Shown here: one piece after another, positions 1 through 64,000 of the stretch | Layout of the letters: each line of letters opens with the position of its first letter | How positions within the stretch are numbered: the stretch's first letter is position 1 | Source of the DNA: Solirubrobacteraceae bacterium | GTDB lineage: Bacteria > Actinomycetota > Thermoleophilia > Solirubrobacterales > Solirubrobacteraceae | Direction of reading: 5' to 3' | Length of the DNA stretch: 64,000 nt | Assembly: GCA_049591495.1 (NCBI GenBank) | Contig: JBAWFB010000040.1 | Span: 3,752 to 67,751, forward strand | Notes under the pieces: model-generated | The model's input: only the letters and a program-made list of their open reading frames with translations | What the model was told of the DNA's origin: nothing | Databases searched by the model: none | Position numbers and translations under genes: made by a program

Positions 1-593
1 GCCGCATAGCGCTGAGCCTTGTTCGGACCGGCGAAATAATCTTCGTTGGCTTGGTCGGGCTCGTTCCAAACTTCTATGGCGGCGAGCTTCGAACCGTAGC
101 GGGCGGCCAGGAACGCGACAAAAGAGCCATAGGTGCTCGGTTCGCTGGGTGGCCACGCGTTTGCCTTACTGCTTCTACCCGATTCGCAGGTGCTCAGCAG
201 CGACGCGGGGGCGGAGGATGCCCAGCAGGGAGTTCTCATGACGAGCGCCACGACCTTGATCCCGGCGGCTGACGCCCTGTTGATGAGATAGTCGGTGAAT
301 GCGAGCGCTTGCGGTTCGATCTGGCCCTGACTTGGTTCGAGCGACGACCAGGGTATTTCGACGCGGATCACATGAGCATCGAGCGAATGGGCCCACGCGA
401 TTTCCTGATTGACGTCTTCAATCGGAGTGCCGTATCCCAGGCCGGTTATGTTGACCCCGCTGAGCGGCGGCGCGGAGCGCACAGTGGTGCTGGCGCTCGC
501 ATTGCCGGTAGCGCCGATGCTCGCATTGCCGATGGGCGCGAACCAGGCAAGCACGCAGATGGCCGTCACCGCGAAGAAGATGCCGCACTTCAT
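1..593 (-). CDS. Secreted TIM-barrel glycoside hydrolase (clan GH-A, cellulase/GH5-like); N-terminal part only, ORF runs off the left edge
   Basis: My own translation of the minus strand from ATG at 593 gives MKCGIFFAVTAICVLAWFAPIG (signal/anchor), then ...IRVEIPWSSLEP...GIKVVALV...AAIEVWNEPD. The xWNEP acid/base motif is typical of clan GH-A. The ORF is absent from the ORF track because no stop lies inside the window. Confidence 0.6.
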   Translation of the reverse strand, partial: MKCGIFFAVTAICVLAWFAPIGNASIGATGNASASTTVRSAPPLSGVNITGLGYGTPIEDVNQEIAWAHSLDAHVIRVEIPWSSLEPSQGQIEPQALAFTDYLINRASAAGIKVVALVMRTPCWASSAPASLLSTCESGRSSKANAWPPSEPSTYGSFVAFLAARYGSKLAAIEVWNEPDQANEDYFAGPNKAQRYA

Positions 594-775
594 CCCCGCA
601 CAATAGTTCTGCCTGGCGCTGGGCTTGGTGGTGGGTCTCGGTCTACTCAAGGTTTGCCACACGCTACAGCTACGCTGTCGCATATATGTCACCCACATGG
701 ATCTGGCTGCAGGGCGCAATCGTGGTGTTTGTGCTGATCGGGATGATCATCGCCATCACAAAGCTGGTTTGAGGC

Positions 776-1552
776 TCAGCGCCGGCGCAAGCGCATAGCC
801 CAGTGCCCCCTCTGGGGTTGGGCTGCGGCAGTCACAGTTGGGCGAGCTGGGATGTTCTCGCCGCTGAGGATCGCGGCGGGTACCGCATTGGTGAGCCAGT
901 CCGTGAGCTCGCCGAATCCTGCCTCGTCAAGCTCGCCGGCCATGCCGGGAGGACGTTTGGTCGGGTCGTGGGTGTCGGAGGCGACGTTGTGGACCAACCC
1001 CTGCTCCACCAGCTGGCGGGCAAAACGACGCACCTGGTTGCCGAAGCGGCCCACGAGCGAGCCGGCGGTGAGCGAGGTGAGGACTCCGTGGCGGACAAGC
1101 GACTCCACCATCTGCGGCTCGCGCTGCAGCGCCGGGCACCGCTCGGGGTGCGCCAGCACGACACGATGGCCGGCACGCTGAAGTGTCATCACGACACCCT
1201 CGAGCCCGGTTGCGACCGTTGTAAAAGGTGGCTCGAGCAGCACCCATGGTCCATCGCCAAGGCACAGGTGCTTGAGTTCGTCTGGCGCTATCTCGTCGGT
1301 GCGCGTCACCGCGATCTCGGCGCCTGCGCGGATCTCCACCGCGATCTTCTCCTGATTCAGGCGCCTGTTGAGCTCGCCGGTCAGCCTCGTGATGGTCGCG
1401 GCGTCGTTCGGGTAATGCCAGCTCACGTGCGGCGTCGCGACCATCGTATGCGTGCCGGTCGCCTCTGCGGCGCGCACGAGGGCCACCGAGTCCTCGATCG
1501 TCTCAGGGCCGTCGTCGATGCCGGGAAGTACGTGGGTGTGGAGGTCGATCAC
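776..1552 (-). CDS. PHP-domain protein-tyrosine phosphatase of capsule/EPS loci (CpsB/CapC/YwqE family)
   Basis: The N-terminus MIDLHTHVLPGIDDGP and later ATPH, AHPER and ASDTH metal-binding motifs fit the family. It lies next to a BY-kinase locus. Confidence 0.9.
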   Translation of the reverse strand: MIDLHTHVLPGIDDGPETIEDSVALVRAAEATGTHTMVATPHVSWHYPNDAATITRLTGELNRRLNQEKIAVEIRAGAEIAVTRTDEIAPDELKHLCLGDGPWVLLEPPFTTVATGLEGVVMTLQRAGHRVVLAHPERCPALQREPQMVESLVRHGVLTSLTAGSLVGRFGNQVRRFARQLVEQGLVHNVASDTHDPTKRPPGMAGELDEAGFGELTDWLTNAVPAAILSGENIPARPTVTAAAQPQRGHWAMRLRRR

Positions 1553-1661
1553 CGAGGCTCAAACGATATGCGAACCGTCTGCCGTGGTAGCCGGGCGCTG
1601 GGTGGGTATGATCGGCTGGCTTTAGTCAGCGCGCAGTTTGAACCGCATTCAAGGGAGGGTC

Positions 1662-2105
1662 ATGTTCAGATCGATCGTGGTTGGGACGGATGGCTCGGAC
1701 ACCGCTGGTCAGGCGGTGCGGCAGGCGGTTGACCTCGCCAAGTCCGTGGGGGCAACGCTGGAGCTCGTGAGCGCCTATGAGCCGGTCCCGGCCCAGCGGT
1801 TGCGCGACGAGCGCCGTGACATCCCGGAGGATCTGCAGTGGGCGGTCAATCCGCGCGAGGATGTCGACGCGACGCTCGAGGCCGCCGCCGAGATAGCCCG
1901 TGGCGCGGGAGTCGAGGTGAACGTGTATCCGCGCCAAGGCGATCCGGCGGACGCGATCCTCGACGTTGCCGAGGAGCGAGGCGCCGATCTGATCGTGGTT
2001 GGCAACAAGGGGATGACCGGCGCCAAGCGATTCCTGCTGGGGTCGGTCCCGAACAAGGTGTCTCACCATGCGCCTTGCTCGGTCCTGATCATTCGCACGA
2101 CCTGA
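1662..2105 (+). CDS. Universal stress protein (UspA family)
   Basis: Motifs MFRSIVVGTDGSD..., DLIVVGNKGMTG and GSVPNKVSHHAPCSVLII are present. GGGAGGG sits just upstream of the ATG at 1662, so I prefer 1662 over the ORF-track start at 1638. Confidence 0.9.
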   Translation: MFRSIVVGTDGSDTAGQAVRQAVDLAKSVGATLELVSAYEPVPAQRLRDERRDIPEDLQWAVNPREDVDATLEAAAEIARGAGVEVNVYPRQGDPADAILDVAEERGADLIVVGNKGMTGAKRFLLGSVPNKVSHHAPCSVLIIRTT

Positions 2106-2155
2106 GCGTCTCCTGAAAAGGAAGCCTGCGCGGAAAAGAGAGACGGCGTTTGGTC

Positions 2156-2193
2156 ACGTGGTGTGCGATCCGATCTCTGATCTCACACCACGT
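2156..2193. terminator. Hairpin between convergent genes (candidate bidirectional intrinsic terminator)
   Basis: ACGTGGTGTGCGATC (2156-2170) pairs with GATCTCACACCACGT (2179-2193) at 14 of 15 positions, with an 8-nt loop. It lies between the uspA-like stop and the beta-helix gene stop. There is no U-tract. Confidence 0.55.
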
Positions 2194-2231
2194 ACGGCTC
2201 GGTTGGGCGCGCTGGTTAGGGGAAGTGCTGG

Positions 2232-3890
2232 CTAGGAGTGTGTAGCCGCCGTGCGGCGCCGGCGCCGGTGGGTCCGCCGGTGCTTGCTCCGCTTGGCTCG
2301 AGCTGAATGTTTCGCCCGAGCTTCGCGTGCGGATACCTTGCGAGCGATGATGGCACGGTCGCCGTGCGGGCGCCGATGGTGGAACGCGGGAGATGAGGTT
2401 GGCGCTTCGCTCCCAGAGGTCGAGCCCGCTCCCGTTGAGTTGGTTTCCGATCCTTTTGAGCCTGAGGAGGATCCCGATCCGGTTGAGCTGGAAGTTGAAC
2501 CGGACCCGGTCGGGCTCGAGGACCCAGTCGGGCTCGAGGACCCAGTCGGGCTTGAGGACCCAGTCGGGCTTGAGGACCCAGTCGGGCTTGAGGAGCCAGT
2601 CGGGCTTGAGGAGCCGGTTGAGCCGGAGGGCCCTGTCGAGCTCGACGGGGATTCGGGTGCGGCCGGCGATTCAGGCGTGGTCGGGAATTCCGGAGTGGTC
2701 GAACTGGACGATGAGCCGGTCCCTTGCCCCTTGACCATATTCGCCGGGAGGACGCCAGCACATGCGGAGCTGGCGTTGACCTGATACGAGCTTTCCCCGA
2801 CGACGGTCAGTGCTTCGCTGGTGGTTGCGTTGTCGACCGACTTGAATCCGCTGGCATTAGCCGCGATTCCGCCTGCGGACACGCAGTTGTTCTGGACGAT
2901 GTTGCCGGTACCCACCGGGTTGCCTTCTGGGTACCAGGATTCGACGTCGCCCCGGATCAGCGAATCTGCGATGAGATTGTGTTCAACGACATTGTTGCTC
3001 GACGCATATCCTTCTGCGCCGGAGAAGATGATCCCCTCGCCATTTTCGACGATGACGTTGTCGGTTACGACCGTGCCGTTTGCATTGGGATACAGCTGTA
3101 TGCCGCGGTCGGCGTTGTGGTCGATCACGTTTCCGGTTATCTGCGTGTCGATTGCGTCCGTCACGTATATCCCGTGGTTACGATTTTTCGAAGGTAGTTC
3201 TCCGCAGTTGTGTATGTGATTGTCGAGAATGGCCGTGTATTCGGCTACGCCCCAAGATCCGTTTCCCAGGTCGAAGCACACTCCAGTCTGTTCGTTGGTG
3301 ACGTTGTTTCCTTCGAAGGTTGTGTGGCTTGCGTCGACCGTTGGGCTGGGTAGCACTTCGTTGTTTGGCTGATGGTTGCCGTCGAGGGTGAGATCTGCGA
3401 CCGTGACATAGTCGGACCCTTGTGGGACATAGATTCGTCCAGTGATCTCTACCTGTGCGCCGGGGTAGCTGCGTAGCACGATTGGCGATCCGGACGTGCC
3501 CCCGTGATGGAAGCTGAGGCCTCCACTGTAAGTGCCGGCTTGCAGGCATCCCACTTGACCGGGAGTGAGGGCATTGGCAAGTTCCTGTGGGGTGAGGAAT
3601 GGTGCGCTGGCCGAGCCGTTACCGGAGGCAGAGCCCTGTGGGGAGGCGAACTTCGTGCACGCGCTGGATGCGCTTTCGGCTTGCGCCGGCGTTGTCGCCA
3701 GGAAACCGGCCAGTCCGGCTACGGCCGCGGCGATTGTGAGCGTTGCGGGGAGGAGTGCGGCACGGCGCCGAAGTGCTCGAGAGTATGAGCGCGACTGAGG
3801 CTGGCGGGCGGAAAGTGAAAGTTCGGTTGCGTGCCTAAGCATTGAGTAGGTCTCTTCCGTTGAGGTAGCGATCTGCATCACGCAATGCAT
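2232..3890 (-). CDS. Secreted right-handed parallel beta-helix (pectate-lyase-fold) protein with Ser/Pro/Thr/Gly repeat linker and polybasic C-terminal tail
   Basis: The N-terminus is signal-like (LRRRAALLPATLTIAAAVAGLAGFLATTPAQA). Repeated beta-helix motifs are NHIHNCG, HGIYVTDA, GNVIDHNADRGIQLY, DNVIVENGEGIIFSG and NNVVEHNLI. These are followed by (SSSPTG)x6 and the tail KVSAREARAKHSARAKRSKHRRTHRRRRR. The start is uncertain (3890 or 3842). Confidence 0.75.
   Translation of the reverse strand: MHCVMQIATSTEETYSMLRHATELSLSARQPQSRSYSRALRRRAALLPATLTIAAAVAGLAGFLATTPAQAESASSACTKFASPQGSASGNGSASAPFLTPQELANALTPGQVGCLQAGTYSGGLSFHHGGTSGSPIVLRSYPGAQVEITGRIYVPQGSDYVTVADLTLDGNHQPNNEVLPSPTVDASHTTFEGNNVTNEQTGVCFDLGNGSWGVAEYTAILDNHIHNCGELPSKNRNHGIYVTDAIDTQITGNVIDHNADRGIQLYPNANGTVVTDNVIVENGEGIIFSGAEGYASSNNVVEHNLIADSLIRGDVESWYPEGNPVGTGNIVQNNCVSAGGIAANASGFKSVDNATTSEALTVVGESSYQVNASSACAGVLPANMVKGQGTGSSSSSTTPEFPTTPESPAAPESPSSSTGPSGSTGSSSPTGSSSPTGSSSPTGSSSPTGSSSPTGSSSPTGSGSTSSSTGSGSSSGSKGSETNSTGAGSTSGSEAPTSSPAFHHRRPHGDRAIIARKVSAREARAKHSARAKRSKHRRTHRRRRRTAATHS
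2503..2628 (-). repeat. Seven tandem copies of an 18-bp unit (gacccagtcgggct[c/t]gag), in frame, encoding SSSPTG repeats
   Basis: I counted the units directly: 2503-2520, 2521-2538, 2539-2556, 2557-2574, 2575-2592, 2593-2610 and a degenerate 2611-2628. Confidence 0.9.
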
Positions 3891-4112
3891 CGGCTTCCGC
3901 TATCTCTCGGTGATCAACCTCCGCCTTCCATACGACGAACGTCCAAGCGCCATGAGGCTGCGCCGGGTTCATTGCCGTGGTTTTGAGATCGGCTGCCGAG
4001 GCGGCCTACGGGATAGGCCGAAACCTGGTTACGGCTCATCCGCGGCGAGGGCTGGGCGTCGCTCCGCGCCAGACGCTAACGTTGCTCTGGATGAGCTCCC
4101 CCGACCCGCTGC

Positions 4113-5696
4113 GTGGGTATGCGCGCTGAAGACCAGATGACCTCCGGCGGTTCCGACTGGCTCACTCCACAGGGACCACGGGAGGGCTTCAGTCACTATG
4201 TCGAGGTCGTCCGTGGCAATCTGCGGTTGATCATCGCCTGCGTGCTGGTGGCCACGATCGCGGCAGCCGCCTATGCGAAGCTGGCCCCGCGCTCATGGAC
4301 GGCTGAATCGCACCTGCTGATCACGCCCGTGAATGGAGAAACCAGCCTGATTGGACTGGGCCTGCTGACCAACTCGGGCAGTCCCACCGGTGATATCTCA
4401 ACGGCCGCTAGTTTCGTGACGACGCCCGAAGTCGGAGCGCTCGTGGCTGCTCGTGTCAACGGCATAAGTGCGAGCGCCGCGCTTGGAGCGGTCAGCGCGG
4501 TGCCGGTGGCACAGAGCAACGTCATAGCGATCGTCGCGAAAGCCTCCAGTGCCGCGAGAGCACAGGCGCTCGCGAATGCCTTCGCGCTTGAAACCGTCCA
4601 AAGCCAGACGACCACGCTTCATCGCCAGCTGGAAAAAATCATCGCGGTGTTGAAGACGCAGGTCGAAACGCTTCCGGCGGCACAGCGTACGGGCCAGGGA
4701 TCGCTTGGGGAACGCCTGGCCTCCTTGCAGGCTCTACGCGCCGCGCCCGACCCGACCATCAGCGTCGAGGCGCTCGCCCCCCTTCCCACCGCGCCTTCCT
4801 CACCCAAGACCAAGCTGAGCATCGTGGCCGGGATCATCGTCGGTCTCGTGATCGGCCTCGGTGCGGCCTTTGCACGCGAGGGATTGGATCCTCGTGTGCG
4901 CCGCGAGGAGCGGCTGCGCGCGATCTTTCGTCTTCCGGTGCTGGCGCGCATCCCGCGAGAGGGCAGCCGTTTCTCACATGGCACCCCATTGCGGCCCAGG
5001 GATCTATCGCCGGCTGCGCAAGAGGCCTATCGCATGCTGCGCGTGGCTCTAGGTGTTCGTGGCTCCTCGTCCGTCTCTCGCTCGGTCATGGTCACGGGAT
5101 CGATGCACTCTGAGGGCAAGTCCACCACGGCCCTCAACCTTGCCGTCACGATTGCCGCCGCGGGGCGGCGGGTGATCCTGATCGAGGCTGACCTGCAACG
5201 TCCGTCGCTGTCCGCTGCGCTCGGGGTTCACGCACCGCAGGGGATGGCGGAGGTTCTGATGGGGGACGTGTCGCTCGACGATGCGCTTGTGACCCTGGAG
5301 GAGACTGGAGACAATCTGAGGGTGCTGCTGGTCGAGCGGTCCTATAGCTTCATGTCCGACGGCCTATTGACAGCTGCGGACAGACTGATCGAGCCCGCCA
5401 AGGAACTGGCCGATTATGTGATCTTCGATACGCCGCCCGTCACCGACGTGAGTGACATCCTGCCGCTCAGCCAGCATGTCGACGATGTGCTGATCGTCAG
5501 CCGTCTCGGTCATAGTCGGGTCGACCGGCTCGTCAATCTGGGCGAATTGCTCTCGCGCCAGGGGGTTCGCCCGACGGGACTCGTGATCGTCGATGACGAT
5601 CTCAATCAGGGAAGCGGGTATTACTACGCTCAAGCTCAGCCTGCGCGCCGGGGACCTCTGGGTCGTGGTGGTCGCGTGCGCGCCAGTCGCAGCTAG
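4113..5696 (+). CDS. Polysaccharide co-polymerase (Wzz-like) fused to BY-type tyrosine autokinase (Wzc/EpsB-like)
   Basis: The N-terminal Wzz-like segment has TM helices (LIIACVLVATIAAAAY; IVAGIIVGLVIGLGAAF). Kinase motifs are Walker A VTGSMHSEGKSTTALNLA, A' VILIEADLQRPS and Walker B YVIFDTPP, with a C-terminal Tyr cluster GSGYYYAQ. The exact start is uncertain (4113, 4119 or 4137). Confidence 0.9.
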   Translation: MGMRAEDQMTSGGSDWLTPQGPREGFSHYVEVVRGNLRLIIACVLVATIAAAAYAKLAPRSWTAESHLLITPVNGETSLIGLGLLTNSGSPTGDISTAASFVTTPEVGALVAARVNGISASAALGAVSAVPVAQSNVIAIVAKASSAARAQALANAFALETVQSQTTTLHRQLEKIIAVLKTQVETLPAAQRTGQGSLGERLASLQALRAAPDPTISVEALAPLPTAPSSPKTKLSIVAGIIVGLVIGLGAAFAREGLDPRVRREERLRAIFRLPVLARIPREGSRFSHGTPLRPRDLSPAAQEAYRMLRVALGVRGSSSVSRSVMVTGSMHSEGKSTTALNLAVTIAAAGRRVILIEADLQRPSLSAALGVHAPQGMAEVLMGDVSLDDALVTLEETGDNLRVLLVERSYSFMSDGLLTAADRLIEPAKELADYVIFDTPPVTDVSDILPLSQHVDDVLIVSRLGHSRVDRLVNLGELLSRQGVRPTGLVIVDDDLNQGSGYYYAQAQPARRGPLGRGGRVRASRS

Positions 5697-5702
5697 CTCG
5701 CG

Positions 5703-7100
5703 ATGATCGCGCGCGCTCGCGGTGTTGGACTGCTGGCGCCGAGCGCGCTGGCCATGGCGCTGATCGTGGGGCTGATTGCTGCGGTTGCACCACTTGTCGC
5801 CGTGGGAGCCGTCGTGGGGATGGCCTTTGCGATCCTGGTCTTCGCCGATCTTGCGGCCGGCTTTGCCGTCCTCGGCTTGCTCAGTTTCCTTGAGGTGCTT
5901 CCGACCTCCGGTGGACTGAGCTTGGCCAAGGCAGCCGGTCTGGTGCTAGCGGTCGCCTGGTTGGCTCGCTTCAGCACCAGGCAGCACGGGCGTGACTTCT
6001 TTACCGAGTACGCCTGGCTGACGTGGGCGATCATCGCCTTTCTGGCGTGGGCGGCACTCACGCTTCTATGGGCCACTGACACAGGCAATGGAATCTCGGC
6101 CATCTCCCGCTATGTGCCGAATATGTTGCTGTTGCCGATTGCCTACATGGCGATCCGTACACGCCGCGATCTCTTGCTTGTGTTGATTGTGATCGTGGCT
6201 GGGGCGGTCATTGCGGCGTCCTTCGGGATTCTCGAGCCACCCAGCTCGACGGTCGTTCAGGAAGGTGCCGAAAGGGTCACTGGCACGATCGGCGATCCAA
6301 ACGAACTCGCCGCGGCCCTGCTCCTCGGTCTGGGTTTGGGTGCCGGTCTTGCGCTGTCGCGCGGGCGAGCCTCGGTCTTGCGACTGTGGGGAGCGGTGGC
6401 AATACCGATCTGCATAGCGGGCATCTTCCTGAGTCTGTCGCGAGGTGGACTCATAGCACTTGGTGCCCTGCTGGTCGCGGGCACCTTTTTGGCGGGTCGC
6501 TGGCGGCGCTTGATGGTTGGCATCCTGGTGGTGATCGTTGCCGGCGGGGTTTTGTACTTCACACAGATCGCCTCACTCCCCGCACGCGAACGAGTCACCA
6601 CCTCGGCTGGGGGATCGGGGCGAAGTGACCTTTGGACAGTCGGCTGGCGGATGGTGCGAGCCCATCCGCTGGAGGGTGTTGGTGTTGGCAACTTCCAAGT
6701 TGTCTCAGCCAACTACGTTCTCCAGCCGGGGGTCATAACGCGAGCCGAACTGATCTTTTCCTCTGCTCCAAAGATCGCCCACAACACTTATCTTGAAGTG
6801 CTGTCAGAGATGGGGGTCCCCGGGCTTCTGTTGTTCATGCTGATTGTCGTGGGCTCTCTGGCGTGTGTGCTGCGGGCCGCGCGTGTGTGGTCTGCGCGTG
6901 GAGACGTCGGCATGGAGGCGCTTGCGCGTAGCGTTCTCCTGGCGCTCATCGGCATGCTGGTTGCCGACTTCTTCATCTCCCAGACATACAACAAGCTGTT
7001 GTGGACGATGCTCGCACTTGGACCGGCGATGCTCGCGCTCGCGCGTCGCGAAGACCGCGATGGCGACGTCGCGCTCTCCGGTCAGCCTATCTCGGCGTAA
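5703..7100 (+). CDS. O-antigen ligase/polymerase family membrane protein (Wzy-like)
   Basis: This is a polytopic membrane protein. Its central loop FLSLSRGGLIALGALLVAG resembles the Wzy_C/O-antigen ligase signature, and it sits within an EPS locus. Confidence 0.75.
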   Translation: MIARARGVGLLAPSALAMALIVGLIAAVAPLVAVGAVVGMAFAILVFADLAAGFAVLGLLSFLEVLPTSGGLSLAKAAGLVLAVAWLARFSTRQHGRDFFTEYAWLTWAIIAFLAWAALTLLWATDTGNGISAISRYVPNMLLLPIAYMAIRTRRDLLLVLIVIVAGAVIAASFGILEPPSSTVVQEGAERVTGTIGDPNELAAALLLGLGLGAGLALSRGRASVLRLWGAVAIPICIAGIFLSLSRGGLIALGALLVAGTFLAGRWRRLMVGILVVIVAGGVLYFTQIASLPARERVTTSAGGSGRSDLWTVGWRMVRAHPLEGVGVGNFQVVSANYVLQPGVITRAELIFSSAPKIAHNTYLEVLSEMGVPGLLLFMLIVVGSLACVLRAARVWSARGDVGMEALARSVLLALIGMLVADFFISQTYNKLLWTMLALGPAMLALARREDRDGDVALSGQPISA

Positions 7101-8179
7101 AGATCGGTCAGACGGCTCGCCCAGCCATGCAGGTCGAGGCTCTCAAGCAGAGGGGTGACGTCAACCGGATGGTCATCGTGGGCACTCAACGTGCGCCTGA
7201 TGGCCTCGGCAAACGCTTGGGGTTGGGACTCGGCCAGGGTGCAGCCGGCGATCTGTTCGGCGAGCGGGACGTGGCTGGGGATATCTGAGACCACCGCTGG
7301 CGTGCCAGTGCACAGTGCCTCGAGCACGGCGTAGGGCATGCCCTCGGCCTTGCTTGGAGAGACGAAGACGTCGGCAGCAGAGTACAGCCCGCGTACATCG
7401 TCGGTGGGCTCCAGGACCAGAACCTGATCGCCCAAGCCCAGACGAGCGCTCCTCGCGCGGGCGCGATCGCCACCGCCGACAGACACCCCAATCGCTGCGG
7501 GCTCGGAGTGCGACAACTCCTTCACCGTCGATAGAAAGAGATCGCCGCCCTTGCGCTCCCAGTCCCAGCCAAAATGCACGAGCAGCGGAATCCCGGCCGG
7601 GACCCCAAGCTGCGCCCGGGAGCGTTCGCGCTCCTCCGCGGTGGCGGCGGGCCGAAAGCGCTCAAGGTCAATCGCATTGGGAAATGTCACCAGGCGGCTG
7701 TCTGGCCCCAAGCGCCGTCGAGCCACCATTCTGGTGTCCTCGGAAACACACAGGATCGCGTCGGTCCTTCGGCCGGCGAGCGCGAGCTTCAATGTGTTGC
7801 GCAGCACCGCGCTGGGGTTGGATTGAAGGCGACTGTGTAGGTGCCAGATGACTGCCACCCGGTCATGCCGGCGGGCCGCCATGACCGCGGGAATGTCGAA
7901 AGCTGTGAAATGAGTGTGCAACAAGGTTGGCTCGTTCCGCTCGCCCAGAAGATCGTCCACCCAGGATGTGAGGGCTCGGCGCCCGGCTGCGGGCGCGATG
8001 CGCACAGTCATACCGTCGGCCTCCAGCTCCGCGTACCACGGGCGTTCCGCGGCGAACTCCATGAAGACTGCCTCAAACGACCAGCCTCGTTGTCGAACAG
8101 CGTCCTCAACGGCGCGAAGCATGGGTATGAATGACCCTGGATACGGGCCCCCGTAGTTGGCCAGATGCACGATCCTCAC
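7082..8179 (-). CDS. Glycosyltransferase family 4 (GT-B)
   Basis: It has the C-terminal GT4 motif SKAEGMPYAVLEALCTGTPAVVSD and the N-terminus MRIVHLANYGGPYPGSF. Confidence 0.85.
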   Translation of the reverse strand: MRIVHLANYGGPYPGSFIPMLRAVEDAVRQRGWSFEAVFMEFAAERPWYAELEADGMTVRIAPAAGRRALTSWVDDLLGERNEPTLLHTHFTAFDIPAVMAARRHDRVAVIWHLHSRLQSNPSAVLRNTLKLALAGRRTDAILCVSEDTRMVARRRLGPDSRLVTFPNAIDLERFRPAATAEERERSRAQLGVPAGIPLLVHFGWDWERKGGDLFLSTVKELSHSEPAAIGVSVGGGDRARARSARLGLGDQVLVLEPTDDVRGLYSAADVFVSPSKAEGMPYAVLEALCTGTPAVVSDIPSHVPLAEQIAGCTLAESQPQAFAEAIRRTLSAHDDHPVDVTPLLESLDLHGWASRLTDLYAEIG

Positions 8180-8219
8180 GATGGATATGTCTTACGGTCG
8201 GTGTGCAAGGCCCCAAGCG

Positions 8220-9176
8220 TCACGAGCGCATCGCGCCAATGCGTTGGCGTGTTTTCTCTCCTGCGACAGTAGTGGCGATGGCGGCAAGACCTCGCTGCGA
8301 CGCGAGCGTTTGTGGAGCTAGCCTTGTGGCTGCGGCTATCTGCCTTACGGCGGTTTTCCTCTGACCCTGTCCAATCGCGTCCAACGCCACCGACAGGTGT
8401 CGTTCGGCCTTCTTTCGCCGGCGCACGGATGCGGGCAGACGGAGGTCGGGCATGGTCGTCTTGAGTAGACCGTCGAGGTGATCGACGAGCAGGAGGTGAT
8501 CCGCGGCGCGATCATGCTGGCGCGATCTCTGCTGAGGGTGCCTTCTGTAGCCGGAGTCGTAGAGAGGGAGAAAGCCCACCGGTCCGAGTAGGCCCAGTCT
8601 CAGCCACAGCTCATAATCGTTGATATGGACGAACCTTGAATCGAACGCGTTACCCGCCCGCACGTAGGCGTCGCGGCGGAAAAGCACGCTCATGGTCGGA
8701 ACGATATTGGCGCGTATCGACGCTTGCATGAATTCGCGCGAGGAGTGAACGCCGCCGCTGAGTGGAAACGGCAGCCGTCTGACCTCAGCGCCGTTGGTGT
8801 CGATGTCGAAATGCCCACCCCACACGAGCACGCATTCTGTGTGCTGCTCGAGGAAGTCCACTCGGCGTGTGAGCCACTCGGGTAGCCAGCGGTCATCGTC
8901 GTCCAGGACTGTCACGTACTTGCCGTGGCCTTGAGCGAGCAGACTCGACTTGTGCTGGGCGTTGCCGAGGTGCTCTCCGGGCGTAACGTATCGGATGCGT
9001 TTGTCCTTCAGGTATGGCTCGACCGCGCGCATGACGGGCTCGGTTGGCCCTGCATCCTCTGAGACCGTCAACTGCCAGTCTTCATATGTTTGCGCGATCA
9101 CCGACTCGATCGAGTGCGATACATAGTCGGCGCGTTCAAAGACCGTGATGGCGATGTCGACCAGTGGGGCGCTCAT
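8220..9176 (-). CDS. Glycosyltransferase family 2 (GT-A)
   Basis: Motifs VDIAITVFERADYVSHSIESVIAQTYEDWQLTVSEDAG and the DxD-type VLDDDDRW are present. Confidence 0.85.
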   Translation of the reverse strand: MSAPLVDIAITVFERADYVSHSIESVIAQTYEDWQLTVSEDAGPTEPVMRAVEPYLKDKRIRYVTPGEHLGNAQHKSSLLAQGHGKYVTVLDDDDRWLPEWLTRRVDFLEQHTECVLVWGGHFDIDTNGAEVRRLPFPLSGGVHSSREFMQASIRANIVPTMSVLFRRDAYVRAGNAFDSRFVHINDYELWLRLGLLGPVGFLPLYDSGYRRHPQQRSRQHDRAADHLLLVDHLDGLLKTTMPDLRLPASVRRRKKAERHLSVALDAIGQGQRKTAVRQIAAATRLAPQTLASQRGLAAIATTVAGEKTRQRIGAMRS

Positions 9177-9345
9177 CGTCTAGGAGGCAGCTTCACGCCG
9201 AGATCGAGGGCATGCCTGTTCAGTGGGGTTGCCCCGTCCATAGGAGCAGGCATCGTATTGATCGGAGGCGACAGCCGTTACCCTCCCGGGCGATGATCTT
9301 GGACACCCGTCCCTCTGCAGGTCCTCCGGGCGCGCCTGCAAAATC

Positions 9346-10857
9346 GTGACCCCGGACACACTCGACGGCGAGGTCCAGCGGGCCGACACGATCACGCGCA
9401 ACGCCGCGTTCTCCTTCCTCGCGCAGATGACGGGCTCGGTGTTCACCGCTGGTTTGACCATCTTCCTTGCGCGCAAGCTGGGATCGAGCGGTTACGGGAT
9501 TCTATCGCTGGCCTTTGGCATCGCTGGGCTCGTCATGTTGCCGTCGGATTTTGGGGTCTCCAACTCCGTCTCCCGCTTCGTGGCAGAGCACCGGACAGAT
9601 CGTCTTCGAGTGGCAGCGGTGATGGCGGACGGCCTGCGGTTGAAGCTCATGGCGAGCACCGTGATCTCCGTGCTGCTCTTTGCGCTTGCCGCCCCAATCG
9701 CCTCGGCATATGACATTCATGCGCTGGTCTGGCCCATCCGTGGGGCCGCCGTGGCGCTATTCGGACAAAGCCTGATGATGATGGGTGCGGTGTTCCTCGC
9801 GACGGGGCGCGCCGATCTTCAATGGCGCACGGCCTTCGGCGAGAGCTCTATCGAAACGACGGCCAGCATCGCGCTCGTGCTTGCCGGCGCCGGCGCCACT
9901 GGAGCGGCGTTTGGCCAGGCAATCGGATATCTAGTCGGTGCAACGCTGACGATTTCCCTACTGGTGGGGCTGCTGGGGAAGGCGATATTGCCCCGTAGCC
10001 TGCGTTTTGGCCCCGACGCAAAGCGAATCGCTACCTACGCCGGCATTCTGTTGATCGTCGACGGAGCGTACACGGCGTACAGCCAGGTCGATGTGTTGAT
10101 CATCGGGAGCTACCTTGGTGCGAGCGCGGCCGGAATTTTCAGTGCGCCGATGCGGCTGATCGCGTTTCTCGCCTACCCCGGTAACGCGATGGCGAACGGA
10201 GTGGCGCCCAGGCTCGCGCGTAGTGAGCATGCCGAGCCGAACGTGTCGGCATTCCTGACCGCATTGAGACTGTTGCTCATCATTCAGGCGGCCGTGACGG
10301 CATTCGTGCTCGGGTGGGCGCCGCTACTGGTGAAGATCGGTCTCGGAGGGGACTTCAAAGAATCGGCAACCGTGCTGCGCGCGCTTGCGCCGCTTGTCTT
10401 CATGAGTGGCTTCGGGTCGCTGGTGTCGATCTCCGCCAACTACCTCGGCGAAGCAAGGCGACGTGTCCCGATAGCGCTTATGACGGTGGTCATAAACGTT
10501 GTGCTCGATCTCCTGCTCGTGCCTCGTATCGGCGTGGTGGGCGCCTGCATCGGGACCGATGCTGCCTTTGCGCTGTACGCACCGGCGCATCTGGTCATCT
10601 GTCAGCGCGCGCTGCAACTCGACCTGCGGCCTGCGGCTCGAACATTCATGCGCACGACTCTTGCCGGTGGGGCACTGACAGGCATACTTCTCTTGTTTGG
10701 GGACTCACTGACTCATTTCTGGTGGATCCCGGTGGGGGGTTTGGTCGGAGGCGCGGCTTTTACCGCCGTGCTCTGGCTCACCGGCGAGGCCACCGCTTCG
10801 GAAATGCGAATCGTGCTCACACGCGTGCCCGTCCTCCGGCGTCTGGTCAACGGGTAG
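9346..10857 (+). CDS. Polysaccharide flippase (Wzx / MOP superfamily)
   Basis: About 12-14 predicted TM helices. The N-terminus RNAAFSFLAQMTGSVFTAGLTIFLARKLGSSGYGILSLAF is typical of polysaccharide biosynthesis/flippase proteins. GTG start. Confidence 0.8.
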   Translation: MTPDTLDGEVQRADTITRNAAFSFLAQMTGSVFTAGLTIFLARKLGSSGYGILSLAFGIAGLVMLPSDFGVSNSVSRFVAEHRTDRLRVAAVMADGLRLKLMASTVISVLLFALAAPIASAYDIHALVWPIRGAAVALFGQSLMMMGAVFLATGRADLQWRTAFGESSIETTASIALVLAGAGATGAAFGQAIGYLVGATLTISLLVGLLGKAILPRSLRFGPDAKRIATYAGILLIVDGAYTAYSQVDVLIIGSYLGASAAGIFSAPMRLIAFLAYPGNAMANGVAPRLARSEHAEPNVSAFLTALRLLLIIQAAVTAFVLGWAPLLVKIGLGGDFKESATVLRALAPLVFMSGFGSLVSISANYLGEARRRVPIALMTVVINVVLDLLLVPRIGVVGACIGTDAAFALYAPAHLVICQRALQLDLRPAARTFMRTTLAGGALTGILLLFGDSLTHFWWIPVGGLVGGAAFTAVLWLTGEATASEMRIVLTRVPVLRRLVNG

Positions 10858-12043
10858 GGCTGGCGCTCCGATCTCGGTGCGCCTCCAACAGCTCTAGATA
10901 GAGCGCCTCAAGGCGGTGGACCAGCACATCGATGTCGAACTCGGCACGCTGTCGCTCTCGTCCGCGATCTCCCATCGCGCGGGCGCGCTCGGGATCTTCG
11001 AGCAGCTCGGTGAGCGCGGCGGCGAGAGCAGGTGGATCGCGTGGCGGCACGAGCAGCCCATGGACCCCCGGTTCGATCAGGTCCGGCACGCCCCCAACGG
11101 TTGTGGCCGCTACTGCCAATCCCGCCTGCATGTACTCCATCACCGAAAGAGGACTGCCCTCGGAGTCAGAGCAGCACACCGCCACGTCCAGGGCTTGCAG
11201 GATGTCGGGCACGTCCGGGCGACGACCCAGCAGATGCACCGTTCCATCCAACCCCAGCTCCTGTATCAGGGCCTCCAGTGCGTTGCGCTCAGGTCCTTCG
11301 CCGGCGATCAAGACCTGAACATCCGGTCGACGCTGCACAAGTATTGCCACCGCGCGGAAGAGCACGTCGAAGGACTTGACAGGCAAGAGCGATCCAATCG
11401 AGCCGATCACCGGCACGGTGGGCGCAATGCCGAGCTCGGCGCGCACATCGTGTCCAGCGGTCGGCTCAGCACGCGATATGCCGTTGGGAACGAACAGGGT
11501 CCGCTCCTGCGCAATGCCCTCGACTGCGACCATGCGCCGCTGGTCCTCTCTGGAGACGGCGATCAACCGGTCGGCTCTGCGGCTGATGATCTCGCGATCG
11601 ATGATCCTGCGCATGGGTTGGCCTTGATAAGACCAGGAGTGCTCGTGAGCGAGCACCACCGGCACGCCGGCCGTCCTACCCACCATCGCGCCCCACACAT
11701 TGGAGCCGAACTTGTGTGCGTGCAGCACATCGATCCGATGACGCCGCAGGAAGGAGAACAGCCGCCCCCATACCCAAACGTCGGCCTTTCCGCTACGACC
11801 CAGCGGCAGCAGCCTCACGCCGTTTGCGGACAGCTGCTCAAGCGTTTCCGGGGCCGATGCCTGCAGTGACTCCCTCATCGGCCAGCGGCTCGAGCACAGG
11901 GTTGACTCGAAGCGCTCAGGGTCCAGATGAGTGGCGATCGACAGAGCGAGATGCTCAGCGCCGCCGTAACGTGTGGCGTAGTCGACAAGTGTCACCACGC
12001 GCACGCGCTCTTTTGAGCGGTTTGGGGGAGCAGCCGGTCTCAT
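10847..12043 (-). CDS. Glycosyltransferase family 4
   Basis: Motifs VVTLVDYATRYGGAEHLAL and SDSEGSPLSVMEYMQAGLAVAATTVGGVPDLI are present. I prefer the ATG at 12043, because the ORF-track start at 12145 would overlap the deacetylase gene by 43 nt. Confidence 0.85.
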   Translation of the reverse strand: MRPAAPPNRSKERVRVVTLVDYATRYGGAEHLALSIATHLDPERFESTLCSSRWPMRESLQASAPETLEQLSANGVRLLPLGRSGKADVWVWGRLFSFLRRHRIDVLHAHKFGSNVWGAMVGRTAGVPVVLAHEHSWSYQGQPMRRIIDREIISRRADRLIAVSREDQRRMVAVEGIAQERTLFVPNGISRAEPTAGHDVRAELGIAPTVPVIGSIGSLLPVKSFDVLFRAVAILVQRRPDVQVLIAGEGPERNALEALIQELGLDGTVHLLGRRPDVPDILQALDVAVCCSDSEGSPLSVMEYMQAGLAVAATTVGGVPDLIEPGVHGLLVPPRDPPALAAALTELLEDPERARAMGDRGRERQRAEFDIDVLVHRLEALYLELLEAHRDRSASPTR

Positions 12044-12102
12044 CGGGGGAGCATCGTATGGGCTGAGGGTGTCAGCTGCGACGCACCCGGACGACAGCCC
12101 GG

Positions 12103-12867
12103 TTAGGCCTGCGTGCGGCGACGAAGACCGTCCACGGCGTCCCACGCTGCTGAGCGGCGCAGACGAGTTATGACCGGCGACACCTTCAAGCGAAAGCGCA
12201 TGTCGTCATCTCTGTGGTAGACACCGACACGCGGCCACTCCAGTGCTGCACGGGAGTGTTGACGACTCGGCAGCGTTGCCGCGGTGCGATAGCCCGCGCT
12301 TCCAGTCTGCGCCACGACGCGCGCATCGAAGTCGCCGTAGGGATATGCCAGTGACGTGCACGGGCTGTCCAGGTGGTGCTCACACGCCGCCTTCGAACGT
12401 GTCAGCTCGTCCAAAAGCGTGTCGTCGTCGATCTGCGTGAGGTGGGGGTGGGAACCAGTGTGTGAGCCAATCTCCCATCCCGCTTGCGCGAGCGCTCGCA
12501 GCTCCTCCCAGGACATCGGCGTCAGCTCACGCTCGTGGGGGCCGCCGAGCCATCGATCGATCCCGAGCCACTTCATCGGCTGCTCGGAACCGATGAAGTC
12601 GGTGGGCGCGAATACGGTCGCTACGAGTCCAAGGCGTTGGAGGATTGGCAGTCCGAGCTCGAGCACCGAGCGATAGGCGTCGTCGAAGGTGACGGCGACC
12701 ACCCGTCCTCTCGGCGAGGCGCTGGCGGCCTCTGTGAAGGTCACGCCACGGTAGCCGCGCGACACGAGCAGTTTGAGCTGGCGTTCAAAGCGCTCCGGGG
12801 TGGTCGACAGATCGGCCTCCCATGTGGGGCTCAGGGCGTGGTAGCAGAGGACGATTGAGTCGTTCAT
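12103..12867 (-). CDS. Polysaccharide deacetylase (NodB homology domain, CE4)
   Basis: NodB motifs are VAVTFDDAYRSV, GSHTGSHPHL and LAYPYGD. The ATG at 12867 (MNDSIVLCYHAL) is preferred; the alternative is 12963. Confidence 0.85.
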   Translation of the reverse strand: MNDSIVLCYHALSPTWEADLSTTPERFERQLKLLVSRGYRGVTFTEAASASPRGRVVAVTFDDAYRSVLELGLPILQRLGLVATVFAPTDFIGSEQPMKWLGIDRWLGGPHERELTPMSWEELRALAQAGWEIGSHTGSHPHLTQIDDDTLLDELTRSKAACEHHLDSPCTSLAYPYGDFDARVVAQTGSAGYRTAATLPSRQHSRAALEWPRVGVYHRDDDMRFRLKVSPVITRLRRSAAWDAVDGLRRRTQA

Positions 12868-12995
12868 GGCAATCAACAACAGGGCGTGATGACGGATACC
12901 ATGATCGATCTTCGCCGTCGATGCATGTAGCCCTTGGTCGGCTTTCCCGCCGACCGTCGTCATATACGGCCTGTGGAACCGAACAAAGGCTAGAC

Positions 12996-14219
12996 ATGAT
13001 TACCGACCAAGTATCAAGCTCACCCACATCGGGGGCCAGAATCGAGCGCGAGTCCGAGCCAGAGCGCGAGCGCGAGTCCGCGTCTGAGCGCGAGCCCGAG
13101 CGTGAGTTTGCATCTGAGCGCGAGTCCGAGCGCGTCGACATCAGCGTTCTGATCCCTGTGCTCAACGAGGAGCGTCATATTCGCGAGGCGGTTGTCGCTA
13201 TGCAGGCTCAACAGCTGGACGGCGTCTTTGAGCTGCTGTTCGCAGATGGGCACTCGACGGATCGCACGCGCGAGATCCTGCTCGAGCTCGCACAGGAGGA
13301 CCCGCGCATCCGTGTGCTCAGCAATCCGATTGGGCACACCGCGAGCGGTCTCAACATCTGCCTGAGCGCGGCTCGCGGCGAGTTCGTGGCACGGATGGAC
13401 GCGCACACCTACTACCCACCCCGCTATCTCGCCGCCGGCATCGAGCGTTTGCGGCAGGGAGACACAGTGTGGGTCAGCGGACCGCAGGTGCCTTGGCCGA
13501 CAGGCCCGATCTCGCGCGCTGTGTCGTTGGCTTTGGCCTCCTGGCTGGGGCGCGGAGGATCTCGCAAGTGGAGCGAGGACGACGCCGATGGTGGTGAGGA
13601 GCACGATCTCGACACGGGCGTGTTTGGCGGCGTGTGGAGGCGTGAGGTGGTGCTCGACATCGGCGGCTGGGACGAGCGCTGGCCCATCAACCAGGATTCA
13701 GAGATGGCCGCTCGCTTCCTGCGCCGCGGCGAGCGGCTTGTGTGCATACCGGCCATGGCGGCCCGCTACACGCCACGCGATTCGCTGCGCGGTCTGGCGC
13801 GTCAGTACTTTCGCTACGGCCAGTACAGAGCCCGGACGTTTCGCCATCATCCTCACAGCATGCGGCCCTCCCATCTGATCGCCCCCGCGCTCGCGGGAGC
13901 GCTGCTCGCGACGGTGCTGGCGCCCCGATTTCTGCGACGGCCGGCGAGGTTTGCCATCGCGGCCTACCTTGCGGCCGTTGGTGCGACTGCCGCCACGACG
14001 GCGATGCGGCGCGAGCAGCGGACCGAGGGGGCGCTGCTGACAGCCGCCTTGCCGACCATGCATTTCGCGTGGGGCTTCGGCACGCTTGTGGGAATGATCC
14101 GATTCGGGTTGCCGACGGCGGCCCTTGCGGCCTTGGTTGGTCGCAAGCCCATTGCAGCGGATGCGAGCCGCGATGCCGAACCGGTGTACGCGCCCTCTCT
14201 GCGCCGCGAGGCTGCCTGA
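12996..14219 (+). CDS. Glycosyltransferase family 2 with acidic repeat N-terminus and C-terminal TM helices
   Basis: ISVLIPVLNEERHIREAVVAMQAQQ...LLFADGHSTDRT...ARMDAH is GT2-like. The ATG at 12996 is preferred. The N-terminus is ERESEPERERESASEREPEREFASERESER. Confidence 0.85.
   Translation: MITDQVSSSPTSGARIERESEPERERESASEREPEREFASERESERVDISVLIPVLNEERHIREAVVAMQAQQLDGVFELLFADGHSTDRTREILLELAQEDPRIRVLSNPIGHTASGLNICLSAARGEFVARMDAHTYYPPRYLAAGIERLRQGDTVWVSGPQVPWPTGPISRAVSLALASWLGRGGSRKWSEDDADGGEEHDLDTGVFGGVWRREVVLDIGGWDERWPINQDSEMAARFLRRGERLVCIPAMAARYTPRDSLRGLARQYFRYGQYRARTFRHHPHSMRPSHLIAPALAGALLATVLAPRFLRRPARFAIAAYLAAVGATAATTAMRREQRTEGALLTAALPTMHFAWGFGTLVGMIRFGLPTAALAALVGRKPIAADASRDAEPVYAPSLRREAA
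13041..13135 (+). repeat. Imperfect short tandem repeat (gagcgcgag/tccgag-type units), in frame, encoding Glu/Arg/Ser repeats
   Basis: Read directly: gagcgcgagtccgagccagagcgcgagcgcgagtccgcgtctgagcgcgagcccgagcgtgag...tctgagcgcgagtccgagcgc. Confidence 0.8.
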
Positions 14220-14222
14220 AGC

Positions 14223-15401
14223 GTGCGGCTCGCCGTCTACACAGACTACGAGTATCGCTCAGACGGAGAGCGTCGCTACGGCCAGCGCGCGTTCGTGATC
14301 TTCCTGGAGGCACTGCGTCCTCATGTCGACCGGCTGGTGCTCGTTGGGCGTCTGGATCCAAAGCCGGGACGCTCGCACTATCCGCTTCACGAGGACACCG
14401 AGCTCGTCGGCCTGCCTCACTACGCCAGCCTCGCTCGGCCGTGGTCTGTCGTGCGCTCTTTGCTTGCTTCAGCGCATCGCTTCTGGCGGTTGCTCGACGA
14501 GGTCGACACGGTCTGGGTACTCGGTCCCTATCCGCACGCGATCATGTTTGCCTTGATCGCCGCGCTGAGGAGGCGGCGCGTCGTGCTCGGAGTGCGCCAG
14601 GACACGAGTGTCTACATCCGTAGCCGACGTCCGGGCCAACGCTGGATGCACGTCGGAGCGGATCTGCTCGAGGCCGTCTGGAAGCTGCTGGCGCGTCGTC
14701 ACGCGGTGGTGGTGGTGGGCCCCGAGCTTGCGCGCAAGTACAAGCATGCTCGAAGGGTCCTGGCGATCAATGTGTCGCTGGTCACTGCCAAAGAGGTGAT
14801 CTCGGCGGAGGATTTGCATGAGAAGTCCTATGAGCAGGAGCTGATTGTCCTCACGGTCGGGCGTCTGGATAGCGAGAAGAACCCGCTGCTCCTAGCTGAC
14901 GTGATGGCTCTGCTGCAGGCGGGAGAGCACAGCTGGCGGATCATCGTCTGTGGTGACGGTCCAATGCGACCCCAGCTTGAAGGCCGCCTGGCAGAGTTGG
15001 GGGTGCTCGACAACGTAGAGCTGCGCGGGTACGTGCCAATCGATGACGGGCTGCTGGAGCTGTATCGCCGTAGCCACATGTTCCTCCATGTCTCTTGGAC
15101 AGAGGGCTTCCCGCAGGTCTTGATCGAGGCATTTGCGGCAGGGCTGCCGGTAGTCGCAACCGCGGTTGGGGGAGTCCCTGCGGCGGCGGAGGGCACGGCA
15201 CTGCTGGTCCCGCCCGGCGACCCTCAGGCAGCAGCGGACGCGCTGGGACAGCTTGCTGCCGATTCAGGGTTGCGCGAACAACTTGTGTCCGGGGCGCTGG
15301 AGCGCGCGCGGGGGTGCACTCTGGAGGCAGAAACAGAACGTCTGGCGCAGTTTATCGGCACCGCCCCATTGGTTGGCTCCATCCGTAGCGGGCAGGAGTA
15401 G
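14223..15401 (+). CDS. Glycosyltransferase family 4
   Basis: It has the motif SWTEGFPQVLIEAFAAGLPVVATAVGGVP. The GTG start lies 1 nt after the preceding stop. Confidence 0.85.
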   Translation: MRLAVYTDYEYRSDGERRYGQRAFVIFLEALRPHVDRLVLVGRLDPKPGRSHYPLHEDTELVGLPHYASLARPWSVVRSLLASAHRFWRLLDEVDTVWVLGPYPHAIMFALIAALRRRRVVLGVRQDTSVYIRSRRPGQRWMHVGADLLEAVWKLLARRHAVVVVGPELARKYKHARRVLAINVSLVTAKEVISAEDLHEKSYEQELIVLTVGRLDSEKNPLLLADVMALLQAGEHSWRIIVCGDGPMRPQLEGRLAELGVLDNVELRGYVPIDDGLLELYRRSHMFLHVSWTEGFPQVLIEAFAAGLPVVATAVGGVPAAAEGTALLVPPGDPQAAADALGQLAADSGLREQLVSGALERARGCTLEAETERLAQFIGTAPLVGSIRSGQE

Positions 15402-15450
15402 ATCTGGGTAGGTGTGGGGCTGGACGGGTGTGAGGCTGGTGGGCAAAAAC

Positions 15451-16614
15451 TCACGTTCGTGTCGATGAGACCCGCTTCCGAAAGGCACGCAACCGCTCGA
15501 CGTTATCCGCAGGCAGCAGCCGCTTGGTGCTCTGGAGCACCCTTCGACTTGTGACGGCAGGTACGGCATGCGCGAGCGCCAGTGGCAACTGTGACCCAAA
15601 GGGGAGCAACACCTCCCACGTGGCCGCGTCGCTGCCGTTGGCAAAGCTACGCTTGTAGTCAACGCGGCCCCACCCGAGGCTGAAACGATGGTCATTGTGG
15701 CGAAATCCCTGCTCGATGGTGCTCAGCAGCGACAGACGCGCAGGGCTCAGATGCTTGAAGCGTTCGTCCCAACCGACGTTGACACCGATCATCTCACCTC
15801 CTGCCGCGAGGCACAGGTCGGCGCAGATCGGCTCTCCGTTGATCTCGAGCACCAGCAGGCGAAAGCGTTCTTCGGGCAACAACGCTTGCGCCATCTCGCC
15901 GAGCATCAGCGGTAGGCGCTCGCCGAGTGTCACCAGTCGCGATACGCCGCGTCCTTCCCAGCGGGATGAATGCAGCCGCGTGAATGTCTGAATGTCCGCG
16001 GTCACAGTGGCGGGTGTGCTGATTCGCTCGGTCCCACCCTCTTGTTCGAAGCGTCGTCGGGAGCGGCGGCAGTTACCGCGAAAACGTGAGCTGCGCGCCT
16101 GCAGCCACGCGTCGAAAGACTCGTGTTGCAGCGACACGGTTGGAACCTCCAACAGATTGGAGCGGTAGGCAAGGGGGCGCAGGCGTCCCGGCCAGCGTTC
16201 GCGCAACGCCATGGTCCATGGGGACGTCACCGGCAGCGGTCCCAGCTCTATGGCAGATGGCTGTGGCTTTGCTGCAATCAACGTATGTGCCACAGCTTCG
16301 GCGACCTCCCAAACACGATTGGGAAGCGCAAGCGGCGTCACATAGCCTGAGAAATCACTGGCCAGCAGACGGTGGCATCCATTGAGTCCGGGCCTTCCGA
16401 GATCAGTGTATAGGGGCGCTATACCTATCAGCTGTCCCTGATCGTGGACTGCCACAACGCGTAGTTGTGCATCGCGGGGCGCCACGTGACGCCACCATCC
16501 GAGCATCCATGCGGGTCCCGACTCTGGTGCGGCGTTTGCTACGGCGAGCGCATCCCAGGCATCGGAAAGCTTTTCCAATCGAGGCAGGTCGCAAATCAGC
16601 TCCGCCTCGCTCAT
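15451..16614 (-). CDS. Fem/CelD-like (BioF2-like GNAT, Acetyltransf_6-type) transferase, paralogue 1
   Basis: The N-terminus ...WDALAVANAAPESGPAWMLGWWRH and the mid-region FTRLHSSRW are typical of the CelD / FemAB-related EPS-associated family. It is highly similar to paralogue 2. Confidence 0.75.
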   Translation of the reverse strand: MSEAELICDLPRLEKLSDAWDALAVANAAPESGPAWMLGWWRHVAPRDAQLRVVAVHDQGQLIGIAPLYTDLGRPGLNGCHRLLASDFSGYVTPLALPNRVWEVAEAVAHTLIAAKPQPSAIELGPLPVTSPWTMALRERWPGRLRPLAYRSNLLEVPTVSLQHESFDAWLQARSSRFRGNCRRSRRRFEQEGGTERISTPATVTADIQTFTRLHSSRWEGRGVSRLVTLGERLPLMLGEMAQALLPEERFRLLVLEINGEPICADLCLAAGGEMIGVNVGWDERFKHLSPARLSLLSTIEQGFRHNDHRFSLGWGRVDYKRSFANGSDAATWEVLLPFGSQLPLALAHAVPAVTSRRVLQSTKRLLPADNVERLRAFRKRVSSTRT

Positions 16615-17783
16615 CCTGGGCTCCGTCGCACGCGCCTCAAGAGACCCCTGGCCTTCTCGACCTCGTCGTCGGACAATGCTTGTCTGAGGATCCGCCGCAG
16701 CTGACGACTCGTGACGTCAGACGCGAGCAGGGTCTGCGCAAGCCGTGGACTGCCCGGAAGCAACACGCTCTCGGCGACCGGGTTGTTTCCGTCGGCAAAC
16801 CCAAGCTTATAAGCGCTTATTCCCCGCCCGAGACGGTAGCTCGCTTCCCTCCCGAGGCTGTAGCGGTGCTCGTTGCGCGCAAAAGCGTCCTCGAGCGTGT
16901 AAAGCAGGGCCAGGTGCGCGGGGCTGAATTGCTTGAAGCGCTCATCCCAACCGGTGTTGACGCCGACGAGCTCCCCGCCGGCGGCGAGTGTCAGTTGCGT
17001 GCCGACCGGCTCTCCATCCAGTTCGAGCAGCAGCAAGCGGAAGCGCTCAGTGGGAAGGAGTGCCTGCGCCAGATCACCCAGCAATACAGGTAGCCGGTCT
17101 CCCAGAGCCACGAGGCGCGACTCGCCAAGCGGTTGCCAACGGCTGGCGTGCAGAGCTATGAACTTCTGGATATCGGCTGTGACTGTCTCGGCGGTGCTCA
17201 TTCGCGCTGTGCCACCTGCTCGCTCGAACTGCCTGCGCCGCTTACGGGCGTTGGCGCGAAAGCTGGAGCCACGGGTGCTCAGCCACTCTTCCAGGGAGTC
17301 GTGGTGAAGTGAGATTGTCGGCGCATCCGCGACTGAGTGACGCAATACAAGCGGTCGAATACGACCCGGCCAGACGTCGGGGAGCGCAGCAGTCCACAGG
17401 GAATTTGCGGGGAGGGGCGCGAGAGCCAGCGAGCCGAGGCGTGGCTGTGACTGTCGGAGCAACTCCGCGGCCACTTCAGAGACCTCCCATGCTCGATCTA
17501 TCCGTGCCAGTGGCGTCACTGAGGAAGTGAAATCGTGAGCCAGCATCCGATAGCTATGTGGTTCGATGGGCTCTACACAAAGCGGGACGATCCCGATCAG
17601 CTCGTCCTTGTCATGAACTGCCACGACCCGCAGATGTGCGCCGGGTGGCGCCACATGACGCCACCATCCGAGCATCCACGCTGGCCCCGATGTTGGCTCT
17701 GCGTTGGCCACGGCAAGGGCATCCCAGCCCTCTTCCAATGCTTCCAGTCGCCCCGTGTCGGCAATCAGCTCGGCCTCGCTCAT
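16611..17783 (-). CDS. Fem/CelD-like transferase, paralogue 2
   Basis: MSEAELIADTGRLEALEEGWDALAVANAEPTSGPAWMLGWWRHVAP is near-identical in pattern to paralogue 1. Its stop overlaps the start of paralogue 1 by 4 nt. Confidence 0.75.
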   Translation of the reverse strand: MSEAELIADTGRLEALEEGWDALAVANAEPTSGPAWMLGWWRHVAPPGAHLRVVAVHDKDELIGIVPLCVEPIEPHSYRMLAHDFTSSVTPLARIDRAWEVSEVAAELLRQSQPRLGSLALAPLPANSLWTAALPDVWPGRIRPLVLRHSVADAPTISLHHDSLEEWLSTRGSSFRANARKRRRQFERAGGTARMSTAETVTADIQKFIALHASRWQPLGESRLVALGDRLPVLLGDLAQALLPTERFRLLLLELDGEPVGTQLTLAAGGELVGVNTGWDERFKQFSPAHLALLYTLEDAFARNEHRYSLGREASYRLGRGISAYKLGFADGNNPVAESVLLPGSPRLAQTLLASDVTSRQLRRILRQALSDDEVEKARGLLRRVRRSPG

Positions 17784-18946
17784 TCCCGGCCCACTGTATT
17801 TGCTGGGGCCGGCCGACGGTTTGAGGAGCCGTCTGCCGCGCCTTCGGAGGTCATACCGCGTCTACGGCGCAAGGCGTCGGCGAGGGCGGTATTGCGCAAT
17901 CTCAGATCGATCGTGCCGACTGTGCCGACTATCCTGCCTCGCGGCGTGGGGCTCGCGACGACAAGGCGCGTCAACTCCCGGTCGATGGCACCCAAGCGGT
18001 ACTTGTATTCATCGCGCCCCGGACCGAGGTCCAGCTCTGTGCGGCCCTCGACGATCGCTTCGAGGATCGCATGGCGCTCCAGCGAAGACCCTGGGCTGAG
18101 AGCCATGTGGCCCTCGCCAAGGCCGAGCAGATAACTGTGCTCGCGCGGTCCTTGGACGAGGTTTAGGCGCATCACCAGGGTTTGGCCGTCGACCTCCAGG
18201 GTCCACAGCCGAGCCCCTTCGGGTATGAGCCCGCGCACGGCGTCGACGATAAAGCGCTCGTAGCGCGCATCCATGTGCGCGTGGCGCTGACCCTGAGCTC
18301 TCGCCCGCGAGCGGCGCAGGGCCAGCAGCTCCAGTACCGCGGGCTCGATCTCCTCTGGAGCGCACACCAAGCGTGGCGATGCGCCCAGCTCGAGCAGGCG
18401 CCGCCACTTACGGCGCTGAGTGCTGCGCTGCTTGCTCCCGAAGTGCGATTCGAATGTCGCGCCATCCTCCGGGAGCGTGAGAAAGGGCTGGAGTCGAAGG
18501 TCGTGCGCGCTGGCTTTCAGGTTGCCGTGACCATTCAGCAGTTGTTGTGCAAGGCATGAGTTTGTCGGCAAGCGCCTCACGCGCCATACGTCCCACTCCC
18601 GGCGGCGGGCAGCCAGCTCATTCAGCAGCAACGTGCTGAACTCGGGCTCCACGCCGGGAGCGCAAAGCAGGGTGTCGATGCCATTCCAGGTGTCGCCGGC
18701 GAATGTCAGTGTGCGGGCGAGGGGAGTCCGTCTGCACGCAAGCAGTGCAAGACCCAGCAGAGATTCGTCGGAGTCCTCCAGCGAGAGGCACCAGGGTTCC
18801 TGATCATTTCCATAGGCACGCCACCACGCCATGATCCACGCTGGATCGGCAAACGCTGTCGGGAACTCGCTGTTGACAGCGAGCTGACGCCACTCGGCGC
18901 GGCGGCGCTCCAGCTCCTTAAGATCTATCCAGCGACAGGCTCCCAC
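17780..18946 (-). CDS. Fem/CelD-like transferase, paralogue 3 (more divergent)
   Basis: WRQLAVNSEFPTAFADPAWIMAWWRAYG aligns with the paralogues. I prefer the GTG at 18946, which gives 388 aa like the paralogues. The ORF-track start at 19132 would overlap the divergent gene. Its stop overlaps the start of paralogue 2 by 4 nt. Confidence 0.65.
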   Translation of the reverse strand: MGACRWIDLKELERRRAEWRQLAVNSEFPTAFADPAWIMAWWRAYGNDQEPWCLSLEDSDESLLGLALLACRRTPLARTLTFAGDTWNGIDTLLCAPGVEPEFSTLLLNELAARRREWDVWRVRRLPTNSCLAQQLLNGHGNLKASAHDLRLQPFLTLPEDGATFESHFGSKQRSTQRRKWRRLLELGASPRLVCAPEEIEPAVLELLALRRSRARAQGQRHAHMDARYERFIVDAVRGLIPEGARLWTLEVDGQTLVMRLNLVQGPREHSYLLGLGEGHMALSPGSSLERHAILEAIVEGRTELDLGPGRDEYKYRLGAIDRELTRLVVASPTPRGRIVGTVGTIDLRLRNTALADALRRRRGMTSEGAADGSSNRRPAPANTVGRE

Positions 18947-19032
18947 TGCTCGATAGCCTACGGGCTGCTTCAGCAGTTGCGAGGTGCGGGTGCGGGAGAC
19001 TCCCGTCGTCGTTCTCACATAAGGTCTGAGAC

Positions 19033-20139
19033 ATGACCGATCCGGGCGTGGATGCAGGAATTGAGGAGATCGACGAGTCTCGGGACGGGGTTCTAGACGA
19101 CTGGGAGCGGCTGGCCGAGAGCGTTGGAGCAAACCCGTTCCTACACCCGGGATTCGTGCTGGCCTGGCAGCGTGCGTTTGGGCAGGGCCCCCTGTTGCTT
19201 GCCACGATCCGCAGCCGAGGCGAGCTCACCGCCGCTGTGCCGTTGGTCCGTCGTGGTGCGGTGCTTGCGTCTCCGGCCAACTGGCATACTCCGGCGACAG
19301 GTCTGCTCGCACAGGATGACGATGCTGCAACAGCGCTGGCCAAGCTCTTGATCGGGGAGCACCCCCGCCGGATATCGCTTGCGTTTCTCGACAGGAAGGA
19401 TGCGGGCACAACCGCTATCAGCGCCGAGGCTCGCCGTGCGGGATACCGGATTCTCGAACGGACTCTGGCGTCTCCTCCCTATCGCGACCTAGCGGGGGAT
19501 TGGGAGGCCTTTGAATCGGGGATGCGCTCGGACATACGGGGGAACCTGCGCAGACGTCGCCGCCGGCTCGAGGAGCGCGGAGAGGTGTCATACCTTGAAA
19601 GTGACGGACGCGCCAACCTCGATGAGCTGCTCGACGAGGTGGTGCGAGTCGAGGCCATGGGCTGGAAGGGTGAGCAGGGAACGGCGATCGGCTCGCGACC
19701 TGACACGCTGCGCTTCTATCGCGACGTCGCGAGCTGGGCGGCGGATCGAGGGTGGTTGAGGATTCACCTTTTACGCCTCGATGGGCAAGCGCTCGCCGTT
19801 GGGTTTGCGCTACGAGTCGAGGGTGTCCACTATGTGCTCAAGATAGGCTACGACCCCGAATACCGGCAGCTGGCGCCGGGGATGCTGCTGCTGTATGAGC
19901 TTTTCCGTGGCGCTTTCGCCGACGGGCTGCGCCGCGTGGACATGCTGGGCGAGGACGAAAGCTACAAGCGCACCTGGTGCCCCGAGGTGCGTGAATGCAT
20001 AGGTCTACAGGCGTTCTCTCCGTCTGTCCCAGGGCGACTCGATCATCTTGTCTTCACGCAAGGTCGCCCGCTCGCTAAGCGACTTGCAAGCCGGGGGCTG
20101 CTGGGACGGTTTGCCACCACCGACGGCCCGCGTCTGTGA
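19033..20139 (+). CDS. Fem/CelD-like transferase, paralogue 4 (divergently transcribed)
   Basis: It carries DDWERLAESVGANPFLHPGFVLAWQRAFG and WKGEQGTAI, with the same architecture as paralogues 1-3. Confidence 0.7.
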   Translation: MTDPGVDAGIEEIDESRDGVLDDWERLAESVGANPFLHPGFVLAWQRAFGQGPLLLATIRSRGELTAAVPLVRRGAVLASPANWHTPATGLLAQDDDAATALAKLLIGEHPRRISLAFLDRKDAGTTAISAEARRAGYRILERTLASPPYRDLAGDWEAFESGMRSDIRGNLRRRRRRLEERGEVSYLESDGRANLDELLDEVVRVEAMGWKGEQGTAIGSRPDTLRFYRDVASWAADRGWLRIHLLRLDGQALAVGFALRVEGVHYVLKIGYDPEYRQLAPGMLLLYELFRGAFADGLRRVDMLGEDESYKRTWCPEVRECIGLQAFSPSVPGRLDHLVFTQGRPLAKRLASRGLLGRFATTDGPRL

Positions 20140-20168
20140 GCTGGGTGGTCGCCGCCATCAAATGATCG

Positions 20169-22013
20169 TCAAGCGAGATCGGTCGCCACTCCCATGTCTG
20201 TCTCGTGGGAACTGCTCGCGGATGATCTGCGCAGCTCGCGGTTGAGCGCCAAGTCAAGCGCCTTGTGGGCCGAGCGCTGGGACTCGTATGGCCTCAGAGT
20301 GTGATCCCGGCCGGGGATGAGTCTCAAGGTGACGTTCGGCCAGCGATCCAGGTGGTCCAGCCGGCCCTCCAATCCGAGCTCTTCGTGAAGCGGCTCGTTG
20401 CCGGTAAAGAGGAATTGAAGATGCTTGTCGGTGTCGCGGAGCCGATCCAGCGCGCGGTCCAGCTCATCGCCGCCGGAATGACGCGCTCGCCATGCGGCCA
20501 GCCTGCGTTGTGGCAGCACGAGTGGCGCGCGGTAGGCAAGCGTGACCATCCGCCCTGGCGACACCTCCCCGCGCAAGATCTTGGGCCACGAGGACCGGCG
20601 AAGCAATCCTCTGCGAAAGTCGCGGGCGACCTCAATCGAGGGATTCCAGAACAGAGTACGAGGGTTGATCATCAGCGCCGCGACAACCCGCTCGTCCCGT
20701 AGGGCACTGTGGAAAGACCAGTAGGCGCCCGAGCACAGGCCCGTGAGCACAAAGCGCGATTTCAGACCGCGGGCTTCCAGGGTGTCGAGAGCGGCAATCA
20801 CCTGGTCGACCAGCTCTGGAACGTAGAGTTGCCTGAGCTCTGCAAACCGCTGCCCGTCACCGTCGGCATCACCGATGCCCTCCAAATCGAGGCGCAGTGT
20901 CGGTACGCCGTGTGCGCTCCAGCGGCGCGCTGCCTCTACCCACATGCGGTTGGGCCCGATATGGCGGATCCCGCCCGCATTGAGCAGAACTACGCACAAC
21001 TGCTCGGATGGCGTGTCGAGTGGCTCTGACAGGATTCCGAACAGCTGCCCGAAAGGCTGTGCGATTGTCAGCGGTGTCTCGCGAATGCGCGCGCCCGCGA
21101 AATTCAGCTCGATGGTGCTGGATCTCGTCTCCTGTAGAGATGGGGCCGTCGTGGGCTGGGTAAGTGGAGGGTTTGTGGGTTTCGGTGGGCCGCTGTGCAG
21201 CCATGCTTCGACGACGGCGAACGTCTCGGTCGGCGGGCGCGCGAGGTGTGGCTTGGCCATCATCGCGCCGTAGCCGATACCGGCAGCGACCGTCACCTCT
21301 GCGCCTAGCCGCTCGAGGTGATCGCGTAGGCGCGCGTCGGGGCCGATCCCGTCCCGTTCCAACAGGAGCGCACGGCGCAGCAGGCCGGGAGGGATAGTGA
21401 GACTCGCCAGGTCCAGTTCCTGCAGTGCGCGTGTCGTCTCTGCGCTGAGCAGGAAGCCTCCGGCCCCCGTGTAACCCTCAGGAAGCGGCGATGATTCCAG
21501 TTCGCCGGTCGTGTCGCTGAGCTCACCAAACTCGGAGTCCTCGAGTTGGGCAAACACGCGAAGCTCGCGCAGGAATGTGCGCCCACGTGAGGGAACTGCC
21601 CACAGAACGACCTCATCGACCGGGGCGCCTTCGGCGAGCGCCCTGCAGATCACGATGCCTCCCAGGCCGATCCCAATCGCCGTCACCCGGCTCCGTCCGC
21701 TCTCCAAATTCAATCGGGTGGCGGCTGATGTCACCGCGGCTGTCCAGGCCGAGAGCCTCGCTGGATCGCTCATCATGCCGCCACTGTCGCCCGTGCTGGG
21801 CAGATCGATGCGCAGGACCGGGTGACCAGCGGCTGCCAGCTGTTCGGCCCAATTTCGGCGGCTGCGGTAGGAGCAGATGTCATCCCACCCGAAGGGCGGA
21901 CACAGCAGGACGGCTGTGGTATCGCCGGGATCCTCTGCGGGTAGGTGCAAGAGCCCGAATACAGGCTCGGCTCCATCCTGAATGTAGATCGGGCTTGCCG
22001 CCGGCGCGTTCAC
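20169..22013 (-). CDS. Fused tandem alpha/beta-hydrolase-fold protein (two hydrolase-like halves)
   Basis: Half 1 reads AVLLCPPFGWD...VTAIGIGLGGIVI. Half 2 reads LCVVLLNAGGIRHIGPNRMW...FVLTGLCSGAYWSF. Both halves resemble the paired dedicated hydrolases of exosortase-A EPS loci. That resemblance is from memory and needs an HMM check. Confidence 0.7.
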   Translation of the reverse strand: MNAPAASPIYIQDGAEPVFGLLHLPAEDPGDTTAVLLCPPFGWDDICSYRSRRNWAEQLAAAGHPVLRIDLPSTGDSGGMMSDPARLSAWTAAVTSAATRLNLESGRSRVTAIGIGLGGIVICRALAEGAPVDEVVLWAVPSRGRTFLRELRVFAQLEDSEFGELSDTTGELESSPLPEGYTGAGGFLLSAETTRALQELDLASLTIPPGLLRRALLLERDGIGPDARLRDHLERLGAEVTVAAGIGYGAMMAKPHLARPPTETFAVVEAWLHSGPPKPTNPPLTQPTTAPSLQETRSSTIELNFAGARIRETPLTIAQPFGQLFGILSEPLDTPSEQLCVVLLNAGGIRHIGPNRMWVEAARRWSAHGVPTLRLDLEGIGDADGDGQRFAELRQLYVPELVDQVIAALDTLEARGLKSRFVLTGLCSGAYWSFHSALRDERVVAALMINPRTLFWNPSIEVARDFRRGLLRRSSWPKILRGEVSPGRMVTLAYRAPLVLPQRRLAAWRARHSGGDELDRALDRLRDTDKHLQFLFTGNEPLHEELGLEGRLDHLDRWPNVTLRLIPGRDHTLRPYESQRSAHKALDLALNRELRRSSASSSHETDMGVATDLA

Positions 22014-24595
22014 TCGGACTCCTCAGCTGAGGCGATGCGTATGCGTCCATTGAGATTCAAAGCGGTCAACGCGCCTCCGCTGAAGGCAACGCCTGGCTCC
22101 TGCGGACGCAGGCGTACGACGCGTCTTCCACCGGGCTCGATCGAGAAGCCATCGTCGTCTGGTAGGAAGCCGGACGTGTGAATCTCGACGCCGTAGGCCA
22201 GGCGAGTGCTTGTGAGGATCAATAGCACGCTCCCATCGGCAAGTGCTTGCGTCGTCTGTGCGGCCAAGCCCAGGTGCTCGGGGCGCTCGCGCTCGAGCGG
22301 TCGTCCGGCGGGGAAGCGCAGTGTCTGGGAGATGACACTGCCCTCCTCGCCCTCGTCTCCCTCGAGCGTTGCGACGATCGTGTCCTGGCCCGGGGGGGCG
22401 AAGCGGTAGGACCATCCGGCATCGACAAAGTGGCCGATGACCGTCTCGACGTTCCATTCCGCCTGGCTGTGTGCGCCCAGCTCGACCGGTACTCGCGCCT
22501 CCTCGACGCGGTACTCGCGTTCCCTGTAGAGCGCCACGCGCAGAGACGCGCTCAGCGGCTTCGGACTGTCATTGGCTACGTGTACGACGATGCCTCCCAA
22601 CTGCTCGTCGATGGTCCACACGGCGACCGGTGCCAGTACGCGCTTGAGGTGGTAGTAGGCGATCTTTGGGATGCCCTGGTGGTCGACCAAGCCCCAACCA
22701 GCCCCGGGCAAGAGATCGTGCAGCCATAGCACCAGTCCGCCCCCGCACGGCGATGCGTCCCGACGCCACTCACCGAACACCTCAGCCAGGATCTCGCCGG
22801 TGAGCGCGCGCGAGAGCCCCAGATAGCGTGCGCGATCCACGTGGCGAAGCTCCGGCGCGTCAACGTCGAATAGAAGGCGCAGGTAGTGGTCGCGGATGTC
22901 CTCGAAATCCCAGTCGGCTTCGTTCTCGCGCGGGACGCCCGCCTTCCATAGGGGGTGATGGCCAGCGAGCTGTCCGGGCGCCTGCGGGTACATCGCCTCG
23001 ATGGTCGTTTCGGCGGGCACGTGGGAGAAGGCAAGGCACTCCGCAGCGAAGCGCACCTTTGCGCGACGGACGTTCTCCAGCGGAAGCTTGTAGCAGCCCA
23101 CGCCGTAATAGGTGCCGACGCCTCGATCCACTCGGAAGGGAAGCTCACCTCCGAACGGCGCTGACGGAAGATAGGCGGCGTCCACTTTACTGTCGCTTAC
23201 GAGTTGGGGGATCAGCTCTCCAAACAGCTCCCCGCGCCCGAGCGCGGGGTCCAGCCCCATCATCGCCACCTGCTGCTCGACCTCGCTGTTGCCGCACAGG
23301 ACGGCCAGGCTTGGGCGGCCGCCCAGCGCGGCGAGTGTGCCGGCGACCTCGCGCGTGACGCTCGCACGAAACTGCTCATCTGCGATTGGGTAGTCGAGAT
23401 TGGCGAACATGAAGTCCTGCCAGACCAAAATGCCAAGCTCATCGCAGAGATCATGGAAGGCGCTGGTCTCGTATGCGCCGGTACCCGGCAGTCGCAGCAT
23501 GTTCATGCCGGCGTCGCGCACGCGTTCCAATTCCACGCAAAGCGCGTCGGTCGAGGGGGCCAGCCCCACAGGATCGATGGGTGTCCATACCGCGCCGCGC
23601 GCGAACATGCGAACGCCATTGACGTGCAGATCCAAGCCGTCGTGCTCTATGTCGTGTTCTGCTCGCGCTCCGAAGGCGAGGTCCCGGAAACCGACCCTGC
23701 CGGCGTTGACCGTGCTTGTGTTTTGTGCGCCGGTGATCTGAAGGCGCACGTCGTGTAGCGCCGGTTCGCCATGAGTGTGGGGCCACCACCGCGCCACTTC
23801 CGGCACATGCAGCTCGCCTCGCACGGCGAAGAGCCCCTCTCTGGGATCTTCGGCCGCGCTCACCTCAAGTTGACAATTGTGTGTTCCAGAAGGTCCGCTC
23901 AGCTGAACTTCCACGGAGCCCACTCCACCTCCGTCCAACGCACGCAGTTGGGCCAGCACCGAGAGCACTCCATCCTCACCCTCCAGACGCGGGCGCAGGA
24001 TGAGCTCCTGCACGTCGATGTGTCGTCGGCGCTCAAGTCGCACGGCCCGCCACGGGCCGACGCTTGCCGGTCCTGGTGCGATGCCTGGGAGGCGGCCAAG
24101 CAGCATGGTGCGAAAGAAACGCAGGTTGCCGTCGGCGACCAGTGGAGCACGCCAGCGTGCGCGGGGTCGACGGCGCACACCCAGCAGTGGTCTGAGCGCA
24201 CGACAGCGGATCGCCAGCTCGTTCCCCGTGCTCAAATGCTCTGCGATGTCGAGCGCATGGGGCTCGAACATCGAGGTACTTTCGAGTATTAACTCTCCGT
24301 TAAGATATACATCAGCTACCGTCGCGATCCCGTCTAGGTGCAGGATCACATCTTCACCAGGCTGCGCCGGTGGAGTTTCGAAGTTGGTGCGAAACCACCA
24401 ATCCTCGGCGTCGAAGTCATATGGCTCGCCTGGGTGCCACAGCCCTGCATCGTGCAGAGCACCAGCCGCGGTACCGGGTATTCGTGCCGGAATCCAGTTC
24501 AACGCTTCGATGCTTGAGGCATCGACATGCAAGTCTGGCGCCGACCGGGCCGCCTGCCAGCCGACCGACAGGTGATACAGCTCATGGTCGTCCAC
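22010..24595 (-). CDS. Glycoside hydrolase family 2 (beta-mannosidase-like), no signal peptide
   Basis: Motifs are EDWWFRTNF, LHLDGIATVADVYLNGELI and NMLRLPGTGAYETSAFHDLCDELGILVWQDFMFAN. Its stop overlaps the start of the hydrolase gene by 4 nt. Confidence 0.85.
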   Translation of the reverse strand: MDDHELYHLSVGWQAARSAPDLHVDASSIEALNWIPARIPGTAAGALHDAGLWHPGEPYDFDAEDWWFRTNFETPPAQPGEDVILHLDGIATVADVYLNGELILESTSMFEPHALDIAEHLSTGNELAIRCRALRPLLGVRRRPRARWRAPLVADGNLRFFRTMLLGRLPGIAPGPASVGPWRAVRLERRRHIDVQELILRPRLEGEDGVLSVLAQLRALDGGGVGSVEVQLSGPSGTHNCQLEVSAAEDPREGLFAVRGELHVPEVARWWPHTHGEPALHDVRLQITGAQNTSTVNAGRVGFRDLAFGARAEHDIEHDGLDLHVNGVRMFARGAVWTPIDPVGLAPSTDALCVELERVRDAGMNMLRLPGTGAYETSAFHDLCDELGILVWQDFMFANLDYPIADEQFRASVTREVAGTLAALGGRPSLAVLCGNSEVEQQVAMMGLDPALGRGELFGELIPQLVSDSKVDAAYLPSAPFGGELPFRVDRGVGTYYGVGCYKLPLENVRRAKVRFAAECLAFSHVPAETTIEAMYPQAPGQLAGHHPLWKAGVPRENEADWDFEDIRDHYLRLLFDVDAPELRHVDRARYLGLSRALTGEILAEVFGEWRRDASPCGGGLVLWLHDLLPGAGWGLVDHQGIPKIAYYHLKRVLAPVAVWTIDEQLGGIVVHVANDSPKPLSASLRVALYREREYRVEEARVPVELGAHSQAEWNVETVIGHFVDAGWSYRFAPPGQDTIVATLEGDEGEEGSVISQTLRFPAGRPLERERPEHLGLAAQTTQALADGSVLLILTSTRLAYGVEIHTSGFLPDDDGFSIEPGGRRVVRLRPQEPGVAFSGGALTALNLNGRIRIASAEESE

Positions 24596-24628
24596 GCGGG
24601 CGAGCGTACTTGACGCCGACGCGAATCG

Positions 24629-25615
24629 CTAGTCGGCGAGCGCGTCGTCGAGCCTACCCATTGCCTCTTCCCATCCAGTCGCAAGCTTCCTCAACGTCTC
24701 CGCGGGCTCGAAGGCACGACGACGGGCGAGTCTGAAAGAGAGAATCTTGCACCCCTCGACGATGCTTCGCAACGCCTCGGAGGCGCCGGTGGCACGCTCG
24801 CCCAGCAGCCACTCCGCCTGAGTGGCCGCGACCTCGAAAGCGGAGCCGGCCATCCTCACGGTGGCAAATGCGTAGGCGTGATACTCGCTCGCATCGCCCT
24901 CCAGCAGGCGAGGCAGATCCTGCTCCAGCTGCGCGCCGAAGCGTACGAACGGGTTGGAGGTGGGCCGCTGCGCAAGATGTCCGCGCAGCAGCGTCTGCGC
25001 GCGGTCGCGCAGATCGGCGTCGCGCAGTGGTTGAGCAGCGTCGAAACGTACGAGCTCGGTATAGGGGGGGAGAACATCCTCGGAGAACTCGCGTCCGAGG
25101 CGAAACACGCCGCGATAGTCCTCGCCGGCCAGCTCATATAGACCCGTCGCATGGAAGTAGCGCAGCCGCTCCCCAACTGGGTCGATGCCCTCGACCGCAA
25201 CAGAGGTCTTGACGTGTTCGCTGCGATAGCTGGTGGCTGCCGTGTCGGGCAGATACCAGGAGTCCAGCTCGACGATCAGCGTTCGGCCCTCTGCGATCTG
25301 CTCGGCGGCCTGCTGTGGCAATGGCCGATAGGGCTGCATCTCGTGTACGTCAATCCCGAACAGCAGCTCGAGATCCTCGACGAAAGGCTTGAAGAATGTC
25401 CACTGGTCGCCCTCGAAGTCCATCCGCACTGTGCAGCCCATGGCCGCCAGCGGCTCTTGGCCGCGGGCGTGCAGCAGCTCGATCAGGACGTCCGTGTAGC
25501 AGTTGGTTTCCACATAAGTCCGCTCCGGGGCGTGGATCGGATGGGAACGGTAGTTCGCCGGGTCGAGCCCGGTGAGGCTCACGAGTCCAGTGGCAGAGGC
25601 GCTCATGTCTCCCAT
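24629..25615 (-). CDS. DUF1839-like protein (family that accompanies amino acid:carrier-protein ligases)
   Basis: 328 aa with the N-terminal motif YVETNCYTDVLIELLH. It overlaps the ligase gene by 13 nt. The family assignment is from memory of neighbourhood annotation and has not been searched. Confidence 0.6.
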   Translation of the reverse strand: MGDMSASATGLVSLTGLDPANYRSHPIHAPERTYVETNCYTDVLIELLHARGQEPLAAMGCTVRMDFEGDQWTFFKPFVEDLELLFGIDVHEMQPYRPLPQQAAEQIAEGRTLIVELDSWYLPDTAATSYRSEHVKTSVAVEGIDPVGERLRYFHATGLYELAGEDYRGVFRLGREFSEDVLPPYTELVRFDAAQPLRDADLRDRAQTLLRGHLAQRPTSNPFVRFGAQLEQDLPRLLEGDASEYHAYAFATVRMAGSAFEVAATQAEWLLGERATGASEALRSIVEGCKILSFRLARRRAFEPAETLRKLATGWEEAMGRLDDALAD

Positions 25616-26535
25616 AGTTGGCCACTAACCTCAGCCGGCCACGATTGGAGATCGAATCCGTGTGTGTTAAAGAGCGCGATCGTGATTCGCTCGAGGCCAA
25701 ACCCGAGACAGGCTGTGTGTGCCTCGGTGCCGTCAGCCAAGCGAATACCGTAGGCGGCCGTGAAGTGCTCCTGGTGGTAGTTGAACGACGCCACGGCAGT
25801 AGGCTCGGGACCCGCGATTTGAGTGAGCACCTCGAACTTAAGCTGCTGCTCGCGTTGGCTGGCTGCGAGCATCCGGCCGCTGCGCCCGAAGAACGGATCG
25901 CTGGCGACCTCCAGCTTGACCTCCAGGCCGATGCGGCCCAGCAGCACGACCGCGCGGTTGCGCCACATATCGCGCCAGGCTTGGACTGTCTCGGGCTCGG
26001 CGATGCGGACGATCTCGCGCTGATGAAACATCTGCATCCGCGCCGGATCGCCGGAGGGCTCGTGACGAAAGACGTATGAGCCGCCAGCGTCGATCGTGAC
26101 ACCACCTGCCGCCAAGGGCCCGCGGGCGGCGATTGCCGGATACACCGGGTAGCAGGCGGCCGGAGTCAGGACGAGATCGGTCATGCCCTGAAACTCGCTC
26201 CAGTCCTCGTGCTTGCTCGCGCGCTCGTGCTGCTCGGCGGCCTGGCTCTCGGAGCCTTCAAACGAGAAGATGCTGCCCGCGAGGTGGGGAAACGATTTGA
26301 GATAACCGACGGTCTCCAGATCATGGCGAGGCATCACGGGTGGGAAGCGCAACTGCTCGGGCTCCTCAGATACGCCGGTGCGTGTCACAAGGGCGGCGAC
26401 GCGCTCGCGCACATCCTCGAAGTCGCTGCCGCGGCCGTACACGCCGGCGACCCCTGTCTCGATCAGCAGACGGTGCTCGACGAGCGCCGACAGCAGCGCT
26501 GTCTGGTCAGCTGTACCCGGGCGATAGCCCGGCAT
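25603..26535 (-). CDS. Amino acid--[acyl-carrier-protein] ligase (truncated class-II, SerRS-like aminoacyl-tRNA synthetase homologue)
   Basis: The 310 aa comprise a catalytic core only. Class II motif 2 is YVFRHEPS and motif 3 is ACLGFGLERITIALF. Putative Zn ligands are TPAACYP, the Glu in FRHE and HTAC. No tRNA-binding or anticodon domain is present. Confidence 0.8.
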   Translation of the reverse strand: MPGYRPGTADQTALLSALVEHRLLIETGVAGVYGRGSDFEDVRERVAALVTRTGVSEEPEQLRFPPVMPRHDLETVGYLKSFPHLAGSIFSFEGSESQAAEQHERASKHEDWSEFQGMTDLVLTPAACYPVYPAIAARGPLAAGGVTIDAGGSYVFRHEPSGDPARMQMFHQREIVRIAEPETVQAWRDMWRNRAVVLLGRIGLEVKLEVASDPFFGRSGRMLAASQREQQLKFEVLTQIAGPEPTAVASFNYHQEHFTAAYGIRLADGTEAHTACLGFGLERITIALFNTHGFDLQSWPAEVSGQLWET

Positions 26536-27710
26536 TAGACGTCCTTGGCGATCAGCAGCAGACTGGCGTTGGTCTGATGGATCCGCTCGTTGGCGACCAT
26601 CAGACAGGCAGACATCGTGTCGCGAAGGTGGCGCCCCACGCTGAAGGGAGTGTCGTTCTTGAAGCCCATGATCCCGCAGACCCCGAGCGCGCCCTGGCAG
26701 ACACGGGGAGCCTGCTCGGAGGCTGCGATCTTCAGGTTGTTGAAACGCAGCGCCAACGCCATCGTGGAGAGCCGCTCGCGGCCAGGCTCCGCAGAGGCCT
26801 CGGTGAATTCACCGAGTGCCGAGGAGACCTCCGCGCGGAGCAGCGAGAGGTCGCTCATTAGGTGCGACAACCTCAGGGCGACCGGCGGCGTCTCGCCCGG
26901 CTTGCGCTTGGCGGCCGCACGCACGAACGCCCGTGCACGGTCGAAGGCGTCGGTCGCGATGCCCAGCCACAGGTGCGACCAGAGAATGTGCGACACCGGC
27001 ACCATCGACTCGGCCGACACGCGCGGAAACGGCGTTGGCAGTACCTGCTCGGGCTCGATTGTGGCGCGGACCACATACCCGGGCGAGCAGGTTCCGCGCA
27101 TCCCAAGAGGATCCCACGTGCCGCTGGGATCGAGTGAGAGCTGCTCTTTGCGGGCCAGCGCGATGACCTGGTCGCTTGGCTCCGCGTCCGGGGAGCGCCG
27201 GAGCGTTACAAACAGATCGTCGGCGTGTGCGCCGTAGCTGACGGTTGGAGCCTGCTTCTCAAACGCACACGACCCGTCTTCGCCCGGGGTGATGGCTGCG
27301 ACCGAGCTTCCCATGTCGCCACCCGTGCCCACCTCTGAGGTCACCGATGCAATCAGTCGTTGCTCGCGGGAGACGGTTTGGAGGTAGTCCTCAAACCACG
27401 GGGCGCTGTCGAGATGGCGAGCGATCGAGATGACCTGGATCTGGTGCATCGCAAACACCATCGCAGTCGCGCCACAGCGGCGCCCCAGCTCAAAGCAGGC
27501 AGTCGCGATCGTCTCGAATGCGATACCGCCACCGCCGAGCTCGGTTGGGATAAACGCCGACAACGCCTGCTCGGCGCGCAGCGCCTCGATCGCCTCGAAC
27601 GGAAAGCGCGCGTCGCGGTCCACCGCCCCGGCGTTGGGTGCGGCAACGTTATCTGCGATGCGAACTATGGCGTCGAGAAACGCCTGATCGTGGTCCACTG
27701 ACACGCTCAT
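26535..27710 (-). CDS. Acyl-CoA dehydrogenase family flavoprotein (probably acting on a carrier-protein-bound substrate)
   Basis: It has ACAD N-terminal, middle and C-terminal architecture (DRDARFPFEAIEALRAEQALSAFIP...; TSEVGTGGD; WSHLWLGIATDAF). The TAATG junction overlaps the ligase start. Confidence 0.85.
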   Translation of the reverse strand: MSVSVDHDQAFLDAIVRIADNVAAPNAGAVDRDARFPFEAIEALRAEQALSAFIPTELGGGGIAFETIATACFELGRRCGATAMVFAMHQIQVISIARHLDSAPWFEDYLQTVSREQRLIASVTSEVGTGGDMGSSVAAITPGEDGSCAFEKQAPTVSYGAHADDLFVTLRRSPDAEPSDQVIALARKEQLSLDPSGTWDPLGMRGTCSPGYVVRATIEPEQVLPTPFPRVSAESMVPVSHILWSHLWLGIATDAFDRARAFVRAAAKRKPGETPPVALRLSHLMSDLSLLRAEVSSALGEFTEASAEPGRERLSTMALALRFNNLKIAASEQAPRVCQGALGVCGIMGFKNDTPFSVGRHLRDTMSACLMVANERIHQTNASLLLIAKDV

Positions 27711-27958
27711 GAGACCGACGTCTCGGCTCGGAGCTCCTCAAGAGCCTGCTCGATTGCCGAAATGCTTTCGAACACGCTGCGCTTGAGCATGCGGTCGGGG
27801 AACTCGACGTCGAAATGGTCCTCGAGTGCGAGCATCACGTTTACGCTGGCGTGAGAGGTCATACCTGCGTGATAGAGGTCAGCGTCGGGCGTGAGCGCAC
27901 TCACGTCGACGGATAGACGCCCGTGTTCGGCGACGATACGGCGGATATCTTCGGTCAT
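27707..27958 (-). CDS. Acyl/aminoacyl carrier protein
   Basis: The motif DLYHAGMTSHASVNVMLALEDHFDVEF places the phosphopantetheine Ser about 35 residues from the ATG at 27958. The ORF-track start at 27985 is a TTG. It overlaps the ACAD gene by 4 nt. Confidence 0.8.
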   Translation of the reverse strand: MTEDIRRIVAEHGRLSVDVSALTPDADLYHAGMTSHASVNVMLALEDHFDVEFPDRMLKRSVFESISAIEQALEELRAETSVS

Positions 27959-27995
27959 GAACTCATCATCGGAACTTCTTTGCAATGACTCAAGT

Positions 27996-28373
27996 CTAAC
28001 TTTGCGCGATCACGATCGCCGATGCATAATCCGCCTCATGGCAGATACTGAGCTCGAAGTCTGTCAGCTCCGCCTCAGCCGCCAAGGCCGCCGCGCGCCC
28101 GCTCAGCTCCAAGGTAACCCATCCAGCGCCGTGGCGCAGCACCTCGATGCAGGACCAGGGGATCGCCTCGTCCACCGGGCGCAGCACCTTGAGAGTGGCC
28201 TCCTTGGCCGCGAAGCGGGCTGCAACGCGCTCGGGTATGAGTCCCTGAGCGGTCTCGCAGTCGCGCAGCTCGCGTTCGGTGTAGATGCGCTTCAGGTAGC
28301 GAGCACCGTGATCGCGGATTGATTCACGCACCGCTTCTACCGATACCATGTCGATCCCTACACGCAGAGCCAT
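27996..28373 (-). CDS. acpS: Holo-[acyl-carrier-protein] synthase (4'-phosphopantetheinyl transferase, AcpS type)
   Basis: 125 aa with MALRVGIDMVSVEAV...RIYTERE...AARFAAKEATLKVL...ELSICHEADYASA. Confidence 0.85.
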   Translation of the reverse strand: MALRVGIDMVSVEAVRESIRDHGARYLKRIYTERELRDCETAQGLIPERVAARFAAKEATLKVLRPVDEAIPWSCIEVLRHGAGWVTLELSGRAAALAAEAELTDFELSICHEADYASAIVIAQS

Positions 28374-28509
28374 ATCGTCGGGATCCTCGCAGATCCGATC
28401 CCTGATTGGTGGCGTTCAGTGTTTGCGGAGATGCAAGCATTGGCCAGCAGCGATCTTGAGGAGATGAACCGTCGATGAACATAGGCGCACAGCGAGAAGG
28501 TTCTCTCCA

Positions 28510-29397
28510 ATGAGCTTTAGAGCCGGCGCCGCGAGCGCTCGGGCGTTCGCTCGCACGGCCGCCGTCGAGCCCGAAGCTCTGGCGATCCTAACCTGTGCTG
28601 TATCTGGTGGGGTAGTCACGGGTAACCCCAACCAGCCGGTCACCCGAGAGGACGTGATCAGAGAGGCAGTCGCTGCCGCGGAGGCTGGGGCCAGCGTCGT
28701 GCACATCCATGCACGTACGACGGCTGGCGGGATGACTCAGTCCCTCGAGGACTACCTCGCGATCAAGCAGGCAATCCGCGAGCAGGTTGCCGACATCGTT
28801 CTGAACTTCACCACAGGCGGGGAGCTGGAGGCTCCCGTCGAGGAGCGCCGGCTCTCGTTGATGGCGCAACCCGAGCTTGCGACGATTGTCTGTGGCAGCA
28901 TGAACTTCGGCCCAAGCGATGATCTGCTGTTGAATCCAAGGTCGCTGATCATCGAGCTGGCCAAGGAGATGGCCCAGCGCGAGATCGTGCCGGAGTATGA
29001 GTGCTTCGATCTCGGCATGACGATCGCCGCAGCCAAGCTTACGACCTCGGCGGGCGGGCCAAGCGGAATGATTCACATGATTCTCGGCGCGATGGGTGGT
29101 GCTCCGGCGAGTGCGGCGACGATCTCGCTTTTTGCCGGACTCCTGCCTGCGGGCGTTCCATGGACAGTGACGGCGATTGGCCGGCACTTCCCGATGATGG
29201 CGGTCACCCTTGCCCTTGGTGGCCATATCCGCACGGGTCTTGAGGACGTGCTCTACTGTGCGCCGGGCGAGTACGCAGAGTCCAATGCGCAGCTCGTCAA
29301 GCGTGCGAAGGCGATGTGCGAGAGCGTCGGTCGGCCCGTGGCGACACCTGCGCAGGCCCGCGAGATCCTCGGGATCGGCGTCGAGTTGGGAGCTTGA
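28510..29397 (+). CDS. BKACE family enzyme (3-keto-5-aminohexanoate cleavage enzyme-like, DUF849)
   Basis: Motifs are ILTCAVSGGVVTGNPNQPVTREDVIREAVAAAEAGASVVHIHAR and LNFTTGG. The exact start is uncertain. Confidence 0.8.
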   Translation: MSFRAGAASARAFARTAAVEPEALAILTCAVSGGVVTGNPNQPVTREDVIREAVAAAEAGASVVHIHARTTAGGMTQSLEDYLAIKQAIREQVADIVLNFTTGGELEAPVEERRLSLMAQPELATIVCGSMNFGPSDDLLLNPRSLIIELAKEMAQREIVPEYECFDLGMTIAAAKLTTSAGGPSGMIHMILGAMGGAPASAATISLFAGLLPAGVPWTVTAIGRHFPMMAVTLALGGHIRTGLEDVLYCAPGEYAESNAQLVKRAKAMCESVGRPVATPAQAREILGIGVELGA

Positions 29398-29459
29398 TCG
29401 CGGCTGGCGGTTATGGCCTATGGCTCGGGACAGGCTACGTGCACCGGTAGGCCAAAGAC

Positions 29460-30215
29460 GTGTGGGATACTTTCCAGGTGACACCCAAGAACGCTTTGCG
29501 GGCGATTGATCGCCACCTGCCGTGGGGCCAGCTGTATCGGGGCGACGCAAAGGCTTGCCCGTGTTGTGAAGGGCGCTTCCGCGCGATGCGCAGGTTTCAT
29601 GGCCGCCCAGACGCGCGCTGCCCGGGTTGCGGTGCGCTCGAGCGGCACCGTTCGCTCTGGCTGTTCCTTCGCGACGAGTTCGGCATCGAGCGATTGCGCG
29701 GCCGTATGCTTCACGTCGCACCGGAGGTGATATTCGAGCGTAAGTTCGCAGCGCTCCCCAATCTCGAATATATACGCGGCGATCTCGCTCCGCAGCGACC
29801 CGGTATCCGGCGACTCGATGTCACCTCGATCGATTTTCCCGATGACACATTTGACATCATCGTGATCAACCATGTGCTTGAGCACGTTCCCGACGACCGG
29901 GCTGCGATCGCGGAGTTGCGCCGGACACTTCGTCCCACAGGCGTTGTGATCATGCAGCACCCGCGCGATGAGGCGTTGGCGGAGACCTATGAAGACAGCT
30001 CGATTGTCACTAAGGCCGACCGGCGGCAGCATTTTGGCCAGGTCGATCATGTGCGCCTCTACGGGCGCGACTTCTTTGACAGGCTTCGCGCGGGCGGGTT
30101 CGACGTCGAGACACATCGTTATGCCGATGAGGTCTCCCCCCAGGATCGCGATCTTTTCGCGTTGGCTCCGCTCGGCTCGGCGGACCCGGGAAACGACATT
30201 CACCTGCTCAGCTAG
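29460..30215 (+). CDS. Class I SAM-dependent methyltransferase with N-terminal Cys4 zinc-ribbon
   Basis: The zinc ribbon is CPCCEGRF...CPGCGALERHR. MLHVAPE and DIIVINHVLEHVPDD follow. GTG start. Confidence 0.75.
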   Translation: MWDTFQVTPKNALRAIDRHLPWGQLYRGDAKACPCCEGRFRAMRRFHGRPDARCPGCGALERHRSLWLFLRDEFGIERLRGRMLHVAPEVIFERKFAALPNLEYIRGDLAPQRPGIRRLDVTSIDFPDDTFDIIVINHVLEHVPDDRAAIAELRRTLRPTGVVIMQHPRDEALAETYEDSSIVTKADRRQHFGQVDHVRLYGRDFFDRLRAGGFDVETHRYADEVSPQDRDLFALAPLGSADPGNDIHLLS

Positions 30216-31501
30216 CGAGCGCCGGCCACAAACCGGTAGACCGACTCGACGTCATCGGCCATCCGCTGGACGGAGAAGTGGTCCAGGACACGCTGACGGG
30301 CGTACTCACCCATCTGCCGCCGTCGCTCGGGATCCTCGATGAGGGTCAGCAAGTTCGTTGCCAACTGCTCGGCGTCGTCCGGCGCTCCGAGCAGCCCGGC
30401 TTTCTCGTCCTCCACGACTTCGGGCGTGCCTCCAGCCCGCACTGAGACGACCGGGTTACCCATAGCCATGGCCTCGAAGAAAGCCAACGCGCACGGCTCC
30501 CTCACCGACGGGAGTGTGAAGATGTCGGCGGCTGCGAGTATCTCGCGCACGTCGCTGCGCCGCCCGGTAAAGATCACCTGCTGCTCCAGACCGGCGGCGG
30601 CCACCTGTCGCTGGAGTCTCTCGGTGTAGCTCTCGCCGTCAGGGTGACTCGCGGTCTCGTTTCCGACCAGCATAAGACGAGCGGTGGGATGTCGCTCTAG
30701 TACGCGGGGCATCGCCTCGATCACGAGGTGCTGGCGCTTCCAGTCGACCAGTTGGGCTACCTGCACAATGAGCGGGTCCTGCGGTTCGAGGCCGAACTCG
30801 CGACGGATCGCGGTCCCGTCGATACCAGTCGGGTCCCATTTGGAGAGCTCGATGCCGTTGAGCACCGGGAAGATCCGTTGCGCCGGGACGCCGTCATCGC
30901 GGATCTCGCGCCCGACCCAGCCCGACACCGGGATGATCGCGTCGGCGCGATGGATGGCCAGGCGCGACGTACGCGACATCCAGTTGCCGTAGCCGAGATG
31001 GAAGTGCACCACGCACTTGGCGGGCGTGACCCGAGAAAGCAAATAAGCGTAGAAAGCGTTGCGCGTGCCCTCCTCGCAGTGGATAACGTCGATCCGTTCG
31101 CGGGTGATGAACCGGATCAGACTCCCCGTGTCTAGCAGCGCTGGTGCCGCGGCCCGTGTCGTTCGCGCGAGTAGCAGCGGCTTGGGAACCCCGCCCACCG
31201 GCCCGAACTCCAGCGGTCGCAGTCTCACTCCCGGTATTCCCGATAGGACCGCGAAGGAGGAGCGTCCCGAGGCGTCGTATGGGGGTCCGGCAGCCATCCT
31301 CGGGTAGACCGCGTGTACCTCGACCCGCTCGCGGTCGAGGTACCGCATGAGATTGGCGTGCACCGTGATCGTGGGGGTGACCATTGGGTGCGACACGATG
31401 AACAGAACTTTGATCCGGCGGCGCATCGCCTCGGCCGAGAAGCGGCTGTCCGGGTCGGGCCCTTCCATCGGGCGGGGGAGGGACAGGTATTGCGCTGTCA
31501 C
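30212..31501 (-). CDS. Glycosyltransferase family 4
   Basis: It carries the motif PSVREPCALAFFEAMAMGNPVVSVRAGGTPEVV. Confidence 0.85.
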   Translation of the reverse strand: MTAQYLSLPRPMEGPDPDSRFSAEAMRRRIKVLFIVSHPMVTPTITVHANLMRYLDRERVEVHAVYPRMAAGPPYDASGRSSFAVLSGIPGVRLRPLEFGPVGGVPKPLLLARTTRAAAPALLDTGSLIRFITRERIDVIHCEEGTRNAFYAYLLSRVTPAKCVVHFHLGYGNWMSRTSRLAIHRADAIIPVSGWVGREIRDDGVPAQRIFPVLNGIELSKWDPTGIDGTAIRREFGLEPQDPLIVQVAQLVDWKRQHLVIEAMPRVLERHPTARLMLVGNETASHPDGESYTERLQRQVAAAGLEQQVIFTGRRSDVREILAAADIFTLPSVREPCALAFFEAMAMGNPVVSVRAGGTPEVVEDEKAGLLGAPDDAEQLATNLLTLIEDPERRRQMGEYARQRVLDHFSVQRMADDVESVYRFVAGAR

Positions 31502-31570
31502 GGTGGGCGCGAGACTACTACACGCAGTGTGGCGAACCGAGCGGCAATTGCTTGGAGGGGATTGCCTCCT

Positions 31571-33091
31571 TCACCCCACGGTCCCCGGTCCCCCGGGCGC
31601 TGTGGCCGCCGCCGCGTTGAGCAGGCCGGCGCCGTAGTCCGCCTGGTCCTGCGGGTCGCCGAGCTTGCGCGCCGTGGCCTTCAGCCGCGCGATGAGCTGC
31701 GCGGGCGTCGGTTTGGGCCCGAGGATGTGCGCAGCGATGATCAACGCGGCGGTGGCCGCCACGTGCGGAGTGGCCATCGAGGTGCCTTCGTAACCGTTGG
31801 GGAACCCGAACACGCGCGGCGAGGGGCCGGTGAACGTCATCTGGAACACGTCGCGTCCCGAAGGGAGTTCGGGCTTGCAGTTTGGATCTCCGGGGAGGCT
31901 CGCGTCGGGTCCCCCTCCGGGTGCAACCAGCGTGATGCCGCGACCGTAGTTGGAGTAGCTGGCAAGGCATCCGTGTTCGGTGGTGGCGCCCACCGCGACC
32001 ACGTGCGGGCCGCGCGCTGGGTAGGGGATCGTGGTGCTGCCCTCGTTGCCGGCGGCGGCCACTACCAGCACGTTGTGACGGTAGGCGTAGCGCAGCGCTT
32101 CGATCAGCTCTGGGATGTCGGATGCGCTCACGTCGCTTGAGAACTCGAGGCTCATGTTGATCACGCGCGCGCCGTGCTTCACGGCGAAGCGCACCCCTTC
32201 GGCTATCACCGACGCTTCGCCTTCGCCGGCGGCGTCGAGCACGCGCACCGGCATGATGCGCGCCGCATAGGCGAGGCCTGTCAGGCCGTAGTGATTGTTG
32301 GTCGCCTCGGCGATGGTTCCCGCGACGAACGTGCCGTGCCCATTGTGGTCGTTGGGGTAGGGGGTGCGGTCGATGAAGTCGTATCCCTTCACAAACGCGT
32401 ACTTGCTGAAGTCGGGCGAGCGGCGGTACTTGCCGCGGTTGGCGTAGGCCACGCCGGTGTCGAGCACTGCCACAATCACCCGTGAGCCTCCGGGCGCGCC
32501 GTCGGCGGCCACATTGGCCCACGCTTCCGGTGCGCCCACGCCGAATTCTCCGTCGAAGTTCCACTGCACCTGCTGCCAGCCCCCGGCGGGATCCCTCATG
32601 CTCGTGCCGGGATCGTTGGGGATGAACGTTCCGGCGGTGTGCGCGACATAGTCGGGTACCGCCCACACCACATTCTTTCTGCTGCGTAGTTTCGCGAGTG
32701 TCGCGCTCAGGCTGGCGCCTGGGCGCACGCGCACGACAGTGGACTCTTCTGAAGCTTCACTCGCGCCAGTCCCGGACGTTCGCGATGCGCGAGCGGTCGA
32801 CGAGCCTGGCGCTGCATACTTGACGACTATCTGCTGCGGCTGAGATTCGCGGGTCGCGGCCCCCGTGGGTTCCAGGCCAGCGCCGGGTGCTGCGCTGATC
32901 TGAGCTGTGGCTTGCGCTCCTATCGCCCGTTCCGGCGAGGACGCGGCTGTGAGCCCGAAGATGGCCGCGGCGGCGAGCGCCACGATGCACGTAGCAAGCA
33001 GCAACAACCGCCGGCCGGGCGGGCGTGGATATTGGGGTTGGGCGGTCGGCGGCAAGTGGGCTCCTCGGTAATCATGATGTGTTGAGGGCAT
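31571..33091 (-). CDS. Secreted subtilisin-like serine protease (peptidase S8)
   Basis: Catalytic triad motifs are AVLDTGV (Asp), HNGHGTFVAGTIA (His) and GTSMATPHVAA (Ser). An N-terminal TM/signal LLLLATCIVALAAAAIF is present. The ATG at 33091 is preferred, because the 647-aa ORF-track version runs antisense through tadA. Confidence 0.9.
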   Translation of the reverse strand: MPSTHHDYRGAHLPPTAQPQYPRPPGRRLLLLATCIVALAAAAIFGLTAASSPERAIGAQATAQISAAPGAGLEPTGAATRESQPQQIVVKYAAPGSSTARASRTSGTGASEASEESTVVRVRPGASLSATLAKLRSRKNVVWAVPDYVAHTAGTFIPNDPGTSMRDPAGGWQQVQWNFDGEFGVGAPEAWANVAADGAPGGSRVIVAVLDTGVAYANRGKYRRSPDFSKYAFVKGYDFIDRTPYPNDHNGHGTFVAGTIAEATNNHYGLTGLAYAARIMPVRVLDAAGEGEASVIAEGVRFAVKHGARVINMSLEFSSDVSASDIPELIEALRYAYRHNVLVVAAAGNEGSTTIPYPARGPHVVAVGATTEHGCLASYSNYGRGITLVAPGGGPDASLPGDPNCKPELPSGRDVFQMTFTGPSPRVFGFPNGYEGTSMATPHVAATAALIIAAHILGPKPTPAQLIARLKATARKLGDPQDQADYGAGLLNAAAATAPGGPGTVG

Positions 33092-33131
33092 CGGAGGTTG
33101 CGCTCCTGTCCCCCAAACCACGAGAGACACG

Positions 33132-33596
33132 ATGAGCGAACGCTTTTTTCCGCGCGACGAGTACTTCATGCGCCTCGCCCTGCGAGAGGCGCAGCGAGCC
33201 GTGGAACACGAGGATGTGCCGATCGGAGCGGTGGTGGCTCGCGCTGGCGAGCTGATCGCTGCGGGCCACAACGAGCGCGAGCTGCGCCAAGACCCCACCG
33301 CCCACGCTGAGATCATCGCGCTGCGCGAGGCCGCCCGCGTACTCGGCAGTTGGCGTGTGCTCGACGCTGTGTTGTACGTGACGCTCGAGCCCTGCGCGAT
33401 GTGTGCCGGTGCGATCGTGCTCGCCCGCGTGCCACGCGTCGTGTTTGGCGCGAGCGACCCCAAGGCGGGGGCGTGCGGGAGCGTGCTCGATGTGCTCTCA
33501 GAGCCGCACCTCAATCACCGTCCGGAAGTAGCCCCGGGTCTGCTCGCGGGTGAGTGTGGGGCGCTACTGAGCGAGTTCTTCGCCTCACGGCGTTGA
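33132..33596 (+). CDS. tadA: tRNA adenosine(34) deaminase
   Basis: It has the CDA zinc motifs HAEIIALREA and TLEPCAMCAGAI and is 154 aa long. Confidence 0.9.
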   Translation: MSERFFPRDEYFMRLALREAQRAVEHEDVPIGAVVARAGELIAAGHNERELRQDPTAHAEIIALREAARVLGSWRVLDAVLYVTLEPCAMCAGAIVLARVPRVVFGASDPKAGACGSVLDVLSEPHLNHRPEVAPGLLAGECGALLSEFFASRR

Positions 33597-33620
33597 GCTG
33601 CGGCTGACATTTGTTCGGTA

Positions 33621-33710
33621 CGGAGGGGGAGAGATTCGAACTCTCGGTACGCCAATAAGACGCACAACGGTTTTCGAGACCGCCGCATTCAACCGCTCTG
33701 CCACCCCTCC
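33621..33710 (-). tRNA. tRNA-Ser (anticodon CGA)
   Basis: The reverse complement folds as a cloverleaf. The acceptor stem is GGAGGGG/CCCCTCC with discriminator G, and the D stem is 3 bp (GCA/TGC). The anticodon stem is GCGGT/ACCGT with loop CTCGAAA. A long variable arm and T arm GAGAG-TTCGAAT-CTCTC are present. It is 90 nt with no encoded CCA. Confidence 0.9.
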
Positions 33711-33856
33711 TGGATGACGGCTTAAGGCTAGTGGATCACGAGCCGTACAGTGGTGCGGCGATCTCTTGCTCGAGGATGGCGCCCTAGGACGTGGTCTTCC
33801 TCCCGAGCGTGGGCGTCCAGCGGTTTTGTTGGCCCTGGAGTGGACGCGCTTCCTCG

Positions 33857-36583
33857 CTATTCGATCGTGATCGTGAACGATCCGCTGAGCGGGTGGTGTG
33901 CTCCGTCGCTGCCTGTGACCTGGAATCTCCAGGTTCCTTTTGTCAGGCGGACTTCGCCGATGGAGTGCGCTGGCCCGGCGGCGAAGAAGCGTGGTGTGGC
34001 GGTTGCCCCTGTTTCGGAGAAGCCCTTCATAGCGAGCGCGTGTAGCGCTGGTTGGATGCTTGATGTGCCCTCCAGGTAGGTGTGGAGATCGACGGTTCCG
34101 GCCTCCAGTGGCAGGGCTGTGATGTAGAGGCTCTCGCCTGCCGGCTCGCTTATGACCCTGTTGGCTGTTGGCGGGCCGACGAACGTGTTGGGGTCGGCGA
34201 GCACGAGGCCACCGAGCAGCAGTGCCGGGGCGATTGCCGCGATGGCGATACTCGCGAGCTGTTCGCGATGGGAACGGAAGGGGGTCTGGCGGCCTGGTGC
34301 TCCGAAGCGGCGCAGGCGCAGACTGTTGACGACAACGCAGACGCTTGATATGCCCATCGAAACGCCAGCGAGCGTGGGGCTCAGAAGGCCTGTGATCGCG
34401 AGTGGCAGTGCGATCAGGTTGTAGCCAAAAGCCCAGCCGAGGTTCTGCAGGATGATGTTGTACGTCTCGCGCGCGAGACGCAGCGAGCGCGCGACGCCCC
34501 GCAGATCGCCTGAGAGGACGCTGATATCGGCGGCCTCGATCGCAGCGCCGACGCCTGTTCCCATCGCGATCCCGAGGTCGGCCTGGGCAAGCGCTGCAGC
34601 GTCGTTGACTCCGTCTCCGACCATTGCGACCCGCTGTCCAGCCTCTTGCAACCGCGCCACCTCCTGGACCTTTCCGGCAGGGCTGACGTCCGAGAGCACG
34701 CGGGTGATCCCTACCTGTGAGGCAACAGCGGCCGCCGCGCGTGCGTTATCGCCGGTGAGCAGCGCGACGTCGATGCCCATGCGCTGCAAGCCGCTAACAG
34801 CGTCCTTTGACTCTGGCTTGATCGTGTCGGCGACCGCGACCGCTCCGAGAACATGCTCTGCGCGCTTGACGACGATCACGGTCCTGCCTTGCTGCTCCCA
34901 CTCGTCGAACACGGGCAGCCGATCACCATTGTGCTCGGGTCGCCCAACCCACACTGGCTGTCCGTGGACGGTCGCCTGCACGCCCCATCCGGAAAGCGAG
35001 CGGAACGCACTCACCGGCATGAGCTCAAGGCCTCGCTCGCGCGCGGCCTTGACGATCGCAAGTGCCAGCGGGTGCGCGGAGCTCGACTCGGTCGAGGCGG
35101 CGAGCGCGAGCAACTCATCCTCGCCGATACCCGGCACGCTCCATAGTCCCGCGACGGACATATCGCCGGTTGTGATCGTCCCCGTCTTGTCGAGCACGAT
35201 CGTGTCGATGTGGCTGCTGTGCTCAAGGATCTCAGCCCCCTTGATGAGCAGCCCGAGCGTTGCGCCGCGTCCGCTGCTGACAAGGACTGCAACGGGGGTC
35301 GCGAGCCCAAGCGCGCACGGGCACGCGACGATCAATACCGCTACCCCCGCGAGGAATCCGCGCTCTGATTCCCCGGCGAGTATCCATGCGCCTGCGGTCA
35401 GCACTGCGAGGGCCAGCACCGCTGGGACGAACACGCCCGCGATCCGATCGGCAAGCCGCTGAATCTGAGGCTTGGAGGTCTGCGCGCGCTCAACCAGCGC
35501 GACAAGGTGCGCGAGCGCGGTATCCGCGCCGACGGCCGTTGCACGCGCACGAAACGCGCCATCGAGGTTGAGAGTCGCGCCGATGACCAGCGAGCCGGGG
35601 TGCTTCTCCACCGGAAGCGACTCGCCCGTGAGCATCGACTCATCCACCGTCGAGTTCCCCGCGAGCACGATTGCGTCGACCGGAATCTTGTCGCCGGGAC
35701 GCACCTGAAACACATCGCCGCGCCTAACGTCCTCCACCGCCACGAGCCGCTCCGGGGCGGCCGGGTCTTCCTCGTCGACGAGCCGCGCCTGAGAGGCGCC
35801 CAGCATCGCCAGCTCCCGCACGGCACGGCCCGCCTTGCCCTTTGCGCTGGCCTCACACCAGCGGCCGATCAGCAGGAACGTGACGATCATCGCGGCCATG
35901 TCGTAATGCAGATGACCGCTCATGAACTCGCCACCAGGCCCACCGTGATCGTGCAGGTTCGTCGCGGTAAACAGCTCCACAGTCGAGTACACGTACGCTG
36001 AGAGCGTGCCGAGCGCGATCAGGGTGTCCATGTTCGTAGTGCGTGCCCGCGCACGCACGAGCGCTCCGCGCAGGAACGGCAGCCCGCACCAGAACTGCAC
36101 CGGCACCGCCAGGACAGCCACGATCCAGCGCGCCGTCTCGTTGTGCGGCAGGGTGTAGGTCAGCGCGACGATGGCCGTTGTCAGGGGCACGGCCAGCGCG
36201 ATCCGGTGCGACCAACCCCGACGCTCGCGCGCCTCTGCCGCTTCCAGCTCCTCGGCAGCCTGTCCCGGAGTCAGTCTGGCTAGGTCTACTGGCGTCGCGC
36301 CGTAGCCGAGCTTCTCGACGACCTCGACGAGTCGCTCCGGGGCTATCGCTCCCGCCGCGATCTCGACGGTGGCGCGACCGTTTGCGAGGTTGACCACCGC
36401 GTCCAGCACGCCCGGCTCGCGACCGAGGGCACCCTGCACCCGCGACGAGCACGACCCACACGTCATTCCAGTGACGTCCAGCTCACAGGTGTCGTGCCCG
36501 TCTTGACCAGCCGTGCCAGCGGCACCCGCCTGCTCGTCGGTGACCCGCATGACTGTCATCGCAGGCCCTTTCGGTGAGAACAC
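33857..36583 (-). CDS. copA: Cu(I)-translocating P1B-1-type ATPase with extra C-terminal TM helix and about 110-aa extracytoplasmic domain
   Basis: HMA domain [13 protein letters not shown]6 has the CPC motif ([13 protein letters not shown]). DKTGTIT and [10 protein letters not shown] are present. TM7 is N-x6-YN-x4-P ([14 protein letters not shown]) and TM8 is M-x2-SS-x5-N ([11 protein letters not shown]). The C-terminal extension begins after LRLRRF. Confidence 0.9.
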
Positions 36584-36610
36584 AGCATCGGATAACTCGT
36601 TCTCACAGGC

Positions 36611-37264
36611 TCAGGCCAGTAGCTGCATCGCGGCGAACATGTAGGCCATGCCGAGCGTCATCACGAACATCGACCCTCGCAGGTCGCGCTCACAGATCAA
36701 CGGCTGGACGGCTGTCGCCGTCAGTGTGCCGTCCGCGTTGATGGCGTTCCCGCCGATGATCGTGTGCGAGTCGAGTTTACGGTAGGAGTTCGTCACCCAC
36801 ATCAGCGCCTGGGCGGCGAAATACACGACGAGCAGCCATGTGATCGGCGCGACAAAACCGGCTGGCGAGAACATGTAGACCATTGCGCCGAGATCGACCG
36901 CCATGACCACCCACAGCATGTTCACCGCGCGACCGCTCAACGCCTGCGCGAGAATCCACGCGAGAACGAGTCCGGAGGCGTTGGCGAACAGCAGTTGCCA
37001 GAAGCCGTTGGGGATATTGAAGTGATCGAGAGACATCGGCGCGAACATGAAGGTCATGCCGAGCGCCATCAGCACGTGGCCGGAGTGCCACCAGCGTCGC
37101 CCGTCCTGGGTCTCTGCCACGTGACGTGCGTGTAGAACCAGGACAAGCAGAAAGGCCAGCGTCCAGATTACCGCCAGCCAATTCGGGAGGATGCTCGTCG
37201 TGCCGTGGGGTGCGCTCATCGACATCCCGCCCATCGCCATCTTTGTCGAATGGGTGTCGCTCAT
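36611..37264 (-). CDS. Polytopic membrane protein with Met/His-rich N-terminus (DUF5134-like)
   Basis: N-terminus MSDTHSTKMAMGGMSMSAPHGTT followed by about 6 TM helices. It ends 27 nt upstream of the ATPase start. Confidence 0.6.
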   Translation of the reverse strand: MSDTHSTKMAMGGMSMSAPHGTTSILPNWLAVIWTLAFLLVLVLHARHVAETQDGRRWWHSGHVLMALGMTFMFAPMSLDHFNIPNGFWQLLFANASGLVLAWILAQALSGRAVNMLWVVMAVDLGAMVYMFSPAGFVAPITWLLVVYFAAQALMWVTNSYRKLDSHTIIGGNAINADGTLTATAVQPLICERDLRGSMFVMTLGMAYMFAAMQLLA

Positions 37265-37300
37265 ATTGGTTCCTTTCCTAGTTGCATCGAGGGCTGGAGA

Positions 37301-38365
37301 TCAGACAGCAGGGACCATCTGCTCAGGCGGTCTCACGTGCACTGCATCGCGCTCGTGCGCTCGTGCGACCGTGGCCTGGGGCATCAGCGTGAGCGCTAGC
37401 AGCACGAACAGAGGCGCGGCGTTGACATCAGTCTGGTTGCCGATCCAGAATGGGCCACCGAGGCTCTGCCCGAGCAGCCAATAGGCAAGCGAGATCACGA
37501 TCCCGATGGCAAGCGCTGGCGAGCGCATTGGTGTCCACACGCCGATCGCCACGGCGAGTGAGACGATCGCCAGCACGACGGCGATCGTGGTGCCGTGACC
37601 GTGGGCTTGGTTGGCCACAGACATCTGCACTTTGGCCAGCCAGTGTGGTGAGCCTTCCGCCATCCCCTTGATCATTTCCTGGGTGGCGCCCTTGGCCCGG
37701 TTGACGTTCACCAACCATAGACCCGCCGACAGCGCCCACAGACCAGACCACACATACAGGCCACCCCGGTCGCCCAACGGTCCCGTGTCAGCGGCTGAAC
37801 GGCCATCCTCCCTGCCCGTAGGCCACATGAGCAGGCCGACAATCGCATACAGGATCACCCCGCCAGGAGCGCCCATTAGCGGCGATGGCAGCGTGTTCGA
37901 GGTCAGCCCGCCGAAGCCCTCGCCGAACCACCAAACGACCAACGCCCACAAAAAGGACACCAAAAGCGCGGGCTTCACAGCCCTCTTGCTCACGATCAGC
38001 CCGAGACCGATCGCGCACTGGATCTCACCAGCAAGTGTGTTCCACAGCGTCAGGTCACGACCATAGAAGTCTTGAAACGTTCTCATCGGACCGCCGATGA
38101 ACCCAGGTTGTCCCTTTGCTGCCGGTGCGAACACTTCGGTGATGAACGCGTGGCTATACATGAAGCTCTGAAACTGCAACAGCCCATCCAGCAGCCAGAT
38201 CACACCGAGCGCGATCTGGATGCCGCGTCGTGTGACCCGCACACGACCGAGCAGCGGTACAGCTTGAGGTGGATCCTGCGCGCTCGCCCGCGCAGGATCG
38301 TATGCGTGAGGCATTGCGTAACTCCCATCGCGAATTGAGGCCCAAGCGACCGCGTGGGTCGTCAT
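37301..38365 (-). CDS. Polytopic membrane protein of unknown function
   Basis: 354 aa with multiple hydrophobic helices (IALGVIWLLDGLLQF, LLVSFLWALVVWWFGEGFGG, IAVVLAIVSLAVAIGVW). It is in the same orientation and tightly spaced with the copper genes. Confidence 0.6.
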   Translation of the reverse strand: MTTHAVAWASIRDGSYAMPHAYDPARASAQDPPQAVPLLGRVRVTRRGIQIALGVIWLLDGLLQFQSFMYSHAFITEVFAPAAKGQPGFIGGPMRTFQDFYGRDLTLWNTLAGEIQCAIGLGLIVSKRAVKPALLVSFLWALVVWWFGEGFGGLTSNTLPSPLMGAPGGVILYAIVGLLMWPTGREDGRSAADTGPLGDRGGLYVWSGLWALSAGLWLVNVNRAKGATQEMIKGMAEGSPHWLAKVQMSVANQAHGHGTTIAVVLAIVSLAVAIGVWTPMRSPALAIGIVISLAYWLLGQSLGGPFWIGNQTDVNAAPLFVLLALTLMPQATVARAHERDAVHVRPPEQMVPAV

Positions 38366-38430
38366 AGACCGAGTGGTGCCCCGCCTGTCAGGCAGGGCTC
38401 AGGCGACTGGGAACGCGGGCCGCGCCTAGC

Positions 38431-38784
38431 TCAGCAGCAGCAGCCCGCGACGAGTGGCGGGGGACGACTGGCAAGCGAGCGAGCGATCAGCGACCCACCG
38501 CGCGGAACCTCCATCACACGCCAACGCTGATGGGAGACACCGACCACACCCTTGCGTGACCGGGTTACTCGCGCCGCACGGAGGCGCTCGATAACGCGCT
38601 CGCCCGGGTAGTGACCACCGAACAAGACTCCTCCCAGCACCAGCGCTGGGAGCATGAACAACAAGCCATTCAGGGAAGCCCCGGCAAGGTGTCCCGACAG
38701 GACCACGCTGAGTGCCAGGAGAACGGCCAACGCCGTGAGCCGAAGGGCTCGCTGGCCTACGAGAACACGACACCGAACTCCCAT
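38431..38784 (-). CDS. Small two-TM membrane protein ending in Cys-Cys-Cys (hypothetical)
   Basis: LTALAVLLALSVVLSGHLAG and LLFMLPALVLGGVLFGG are hydrophobic helices, and the C-terminus is ...PPLVAGCCC. Third-codon positions are mostly G/C. A competing overlapping frame (38426..38812) looks non-coding (Arg/Ser/Pro-rich). Confidence 0.4.
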   Translation of the reverse strand: MGVRCRVLVGQRALRLTALAVLLALSVVLSGHLAGASLNGLLFMLPALVLGGVLFGGHYPGERVIERLRAARVTRSRKGVVGVSHQRWRVMEVPRGGSLIARSLASRPPPLVAGCCC

Positions 38785-39406
38785 TGCGCCGCGAGACTAC
38801 CATCACACGCAAGCCACTGAGCCAGTGTCAGATCTCGCTTGCGTCGAGGCCTCTGCTGGGTCCGCCGGTCTATCGGCTTTGCCCGAGATCGCCGCGCGAT
38901 TTGAGCCACTGGCAGCCACAGTGGTCGGCGCACCACATGGATTTGAGCGCTTGGCCCTAAGTCCTCACCGCTTGCTTGTGTCGAATCTGCCACGTACGTA
39001 GTGTTCTGCCTTGTCACTTGCCTGCGTTTGGCCATGGCGAAAACGCCGGATGGCTTCGGCGAGCTCCACGACTTGCATCCCCCACTTTGGGGCCTGGCGC
39101 CATGCTCGATAGCCAATCAGGGCGATGATCTCCAGGAATGTGAGATGCAACATGTATGCCGGCTCTCTGGAATTTAGGCGTGCATAGGAATGGTTTGTCT
39201 GGCAAACACGGTTCTAGTGAACCGGCTGCGCACAAAATAACACACTTCTCGGCGTGGTGCAGACAAAAGGCGCCTATGCGACGCATGGGGTTGCCAGACG
39301 CCTCGCACAAAGCCTGTGACCCATGCGGCGGGCGATCTGCTCGACGGCGACGACAGAACTGCACTGAGACCCTCAACCTCGGGGCCCGAGATTCCGCGCG
39401 GGCTCT

Positions 39407-39715
39407 CTAACTTCTGGACTGCTCCACGTTGGCGCTCACCACATAAACGATGTGTGCCCGGGCGATAGCCATGAAAGCGTGCTGCTCGACCGGCCCGCCG
39501 TCGAGCGGTTGCAGCGTGACGTCGGTGAGCGTGAGGAAGTCGCGCTCGGAGGCGTTGAGCATGTCGGAGACGCGGCTGCGGTAGCCGTCGCGGGCGAGCA
39601 TCAGCAGCCCGTCGATGCGGTGGCGGGGCGTCTCCACGCGGATCCGCTCGCGTCGCTCTTCGGCGCCGTTGGGGTCTTCGGCGAAGGCGTTGTCGCCGGT
39701 TGGTGGGGTTGTCAT
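39407..39715 (-). CDS. Hypothetical protein (102 aa)
   Basis: The ORF has coding-like composition (RIDGLLMLARDGYRSRVSDMLNASERDFLTLTDVTL). I cannot name a family. Confidence 0.5.
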   Translation of the reverse strand: MTTPPTGDNAFAEDPNGAEERRERIRVETPRHRIDGLLMLARDGYRSRVSDMLNASERDFLTLTDVTLQPLDGGPVEQHAFMAIARAHIVYVVSANVEQSRS

Positions 39716-39808
39716 CGCTTCATTATCCGAGTTGAGGGACCGGATGGGCGATCCACGCTGTGCTCGTGACGGCTTGGGAGCCCAGATTGAGGTTGGCGCC
39801 CAACCGGA

Positions 39809-40546
39809 TCACGGTGCGGCGATGGCAAACCCTACACTCGAGGATGGCGAGCTGGGCGAGCGGGCGTCGTATGTGATGACCTCGAATTCATTCGCGGCGC
39901 AGTCGTTGCGCTGAGCGTCGAGCACGGCAATGGCAACCGCTCCGCCCGTGCTGTAGCTCGACTCGCCCGTCACGATCGCTGGCTCGCCCGCAGGGTTGAT
40001 CGAGGCTGAGGTGGCAAGACAGTAGGTGCCGGTCAACACTCGGCGGATCGAGGCGAAGTTCGAGGTTTGAGGAGTAACGAACCCTTTGCTGGAAGCGGTT
40101 GGTTCGACTTCCGCGGGATTGACGACCGCGAAGGCGCGCGCGGTGCCTGGATTCCCTTGGGGTCCTTGAGCGCCTTCTTTGCCGTTGCTCCCGTTGGTCC
40201 CATTGGCCCCATTTTTCCCAGTGGCCCCCGTTTTCCCAGTGGCCCCCGTCTTCCCTGTTTTGCCGGTCGCCCCCGTGAACCCGCGTGGCCCTGCCGGCCC
40301 GGGAAGCCCACGGGGGCCCACCACGAGGCACTCGCGCACCTTGTGTTTGGCGATCCGTGCCGTGAAGCATTTGGCGGCCGAGGTGTGGGCGGTGGGGATC
40401 AGGTTGACCCCGGCGAGCGCGGGCACGGCGACGGTCATCGCGCCGAGCACTGCGGGGGTGGCGAGAAGTGTGAGGGTGCGGTGGCGCATGGCGTGAATGT
40501 CTCCCAGTCGTGCTTCGATCTGCCGTTGAAGGCCCGTGTTGACCAT
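39809..40546 (-). CDS. Secreted collagen-like triple-helix repeat protein with C-terminal globular domain
   Basis: Signal peptide [21 protein letters not shown]. It has 19 consecutive G-X-Y triplets ([58 protein letters not shown]). Confidence 0.8.
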
Positions 40547-40615
40547 AACCCAGGCAGAGTGTGGAAGGAGCGGTGCTCGGCGACGGCGCGGATCGTGGGG
40601 TGTGTGCGGGTCTTC

Positions 40616-41629
40616 CTAGCCCACGCGCTCGGGCATGCGCGCGGGCAGCCCGGAGCGCACGGAGGCGATGGGCCCGTCGACTCCCCCGGGCCGGTTACGC
40701 TCCTCGCGCACTATGTAGAGCGGGCGGTGCTTGACCTCGTCGTAGATGCGCCCCACGTACTCGCCGATCACGCCGAGCGCGATCAGCTGGATGCCGCCGA
40801 GCAACAGGATCGCGATTGTGATTGTGCTGAAGCCGGGCAGGTAGGAGTTGGTGAAGTGCAGCAGGATCACGACTGGGATCGCGATGAAGGCGACGCTCGC
40901 CGACAGCAGGCCGGCGTAGGTGGCCAGCTGTAGCGGCAGGTGCGAGAAGGAGGCGATCGCGTCGAGCGAGAAGCGCAGCATCTTGCGCAGCGTGTACTTC
41001 GTCTCGCCGGCGGCGCGTGCGTCGCGCTCGTAGGGGACGGCCGTCTGCGTGAAGCCGACCCACACGGTCATGCCGCGTAGGAAGCGCGAGCGCTCGGTCA
41101 TCGACAGCAGCGCGTCGAGCGCGCGGCGGTCGAGCAGCCGGAAGTCGCCGGAATTGGGCTCCAGGTCGACCTGGGCGAGCTTGTCGAACAGCTTGTAGAA
41201 CCAGGATGCGGTGGCGAGCTTGAAGGCGGTCTCGCCTTCGCGTTGGCGGCGCACCGCATAGACCACATCGGAGCCGAGCGTCCACTGCTCGATCATGCGG
41301 GGAATCAGCTCGGGGGGATCCTGCAGGTCGGCGTCGATCATCGCCACGACATCGCCGGTGGCATGCTCCAGCCCGGCTGTCAGGGCGGCCTGATGGCCGA
41401 AGTTGCGCGAAAGATGGATGACTCGCACGCGAGGATCGGCGGCGGCGATACGGTCGAGCAACTCGGGCGTGGAGTCGGAGGAGCCGTCGTTGACGAGCAC
41501 CAGCTCAAACGTGTAGTCGGCCACTGCCGCGCAGGCGCGCGCAACGAAAGCCTCGACGAGCTCCTCCTCGTTGTAGACGGGGGCTACGACACTGAGCAAC
41601 GCTGGGACGCGTGCAGGGGTTTGCGGCAT
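40616..41629 (-). CDS. GT2 polyprenyl-phosphate glycosyltransferase (GtrB/ArnC/Dpm1-like)
   Basis: Motifs are LSVVAPVYNEEELV, VLVNDGSSDST and IDADLQDPPE, with two C-terminal TM helices. Confidence 0.85.
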   Translation of the reverse strand: MPQTPARVPALLSVVAPVYNEEELVEAFVARACAAVADYTFELVLVNDGSSDSTPELLDRIAAADPRVRVIHLSRNFGHQAALTAGLEHATGDVVAMIDADLQDPPELIPRMIEQWTLGSDVVYAVRRQREGETAFKLATASWFYKLFDKLAQVDLEPNSGDFRLLDRRALDALLSMTERSRFLRGMTVWVGFTQTAVPYERDARAAGETKYTLRKMLRFSLDAIASFSHLPLQLATYAGLLSASVAFIAIPVVILLHFTNSYLPGFSTITIAILLLGGIQLIALGVIGEYVGRIYDEVKHRPLYIVREERNRPGGVDGPIASVRSGLPARMPERVG

Positions 41630-41669
41630 GGTTCCTTCCGGAGACGGCGAAGCTGGTTAAGTAGGGACC

Positions 41670-42140
41670 ATGAGAAGAGTAGGGGACAGCGCCGCGCGTT
41701 TGGTTAGAACTCCTTTGGTTGCGCAGTTCGTGAAGTTTGGGATCGTGGGCGTGTCCAACACCCTGATCGCCTTCGCGGTGTATGCGCTGCTGTGGAAGGC
41801 GTTCGGCGTGTGGTACGTGGCGGCGTCGGGTATCGGCTTTTTGATCGGCGCGGTCAACGGGTTCGTGTGGAACCGTGCGTGGACGTTTCGCGGGCACGTC
41901 GGTGACGCGCTGACGCCGGTGCGCTGGTTTGTGGTGCAGAGCGCCGGTCTGTGCGTGAACCTCGGCCTCGTGTATCTGCTCGTGGACGGCGCCGGCCTCG
42001 GCAAGCTGGAGGGCCAGGCTGTCACGACTGTGATCGTGACCGTGTTGACGTTCTTTGCCAACCGTGCGTGGACGTTCAGAGGGCACGCTCACGGACATGC
42101 CGCCGAGGCGGCACTGGTGGAGAGGGCGGCGGATTCTTAG
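41670..42140 (+). CDS. GtrA family membrane protein
   Basis: FVKFGIVGVSNTLIAFAVYALL and four TM helices. The NRAWTFRG motif occurs twice. Confidence 0.8.
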   Translation: MRRVGDSAARLVRTPLVAQFVKFGIVGVSNTLIAFAVYALLWKAFGVWYVAASGIGFLIGAVNGFVWNRAWTFRGHVGDALTPVRWFVVQSAGLCVNLGLVYLLVDGAGLGKLEGQAVTTVIVTVLTFFANRAWTFRGHAHGHAAEAALVERAADS

Positions 42141-42157
42141 CGGATGACGCCTGGTCG

Positions 42158-42898
42158 CTAGCGGAACACGGCCAGTAGCGATAGCCCGGCGGGGATCGAG
42201 CTCCCGCGCCCGATCACGGCGGCCTCCAGGTTCAGCGGTTGGCGCAGCGCCCAGTTCAGCGGCGCCGGCGGGATCCACAGGTCGAGGCTCGACTTGGTGG
42301 TGGAGGGCTTGAAGCGCTCCAGCGCGCGCAACGCGATCGCGACGGGCAGCAGCAGCGAGTTGAAGTGCGCGGACCTTTCCGCGCGCCAGCCCGCGCTCTG
42401 CGCGGCGGCAAGCAGCGTGCGGCGGTTGTAGCGGCGGTGATGGTGGTTGATCTCGTCGTGGCCGCTCCACAGCCACTGGTAGGCGGGTACGGTCACGAGC
42501 AGCGCGCCGCCGGGCTTGGTGACACGGCGCAGCTCACGCAGCGCGCCGACGTCGTCCTCGAGGTGCTCGATCACGTCCAGGCTCAGCGCCAAGTCGAAAG
42601 TGGCCTCGTCGAAGGGCATGTCCATGACGGAGCCTTCGAGCACCTCGCCGGTGTCGCGCTCGCGTGCCAGCGCGACGCTTGCGGGCGATAGCTCGACCCC
42701 GGTGACCGTGCCGTGGCGGGCGAGATCGACCATGTTGCGCCCGCTGCCGCAGCCGGCGTCGAGGATGCGGGCGTGCGCGGGCAGCTCAAGCTGCGCGATC
42801 ACGCGCTCGAGCACGCGGCGGCGGCCCTGGTACCACCAGTGGCGGTCCTCCGCGCGGTGTGTTTGCAGCTCGTACTCCAGCTCCATCTGCAGGAGCAT
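42158..42898 (-). CDS. Class I SAM-dependent methyltransferase
   Basis: Motif I is ARILDAGCGSGRNMVDLA. FDLALSLDVIEHLEDD is also present. Confidence 0.8.
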   Translation of the reverse strand: MLLQMELEYELQTHRAEDRHWWYQGRRRVLERVIAQLELPAHARILDAGCGSGRNMVDLARHGTVTGVELSPASVALARERDTGEVLEGSVMDMPFDEATFDLALSLDVIEHLEDDVGALRELRRVTKPGGALLVTVPAYQWLWSGHDEINHHHRRYNRRTLLAAAQSAGWRAERSAHFNSLLLPVAIALRALERFKPSTTKSSLDLWIPPAPLNWALRQPLNLEAAVIGRGSSIPAGLSLLAVFR

Positions 42899-42928
42899 CT
42901 TTCAGGAATGCGCGGCGGCGCGCGGCGC

Positions 42929-42945
42929 GACCCCCGCCGGGGGTC
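42929..42945 (-). terminator. GC hairpin at the 3' end of the GGDEF/HD-GYP gene (candidate terminator)
   Basis: GACCCCC-gcc-GGGGGTC gives a 7-bp perfect stem with a 3-nt loop. It overlaps the stop codon by 2 nt and has no U-tract. Confidence 0.45.
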
Positions 42946-44674
42946 AGTGGCTCATACGGATCAGTTCCGCGTCTGCGCGCTCGCTCTCGCGCTGCAGGGT
43001 CGTCAGGAACGCCTCGACTACGCGCCGGTCGAACTGCGAGCCGGCGCAGCGTTGCAGCTCGGAGCGGGCACCTGAGTGGCCGATCGAGTCGCGGTAGGAG
43101 CGGTCGCTGGTCATCGCCTCGTATGCGTCGGCGACCGCCACGATGCGGGCCTCCAGCGGGAGCGCGTCGCCGTGTAGGCCCAACGGGTAGCCGAGCCCGT
43201 CGGGACGCTCGTGATGGGCGCCCACCCAGACGCGCACGTCGGCGAGGCTTGAGTGTTCGAGCATCTGCGCTCCGAGCTCGGGGTGGCGGCGTATCACCGT
43301 CAGCTCTTCCTCGGTGAGGGGCCCGGGCTTGCGCAGGATGCTGTCGGGCACGCCGACCTTGCCGATGTCGTGCAGCATGCCGGCGAGCCGCACACGGCTG
43401 ACGCGCCGCTCGGAGAAGCCGAGCTCGCGGGCCATCATCTCGGCGTAGCGCCCCACGGTCTCGGAGTGGCGGGCGCTGCCGCTAAAGCGCAGGTCGACAG
43501 CCTCGGCGAGGTCGAGCATCACCGTGAGGAAGCGCTCGCCTTCGACGTCCTGAACTCCGCTGCCGGCGCCGACCAGCTCGTGCAGGAGAGGACTGTGGCG
43601 CACGGTGCGGTTGCGGCCGCTGTCCTTGGCTGCGTAGAGCGCCTCGTCGGCGGCTCGCAGCAGCGAGGCGGCGGTCTCGCCGTGCATCGGATAGGTGGCT
43701 AGGCCGAAGCTGATCGTGATCGGAATGGTGTCGGCGGCGAACTTGTCGCGCAGCGCGCAGCGCAGACGCTCGGCGAGCGCGAAGGCGCCGTCCTGGCCGG
43801 TGTCGGGCAGGATTAGCGCGAACTCCTCGCCGCCGACGCGGGCGGCCGAGTCGATCTGGCGCTTGCCTTCGCTCAGTGCGGTGGCCACTCGCTGTAGGGC
43901 GATGTCGCCGACCTGATGGCCCGAGCGGTCGTTGACTTCCTTGAAGCGGTCGAGGTCGCCGATTAGCACGGTCATCTCGTTTTCGCCGCGGCGCGCCCGT
44001 TCGAGCTCGAGATCGAGCAGCTCGCGAAAGCCGCGGCGGTTGGAGAGCATGGTGAGCGGGTCGGTGCGCGCAGCGTCATAGAGTCTTGAGATCAGCGACT
44101 CGACGCGCACGCGCATGGTCATGATCAGCGCCGCGGCCACCATCAGCGTGCCCATCCCCACAAGCCACCAGGCCGGAACTCCGCTTGTGGGTGGCCTTGC
44201 GAGCAGCAGCGCGCCGTAGGCGACGCCGACGTAGACGATCTGCAGCGCCGCCTCTTTGCGCGTGAGGAAGTAGGAGGCGTAGAGGAAGATCCACAGGTAG
44301 AAGAACACGAGCGGGCTGGGGCTCTCGCCGGAGAAGTAGGCGACGCCGGTGATCAGAGTGCTGCCCCATGCGAGCGTTGGTGGCAGTGTCCAGGCGGGCA
44401 GCAGGCGAGCACGCCATTGCAGGACGGCGGCGATCGCATACGCGTTGGCGACGATCACCAGTAGGCCGAGATCGTTCTGGTAGGCGGGGTGGGGCAGTAC
44501 GACGGTGAGCGCGGCGAGCGTGGCACCTGCTGCGTAGAGACCCGACAGCACCTTCGCCACAAGACTTGTCTGGGAGCTCGTGCCGATCGCCAGCCGACCA
44601 AGCGTGCCGTCGGGCCCGTCCTCCCCCGAGAACGCTTCCATTTTGGACATATCGGCTGTGTGGGCGCGTGGCAT
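42944..44674 (-). CDS. Membrane-anchored diguanylate cyclase (GGDEF) + HD-GYP phosphodiesterase, paralogue A
   Basis: N-terminal multi-TM region, I-site RQID, then VGGEEF. The HD-GYP domain has HSETVGRY, MLHDIGK and HHERPDGLGYPLG. The start is set at 44674 (MPRAHTADMSKMEAF) by alignment with paralogue B; 44650 is the alternative. The 755-aa ORF-track form is an Arg-rich read-through antisense to GH76. Confidence 0.85.
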   Translation of the reverse strand: MPRAHTADMSKMEAFSGEDGPDGTLGRLAIGTSSQTSLVAKVLSGLYAAGATLAALTVVLPHPAYQNDLGLLVIVANAYAIAAVLQWRARLLPAWTLPPTLAWGSTLITGVAYFSGESPSPLVFFYLWIFLYASYFLTRKEAALQIVYVGVAYGALLLARPPTSGVPAWWLVGMGTLMVAAALIMTMRVRVESLISRLYDAARTDPLTMLSNRRGFRELLDLELERARRGENEMTVLIGDLDRFKEVNDRSGHQVGDIALQRVATALSEGKRQIDSAARVGGEEFALILPDTGQDGAFALAERLRCALRDKFAADTIPITISFGLATYPMHGETAASLLRAADEALYAAKDSGRNRTVRHSPLLHELVGAGSGVQDVEGERFLTVMLDLAEAVDLRFSGSARHSETVGRYAEMMARELGFSERRVSRVRLAGMLHDIGKVGVPDSILRKPGPLTEEELTVIRRHPELGAQMLEHSSLADVRVWVGAHHERPDGLGYPLGLHGDALPLEARIVAVADAYEAMTSDRSYRDSIGHSGARSELQRCAGSQFDRRVVEAFLTTLQRESERADAELIRMSH

Positions 44675-44701
44675 GAGTGTGCCGGCCCTACCCTGTGGTG
44701 G

Positions 44702-45871
44702 GTGGAAAGAGCGCTGGTCACCGTCTCGCGCCGCGCCGCAGCGCTGTTGTCGCTGTGCGTGTGCTGCGCGTGGTTTGTGAGCGGATCGGCACGGACGCAG
44801 GCGACGGCGACGGCGCGCGCGATCGGTGCGCGTGGGTCCGTGGCGCAATCGCAGAGCTACTTGCAGATCGCCGAAGCGGGGGTGGCGCGGGCGGAGCGTC
44901 TGTGGCGCAACCCCCATCTGGGCTGGTATGACAGCGTGCTCGACGACCGCGAACGCTACCCGCTGGCGACGGTGTGGGACGCGACGCCCCTGTTTGAGGT
45001 GCTGGATGCGATCGACATCGCTGCGCCGACGCGCGCGCACCGCGCGGCGGTGACGGCGTTTGCGGCGGGCGCTGAGCGCTACTGGAACGCCACGCTGAAG
45101 CCGGTGCCGGGCTTTGCTCCCTACCCTGGCGATCGCGGGCAGGTGGTGACCTGGTTTGATGACAACGGGTGGTGGGGGCTGGCGTTTGTGGACGCCTATC
45201 GCGCCACTCATATCGCCTCCTATTTGAGCGAGGCGGAGCGCGCTTTCGCGTTCATCGCGGAGGCTGGCTGGAACGGCGCGGGGGGTGGGCTGTGGTGGAA
45301 CACCTCACACCCCTACATAGCGGGCGAGCCGTTGGCCGCAGGGTCGCTTCTGGGCGCGGAGCTGCTTGAGCTGACAGGCAAGCCGTTCTATCGCGAGCAG
45401 GTGTTGAAGTTCCTGAATTGGGCCGAATCGGACTTCCTCACCGAACGGCATCTGTACAAGCGCACCGATTCGGACCCGACTCCCACCCCCTACATCGAGG
45501 GGACACTGGTGGAGGCCCACCAGGTGCTGTGCGAAGTGGGAGTTTCTGAAGCCTGCTCGCGCGCCACCGAACTCGCCGATGCGTCTGCAGAACGCTTCTC
45601 TGATCGTCTCAACATGGGCCCGCAGTTCGACACGATCTATCTGCACTGGATGCTGCTCTACGGTGAGCAGACCGGCGACACGCGCTGGCGGGCGCTGGCC
45701 GAAGAGATGGCAACGCGCGCGCAAACCTACGCGCGCGACGCGCAGGGGTTGTATTTGCGCGCGTGGGATGGCACGCCGATCACCGAGCACCAGGCTGTGC
45801 CTAACATGCTTCAAACGGATGCGGCCACGCTCGAGCTGTTTGCTTGGCTGGCGGCCGATCAAGGGTCATAG
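44702..45871 (+). CDS. Glycoside hydrolase family 76-like (alpha-1,6-mannanase fold), secreted
   Basis: Signal-like RRAAALLSLCVCCAWFVSGSA. WFDDNGWWGLAFVDAY matches the GH76 DD...W motif. GTG start at 44702 is inferred. Confidence 0.6.
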   Translation: MERALVTVSRRAAALLSLCVCCAWFVSGSARTQATATARAIGARGSVAQSQSYLQIAEAGVARAERLWRNPHLGWYDSVLDDRERYPLATVWDATPLFEVLDAIDIAAPTRAHRAAVTAFAAGAERYWNATLKPVPGFAPYPGDRGQVVTWFDDNGWWGLAFVDAYRATHIASYLSEAERAFAFIAEAGWNGAGGGLWWNTSHPYIAGEPLAAGSLLGAELLELTGKPFYREQVLKFLNWAESDFLTERHLYKRTDSDPTPTPYIEGTLVEAHQVLCEVGVSEACSRATELADASAERFSDRLNMGPQFDTIYLHWMLLYGEQTGDTRWRALAEEMATRAQTYARDAQGLYLRAWDGTPITEHQAVPNMLQTDAATLELFAWLAADQGS

Positions 45872-45916
45872 GCCGGGCGTGGCCTGCGTGGCTGGGCAAT
45901 GCCACTGAGATAGGTG

Positions 45917-47644
45917 TTACGCGCCCGCGGCGAGCTTCGACTCGGTTCGTGTCGCCTCGCGCCTGAGCGCGGCGATGAAGGCTTCGACGACGAGCGCATC
46001 GAACTGAGTGCCGGCGCAGTGTCGTAGCTCCGCGATTGCGGCGTCGTAGCCGATCGAGTCGCGGTAGGGACGGTCGCTGGTCATCGCCTCATACGCGTCG
46101 GCGACGGCCACGATGCGGGCCTCCAGCGGGATCGCGCCCCTGCAGAGCCCGAGTGGGTAGCCGAGACCGTCGGGGCGCTCGTGGTGGGCGACCACCCATT
46201 CGCGCACGTCGGAGAGGCTGACGTGCTCGATGATCTGCGCGCCGAGCGCGGGGTGGCGCTTGATCTGCTCGTACTCCTCGACGGTGAGCGGGCCGGGCTT
46301 GTGCAGGATGCTGTTGGGCACCCCGGCCTTGCCGATGTCGTGCAGGATCCCGGCGAGCCGTATACGGCTGACGCGTCGCTCGGGGAGGCCGAGCTCGCGG
46401 GCCATCATCTCCGAGTAGCGTCCAACCGTCTCTGAGTGGCGGGCGCTGCCGCTGAAGCGCAGGTCCACGGCCTCGGCCAGGTCAAGCACGGCCATCACGA
46501 AGCGCTCGCCTTCGATGTCGCGCTCGTCGCTTGCGAGGCGCAGATTGCTTTTCAGCGCGGGGGTGTGACGCACTGTGCGGTTGCGTCCGCTCTCCTTGGC
46601 GGCGTAGAGCGCGTCGTCGGCGGCGTGCAGCAGCGCGGCGGCGGTCTCTCCGTCCTCGGGGTAGCCGACGAGGCCAAAGCTGATCGTGAGCGGGGCGAGG
46701 TCGCCCGCGAACTCGTCGCGTAGCGCGCCGCGCAGCTGCTCGGCCAGGGCGAAGCCGCCGTCGCGTTCGGTGTCGGGCAGGATCAGCGCGAATTCCTCGC
46801 CTCCCACGCGCGCGGCGGAGTCGATCTGGCGCTTGCCTTCGCACAGCCGTCTGGCAACGCGCTGCAGCGCGAGGTCGCCGACCTGATGGCCGTAGTCATC
46901 GTTGATGTTCTTGAAGCCGTCGAGGTCGCCTACGAGCAGGCCCACACCGGTGCCAGCACGGCGGGCCCGTTCGAGCTCCAAGTCGAGCAGTTCGCGAAAC
47001 CCGCGGCGGTTGGAGAGCTTGGTCAGCGGATCGGTGCGGGCGGCGTCGTAGAGGCGCGCGATCAACAGTTCCACGCGGGTGCGCATCGCCATGATCACCA
47101 TCGCGCCCACGAGCAGCGTGCCCATGCCGACGAGCCACCAGGAGGGGATGCTCCCAGCCGGCGTCTTGGCTGCCAGCAGCGCGCCGTAGGCGATGCCGAC
47201 GTAGACGATCTGCGCCGCGGCTTGTCTGAGGGTGAAGAAATAGGAGGCGTAGAGAAACACCCACAGGTAGAAGAACACGAGCGGACTGGGGCTTTCGCCC
47301 GAGAAGTAGGCGACGCCGGTGATCAGCGTGCTGCCCCATGCGAGCGTTGGGTTGAGCGTCCAGGCGGGGAGCCGCCCGGCCTGACTGTAGAGCGTGGCGG
47401 CGACCAGGTAGGCGTTGGCGACGATCACGAGCAGTCCGAGATCGTTGGTGCCAGCCGGATGGGGCAACGCCACGGTCAGCGCGGCGAGGCTGGCTCCGGC
47501 GGCGAACAGCACGCTGAGCACCTTCGCGACAAAACTTGTTTGGAAGCTGGCACCGACAAACGATCCGCCCCAACTCTCGTCGTGACCGTCGCCCTCTGAG
47601 AGCGCGGAGATAACCTTCGGATATCGGCTGCTGGGAAGGTTCAC
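45917..47644 (-). CDS. Membrane-anchored GGDEF + HD-GYP protein, paralogue B
   Basis: Same architecture as paralogue A: RQID...VGGEEF, HSETVGRY, ILHDIGK, HHERPDGLGYPLG. Confidence 0.85.
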   Translation of the reverse strand: MNLPSSRYPKVISALSEGDGHDESWGGSFVGASFQTSFVAKVLSVLFAAGASLAALTVALPHPAGTNDLGLLVIVANAYLVAATLYSQAGRLPAWTLNPTLAWGSTLITGVAYFSGESPSPLVFFYLWVFLYASYFFTLRQAAAQIVYVGIAYGALLAAKTPAGSIPSWWLVGMGTLLVGAMVIMAMRTRVELLIARLYDAARTDPLTKLSNRRGFRELLDLELERARRAGTGVGLLVGDLDGFKNINDDYGHQVGDLALQRVARRLCEGKRQIDSAARVGGEEFALILPDTERDGGFALAEQLRGALRDEFAGDLAPLTISFGLVGYPEDGETAAALLHAADDALYAAKESGRNRTVRHTPALKSNLRLASDERDIEGERFVMAVLDLAEAVDLRFSGSARHSETVGRYSEMMARELGLPERRVSRIRLAGILHDIGKAGVPNSILHKPGPLTVEEYEQIKRHPALGAQIIEHVSLSDVREWVVAHHERPDGLGYPLGLCRGAIPLEARIVAVADAYEAMTSDRPYRDSIGYDAAIAELRHCAGTQFDALVVEAFIAALRREATRTESKLAAGA

Positions 47645-47737
47645 GGGGAAACGAGAACTGTTCGCATTGTTGGTGGGCTCCTTCGGGTAGATAGCGTATG
47701 GGGAAGCTCGCTTATTCGCAACCGAACGACAATCCTG

Positions 47738-49354
47738 GTGCTCGGCACCGCGCAGTTTGTGATGGTGCTCGATAGCACCGTGATGAACGTGTCCATATCC
47801 CAGGTCGTGAGCGACCTGAAAACGACGGTACCCGAAGTGCAGCTGGCGATAACCGCGTACACGCTGGTGATGGCGGCGTTCATGCTGACGGGGGCAAAGC
47901 TGGGCGATATCTGGGGGCGACGGCGAGCGTTTTCGATCGGATTGATCGTGTATGGCCTGGGTTCGTTGACGACCGCGCTAAGCCCCAACATCACGGTGCT
48001 GCTGATCGGATGGTCTGGGATCGAGGGGCTCGGTGCGGTACTGGTGATCCCGGCGATTGCGGCGCTGACGGCCGGCAGCTACAGCGGCCGTGAACGGGCG
48101 CTGGCGTTTGGCCTGCTGGGTGGCGTTGCGGGCGCGGGCGCGGCGGTGGGCCCGTTGATCGGGGGCTTTATCACCACGGCGCTTACCTGGCGCGTGGTGT
48201 TTGCTTCGGAGACGGTGATCGTGCTGGTGTTGTTGACGATGGTCCATCGCATCGCCGACCATCCCTCAGAGCAGCGCCCGACGCTCGACCGCGTTGGCGC
48301 GGGGCTGTCGGCGCTCGGGTTGGGATTGACGGTGTTTGCAATTTTGCGGATCAGCTCGTGGGGACTTTTCGAGCCGACGGGCGCGCTGACGATCGGGGAC
48401 ACCCGTGTCACCCCGTTTGGGCTGTCGGTGGTGCCGTTCATGATCTTCGCCGGGTTGATCGTGCTGGGAGGGTTCTTTCGCTGGGAGGAGCGTGTGGAGC
48501 GGCTGGGGCACACGCCGCTGTTGCGCACCGACATTCTCAAGATTCCCCAGATGCGAGCTGGACTCTCGACGCTCGTCTCGCAATATCTGATCCTGGCGGG
48601 CACGTTTTTCGTGCTGCCCCTGTATTTGCAGCTGGTGCTCGGCAAGAACGCTCTGGAAACGGGGCTGAAGATACTGCCGATCTCGATCACGATGATGGCG
48701 GGCGCGATGCTGGGCCCGCGGCTGGCGACGCGCACTTCGCCGCGGCGTGTGGTGCAGGTGGGGCTGGGTTTCCTGCTGGTGTCGATCCCGGCGCTGCTGG
48801 GCACGATCTCCTCGAGTCTCGCGTCGGTGCCGTTCGCGCTGTCGCTGGCGGGCTTCGGCGCAGGCATCGGCCTGGCGATCTCACAGTTGGGCAACGTGGT
48901 GATGTCGGCGGTGGGGCAATCGCGCTCAAGCGAGGCCGGCGGCATGCAGGGCACCGCCCAGAACCTCGGCCAGTCGCTTGGCACGGCACTGATCGGCGCG
49001 GTGCTGCTGACCGGGCTGACGGCGGGCTTTCATGAGCGTGTGCTGGCCGATCCCGCGATCCCGCGCTCGGCACAGCAGCAGATCGTGACCGCCAGCGAGG
49101 AGGGGTTGCCGATGGTGTCTAAGGGGCAGTTCGAAGCGGGCGTGAAGCGGGCGGGTGTGCCGGCGGCGGAGGTGGACAAATTGGTCGGCTACTACAGCGA
49201 ATCGCAGATCGACGCACTCAAGCGCTCGCTGCTGCTGGCGTCCGCGTTTGTGCTCGTGGGCCTGTGGTTTGCTCGATCGCTTCCCGGCGAGGCGTTGGTC
49301 TCGGGGGAGGATGAGGAGAAAGGACACGTACCCGTGGTCTCACCGGCTGGGTAG
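47738..49354 (+). CDS. MFS transporter, DHA2 (14-TMS drug:H+ antiporter-like) family
   Basis: Motif A-like GAKLGDIWGRRRAF and about 14 hydrophobic segments. GTG start. Confidence 0.85.
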   Translation: MLGTAQFVMVLDSTVMNVSISQVVSDLKTTVPEVQLAITAYTLVMAAFMLTGAKLGDIWGRRRAFSIGLIVYGLGSLTTALSPNITVLLIGWSGIEGLGAVLVIPAIAALTAGSYSGRERALAFGLLGGVAGAGAAVGPLIGGFITTALTWRVVFASETVIVLVLLTMVHRIADHPSEQRPTLDRVGAGLSALGLGLTVFAILRISSWGLFEPTGALTIGDTRVTPFGLSVVPFMIFAGLIVLGGFFRWEERVERLGHTPLLRTDILKIPQMRAGLSTLVSQYLILAGTFFVLPLYLQLVLGKNALETGLKILPISITMMAGAMLGPRLATRTSPRRVVQVGLGFLLVSIPALLGTISSSLASVPFALSLAGFGAGIGLAISQLGNVVMSAVGQSRSSEAGGMQGTAQNLGQSLGTALIGAVLLTGLTAGFHERVLADPAIPRSAQQQIVTASEEGLPMVSKGQFEAGVKRAGVPAAEVDKLVGYYSESQIDALKRSLLLASAFVLVGLWFARSLPGEALVSGEDEEKGHVPVVSPAG

Positions 49355-49395
49355 ACCATCGGGCGCTAACCGCCTGCTCGCGTAGGCTGTGCGCT

Positions 49396-50493
49396 GTGCC
49401 GCTGCCGCCATTTCCTGTGCCGAACGCCGCGCTGCGCGTCGGGTTGGCGCTGCGCAAGGGAGTGCAGGGTCTCGCCGACCGCATGCTGCCGGCGGAGGCT
49501 GCTCTGTGGGACTTCACCGCCGGTATGCAGCGCACCGCGCTCGCGGGCGCGCTGGTCACCTCAGGGCTCGCGGACGCGCTTGGCACCGGCACGCGCGATG
49601 CAGGTGAGGTGGCTCGGGAGTTGGGTCTCTCAGAGGCCGTGACCCTGCGTGTGCTCGGGGCCGCGGCGGCCACGCGCCTGGTTCATCTGGACCGTGAGGG
49701 ACGGGCGCGCCTTGCGCGACTGGGTGCGCCGCTGCGTAGCGACCACCCACACTCGCTGGCCTCGTGGGTTGCCTACCAGGCGGCGCCTGCCAATGCCGCC
49801 GCCCACGGTGAGCTGGGGGCCCAGTTGCGCGAGGGCGCGGAGCCTTCGGGACACCGGCGGGCGTTTGGGAACTCGGTGTGGGAGTACTTCGGCGAGCACC
49901 CCGAGGAGGGGGCTCGTTTCGGCAAAGCGATGCGCGAGCTGACGGCGATCGATCTGGCGGCGCTCGCCCGCGCGTACCCTTGGCCGCGCGAAGGCGTGAT
50001 CTGCGATGTGGCGGGTGGGATCGGAACTCTGCTTGCCGCGATCCTGGAGTGCCGCGAGGGTGCGCGCGGCATCCTGCTTGACGCTCCGGAGGTGTTGAGC
50101 GAGGCCGAGGGATTCCTGCGATCGCGCGGGGTTCTCGACCGGGTGCAGCGGCGAGCCGGGGACCTCTTTGGGGAGCTTGATGCACGAGCTGACGTGTATG
50201 TGCTCAAGTGGATCCTGCACGATTGGAGCGATGAGGCTTGCCGCGACATCCTGCGCCGCGTGCACGCAACGATGCCGGTGGGCTCGCGGGTCGTGACGAT
50301 CGATCAGCATCTCGAGCCTGGTCGCCCGAGCCCGATCAGCTCGCTGGCTGACCTGTTGATGCTCGTCGAGTGCGAGGGCGGACGTGAGCGCTCGCCCGAG
50401 CAGGTGCACGGCCTGATGCGCGATGCTGGGATCGTCCCCGGGCGCGTGCGGCATGCGGGGTTGCACATGGTCGTCGAGGGCTTGGCTGAGTAG
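49396..50493 (+). CDS. Class I SAM-dependent O-methyltransferase (COMT/Methyltransf_2-like with dimerisation domain)
   Basis: VICDVAGGIGTLLAAIL (motif I) and VYVLKWILHDWSDEACRDILRRV are present. Confidence 0.8.
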   Translation: MPLPPFPVPNAALRVGLALRKGVQGLADRMLPAEAALWDFTAGMQRTALAGALVTSGLADALGTGTRDAGEVARELGLSEAVTLRVLGAAAATRLVHLDREGRARLARLGAPLRSDHPHSLASWVAYQAAPANAAAHGELGAQLREGAEPSGHRRAFGNSVWEYFGEHPEEGARFGKAMRELTAIDLAALARAYPWPREGVICDVAGGIGTLLAAILECREGARGILLDAPEVLSEAEGFLRSRGVLDRVQRRAGDLFGELDARADVYVLKWILHDWSDEACRDILRRVHATMPVGSRVVTIDQHLEPGRPSPISSLADLLMLVECEGGRERSPEQVHGLMRDAGIVPGRVRHAGLHMVVEGLAE

Positions 50494-50535
50494 CTCAGCT
50501 ATCCGGGGGAGTCATCTTGCCAGTCGAAAGTGTGA

Positions 50536-50946
50536 GTGAGCGAGGCGATGGCGAGCCTCGATAGACGCGAGCTGTGCGCGATCTTTGTGGGTGGCGCGGT
50601 TGGGGCGTTGCTGCGGGTCTGGCTTGGTGAGGAGTTCACGGGCGCTGTCGTCAGCTGGCCGTGGGTGACGTTCTCGATTAACGTCACGGGCTCGTTCGCG
50701 CTCGGGTACTTTGCCACCCGCCTGCAGGAGCGCCTGCCGCAGTCGACCTACCGTCGCCCGCTGCTTGGCACGGGCTTCTGCGGTGCCTACACCACGTTTT
50801 CAACGATGCAGGTGGAGATCTTGAAGATGATCGAACACGACCGCTACGGGTTGGCCGTGGGATATGCGGCTGCCAGCGTGACGGCCGGCTATCTGGCGAT
50901 CTGGGTGGCCACTGCGACGGTGCGGCGCACGCGGGTGTTTGTGTGA
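50536..50946 (+). CDS. crcB: Fluoride channel Fluc/CrcB, subunit 1
   Basis: GGAVGALLR and GFCGAYTTFSTM (the conserved TTFST motif), with 4 TM helices. The start may be the ATG at 50548. Confidence 0.85.
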   Translation: MSEAMASLDRRELCAIFVGGAVGALLRVWLGEEFTGAVVSWPWVTFSINVTGSFALGYFATRLQERLPQSTYRRPLLGTGFCGAYTTFSTMQVEILKMIEHDRYGLAVGYAAASVTAGYLAIWVATATVRRTRVFV

Positions 50947-51064
50947 GGCGCCACTTCCCTCGCGCGACCTGGGCCCCACTCCCACCTCACGGGGCCTGGG
51001 ACCCACCACCAGGTCGCTCGACCGAGGGCCACTCCCATGTCATGCAACCTCCCAAGGCTCTCCT

Positions 51065-51430
51065 ATGAGCGTGCTGGTATGGGTAGCGGTCGCTGTGCTC
51101 GGCGGGATAGCCGCGATCGTTCGCTTCGCAATGGACGGGGCGATCGGCTTGCGGTTTGCCACCAGCTTTCCGCTCGGGACGTTCGTGGTCAACATCAGTG
51201 GGGCGTTCGTCCTCGGACTGCTGGCCGGCCTGGCCGTGACCGGCGACACGTTGGTGCTCGCCGGCACCGCGACGCTCGGCTCCTACACCACCTTCTCAAC
51301 CTGGATGCTCGAGTCCCAGCGCCTCACAGAGGACGGCGAGCTTCCTCTTGCGCTGCTCAACATTCTGGGGAGCCTGGCCGCCGGTGTGGGGGCGGCGGCG
51401 CTCGGTCACGTGATCGGGGCGCACACATGA
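51065..51430 (+). CDS. crcB: Fluoride channel Fluc/CrcB, subunit 2
   Basis: GGIAAIVRF and LGSYTTFSTWMLE. The ATG at 51065 is preferred over the ORF-track TTG at 50939. Confidence 0.85.
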   Translation: MSVLVWVAVAVLGGIAAIVRFAMDGAIGLRFATSFPLGTFVVNISGAFVLGLLAGLAVTGDTLVLAGTATLGSYTTFSTWMLESQRLTEDGELPLALLNILGSLAAGVGAAALGHVIGAHT

Positions 51431-52521
51431 ATACCCCCTCCTTGGTGGGTGAGGATTGCCTGAAGCTGACCACGTACTTCGGCGAGCGCGACCGCACCGA
51501 GCATGGGCTGCTGGGAGACGAACTGTTCGATATCTACGCTTCGCAGCACCTGCAGGCGAGCGTGTTGCTGAGGGGCGCGGAGGGCTTCGGAGGTTTGCAC
51601 CATCTGAGCACCGATCGGCTGCTGAGCCTCTCCGAAGACCTACCCGTTGTGTCTGTTGCGGTCGATCGCCGCGAGCGCATCGAGGCGCTGCTCGGGCCGA
51701 TCATGCAGGTCAAGCGCCGGGGTTTGATCACACTGGAGCGCGCACGATTGTTCACCCGGGAGATCGGAGCGATGCAGTTGCCGGGAGGTCTCAGCGAGGC
51801 GGCCAAGCTGACTGTCTATGTTGGTCGCCGGGAGCGGGTCCAGCGCGCCCCGGCGTTCCTGGCAATCACCGATCTGTTGCACCGGCACGGGATCGCGGGT
51901 GCGACGGTGTTGCTCGGCGTGGATGGCACCAGAGGCGGCCGGCGCTTTCGCGCCAGGTTCTTCGCCGGCAATGCGGAGGTGCCCGTGATGATCATCGCCG
52001 TCGGCTCGGGTGAGCGGATCGCTGAGGCCCTACCCGAGCTTGGCCGCCTGTTGGATGACCCGCTGATCACACTCGAGCGGGTGCGAGTGTGCAAGCGCGA
52101 CGGGCGGCTGCTGGCTAGGCCACACGAGTTGCCCGGCACGGACGAGCACGGTCTCGCGCTGTGGCAGAAGCTGATGGTCTACACCTCGCAAGCCGCCACT
52201 CACGATGGGCATCCGCTCAACCTTCAGATCATCCGTCGCTTGCGGGAATCCGACGCGGCTGGCGCCACCAGCATCCGTGGCATCTGGGGATTTCACGGCG
52301 ATCACGCCCCGCACGGCGACCGTTTCTTCCAACTGCGCCGCCACGTCCCGGTCGTCACGATCGTGATCGACACGCCCGAGCGGATCGCCCGCTCATTTCA
52401 GATAATCGACGAGCTCACCTCAGAGCAGGGTCTTGTCACGAGCGAGATGGTGCCCGCCGTGGCAGCCATGAGCGAAGCTGAGAGTCGTGGCGGCCTGCGC
52501 TTGGCCAGACACGACTTCTGA
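51427..52521 (+). CDS. Protein made of three tandem DUF190 (PII-like fold) domains
   Basis: The start ATG overlaps the crcB2 stop (ATGA at 51427-51430). Three internal repeats share the pattern KL(T/M)xY...GATxxxGxxG...PVxxxxVxxxERI. Confidence 0.75.
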   Translation: MNTPSLVGEDCLKLTTYFGERDRTEHGLLGDELFDIYASQHLQASVLLRGAEGFGGLHHLSTDRLLSLSEDLPVVSVAVDRRERIEALLGPIMQVKRRGLITLERARLFTREIGAMQLPGGLSEAAKLTVYVGRRERVQRAPAFLAITDLLHRHGIAGATVLLGVDGTRGGRRFRARFFAGNAEVPVMIIAVGSGERIAEALPELGRLLDDPLITLERVRVCKRDGRLLARPHELPGTDEHGLALWQKLMVYTSQAATHDGHPLNLQIIRRLRESDAAGATSIRGIWGFHGDHAPHGDRFFQLRRHVPVVTIVIDTPERIARSFQIIDELTSEQGLVTSEMVPAVAAMSEAESRGGLRLARHDF

Positions 52522-52540
52522 ATACGGGTAGCACCTACCG

Positions 52541-53863
52541 CTAAAACGATTCGTTGGCTTTGACGCAGGATCGCTTCTCTGTGCCGGTGCGGTATGAGAT
52601 GTCCATTCCCATCAGGCGGTCGAAGGCGATGTCGGTTACGTGCTCTACCGCGGCCGCGGATTCCCAGCACTGTGATGTCCCTACTTGATACTCGCTGCTG
52701 GCGCTATTCGTGGGCTTGGTGGCAAGTTCGACGGTGAGGGCCATGTCGCCATATATCTGTACAACCTGGCTCTGGGCTCCGCCGGCGCCGCCCTCGCCGC
52801 TATCCCAGCTGGCCCGCCACAGGTACTTGTCGTAATCGGGTGCTTCCAGGGGCGTGGGCTCCTCCGCCAGGTTGCTTGACTCCTGGCTGTACGCCGTCTG
52901 CTTGGTCGCGAGCGCCTGGGCGGGGGTGAGGTTGGGTTGCAGTGTGACGGTGAGGGTGCTCCGCGGCGTGCCGGCCATGGTGTAGGTGCAGGAATCGCTC
53001 GATGACGTCTGGGTCCCTGTGCCCAGGACCGCCTGGGCTTCCGCGGCGGTGAACAGGCCGCACGCGGTGGGCAGCGGTGTGGCCGCGTGTACCGTGCCCT
53101 TTTCCAAAGCCTTGCTGTCGAGTGCGGCCAGCCGTGGTCCGAGCGGCGTGGAGTAGAGCGTTGTGCCGTCATCCGGCGTCCATGCGAGCGTGGAGCCGGT
53201 CCCCTGAGAGAGCTCGATCCGGTCGGCGCGCACAGGATGCAGGTGCGAGATCGACAGTCCCGGCCCATTGTCGATCTCGATTGTGCTTTCCCCGCCTTCG
53301 CTCGCCATTAGTGGACTGGGCCCATACTCGGCGACCCAGTTGTTTGAGGCGAGCTGAAAGCCCGAAAGTAGCGATGTGCAAATACCGTTGTGCAGGTGCG
53401 GCGCGCATTCGTCGTTAAGCGCCATGTTGAGCTCGGTGCGCCCGGTTAGTGCGGAGAAAATGTCGAGACGCAGGTTCTCTTCGCCGACGGTGTAGACGAA
53501 GCTGACGCTATCGCCGGCCGCCAGGAAGCCCTTGGCGCTCGCGTTGGCGTGGGTGATGCGATGAACGTTCCCGGTCGCGCGCACGCACGAGTAGAACTGT
53601 CCGCCCTGCGCTGACCAGACCGTTACATCTGAGCTGTTCAGTGTCGTGCGACCTTGTGGCGTGCAGCGGCCGCGAGCCACGCTTGCGGACGCAACCCCAA
53701 TAAGCGACACCGTGACGGTGGCGCCTGCCGAGGCGATCACGCAGAATGCCAATATCAGTAGCAGCGATCGACGCTTGATGATCAGCGATTGGCGCCTGGC
53801 GGGCCGAGAGCGGTTGCCTACCGTCGACATCCATATCCGAGTTCGATCCAAACCACGCTCCAA
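52541..53863 (-). CDS. Secreted/anchored protein of unknown function
   Basis: N-terminal anchor RRSLLLILAFCVIASAGATVTVSLIGVASA. The C-terminal part has ACGLFTAAEAQAVLG...SCTY, reminiscent of actinobacterial DUF3558-type lipoprotein domains. That similarity is from memory. Confidence 0.6.
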   Translation of the reverse strand: MERGLDRTRIWMSTVGNRSRPARRQSLIIKRRSLLLILAFCVIASAGATVTVSLIGVASASVARGRCTPQGRTTLNSSDVTVWSAQGGQFYSCVRATGNVHRITHANASAKGFLAAGDSVSFVYTVGEENLRLDIFSALTGRTELNMALNDECAPHLHNGICTSLLSGFQLASNNWVAEYGPSPLMASEGGESTIEIDNGPGLSISHLHPVRADRIELSQGTGSTLAWTPDDGTTLYSTPLGPRLAALDSKALEKGTVHAATPLPTACGLFTAAEAQAVLGTGTQTSSSDSCTYTMAGTPRSTLTVTLQPNLTPAQALATKQTAYSQESSNLAEEPTPLEAPDYDKYLWRASWDSGEGGAGGAQSQVVQIYGDMALTVELATKPTNSASSEYQVGTSQCWESAAAVEHVTDIAFDRLMGMDISYRTGTEKRSCVKANESF

Positions 53864-53974
53864 GTTCTCAGAGGACCAACTGATTCCGCGACAAACTGCT
53901 TCTCGATACTACATGATCAGTGTTTGGGATCATTGTTTGTAAGGAACGCAGGTGTGGAAGATGCGGATGTCCTC

Positions 53975-54395
53975 CTAGATTTTCCCGGTCGAAGACTTCG
54001 TGATCAGCGCGACCTTGAACGTCCCCGTCGACAGTTCGACGAGGCTGACGGTTGTCGTGCCTTTGGAGAGCGTGCCCTTCTTGACGGCTTTGCCGTTGAC
54101 CGCGTTGACCGTGTCTCCGCTGTATACGACTTCCAGCTGATAGGGGGCGTGATAGGAGGCGCCGCCGTTACACGCGCTCGCGCGGGTGGGGAGGACACAT
54201 AGCTCGATCGAGGACACATAGCTCGATCGCACTCCCGCTGGACGCGGTCCACGCGACATAAGTTGTTGCTGTGCTTGATTTGTAGGCGACCACCGGCGCT
54301 TCGCCACCAGCCCCAAGGTCGATGGCCCAAGCGTGGGGTTGTCCTGTATTTAGTGAAACCTGTCTCGGTGGGACTGCGCGTCTGTAGGAGGTCAC
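53975..54395 (-). pseudogene. Beta-rich small protein gene disrupted by a 19-bp tandem duplication (frameshift)
   Basis: ORFs 54168..54395 and 53975..54316 both read IELCVL across one copy of the duplication. Deleting one copy joins them into a single 134-codon ORF (...SGSAIELCVLPTRASACNGGASYHAPYQLEVVYSGD...). Confidence 0.7.
54191..54228. repeat. Perfect 19-bp direct tandem duplication (gaggacacatagctcgatc x2)
   Basis: Read directly: 54191-54209 is identical to 54210-54228. Confidence 0.95.
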
Positions 54396-54463
54396 TGTGC
54401 ACTGGTCATCCGATTGTCCACTCGCCCGGTGCTCCGGGGGGCTATCCCCTAGTGTGTGCGAGC

Positions 54464-55606
54464 ATGAGACGCGTCGGCGGAGGATCGATCTTGGGTGTGG
54501 CGGTTGTGGTGTTGGTTTCCGTTGCGATGGGGGCGCCGCCGGCGCTGGCCAAATCGTCCAGTAAGTATCTCTCCGCAGATCAGATCCTCGTCAATCACTA
54601 CGCCGAAATCGAGAGCGGGAGACTTGGCATCACGTTGCCGGGTGGCGTGGAAAAGTTCACCACCCTGCGCGAGTCCTCGCTGCACACGCTGCCTGAGCGT
54701 GGACCGGACGGCACGGTCTTCCCCGGCGCAGCCGATACGAACTGCGTCGACGCGCAGGGCAACGAGGTGGGGCCGGCTGTACATTGCACCATCACGGTCT
54801 CCGTGTCTCCCCACGTCAGCAATAGCAGGGGAGAACCCACCAAGAACCTGGCGGTGATCGACCCCGAGATCCGTTCGACGATCGCGCACGAGGTCTTCCA
54901 CTGCTACCAGACCGTGATGGCGGGGACGCTCGCGAACTTCAACCGCCCCGAAGCGACCTGGTTGATCGAGGGCTCGGCGACCTGGGTCGAGTCGGATCTT
55001 GTGCCTGACGACATGGGCGCCCGGGAAGAATGGGCCAACTACTTGAGGAGCCCTGAGGTGTCGCTGCTGAAACGCACCTACTCCGCGGTTGGCTTCTTCG
55101 AGCATCTCGATTCGAGTGGGATCTCGCCGTGGAGCAGATTCCAGGCAATGTTTGCCGCCACGAGCAACACCGCTGCCTACAACGTCTCCGTCAGTCGCTC
55201 TGCCGCGTTCCTGAATACTGAGGCGTCGGCGTTCTTCCGCGAACCTTCGCTGGGCTCGGAGTGGGATACCCGGGGCGCAAACGTTCCCACGCGTGAGGAG
55301 GTGGGCTTCAAGCCCACCAAGGAGAAGATCTCGGGGCGCCGGCGACTGTCGGCGCCCGCCTATGCCGATGGTGCATATGAGGTGTCGCTGAAACTGCCGA
55401 AGTCTGCGCCGGTGCTCGAACTGCAGGTCCTCTCAGGCGATGTGCGTCTGCGCTCGACGGACGGGGGCGAGGTCAACGAGGTGGACCCGGACACGTTGAA
55501 GCTGTGCACGGACTCCAAAGGGTGCGACTGTCCGGGTAAGCCGCCCACCAACTATCCGCAGTTCAAACAGGGTGATCTGGCCATTACGGACGGATGCAGG
55601 ATGTGA
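54464..55606 (+). CDS. Secreted putative zinc metalloprotease (gluzincin-like HExxH...E)
   Basis: Signal peptide MRRVGGGSILGVAVVVLVSVAMGAPPALA. The motif IAHEVFHCYQ...TWLIEGSATWVE (HExxH, then Glu 23 residues after the second His) resembles the M1-type HExxH-x18-E (WLxEG). The ATG at 54464 is preferred. Confidence 0.65.
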   Translation: MRRVGGGSILGVAVVVLVSVAMGAPPALAKSSSKYLSADQILVNHYAEIESGRLGITLPGGVEKFTTLRESSLHTLPERGPDGTVFPGAADTNCVDAQGNEVGPAVHCTITVSVSPHVSNSRGEPTKNLAVIDPEIRSTIAHEVFHCYQTVMAGTLANFNRPEATWLIEGSATWVESDLVPDDMGAREEWANYLRSPEVSLLKRTYSAVGFFEHLDSSGISPWSRFQAMFAATSNTAAYNVSVSRSAAFLNTEASAFFREPSLGSEWDTRGANVPTREEVGFKPTKEKISGRRRLSAPAYADGAYEVSLKLPKSAPVLELQVLSGDVRLRSTDGGEVNEVDPDTLKLCTDSKGCDCPGKPPTNYPQFKQGDLAITDGCRM

Positions 55607-55827
55607 GCGCACTGGAGGGCACGGGCGCGCACGGCATCTCGGGCATCGGTGAAGAAGCGAAGCTTGTGACAAAGACCGAAACAGACAGCAAAGGCGAACA
55701 GGAGTACGCCAGTTCCGGTTTCGTGCGTGTGGACAACGTCGTGGCCTGGTTTGAGCTGATCGGCGACGAAGAAGCCGACGAAGCATCGTCCGGTCGGCTG
55801 CTCGCCCAGGTCGCGAGCGAGCTATGA
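55594..55827 (+). CDS. Small acidic protein (77 aa), or a frameshifted C-terminal continuation of the metalloprotease
   Basis: It overlaps the protease 3' end by 13 nt in the +1 frame. Third-codon positions are strongly G/C-biased, which suggests it is coding. The sequence is acidic (IGDEEADEASSG). Confidence 0.4.
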   Translation: MQDVSALEGTGAHGISGIGEEAKLVTKTETDSKGEQEYASSGFVRVDNVVAWFELIGDEEADEASSGRLLAQVASEL

Positions 55828-55852
55828 CCGGCTTTCAGGGCCTCGCAGGTCG

Positions 55853-57637
55853 GTGATGAGGGCCCGCCGGTTGAGCGGGTCAGTGGGGATAGCGGTTACG
55901 GCCGCATTGGCTAGCGGTGCGGTGGCGACGAGCACCGGTGCATTGGCTGCGCGCGTAGACGCGACGGCGGCGCAGGCTGTCCCGCTATCGATCGCGGTCT
56001 CCGGCAATCACTTCGTCAATGGCACTGGACAGACGATTCAGCTGGTGGGTGTCAATCGCTCGAGCACCGAGTACGCGTGTACTTATGGCTACATCGCCTC
56101 CGGTCCGGGACCCACTACCGAGGACCCGAGTGGAACCGATCCACTGGACCCGGAAGACGCCGCGGCGATTGCCGCCTGGCATGCCAATGCGGTGCGGATT
56201 CCGCTCAACGAGGACTGCTGGCTCGGGCAGAACGGCGAGCCGGCGGGGGGCCTCACCGCAAGCGAATACCAACAGGGGATCGAGAGCTACGTTCAGGATC
56301 TCACCGCCGAGGGGATCTACTCGATTCTCGACCTGCATTGGACCAACCCAGCCGATGCTTCCAGTGCGGGACAGCCCGAAGATGGGCAGCACGCGATGCC
56401 CGACGAGCGCTCGCCGGCCTTCTGGGAATCGGTGGCAACCACGTTCAAGGGTGATCCGGCGGTGCTGTTTGATGCCTTCAATGAGCCCTACTCGCCACAA
56501 GCCAACGGCAACTCCTCAGAGGCTGTCAGTTGGGCTTGCTGGGAGAACGGAGGCTGCGAAGTCCCCGATGCGAGCGACCTGAACACGCCTGAGCCGGCCC
56601 ATAGCTACAAAGCGGTTGGGATGCAGCAGCTCGTCGATGCGATTCGATCGACTGGCGCCACCCAGCCGATCCTGCTCGGTGGCCTGGCCTACGCAAACGA
56701 CCTCAGTCAGTGGACCGCTCATGAGCCAAACGACCCGGACGGCCAGCTGGCTGCGTCTTTTCACAATTACACAGGCGAGGACTGCGACACGGAATCCTGC
56801 TGGGACGAAACGATCGCGCCGCTCTCAGAACGCGTGCCGGTGGTGACCGGCGAGTTCGACCAAGAAGAATGCCCTGCCGGCGGTGGGGACGATCCGAGCG
56901 ACTTTGACAACACCTACATGGATTGGGCCGATCGCCACGGCGTGAGCTACCTGGCTTGGGGCTGGTTCGTGCTGCCGTTGAGCGAACCGTGCGGAGCGTT
57001 GTATCTGATCACGAGCTATTCGGGTGCAGCGGCGGAACCGAATGGGGTGGCTCTTCGTGACCATCTCGCCGCACTGGTGGCGGCACCCGAGCACGGTGAA
57101 GGTGGCGGCCCTGAAGCGCCCAGCGGTTTTGAAGTGCCTCAATCGAATACGCAACCATTGAGCTCCACGGGCAACTCAGACGATGGCGCTGCGAATGGTG
57201 TCGTCTCGAGCGCCACCACCGGCGGATTGAGCACGTCTCTCGCTGATTCACGGGCACTGGTCCAGGACCTGGCGGCCGCATTGAGGTTTCGGCCGGCTCC
57301 CACGCGCTCGGTTCTGCTCTCGCCGGGCGAGTGGGGGTTGCGTTTCCACGCGTCGGCGCCGGGCCGATTGAGTATCGAGCTCACGACCTCCGCCGGCAAG
57401 GGCCTGATCGTCGCTGGCGGTTATGAGACCTTTGCGGGGGCGAGTAGTGTGACGGTGAGGATTCGCTTGACTGCCGCCGGTCGCAGGTTGTTGGTGGCGG
57501 GCAATGCTCTGAGGCTGCTGGTGCGGGCTACGTTCACAGAGCCCGGAGAGCCCGTGGTGCGGCGACAAGCGACGCTGGCGATCTCACCCAGTGCAAAGAG
57601 GCGGCGCCGGTTTGGCCGTCAGGGCGCGACGTCGTAG
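55853..57637 (+). CDS. Secreted glycoside hydrolase family 5 (cellulase/endoglucanase-like) with C-terminal domain of unknown function
   Basis: A signal peptide is present. Motifs are NAVRIPLNEDCW, ILDLHW, VLFDAFNEPY (acid/base Glu) and VVTGEFD (nucleophile Glu). Confidence 0.8.
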   Translation: MMRARRLSGSVGIAVTAALASGAVATSTGALAARVDATAAQAVPLSIAVSGNHFVNGTGQTIQLVGVNRSSTEYACTYGYIASGPGPTTEDPSGTDPLDPEDAAAIAAWHANAVRIPLNEDCWLGQNGEPAGGLTASEYQQGIESYVQDLTAEGIYSILDLHWTNPADASSAGQPEDGQHAMPDERSPAFWESVATTFKGDPAVLFDAFNEPYSPQANGNSSEAVSWACWENGGCEVPDASDLNTPEPAHSYKAVGMQQLVDAIRSTGATQPILLGGLAYANDLSQWTAHEPNDPDGQLAASFHNYTGEDCDTESCWDETIAPLSERVPVVTGEFDQEECPAGGGDDPSDFDNTYMDWADRHGVSYLAWGWFVLPLSEPCGALYLITSYSGAAAEPNGVALRDHLAALVAAPEHGEGGGPEAPSGFEVPQSNTQPLSSTGNSDDGAANGVVSSATTGGLSTSLADSRALVQDLAAALRFRPAPTRSVLLSPGEWGLRFHASAPGRLSIELTTSAGKGLIVAGGYETFAGASSVTVRIRLTAAGRRLLVAGNALRLLVRATFTEPGEPVVRRQATLAISPSAKRRRRFGRQGATS

Positions 57638-58356
57638 GAGAATTCGAATGTGCCCTTCTGGCAGGAGAAGATCGCCGAGCCGAGTTCTCCTGCTCCTTCT
57701 GTGCCGCAGCGGAATCCAGACTGGACAAAGCGCCCGCCCGTGGTCAGGTACTGCGCTACGGGCGCTTCGGCGATCAACTGGCTCGCGGTTTCACACGACA
57801 TCCCAGCCACGTTGATGAAGGTCGCCGTCCCAGCGCCGGCCGCGAGCCGGGCGTTGGGGCAGGAGACGACTTTGGGGACACCGGCTGGCGCTCCCGTGCA
57901 GGCGTTGGTGTACTCGTGCGGGTTGAACGCCTGTTCGTACTTTGGGAAGTACCACTCGAGCGCGTTGTAGGAGCGATGCCCGCGGCAGCTGCCGAGGTGG
58001 AAGGCGACGACTCGCGCTCCGGAGGTGAAGCCGTTGTTGGCGACGGCGGTCCCGGGCCACTCGTACTCTGCGTCGCCGTAGCCGATGGCACGGGCTCCGC
58101 CCCAGCTGGTCCAGTGGATGTGTTGTACGAGCCCTGTGGGGTCTCCGCCAAGGGAGATCGTCTTGGGACGAACACGCCCAAAGCCGATCTGCACAGGGGT
58201 CGATGCCCTGCCAAGTTGTGGGGTGGCCCCGGTGGCTGCGCGGGCGCCAGTCGGCGAGGAATGAGCGTCGAAGCCCAGCGAGCATGCGGGAATCGCAAGC
58301 AGCGTGCACACAGTTGCGAGCCACGCTATGTGCGCATTGTCACGTCGTCTGCTCAT
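57619..58356 (-). CDS. Possible lipoprotein of unknown function
   Basis: MSRRRDNAHIAWLATVCTLLAIPAC has a lipobox-like Cys, though Pro at position -2 is atypical. The mature part is Cys-containing. Confidence 0.55.
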   Translation of the reverse strand: MSRRRDNAHIAWLATVCTLLAIPACSLGFDAHSSPTGARAATGATPQLGRASTPVQIGFGRVRPKTISLGGDPTGLVQHIHWTSWGGARAIGYGDAEYEWPGTAVANNGFTSGARVVAFHLGSCRGHRSYNALEWYFPKYEQAFNPHEYTNACTGAPAGVPKVVSCPNARLAAGAGTATFINVAGMSCETASQLIAEAPVAQYLTTGGRFVQSGFRCGTEGAGELGSAIFSCQKGTFEFSYDVAP

Positions 58357-58427
58357 TTGGGCTCCATTCGAATGTGCGCGCGTCGTTGATCCACCATTCG
58401 AAGTATGCCGTGTAGCCTAAGCTCGTC

Positions 58428-59780
58428 GTGATCGCCGCTACGCTCGCCCCGGTATCGCAGCGCTACTTGTTGCAGGCGCGCCAGATGCAGGCGCTGTCCT
58501 TTGCGGTCCACATCCCGCTCGTCTGCTTTGGGATCGCCTTCCCCGTGATGATCGCGTTTGTCGAGTGGCTGCACATACGTACCGGCGATCCGCTGTATCG
58601 GACGCTCGCGCGGCGTTGGACGCGGATCATGGTTGCGCTGTTTGCCGTGGGTGTGATCACCGGCACGATCCTCAGCCTGGAGATTGGCGGTCTGTGGCCG
58701 AACTTCACCGCGACGTTCGGTGGCGTCTTCGGGCTGGGCTTCGCGCTTGAGGGCTTCTCCTTCTTCCTCGAGGCGATCTTCATCGGGATCTATGTGTACG
58801 GCTGGGATCGTCTTTCCCCTCGCCGCCACCTGGCCTGCGCCATCCCGATCATCATCGCCGGCTTCACCGGATCGTTGATGGTGATTGCGGTCAACGCCTG
58901 GATGCAGCACCCATCGGGCTTTCGTCTCGCGGCCGGCAAGGTGATTGACGCCGATCCGTTCAAGGCGCTGTTCGAGAACAGTTTCTTCTGGCACGAGCTG
59001 ATCCACATGTATGTCGCCGCTTACATGGTGTGCGGGTTCATTCTCGCCTCGGCCTACGCGGTTGGACGCTTGCGTGGGCGCTGGAGCCGCTATGAGCGCA
59101 CCGCGTTTGCGATCCCGCTATCGATCGCCGCGGTCGCGTCGATCGCACAGGCCCCGATCGGCGACTGGGCGGCGCGCGATGTCGCCGTCTCTCAGCCGGT
59201 CAAGCTCGCCGCGCTCGAGGGTCTGGCTAAGACAACGAAAGGGGCATCGGAGCACATACTCGGCTGGTATGTGAATGGCAAGATCGAGTTCGGTATCGCG
59301 ATCCCAAAGCTGCTCTCGCTGCTCGCTTTCCACAACCCAAACGCCACCGTCCAGGGTCTCGACACCGTCAAGCCGGCCCTGCAGCCTCCGGTCAACGTCG
59401 TGCGCGTCGCTTTCCAGTCGATGGTTGGGATCGGAACGCTGCTCTTTGCGCTGTCGCTCGTGTTCCTCTGGATCCGCCTGCGCCGCCGGCGCCTGCCCGT
59501 GGAGCGCTGGTTCTACTGGGCGGTTGCGCTCGCCGGGCCCCTGTCGGTGGTTGCGCTGATATCCGGTTGGGTCGTCACCGAGGTCGGTCGCCAGCCGTGG
59601 GTTGTCTACCACGTGATGCTCACCGACCAGGCGGTGACCGGGGCGAAAGGGATTCCGGTTGCCTACGGGACGCTCGCGCTCGTGTACGTCGCGGTTGGAT
59701 GCGGTGTCGTGTGGGTGCTGCGCCGCCTTGCCGCGGCGCCACTCGACGATATCGGTGAGCCACAACCAGCGAGCGGCTGA
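58428..59780 (+). CDS. cydA: Cytochrome bd ubiquinol oxidase subunit I
   Basis: ARQMQALSFAVHIPLVCFGIAFP and the highly conserved GWVVTEVGRQPWVVY. GTG start. Confidence 0.9.
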   Translation: MIAATLAPVSQRYLLQARQMQALSFAVHIPLVCFGIAFPVMIAFVEWLHIRTGDPLYRTLARRWTRIMVALFAVGVITGTILSLEIGGLWPNFTATFGGVFGLGFALEGFSFFLEAIFIGIYVYGWDRLSPRRHLACAIPIIIAGFTGSLMVIAVNAWMQHPSGFRLAAGKVIDADPFKALFENSFFWHELIHMYVAAYMVCGFILASAYAVGRLRGRWSRYERTAFAIPLSIAAVASIAQAPIGDWAARDVAVSQPVKLAALEGLAKTTKGASEHILGWYVNGKIEFGIAIPKLLSLLAFHNPNATVQGLDTVKPALQPPVNVVRVAFQSMVGIGTLLFALSLVFLWIRLRRRRLPVERWFYWAVALAGPLSVVALISGWVVTEVGRQPWVVYHVMLTDQAVTGAKGIPVAYGTLALVYVAVGCGVVWVLRRLAAAPLDDIGEPQPASG

Positions 59781-59804
59781 GCGATTCACCTTTACGACAT
59801 CCCC

Positions 59805-61025
59805 ATGTATTTCATCCTGATTGGGCTGGCGCTCTATGCGGTCCTTGGCGGTGCTGACTTCGGCGCGGGGCTGTGGCAGCTGTTCGCCGGCTCTGGCGAT
59901 CACGCGAGGCGAATCCGCGATCACGCCCACCACTCGATGGCACCGGTGTGGGAGGCCAACCACGTCTGGCTGATCTTCGTGCTCACCGTCACTTGGACCG
60001 CCTACCCCGTCGCGTTCGGCTCGATCGCCTCGACACTGGCGGTGCCTCTCTTTATCGCGGGACTTGGGATCGTCTTTCGCGGCGCGGCTTACGCGCTTCG
60101 CGCGGGCACCCCTTCGCGCAGCGAGCTGCGGACAATCGACACGGTCTTCTCGCTCTCCTCGATCGTCACGCCGTTTGCGCTCGGCGCTGCGATTGGGGCG
60201 ATCGCCGCGCAACGGGTGCCGGTTGGCAACGCCGCTGGGCAACTCTTCGGCAGCTGGACAGGTCCGGTATCGATCACGATCGGCTTGCTGAGCGTCGCGA
60301 CGGCGGCTTATCTCGCCGCTGTGTACCTCGCGGCGGATGCGGCGCGCCACGGCGAGCGCGAGCTCGAATCGGCGTTTCGCGCGCGGGCCTTGGGGGCTGG
60401 CGTGGTTGCGGGCGCCATCGCGCTGGCGGGGCTCGTCGTGCTGCACTCTGACGCCCACGCTCTCTACCACGGTCTCATCGCGGGCGATGGTCTCGGTGCG
60501 GTAATCGTCTCGGGGATCGCCGGCGGCGCGACGCTCGCGCTGGTTTGGGCTCGTCGTTTTCTCCTTGCGCGCTATTCGGCGGCGCTCGCGGTTGCCGCGA
60601 TCATCGCCGGTTGGGCGCTTGCCCAGCAACCGCTGCTGCTGCCCAACCTGACGATCCAAGAGGCCGCCGCCGGGCACGACACGCTCGTCGCGGTGATCGT
60701 TGCCGTGCTCGGCGGCGCGGTGATCCTCTTCCCTTCGCTTGCACTGCTGTTTCGCCTCGTGCTCGGCGGCACACTCGACGCGCCCTCAAAGTCAATGGCT
60801 GCGACGCCGTCACCGGCGGTGCTGTTGACTGCGTCGACTACAGGTGTTGCCGCACGCATCGCGGCCGCCGCGTTCATCGCCGCGCTCGGCTTTCTCACCG
60901 TCGCCGACGCAGCGTGGGCGCACTCGGTCGGCATCGTGTGCCTGTTCGCCTTCATGATCGCGGGCTTCGTTGCGCTCGCCCCGGCCCAAGTGGCCTCCGA
61001 GCCAGACGCGACGCCAGGACCATAG
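59805..61025 (+). CDS. cydB: Cytochrome bd ubiquinol oxidase subunit II (with about 60-aa C-terminal extension)
   Basis: MYFILIGLALYAVLGGADFGAGLWQL and WEANHVWLIF. The extra C-terminal hydrophobic segment is IAAAAFIAALGFLTV...VCLFAFMIAGFVALA. Confidence 0.85.
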   Translation: MYFILIGLALYAVLGGADFGAGLWQLFAGSGDHARRIRDHAHHSMAPVWEANHVWLIFVLTVTWTAYPVAFGSIASTLAVPLFIAGLGIVFRGAAYALRAGTPSRSELRTIDTVFSLSSIVTPFALGAAIGAIAAQRVPVGNAAGQLFGSWTGPVSITIGLLSVATAAYLAAVYLAADAARHGERELESAFRARALGAGVVAGAIALAGLVVLHSDAHALYHGLIAGDGLGAVIVSGIAGGATLALVWARRFLLARYSAALAVAAIIAGWALAQQPLLLPNLTIQEAAAGHDTLVAVIVAVLGGAVILFPSLALLFRLVLGGTLDAPSKSMAATPSPAVLLTASTTGVAARIAAAAFIAALGFLTVADAAWAHSVGIVCLFAFMIAGFVALAPAQVASEPDATPGP

Positions 61026-61097
61026 CCGCGCTTGGGATCGGCGGCGAACCCTGCGATGCCCAGGTTCACTGCGCCGCATCCGCTGTGTCCTCGCCGT

Positions 61098-61862
61098 TTA
61101 TTCCCTGTCGCGCAGCAGCTCGTCGAGCGTTCGGCCGCTGAGCACAGAGGTCGGTTGTTCGGCGACGATGTCCGAGCCTGGCCGTGCGTGCTCGTCGCCT
61201 CGCTTGATCAGCAGCCATTGCGGCTTGGGTCCTGGACGTGTGCGCTGTAGCGCGAAGCCTCCTTGGAGCTTGGTGCCGTGCAGCACGAACACGGCGTGTC
61301 CGCGCTCGAGTGCCTCTGGCCACGGCACTCGTCCGCCTTGCTCGTAGGTGCCTCGGTCCCACACCACCACTGCCCCTTGATCGGAGGGGCCCTCGAAGGC
61401 GTTGTAGTCGATCTCGTGGTCGGGGACCTGCAGCGCGAGGCGCTTGACGGATGGGTCAAGCGAGGGGCCCTTGGGCACCGCCCAGGAGCGCATAGCGCCA
61501 ACTACCTCTAGGCGCAGGTCGAAGTGGCGCGTTGTGGCAGCGTGCTGCTGCACGACAAAGACACCAGCGCTCACACCGCGGATGGCGAACTGCTCATGGC
61601 CCTCGACCGGGACGTCGTCCAAGGCCACGTCTGTGACTACGCTGCCTGGCGGGCCCTCGCGCAGGAACGCGATGAGGGCTTCGACCGCGGAGGGCACGCC
61701 CTCGGTGTGAACGGCGACGGTGCCGTCATCTTCATTGCGCACCCAACCCGACACGCCGAGTTCGCCGGCTCGGCGCAGTGTGGCCTCTCGAAAGCCGACG
61801 CCCTGGACGTTGCCGGTGACGATGGCGTGGATCGCCCGAGGGTTGGGGAGCGCCTCACTCAA
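61098..61862 (-). CDS. Acylphosphatase domain fused to LigD-type 3'-phosphoesterase (PE) domain
   Basis: The N-terminal part has VTGNVQGVGFR and GWVRNEDDGTVAV (acylphosphatase signatures). The C-terminal part has FVVQQHAATTRHFDLRLE and SWAVPKGPS (LigD PE motifs). Confidence 0.8.
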   Translation of the reverse strand: MSEALPNPRAIHAIVTGNVQGVGFREATLRRAGELGVSGWVRNEDDGTVAVHTEGVPSAVEALIAFLREGPPGSVVTDVALDDVPVEGHEQFAIRGVSAGVFVVQQHAATTRHFDLRLEVVGAMRSWAVPKGPSLDPSVKRLALQVPDHEIDYNAFEGPSDQGAVVVWDRGTYEQGGRVPWPEALERGHAVFVLHGTKLQGGFALQRTRPGPKPQWLLIKRGDEHARPGSDIVAEQPTSVLSGRTLDELLRDRE

Positions 61863-61921
61863 GGAGATCCTCTACTCCTAGCTCCTCGATCGCCGGTAGA
61901 TCGGCGGAATCTCGACTGCTC

Positions 61922-62614
61922 TCAGCGGCTGAGGTTGGTGACAACCGCAAGGGCGAAGCCGTCGTGGCCCTTGGCGCCAACTGTCTGGACCACTGTTGCG
62001 TTTACGCGAGGATCGGAAGCGAGCATCTCGTAGAAGCGACGTACACCCTGCACTCCGCTGTCACCGAGTTGTGGATCGTTCCCGTTCGGGTCGAGTATCG
62101 CGCCGCCGCGCACAACGTTGTCGGCGATGATCAGGGTGCCGGGACGGGAGAGCTTCAGCGACCACTCCAGGTATCCGGGGTTGTTCTGCTTGTCTGCGTC
62201 GATGAAGATCAGGTCGAAGGGGCCGGTCCCCTCGGCGTGAAGCGCGGCGAGGGTTTGTAGTGCGGGGCCTATGCGGATCTGCACGGCCTGGGAAAGGCCA
62301 GCGCTCGCGATGTTCGCACGGGCTACCTCGGCGTAGTGGGGGTCGCGCTCGAGCGTCACGAGGCCTCCATCCTCGGGTATCGCGCGGGCAAGCCAGATGG
62401 TGCTGTAGCCGCCGAGAGTGCCCAACTCGAGGATGGTGCGCGCACCATGGATGCGCACGAGCAATTCGAGCAGCTTGCCCTGGTTGGGCGTGATCGCGAT
62501 CGGCGGCAGGCCGGCGGCATCGCTGGCGGCAATAGCAGCGTCCAGTACCGGGTCTGCGGGCAGCAGGTACTCGTCTATGTAGCGGTCGATTGCGCTCCAC
62601 AGCTCTTGAGGCAT
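61922..62614 (-). CDS. Class I SAM-dependent O-methyltransferase (family 3, caffeoyl-CoA OMT-like)
   Basis: ILELGTLGGYSTIWLA and FDLIFIDADKQNNPGY. The ATG at 62614 (MPQELWSAIDRYIDEYL) is preferred. Confidence 0.85.
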   Translation of the reverse strand: MPQELWSAIDRYIDEYLLPADPVLDAAIAASDAAGLPPIAITPNQGKLLELLVRIHGARTILELGTLGGYSTIWLARAIPEDGGLVTLERDPHYAEVARANIASAGLSQAVQIRIGPALQTLAALHAEGTGPFDLIFIDADKQNNPGYLEWSLKLSRPGTLIIADNVVRGGAILDPNGNDPQLGDSGVQGVRRFYEMLASDPRVNATVVQTVGAKGHDGFALAVVTNLSR

Positions 62615-62791
62615 GGTCGACGAAGAGTACGGGCATTGAGGCGGTGATGGCCTGGCGCGTGACACAACAGCCACAATCGAACACGCGGGGTTTCAAAATC
62701 GAGACGTGCGAGCACCTCTCCTTCGGTCCGGCGTCGTTTCCTCCGTCTGACCCGCATATCCTCGGCATAGTCCGGTGCTACTATCACGGAT

Positions 62792-63409
62792 ATGGCCGGA
62801 GAATCCGTAGATTCTAGTGACAGTTCTGGAATTGGCCGGCTGTACGAGATCGCGGAGACTCAAGGTGGGTTCCTCGCCGCGCACCAGGCCGTCGCCGCCG
62901 GTATCCCACGCTCCACGCTGTCCTACCACGCCACCGAGGGCAACGCGCTGGAACGCGTCGGTCATGGCGTCTATCGAATGCGACGGTTTCCAGCACCACC
63001 GCACGGTCATGTGATCGCCGGATGGCTTGCGCTCTCGCGTGCCGACGGCGTGGTCTCCCACGAGAGCGCGCTGGAGCTCCTCGACCTCACCGATCTAATC
63101 GCCGACGAGGTTCACATCGCGTTGCCACGTGCAAAGCGAGGGCTGCGCACCCCACCCGGTGTGCGTATCCATTTCACCGACCGGTTGATCGACCGCCAAG
63201 CTCGACGCCTTGTGCTGGGCATCCCGGTGACAAGCGTTGAGCGCACCCTGACCGATCTGTTGCGTAGCGGCGGATGGACGGAGCAGACCGACCTCGCTGT
63301 TCGTCAAGCCATCCGGCGTGGTCTCACGACACCTCGACGGCTAGAAGCGGCACTGCCGGCCAAGTGGCGCTCGCGGCTCGAAGACGCTATCGATCGGGAC
63401 GCGACGTGA
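62792..63409 (+). CDS. AbiEi-family type IV toxin-antitoxin antitoxin (transcriptional regulator)
   Basis: N-terminal wHTH-like LYEIAETQGGFLAAHQAVAAGIPRSTLSYHATEGNALERVGHGVYRM. Its stop overlaps the downstream GTG (GTGA at 63406-63409). Confidence 0.75.
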   Translation: MAGESVDSSDSSGIGRLYEIAETQGGFLAAHQAVAAGIPRSTLSYHATEGNALERVGHGVYRMRRFPAPPHGHVIAGWLALSRADGVVSHESALELLDLTDLIADEVHIALPRAKRGLRTPPGVRIHFTDRLIDRQARRLVLGIPVTSVERTLTDLLRSGGWTEQTDLAVRQAIRRGLTTPRRLEAALPAKWRSRLEDAIDRDAT

Positions 63410-64000
63410 AGTACCGCACATCCGCGGCATTCCGTACAGCGCTCGAGGCACGGCTTAAGGTGGCGCAACACGACGGCGTCGGCTTGACGCGACTCCGCAA
63501 GCGTGTGGTGTTCGAGCGCCTGCTGGCGCGACTGTATGCCGTGGCGCCGGATGCCTGGGTACTCAAGGGAGGGTTCGCGCTCGAGTTGCGGCTCGGTGCC
63601 CAGGCCCGCACCACCAAGGACGTCGACGTCGACTGGGCGATCGGCGAGGGCGAGGCAATCGAATTGCTCCTGGATGTCGCGACCATGACGCTCGATGACC
63701 GCTTTGAGTTCGCGGTCGAGCGCTCGCAGGTGGATGACGACCTGCCGGGAGGCGGCCAGCGCTGGACAGCTGCCGCGACGCTCGCCGGGCGCGAGTTCGA
63801 GCGCGTAGCCATCGACATCGGGTTTGCCGTAAAGCCCGTGCTCGAGCCGGAGACCATCGCCTCCTCTCACCTGCTGGACTTCGCGGACATAGCGCCCGTC
63901 CGCATTCCCGCGGTCGCGATCGAGCAACACGTCGCCGAGAAGCTCCACGCCTACACCAGGACCCATGCCGCAGGCGTGCCCAGCTCGCGAGTCAAGGACC
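63406..64000 (+). CDS. AbiEii/AbiGii-family nucleotidyltransferase toxin (3' end beyond window)
   Basis: My own translation from GTG 63406 gives VKYRTSAAFRTALEARL...RKRVVFERLLARL...WVLKGGFALELRLGAQARTTKDVDVD, which is the NTase GG...D.D pattern. The frame stays open to the window end, so it is absent from the ORF track. Confidence 0.75.
   Translation, partial: MKYRTSAAFRTALEARLKVAQHDGVGLTRLRKRVVFERLLARLYAVAPDAWVLKGGFALELRLGAQARTTKDVDVDWAIGEGEAIELLLDVATMTLDDRFEFAVERSQVDDDLPGGGQRWTAAATLAGREFERVAIDIGFAVKPVLEPETIASSHLLDFADIAPVRIPAVAIEQHVAEKLHAYTRTHAAGVPSSRVKD

Follow-up and report, generated by a model that had tools for sequence, protein, structure and literature searches.

The 64,000-nucleotide stretch of DNA analysed here (the window) comes from a Solirubrobacteraceae MAG. 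It contains a polysaccharide locus with CpsB, a BY-kinase, Wzy, Wzx, four GT4 and two GT2 genes and a NodB/HfsH-like deacetylase, whose best NCBIfam match is HfsH at a score far under the cut-off of that model. Inspection of the open reading frames and their junctions revealed, inside this locus, seven minus-strand genes in the order AcpS, carrier protein (CP), ACAD-like flavoprotein, ligase, DUF1839, GH2 glycosidase and double alpha/beta-hydrolase (Table 1). The spacings from AcpS to the hydrolase are +10, -4, -1 (TAATG), -13, +33 and -4 nt. The preliminary description had read the ligase, ACAD-like, DUF1839, GH2 and double-hydrolase genes as one tight operon, and the junctions agree with this; the seven genes and their overlaps are as it gave them, and its family assignments were upheld by profile searches. 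No signal peptide or transmembrane segment was predicted in any cassette protein.

Table 1. Genes of the cassette and its neighbourhood, in positions of the window.
Feature	Position	Strand	Evidence
AcpS-type phosphopantetheinyl transferase, heading the operon	27996..28373	-	PF01648, TIGR00556
Dedicated carrier protein (CP)	27707..27985	-	NF005480, PF00550
ACAD-fold flavoprotein	26535..27710	-	PF02771 + PF00441
Amino acid:[carrier protein] ligase	25603..26535	-	NF005479
DUF1839, candidate papain-like transacylase	24629..25615	-	PF08893, AF2 model, Foldseek
GH2 glycosidase, beta-mannosidase type	22010..24595	-	PF22666 + PF00703
Double alpha/beta-hydrolase fusion	20169..22013	-	sub-threshold TIGR03101/TIGR03100, AF2 model
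BKACE-family gene, divergent from AcpS	28510..29397	+	PF05853, 251 bits
NodB/HfsH-like polysaccharide deacetylase	12103..12963	-	PF01522, 89 bits
Acetyltransf_6 (CelD/Fem-like GNAT) paralogue 1	15451-16614	-	PF13480
Acetyltransf_6 paralogue 2	16611-17783	-	PF13480
Acetyltransf_6 paralogue 3	17780-about 18946	-	PF13480
Acetyltransf_6 paralogue 4	19033-20139	+	PF13480

Conservation was assessed in 66 related loci, all long enough to hold the entire cassette. The same gene order was found there for CP in 65 loci, the ACAD-like gene in 62, DUF1839 and GH2 in 59 each and the hydrolase in at least 53. The cassette occurs in Actinomycetota, Chloroflexota, Acidobacteriota and Alpha- and Betaproteobacteria, and is annotated too in replicons of Azospirillum, Mycetohabitans, Caballeronia and Phyllobacterium. 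Recurrence of an identical gene order across phyla places the arrangement far beyond chance; the conserved unit is the seven-gene cassette around the tRNA-synthetase-like ligase.

The AcpS protein matches PF01648 (52 bits) and TIGR00556 (68 bits, cut-off 45), and its gene adjoins the cassette in 46 of the 66 loci; none was found beside the proteobacterial copies. CP scores 110 bits against NF005480 (cut-off 72) and also matches PF00550. Its phosphopantetheine site is Ser44 (codon 27854-27856) within the motif GMTSH, and conservation of G41, S44 and H45 reaches at least 95% among 76 orthologues. The ligase covers positions 17-317 of the 318 in NF005479 at 407 bits (cut-off 357) and, judged by its sequence, consists of a class II catalytic core of SerRS type without a tRNA-binding domain; its zinc ligands are C128, E159 and C276, with Cys/Glu/Cys invariant in 81 of 81 sequences. 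A ligase of this kind with its own CP and AcpS had been proposed before, and the NF005479, NF005480 and PF01648 matches bear it out.

Bll0957 of Bradyrhizobium diazoefficiens, which is paired with Bsr0959, and Agrobacterium Atu2573 belong to the same ligase family (Mocibob et al., 2010, 2013; PDB 3mey, 4h2w). The ligase shares 46% identity with Bll0957 (3mey, E 1e-79) and the same zinc ligands; the two CPs fall in one family (NF005480), and the counterpart of the ACAD-like gene, bll0958, adjoins bll0957. The cassette is the same kind of operon as bsr0959-bll0958-bll0957, the role of which is termed unknown in the literature. Unlike that system, it is actinobacterial, is headed by AcpS and lies inside a Wzx/Wzy locus. 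Bll0957 is a biochemically characterised Gly/Ala:CP ligase (PMC5370406), and homology suggests that Gly or Ala would be loaded here as well. Only this loading is characterised for the rhizobial system; we found no discussion of the downstream genes in the literature, and what becomes of the loaded CP continues to be termed unknown (PMC9437257), as the preliminary description had held.

DUF1839 is likely the transferase of the cassette and a far better candidate than the four CelD-like genes nearby, since it is co-extensive with the ligase and its predicted fold is that of papain-like enzymes using CP-bound substrates. DUF1839 and the ligase have 65 plasmid or chromid records each, with nearly identical genus distribution and adjacent coordinates. 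The protein matches PF08893 (330 bits), and its AF2 model (pLDDT 86, pTM 0.87) retrieved AziU3/U2 (E 6e-8), CcbD (3e-6) and CtaG (2e-5) from the PDB with Foldseek, at TM 0.5-0.6 over the whole length and ahead of any protease; its structural relatives are natural-product enzymes throughout. This likeness is at fold level only (11-16% identity): none of the three was recovered when PDB sequences were searched with a profile, and Pfam BtrH_N was not matched. To our knowledge AziU3/U2, the top match, is not known as a transacylase.

CcbD forms a Cys acyl-enzyme, transfers a CP-tethered amino acid to the nitrogen of an amino sugar and recognises the CP through an Arg-rich helix (PMC12945683). CcbD and LmbD, the lincosamide condensation enzymes, use an aminoacyl-S-CP carrying proline or propylproline as donor and the amine of an amino sugar as acceptor, with Arg residues recognising the CP. 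They share with DUF1839 the papain-like fold, in which the nucleophilic Cys is N-terminal and the C-terminal half is helical, whereas sequence similarity is undetectable, an adenylation enzyme of NRPS type rather than an aaRS homologue loads their donor, and they have no GH2, ACAD or double-hydrolase partner. The two-domain architecture of DUF1839 is also that of the CtaG/BtrH/AsbE class, in which a Cys acyl-enzyme mediates ping-pong transfer from a stand-alone CP; BtrH, a butirosin (aminoglycoside) enzyme, is described as taking its donor from a PCP and using a free acceptor (PMC12865890). Here, too, the likeness is structural only and the pathway context differs. Within DUF1839, Cys39 (codon 25499-25501) and H134 are invariant in 71 of 71 orthologues and H155 in 70 of 71, and T/S137 is conserved. 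These residues agree with a proposed C-(T/S)-H triad (PMC10318531), which would differ from the Cys-His-Glu used by CcbD and from the Cys-His-Glu/Asp pattern that CcbD and CtaG represent. Also conserved is a basic patch (L-A-R-R-R, 296-300); its invariant R298-R300 may be analogous to the CP-recognising Arg residues of CcbD/LmbD.

The CelD-like genes had been put forward as the users of the loaded CP, with aminoacyl-S-CP replacing aminoacyl-tRNA as donor for four Fem/CelD-like paralogues that aminoacylate exopolysaccharide sugar amines. All four match PF13480 (70-123 bits) and directly adjoin the cassette here and in its closest relative, L001; such genes flank it in a few arrangements elsewhere (L005, L006, L040, L045, L048, L049), and SbzI provides an example of a GNAT using a CP-tethered acyl donor (PMC11685415). 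Across the 66 loci, however, just 4 have an Acetyltransf_6 gene at 10 kb or less from the ligase. CelD-like genes are missing in close relatives with 81-84% identical ligases (L085, L087 and L088), at all six proteobacterial loci examined and in the loci without DUF1839, which would be expected to hold a replacement transferase. They also form separate transcription units in the window: the three minus-strand genes, linked by 4-nt overlaps, make up their own unit about 1 kb from the cassette (the third probably starts at GTG 18946 or 19018, not at TTG 19132), and the plus-strand gene runs convergent with it. None of the four proteins matched TIGR03019 at E <= 0.01, FemAB_like scored 18.6 (cut-off 27), and no solved relative was found by sequence. 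The CelD-like genes are locus-specific neighbours outside the conserved cassette, and their use of the loaded CP appears improbable. The PF13480 and PF08893 assignments suggested earlier were recovered; TIGR03019 gave no match, and TIGR03100 and TIGR03101 stayed below their cut-offs.

The exosortase-A (PEP-CTERM) gene set, to which kinship had also been suggested, comprises an ACP, an AMP-ligase, hydrolases 1 and 2 and a FemAB-related protein (TIGR03100, TIGR03101, TIGR03019) and resembles the cassette in placing a CP, a ligase and an alpha/beta-hydrolase pair beside polysaccharide genes. The best NCBIfam matches of the double hydrolase are hydr2_PEP for the N half and hydr1_PEP for the C half, both scoring 70 bits where TIGR03101 and TIGR03100 require 203 and 168. 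In the cassette the two hydrolase units form one fused protein, the ligase comes from another superfamily and TIGR03019 is unmatched; no exosortase was seen among the scanned window genes. The kinship therefore reduces to the sub-threshold similarity of the hydrolase halves. According to the preliminary description the exosortase-A hydrolase pair co-occurs with a FemAB-related protein, which would speak for the CelD-like proteins as acceptors of aminoacyl-CP; the pair also accompanies an ACP and a ligase, which would speak for the hydrolase itself as main consumer of the loaded CP, by transfer or oligomerisation through its Cys, with DUF1839 and GH2 as accessories. The oligomerisation idea is modelled on PHA synthase, and a phaR mutant shows raised bll0957 and bll0958.

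The AF2 model of the hydrolase (pLDDT 84) has two a/b domains. The N-terminal half carries Gly116 at the nucleophile position (Gly in 50 of 57), and the C-terminal half a Cys427-Glu540-His571 triad (Cys 58/58, His 57/58, Glu 57/58); the copies from Azospirillum, Mycetohabitans and Phyllobacterium show the G-x-C-x-G elbow too. DUF1839 and GH2 are missing from six loci that retain CP, ligase and hydrolase, and the primary partner may therefore be the hydrolase. Against this, it is the least conserved cassette member (median identity 43-45% versus 63-70% for the others), Caballeronia lacks its gene and Phyllobacterium has it on the other strand, Foldseek gave generic esterases only, and DUF1839 tracks the ligase more closely (65 records, compared with 58 for the hydrolase). 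We consider a leading role of the hydrolase quite unlikely.

The ACAD-like protein carries both N- and C-terminal ACAD domains; its nearest solved relatives, all weak (E 1e-13 to 1e-9), are ACAD type 2, DszC, nitrososynthases and SCAD. The position equivalent to the YEG Glu of MCAD is V, I or L in 74 of 74 orthologues, and E/D375, three residues later, is conserved; the canonical Glu base is missing from the flavoprotein. It presumably modifies the CP-tethered residue. The GH2 protein, with N-terminal and Ig-like domains (PF22666, PF00703), aligns with BtMan2A (2vqu, E 7e-48), its GNSE and AAE motifs matching the acid/base and the nucleophile; the catalytic E438 and E519 are intact and invariant in 64 of 64 orthologues. 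Since the search for export signals was negative, this glycosidase is cytoplasmic.

At about even odds (a probability near 0.5), we propose that Gly/Ala-S-CP is modified by the flavoprotein and then passed by DUF1839 to an amine acceptor, probably a sugar. AcpS would turn CP into its holo form, and the zinc-dependent, SerRS-derived ligase would activate a small amino acid and thioesterify it onto CP. The tethered residue would probably be oxidised or oxygenated by the ACAD-fold flavoprotein; Cys39 of DUF1839 would then accept the acyl group and hand it to the amine acceptor in a ping-pong reaction like that of CcbD/LmbD and CtaG, and as described for BtrH. The catalytically intact beta-mannosidase-type GH2 suggests that acceptor or product is a glycoside. 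The Cys-His-Glu hydrolase half may serve a further step that depends on a thioester, be it transfer, release or proofreading, with the nucleophile-less N-terminal half as a non-catalytic partner. Because the cassette lies inside a Wzx/Wzy locus together with a NodB/HfsH-like deacetylase, which may supply the free sugar amine, the likeliest candidate acceptor here would be a de-N-acetylated amino sugar that belongs to the lipid-linked repeat unit or to a precursor. A simple decoration model needs neither a cytoplasmic glycosidase nor a double hydrolase, which counts against this explanation.

Similar logic is known elsewhere. The Dlt system (DltA/DltC/DltB/DltD) and Vibrio AlmEFG load D-Ala or Gly onto a small dedicated CP and transfer it to an envelope glycopolymer or glycolipid, using ANL-family ligases and membrane acyltransferases (MBOAT, LpxL-like); the ligase of the cassette is instead aaRS-derived, and its proteins have no membrane segment. 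Nod-factor synthesis (NodC, NodB, NodA, NodF) couples cytoplasmic sugar de-N-acetylation to re-N-acylation from a dedicated CP, and within a few kb of the cassette the window has a NodB/HfsH-like deacetylase and GT2 genes. DUF1839 and NodA are unrelated, though, the Nod donor is a fatty acyl group, and a NodB-type gene occurs within 10 kb in only 12 of the 66 loci, sometimes immediately 3' of the hydrolase gene.

The setting itself allows a different reading, in which the cassette is an autonomous small-molecule pathway apart from the polysaccharide, its product being an N-aminoacyl amino sugar, a glycoside or another amide, and its position in Solirubrobacterales polysaccharide loci is incidental or due to shared sugar precursors. 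The embedding in a Wzx/Wzy locus beside a deacetylase, as first described, is seen again in roughly half of the relatives from Actinomycetota and Chloroflexota. As a raw count, 32 of the 66 loci have polysaccharide genes at a distance of 10 kb or less, 22 of them at least two kinds, with varying arrangements. No such genes were found within 12 kb at five of six proteobacterial loci, so the link may be lineage-specific or coincidental; the Cupriavidus copy has a Wzc-like kinase nearby, which favours the link. The cassette moves between phyla as a unit, occurs on plasmids and chromids, and stands alone in Azospirillum, Mycetohabitans, Caballeronia and Phyllobacterium, with no glycosyltransferases nearby and an MFS efflux gene, a LuxR regulator or a TonB receptor among its neighbours. 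The cytoplasmic location of all its proteins and the natural-product relatives of DUF1839 point the same way, yet the cassette has no genes making a sugar or other acceptor and must therefore use a common cellular substrate. We regard such a pathway as possible and less probable than aminoacyl transfer by DUF1839 to a sugar amine.

Upstream of AcpS, the BKACE-family gene scores 244 bits against the Kce model, under its cut-off of 382, and its synteny with the cassette is limited to close Solirubrobacteraceae relatives (L001, L003, L005, L021, L085, L087).

The seven packed minus-strand genes of the preliminary description were recovered as the same open reading frames with the same junctions when the sequence was read again, with spacings between successive genes of +10, -4, -1 (TAATG), -13, +33, and -4 nt. 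The family proposed for each cassette gene was upheld by profile searches, and the surroundings were confirmed to be a Wzx/Wzy-type polysaccharide locus containing CpsB, a BY-kinase, Wzy, Wzx, four GT4 and two GT2 genes. Neither a hydrophobic segment nor a signal peptide was found in any cassette protein; the chemistry is therefore expected to be cytoplasmic. A promoter and terminator scan of positions 15300-29500 gave sites no commoner than in shuffled sequence and was thus unusable for defining transcription units.

Features of the window, with the recurrence of the cassette genes among 66 related loci. CP, carrier protein; ACAD, acyl-CoA dehydrogenase; aa:CP ligase, amino acid:[carrier protein] ligase.
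Feature	Position	Strand	Basis	Loci (of 66)
Cassette, seven genes	28373 down to 20169	-	ORF list and junction sequences	
AcpS	cassette	-	PF01648	46
CP	cassette	-	NF005480, 110 bits (cut-off 72); serine in GMTSH	65
ACAD-like protein	cassette	-	PF02771, 45 bits, and PF00441, 24 bits, each above cut-off	62
aa:CP ligase	cassette	-	NF005479, 407 bits (cut-off 357)	
DUF1839 protein	cassette	-	PF08893, 330 bits	59
GH2 protein	cassette	-	profile search	59
Double hydrolase	cassette	-	614 aa, two alpha/beta-hydrolase folds fused	at least 53
CelD-like genes, four	15451-20139		PF13480, passed by all four	
Polysaccharide deacetylase	surrounding Wzx/Wzy locus		NodB/HfsH-like	
BKACE-family gene	28510-29397	+	Kce model, 244 bits (below cut-off 382)	
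S8 peptidase	31571-33514	-	T7SS mycosin model, 196 bits (below cut-off 279)	
P1B ATPase, then DUF5134 gene	33857-37264	-	copper-type ATPase with HMA domain	
Collagen-repeat ORF	39809-40546	-	245 aa; triple-helix repeats, PF01391, E 1e-9	
GGDEF + HD_5 protein	42944-45211	-	HD-GYP-like	
GGDEF + HD_5 protein, neighbour of the preceding	45917-47644	-	HD-GYP-like	

The ligase is a class II SerRS-type catalytic core of 310 residues without a tRNA-binding domain. SerRS models matched it in their C-terminal catalytic part only (positions 347-504 of 518), and the match to NF005479, an equivalog model, spans positions 17-317 of 318. It aligns to residues 30-327 of Bll0957 with 46% identity; C128, E159, and C276, invariant in 81 of 81 sequences, align with the Cys, Glu, and Cys of Bll0957 that reportedly bind the active-site zinc (Mocibob 2010). 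A sequence identical to the window ligase has been recorded from a Solirubrobacteraceae MAG. A CP gene of the NF005480 type lies two genes upstream of the ligase. Ligases of the Bll0957 type use Gly or Ala (PMC5370406) and form, with the CP, a known family whose biological role is called unknown (PMC9437257), as is the role of the loaded CP in a 2022 review. In the literature searched, no account of downstream partners of the ligase and CP was found, and the locus tags Bll0957, Atu2573, and relatives were mentioned in omics papers only. The ACAD-like gene bll0958 adjoins the characterised ligase gene bll0957 in B. diazoefficiens (PMC10888616), which makes the window operon one of the type studied by Mocibob and colleagues; ligase family, dedicated CP family, and ACAD-like neighbour are common to both. 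Expression of both bll0957 and bll0958 is reported to rise about 3-fold under microaerobiosis when phaR is mutated, and PhaR motifs are predicted upstream (PMC10888616).

The window ligase was aligned with Bll0957 and relatives before species-representative genomes were searched, and at least 597 matching stretches were obtained. Eighty loci from these matches formed the comparison set; the ORFs of the set were compared first with the window proteins and afterwards with profiles built anew from the first-round matches. Enough sequence on both sides of the ligase was available in 66 of the loci. The gene order (AcpS)-CP-ACAD-ligase-DUF1839-GH2-hydrolase was kept almost always across the 66 loci, which come from Solirubrobacterales, Gaiellales, Chloroflexia, Anaerolineae, Limnocylindrales, Acidobacteriota, and Alphaproteobacteria. 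The cassette also occurs on annotated secondary replicons of Azospirillum, Mycetohabitans rhizoxinica, Caballeronia (without the hydrolase), and Phyllobacterium (hydrolase on the opposite strand). In the plasmid collection, DUF1839 and a Bll0957-type ligase (E <= 1e-60) were each found in 65 records, with near-identical genus distributions and adjacent coordinates in the records listed.

DUF1839, a family of 861 clusters at 50% identity, has been classed as papain-like with a proposed permuted C-(T/S)-H triad, and a role in glycan processing has been guessed from gene context (PMC10318531). In the AlphaFold model built from 32 homologues (pLDDT 86, pTM 0.87), an alpha/beta domain at the N-terminus precedes a long helical one, with helices across residues 199-327; the CcbD/LmbD, CtaG, BtrH, and AsbE class has this two-domain fold, a papain-like domain at the N-terminus and a helical one at the C-terminus. 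When the model was compared with the PDB by Foldseek, full-length matches ranked ahead of any protease: AziU3/U2 (E 6e-8), CcbD (E 3e-6), and CtaG (E 2e-5), all with TM 0.5-0.6 and the latter two with probability 1.0. Cys39 is invariant in 71 of 71 sequences and has the location expected of the nucleophile, close to the N-terminus where a helix (39-50) begins in the model. Also invariant are His134 and His155, and position 137 holds Thr or Ser throughout, the class triad being Cys-His-Asp/Glu; a further invariant patch, L-A-R-R-R, occupies positions 296-300. CcbD and LmbD form an amide bond between an amino sugar and a CP-tethered amino acid via a Cys acyl-enzyme, and the CP is recognised through an Arg-rich helix (PMC12945683). 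PF08893 was the sole Pfam match of DUF1839 at E <= 0.01, with no BtrH_N, and phmmer and profile searches of PDB sequences returned spurious armadillo-repeat and kalirin matches but no CcbD/CtaG-class enzyme, so that the link between them is structural only. We put the chance that DUF1839 is the consumer of the loaded CP at about even. Several DUF1839 cluster-representative proteins appear as ligase-DUF1839, DUF1839-GH2, or ligase-DUF1839-GH2 polypeptides (P0429, P0475, P0455, P0430, P0383, P0368, and P0485); these could be true fusions or merged calls of overlapping genes.

The preliminary description had assigned the consuming step to the CelD-like proteins, as transferases taking aminoacyl-S-CP as donor for decoration of an exopolysaccharide. 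This is chemically possible, since a GNAT that uses a CP-tethered donor exists in SbzI (PMC11685415). The four genes do adjoin the cassette but lie outside its operon: one is on the plus strand, convergent with the cassette, and the remaining three, each overlapping the next by 4 nt, make up a unit of their own at a distance of about 1 kb (judged from the sequence, the third probably starts at 18946 or 19018 rather than 19132). The suggested FemAB-related model TIGR03019 gave no match at E <= 0.01 in any of the four proteins, FemAB_like (PF04339) reached 18.6 against a cut-off of 27 in one, and the best CelD-like protein had no match among PDB sequences. The proposal failed the conservation test. 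Only 4 of the 66 loci (7 of 80 in the first-pass search) carry an Acetyltransf_6 gene at up to 10 kb from the ligase, and the six proteobacterial loci examined carry none. Relatives whose ligase is 81-84% identical have no such GNAT beside the cassette, which is followed directly either by NodB, GT4, and Wzx together or by a GT4 and a Mannosyl_trans2 gene.

The remaining cassette enzymes were inspected for their catalytic residues. The ACAD-like protein retains both N- and C-terminal ACAD domains and is highly conserved in sequence; Val, Ile, or Leu occupies the position of the MCAD-type catalytic Glu (YEG) in 74 of 74 orthologues, and a Glu or Asp is conserved three residues beyond, the YEG position having been placed by eye against MCAD. 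Its nearest solved relatives are type-2 ACAD proteins, DszC, nitrososynthases, and SCAD, all about equally distant; it may be either a dehydrogenase or an oxygenase. The GH2 protein aligns with the beta-mannosidase BtMan2A over ∼650 residues, and its E438 and E519, invariant in 64 of 64 orthologues, match the Glu residues of GNNE and SE-FG, the acid/base and the nucleophile. The two halves of the double hydrolase (AlphaFold model, pLDDT 84) differ at the nucleophile elbow. Gly stands there in 50 of 57 sequences of the N-terminal half, which also lacks a conserved His and is unlikely to be catalytic; in the C-terminal half the elbow, G-x-C-x-G, holds an invariant Cys, and a His and a Glu are conserved as well. 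The proteobacterial copies follow the same nucleophile pattern. A fold search with the model returned more than 1200 generic alpha/beta-hydrolases (esterases, lipases, and PETases) without functional discrimination. Membership of the two halves in the exosortase-A hydrolase families was rejected, as the scores lie far below the cut-offs (TIGR03100, 70.0 against 168; TIGR03101, 69.8 against 203); tblastn of the C-terminal half against plasmids yielded no annotated exosortase-A hydrolase for comparison of the nucleophile.

DUF1839 and GH2 are missing from six variant loci (L010, L024, L056, L058, L079, and L080), in which the CP, the ligase, and the double hydrolase are kept; four of the six also lack the ACAD-like gene. 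These loci suggest a model in which the hydrolase, rather than DUF1839, is central to the fate of the loaded CP, but no other member of the cassette is as poorly conserved or as inconstant as the hydrolase.

The association with exopolysaccharide loci claimed for the window held for part of the relatives. Counting GT4, GT2, Wzx, NodB, BY-kinase, and CpsB, polysaccharide-type genes occur within 10 kb in 32 of the 66 loci, and their enrichment near the cassette, counted without a genome-matched background, is an impression, not a statistic. At least two kinds are present in 22 of the 32, in several different arrangements, and a NodB-type deacetylase lies within 10 kb in 12 of the 66. Around the proteobacterial copies examined such genes are rare, a Wzc-like kinase in Cupriavidus being the only polysaccharide-type neighbour. 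An autonomous small-molecule pathway would agree with the surroundings of the proteobacterial copies and with the cassette's mobility, although it leaves the repeated polysaccharide neighbourhoods unexplained.

The boldest reading, to which we give a probability of roughly 0.3, is a phylum-spanning thiotemplate pathway in which DUF1839, supplied by an aaRS-derived ligase, acts as a papain-like transacylase and N-aminoacylates a sugar or glycan. In our best explanation of the cassette, AcpS would prime the CP, the ligase would load it with Gly or Ala, and the ACAD-like flavoprotein would modify the tethered residue; DUF1839 would then accept the acyl group on Cys39 and hand it to an amine. A sugar acceptor is favoured because of the GH2 partner and the CcbD and BtrH precedents, and a glycan is proposed only tentatively. 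In the window MAG, a de-N-acetylated polysaccharide unit would be a reasonable acceptor given the deacetylase and glycosyltransferases of the locus.

Papain-like enzymes that N-acylate amino sugars from a CP are known in lincosamide biosynthesis (CcbD/LmbD), and to their logic the cassette adds an aaRS-derived loader, a non-canonical ACAD-fold protein, a GH2, and a Cys hydrolase. The Dlt and AlmEFG systems differ in using an ANL-family ligase and a membrane-embedded acyltransferase, whereas the cassette has an aaRS-type ligase and proteins free of hydrophobic segments. No description of a phylum-spanning CP-ACAD-like-ligase-DUF1839-GH2-hydrolase pathway was found in the literature searched. 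Structures and kinetics of aa:CP ligases have been known since 2010, and the enzymes are cited as connecting ribosomal with non-ribosomal peptide synthesis. The cassette matters mainly because the question of their function becomes directly testable: the ligase is part of a constant gene set found in at least 597 species-level genomes, many of the organisms carrying it are plant, fungal, and insect symbionts that can be cultured, and a candidate next step after CP loading is named in DUF1839 as a Cys-dependent transacylase. If correct, the N-aminoacylation pathway would supply the missing biological role of aa:CP ligases and, were the acceptor an amino sugar, would point to an enzyme class installing aminoacyl substituents on bacterial amino sugars or polysaccharides.

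The plasmids and chromids with the cassette belong for the most part to bacteria associated with plants, fungi, and insects (Rhizobium, Azospirillum, Mycetohabitans, Caballeronia, and Burkholderia). On pRL7 of Rhizobium leguminosarum (L081), IS110, IS5, and IS4 elements surround the cassette, the ACAD-like gene is broken into three pieces, and the GH2 gene is cut short; this looks like a decaying copy. The chromid of Cupriavidus metallidurans CH34 (L084) has two DUF1839 copies, at 10928-11908 (+) and 15689-16936 (-) of the locus, and its Wzc-like BY-kinase lies ∼8 kb downstream of the ligase. Plasmids of Streptomyces, Bacillus, Apilactobacillus, and Clostridium carry more distant ligase homologues (23-32% identity), unaccompanied by DUF1839.

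In the window, the BKACE-family gene is divergent from AcpS and keeps its place beside the cassette only among close relatives in the Solirubrobacteraceae (L001, L003, L005, L021, L085, and L087). The S8 peptidase ORF has a long N-terminal extension that is probably non-coding; S8 genes recur on the same side of the cassette in several relatives, and the variant gene sets of L010 and L024 adjoin runs of S8 peptidase ORFs. The P1B ATPase/DUF5134 pair marks the right-hand boundary of the polysaccharide and cassette region.
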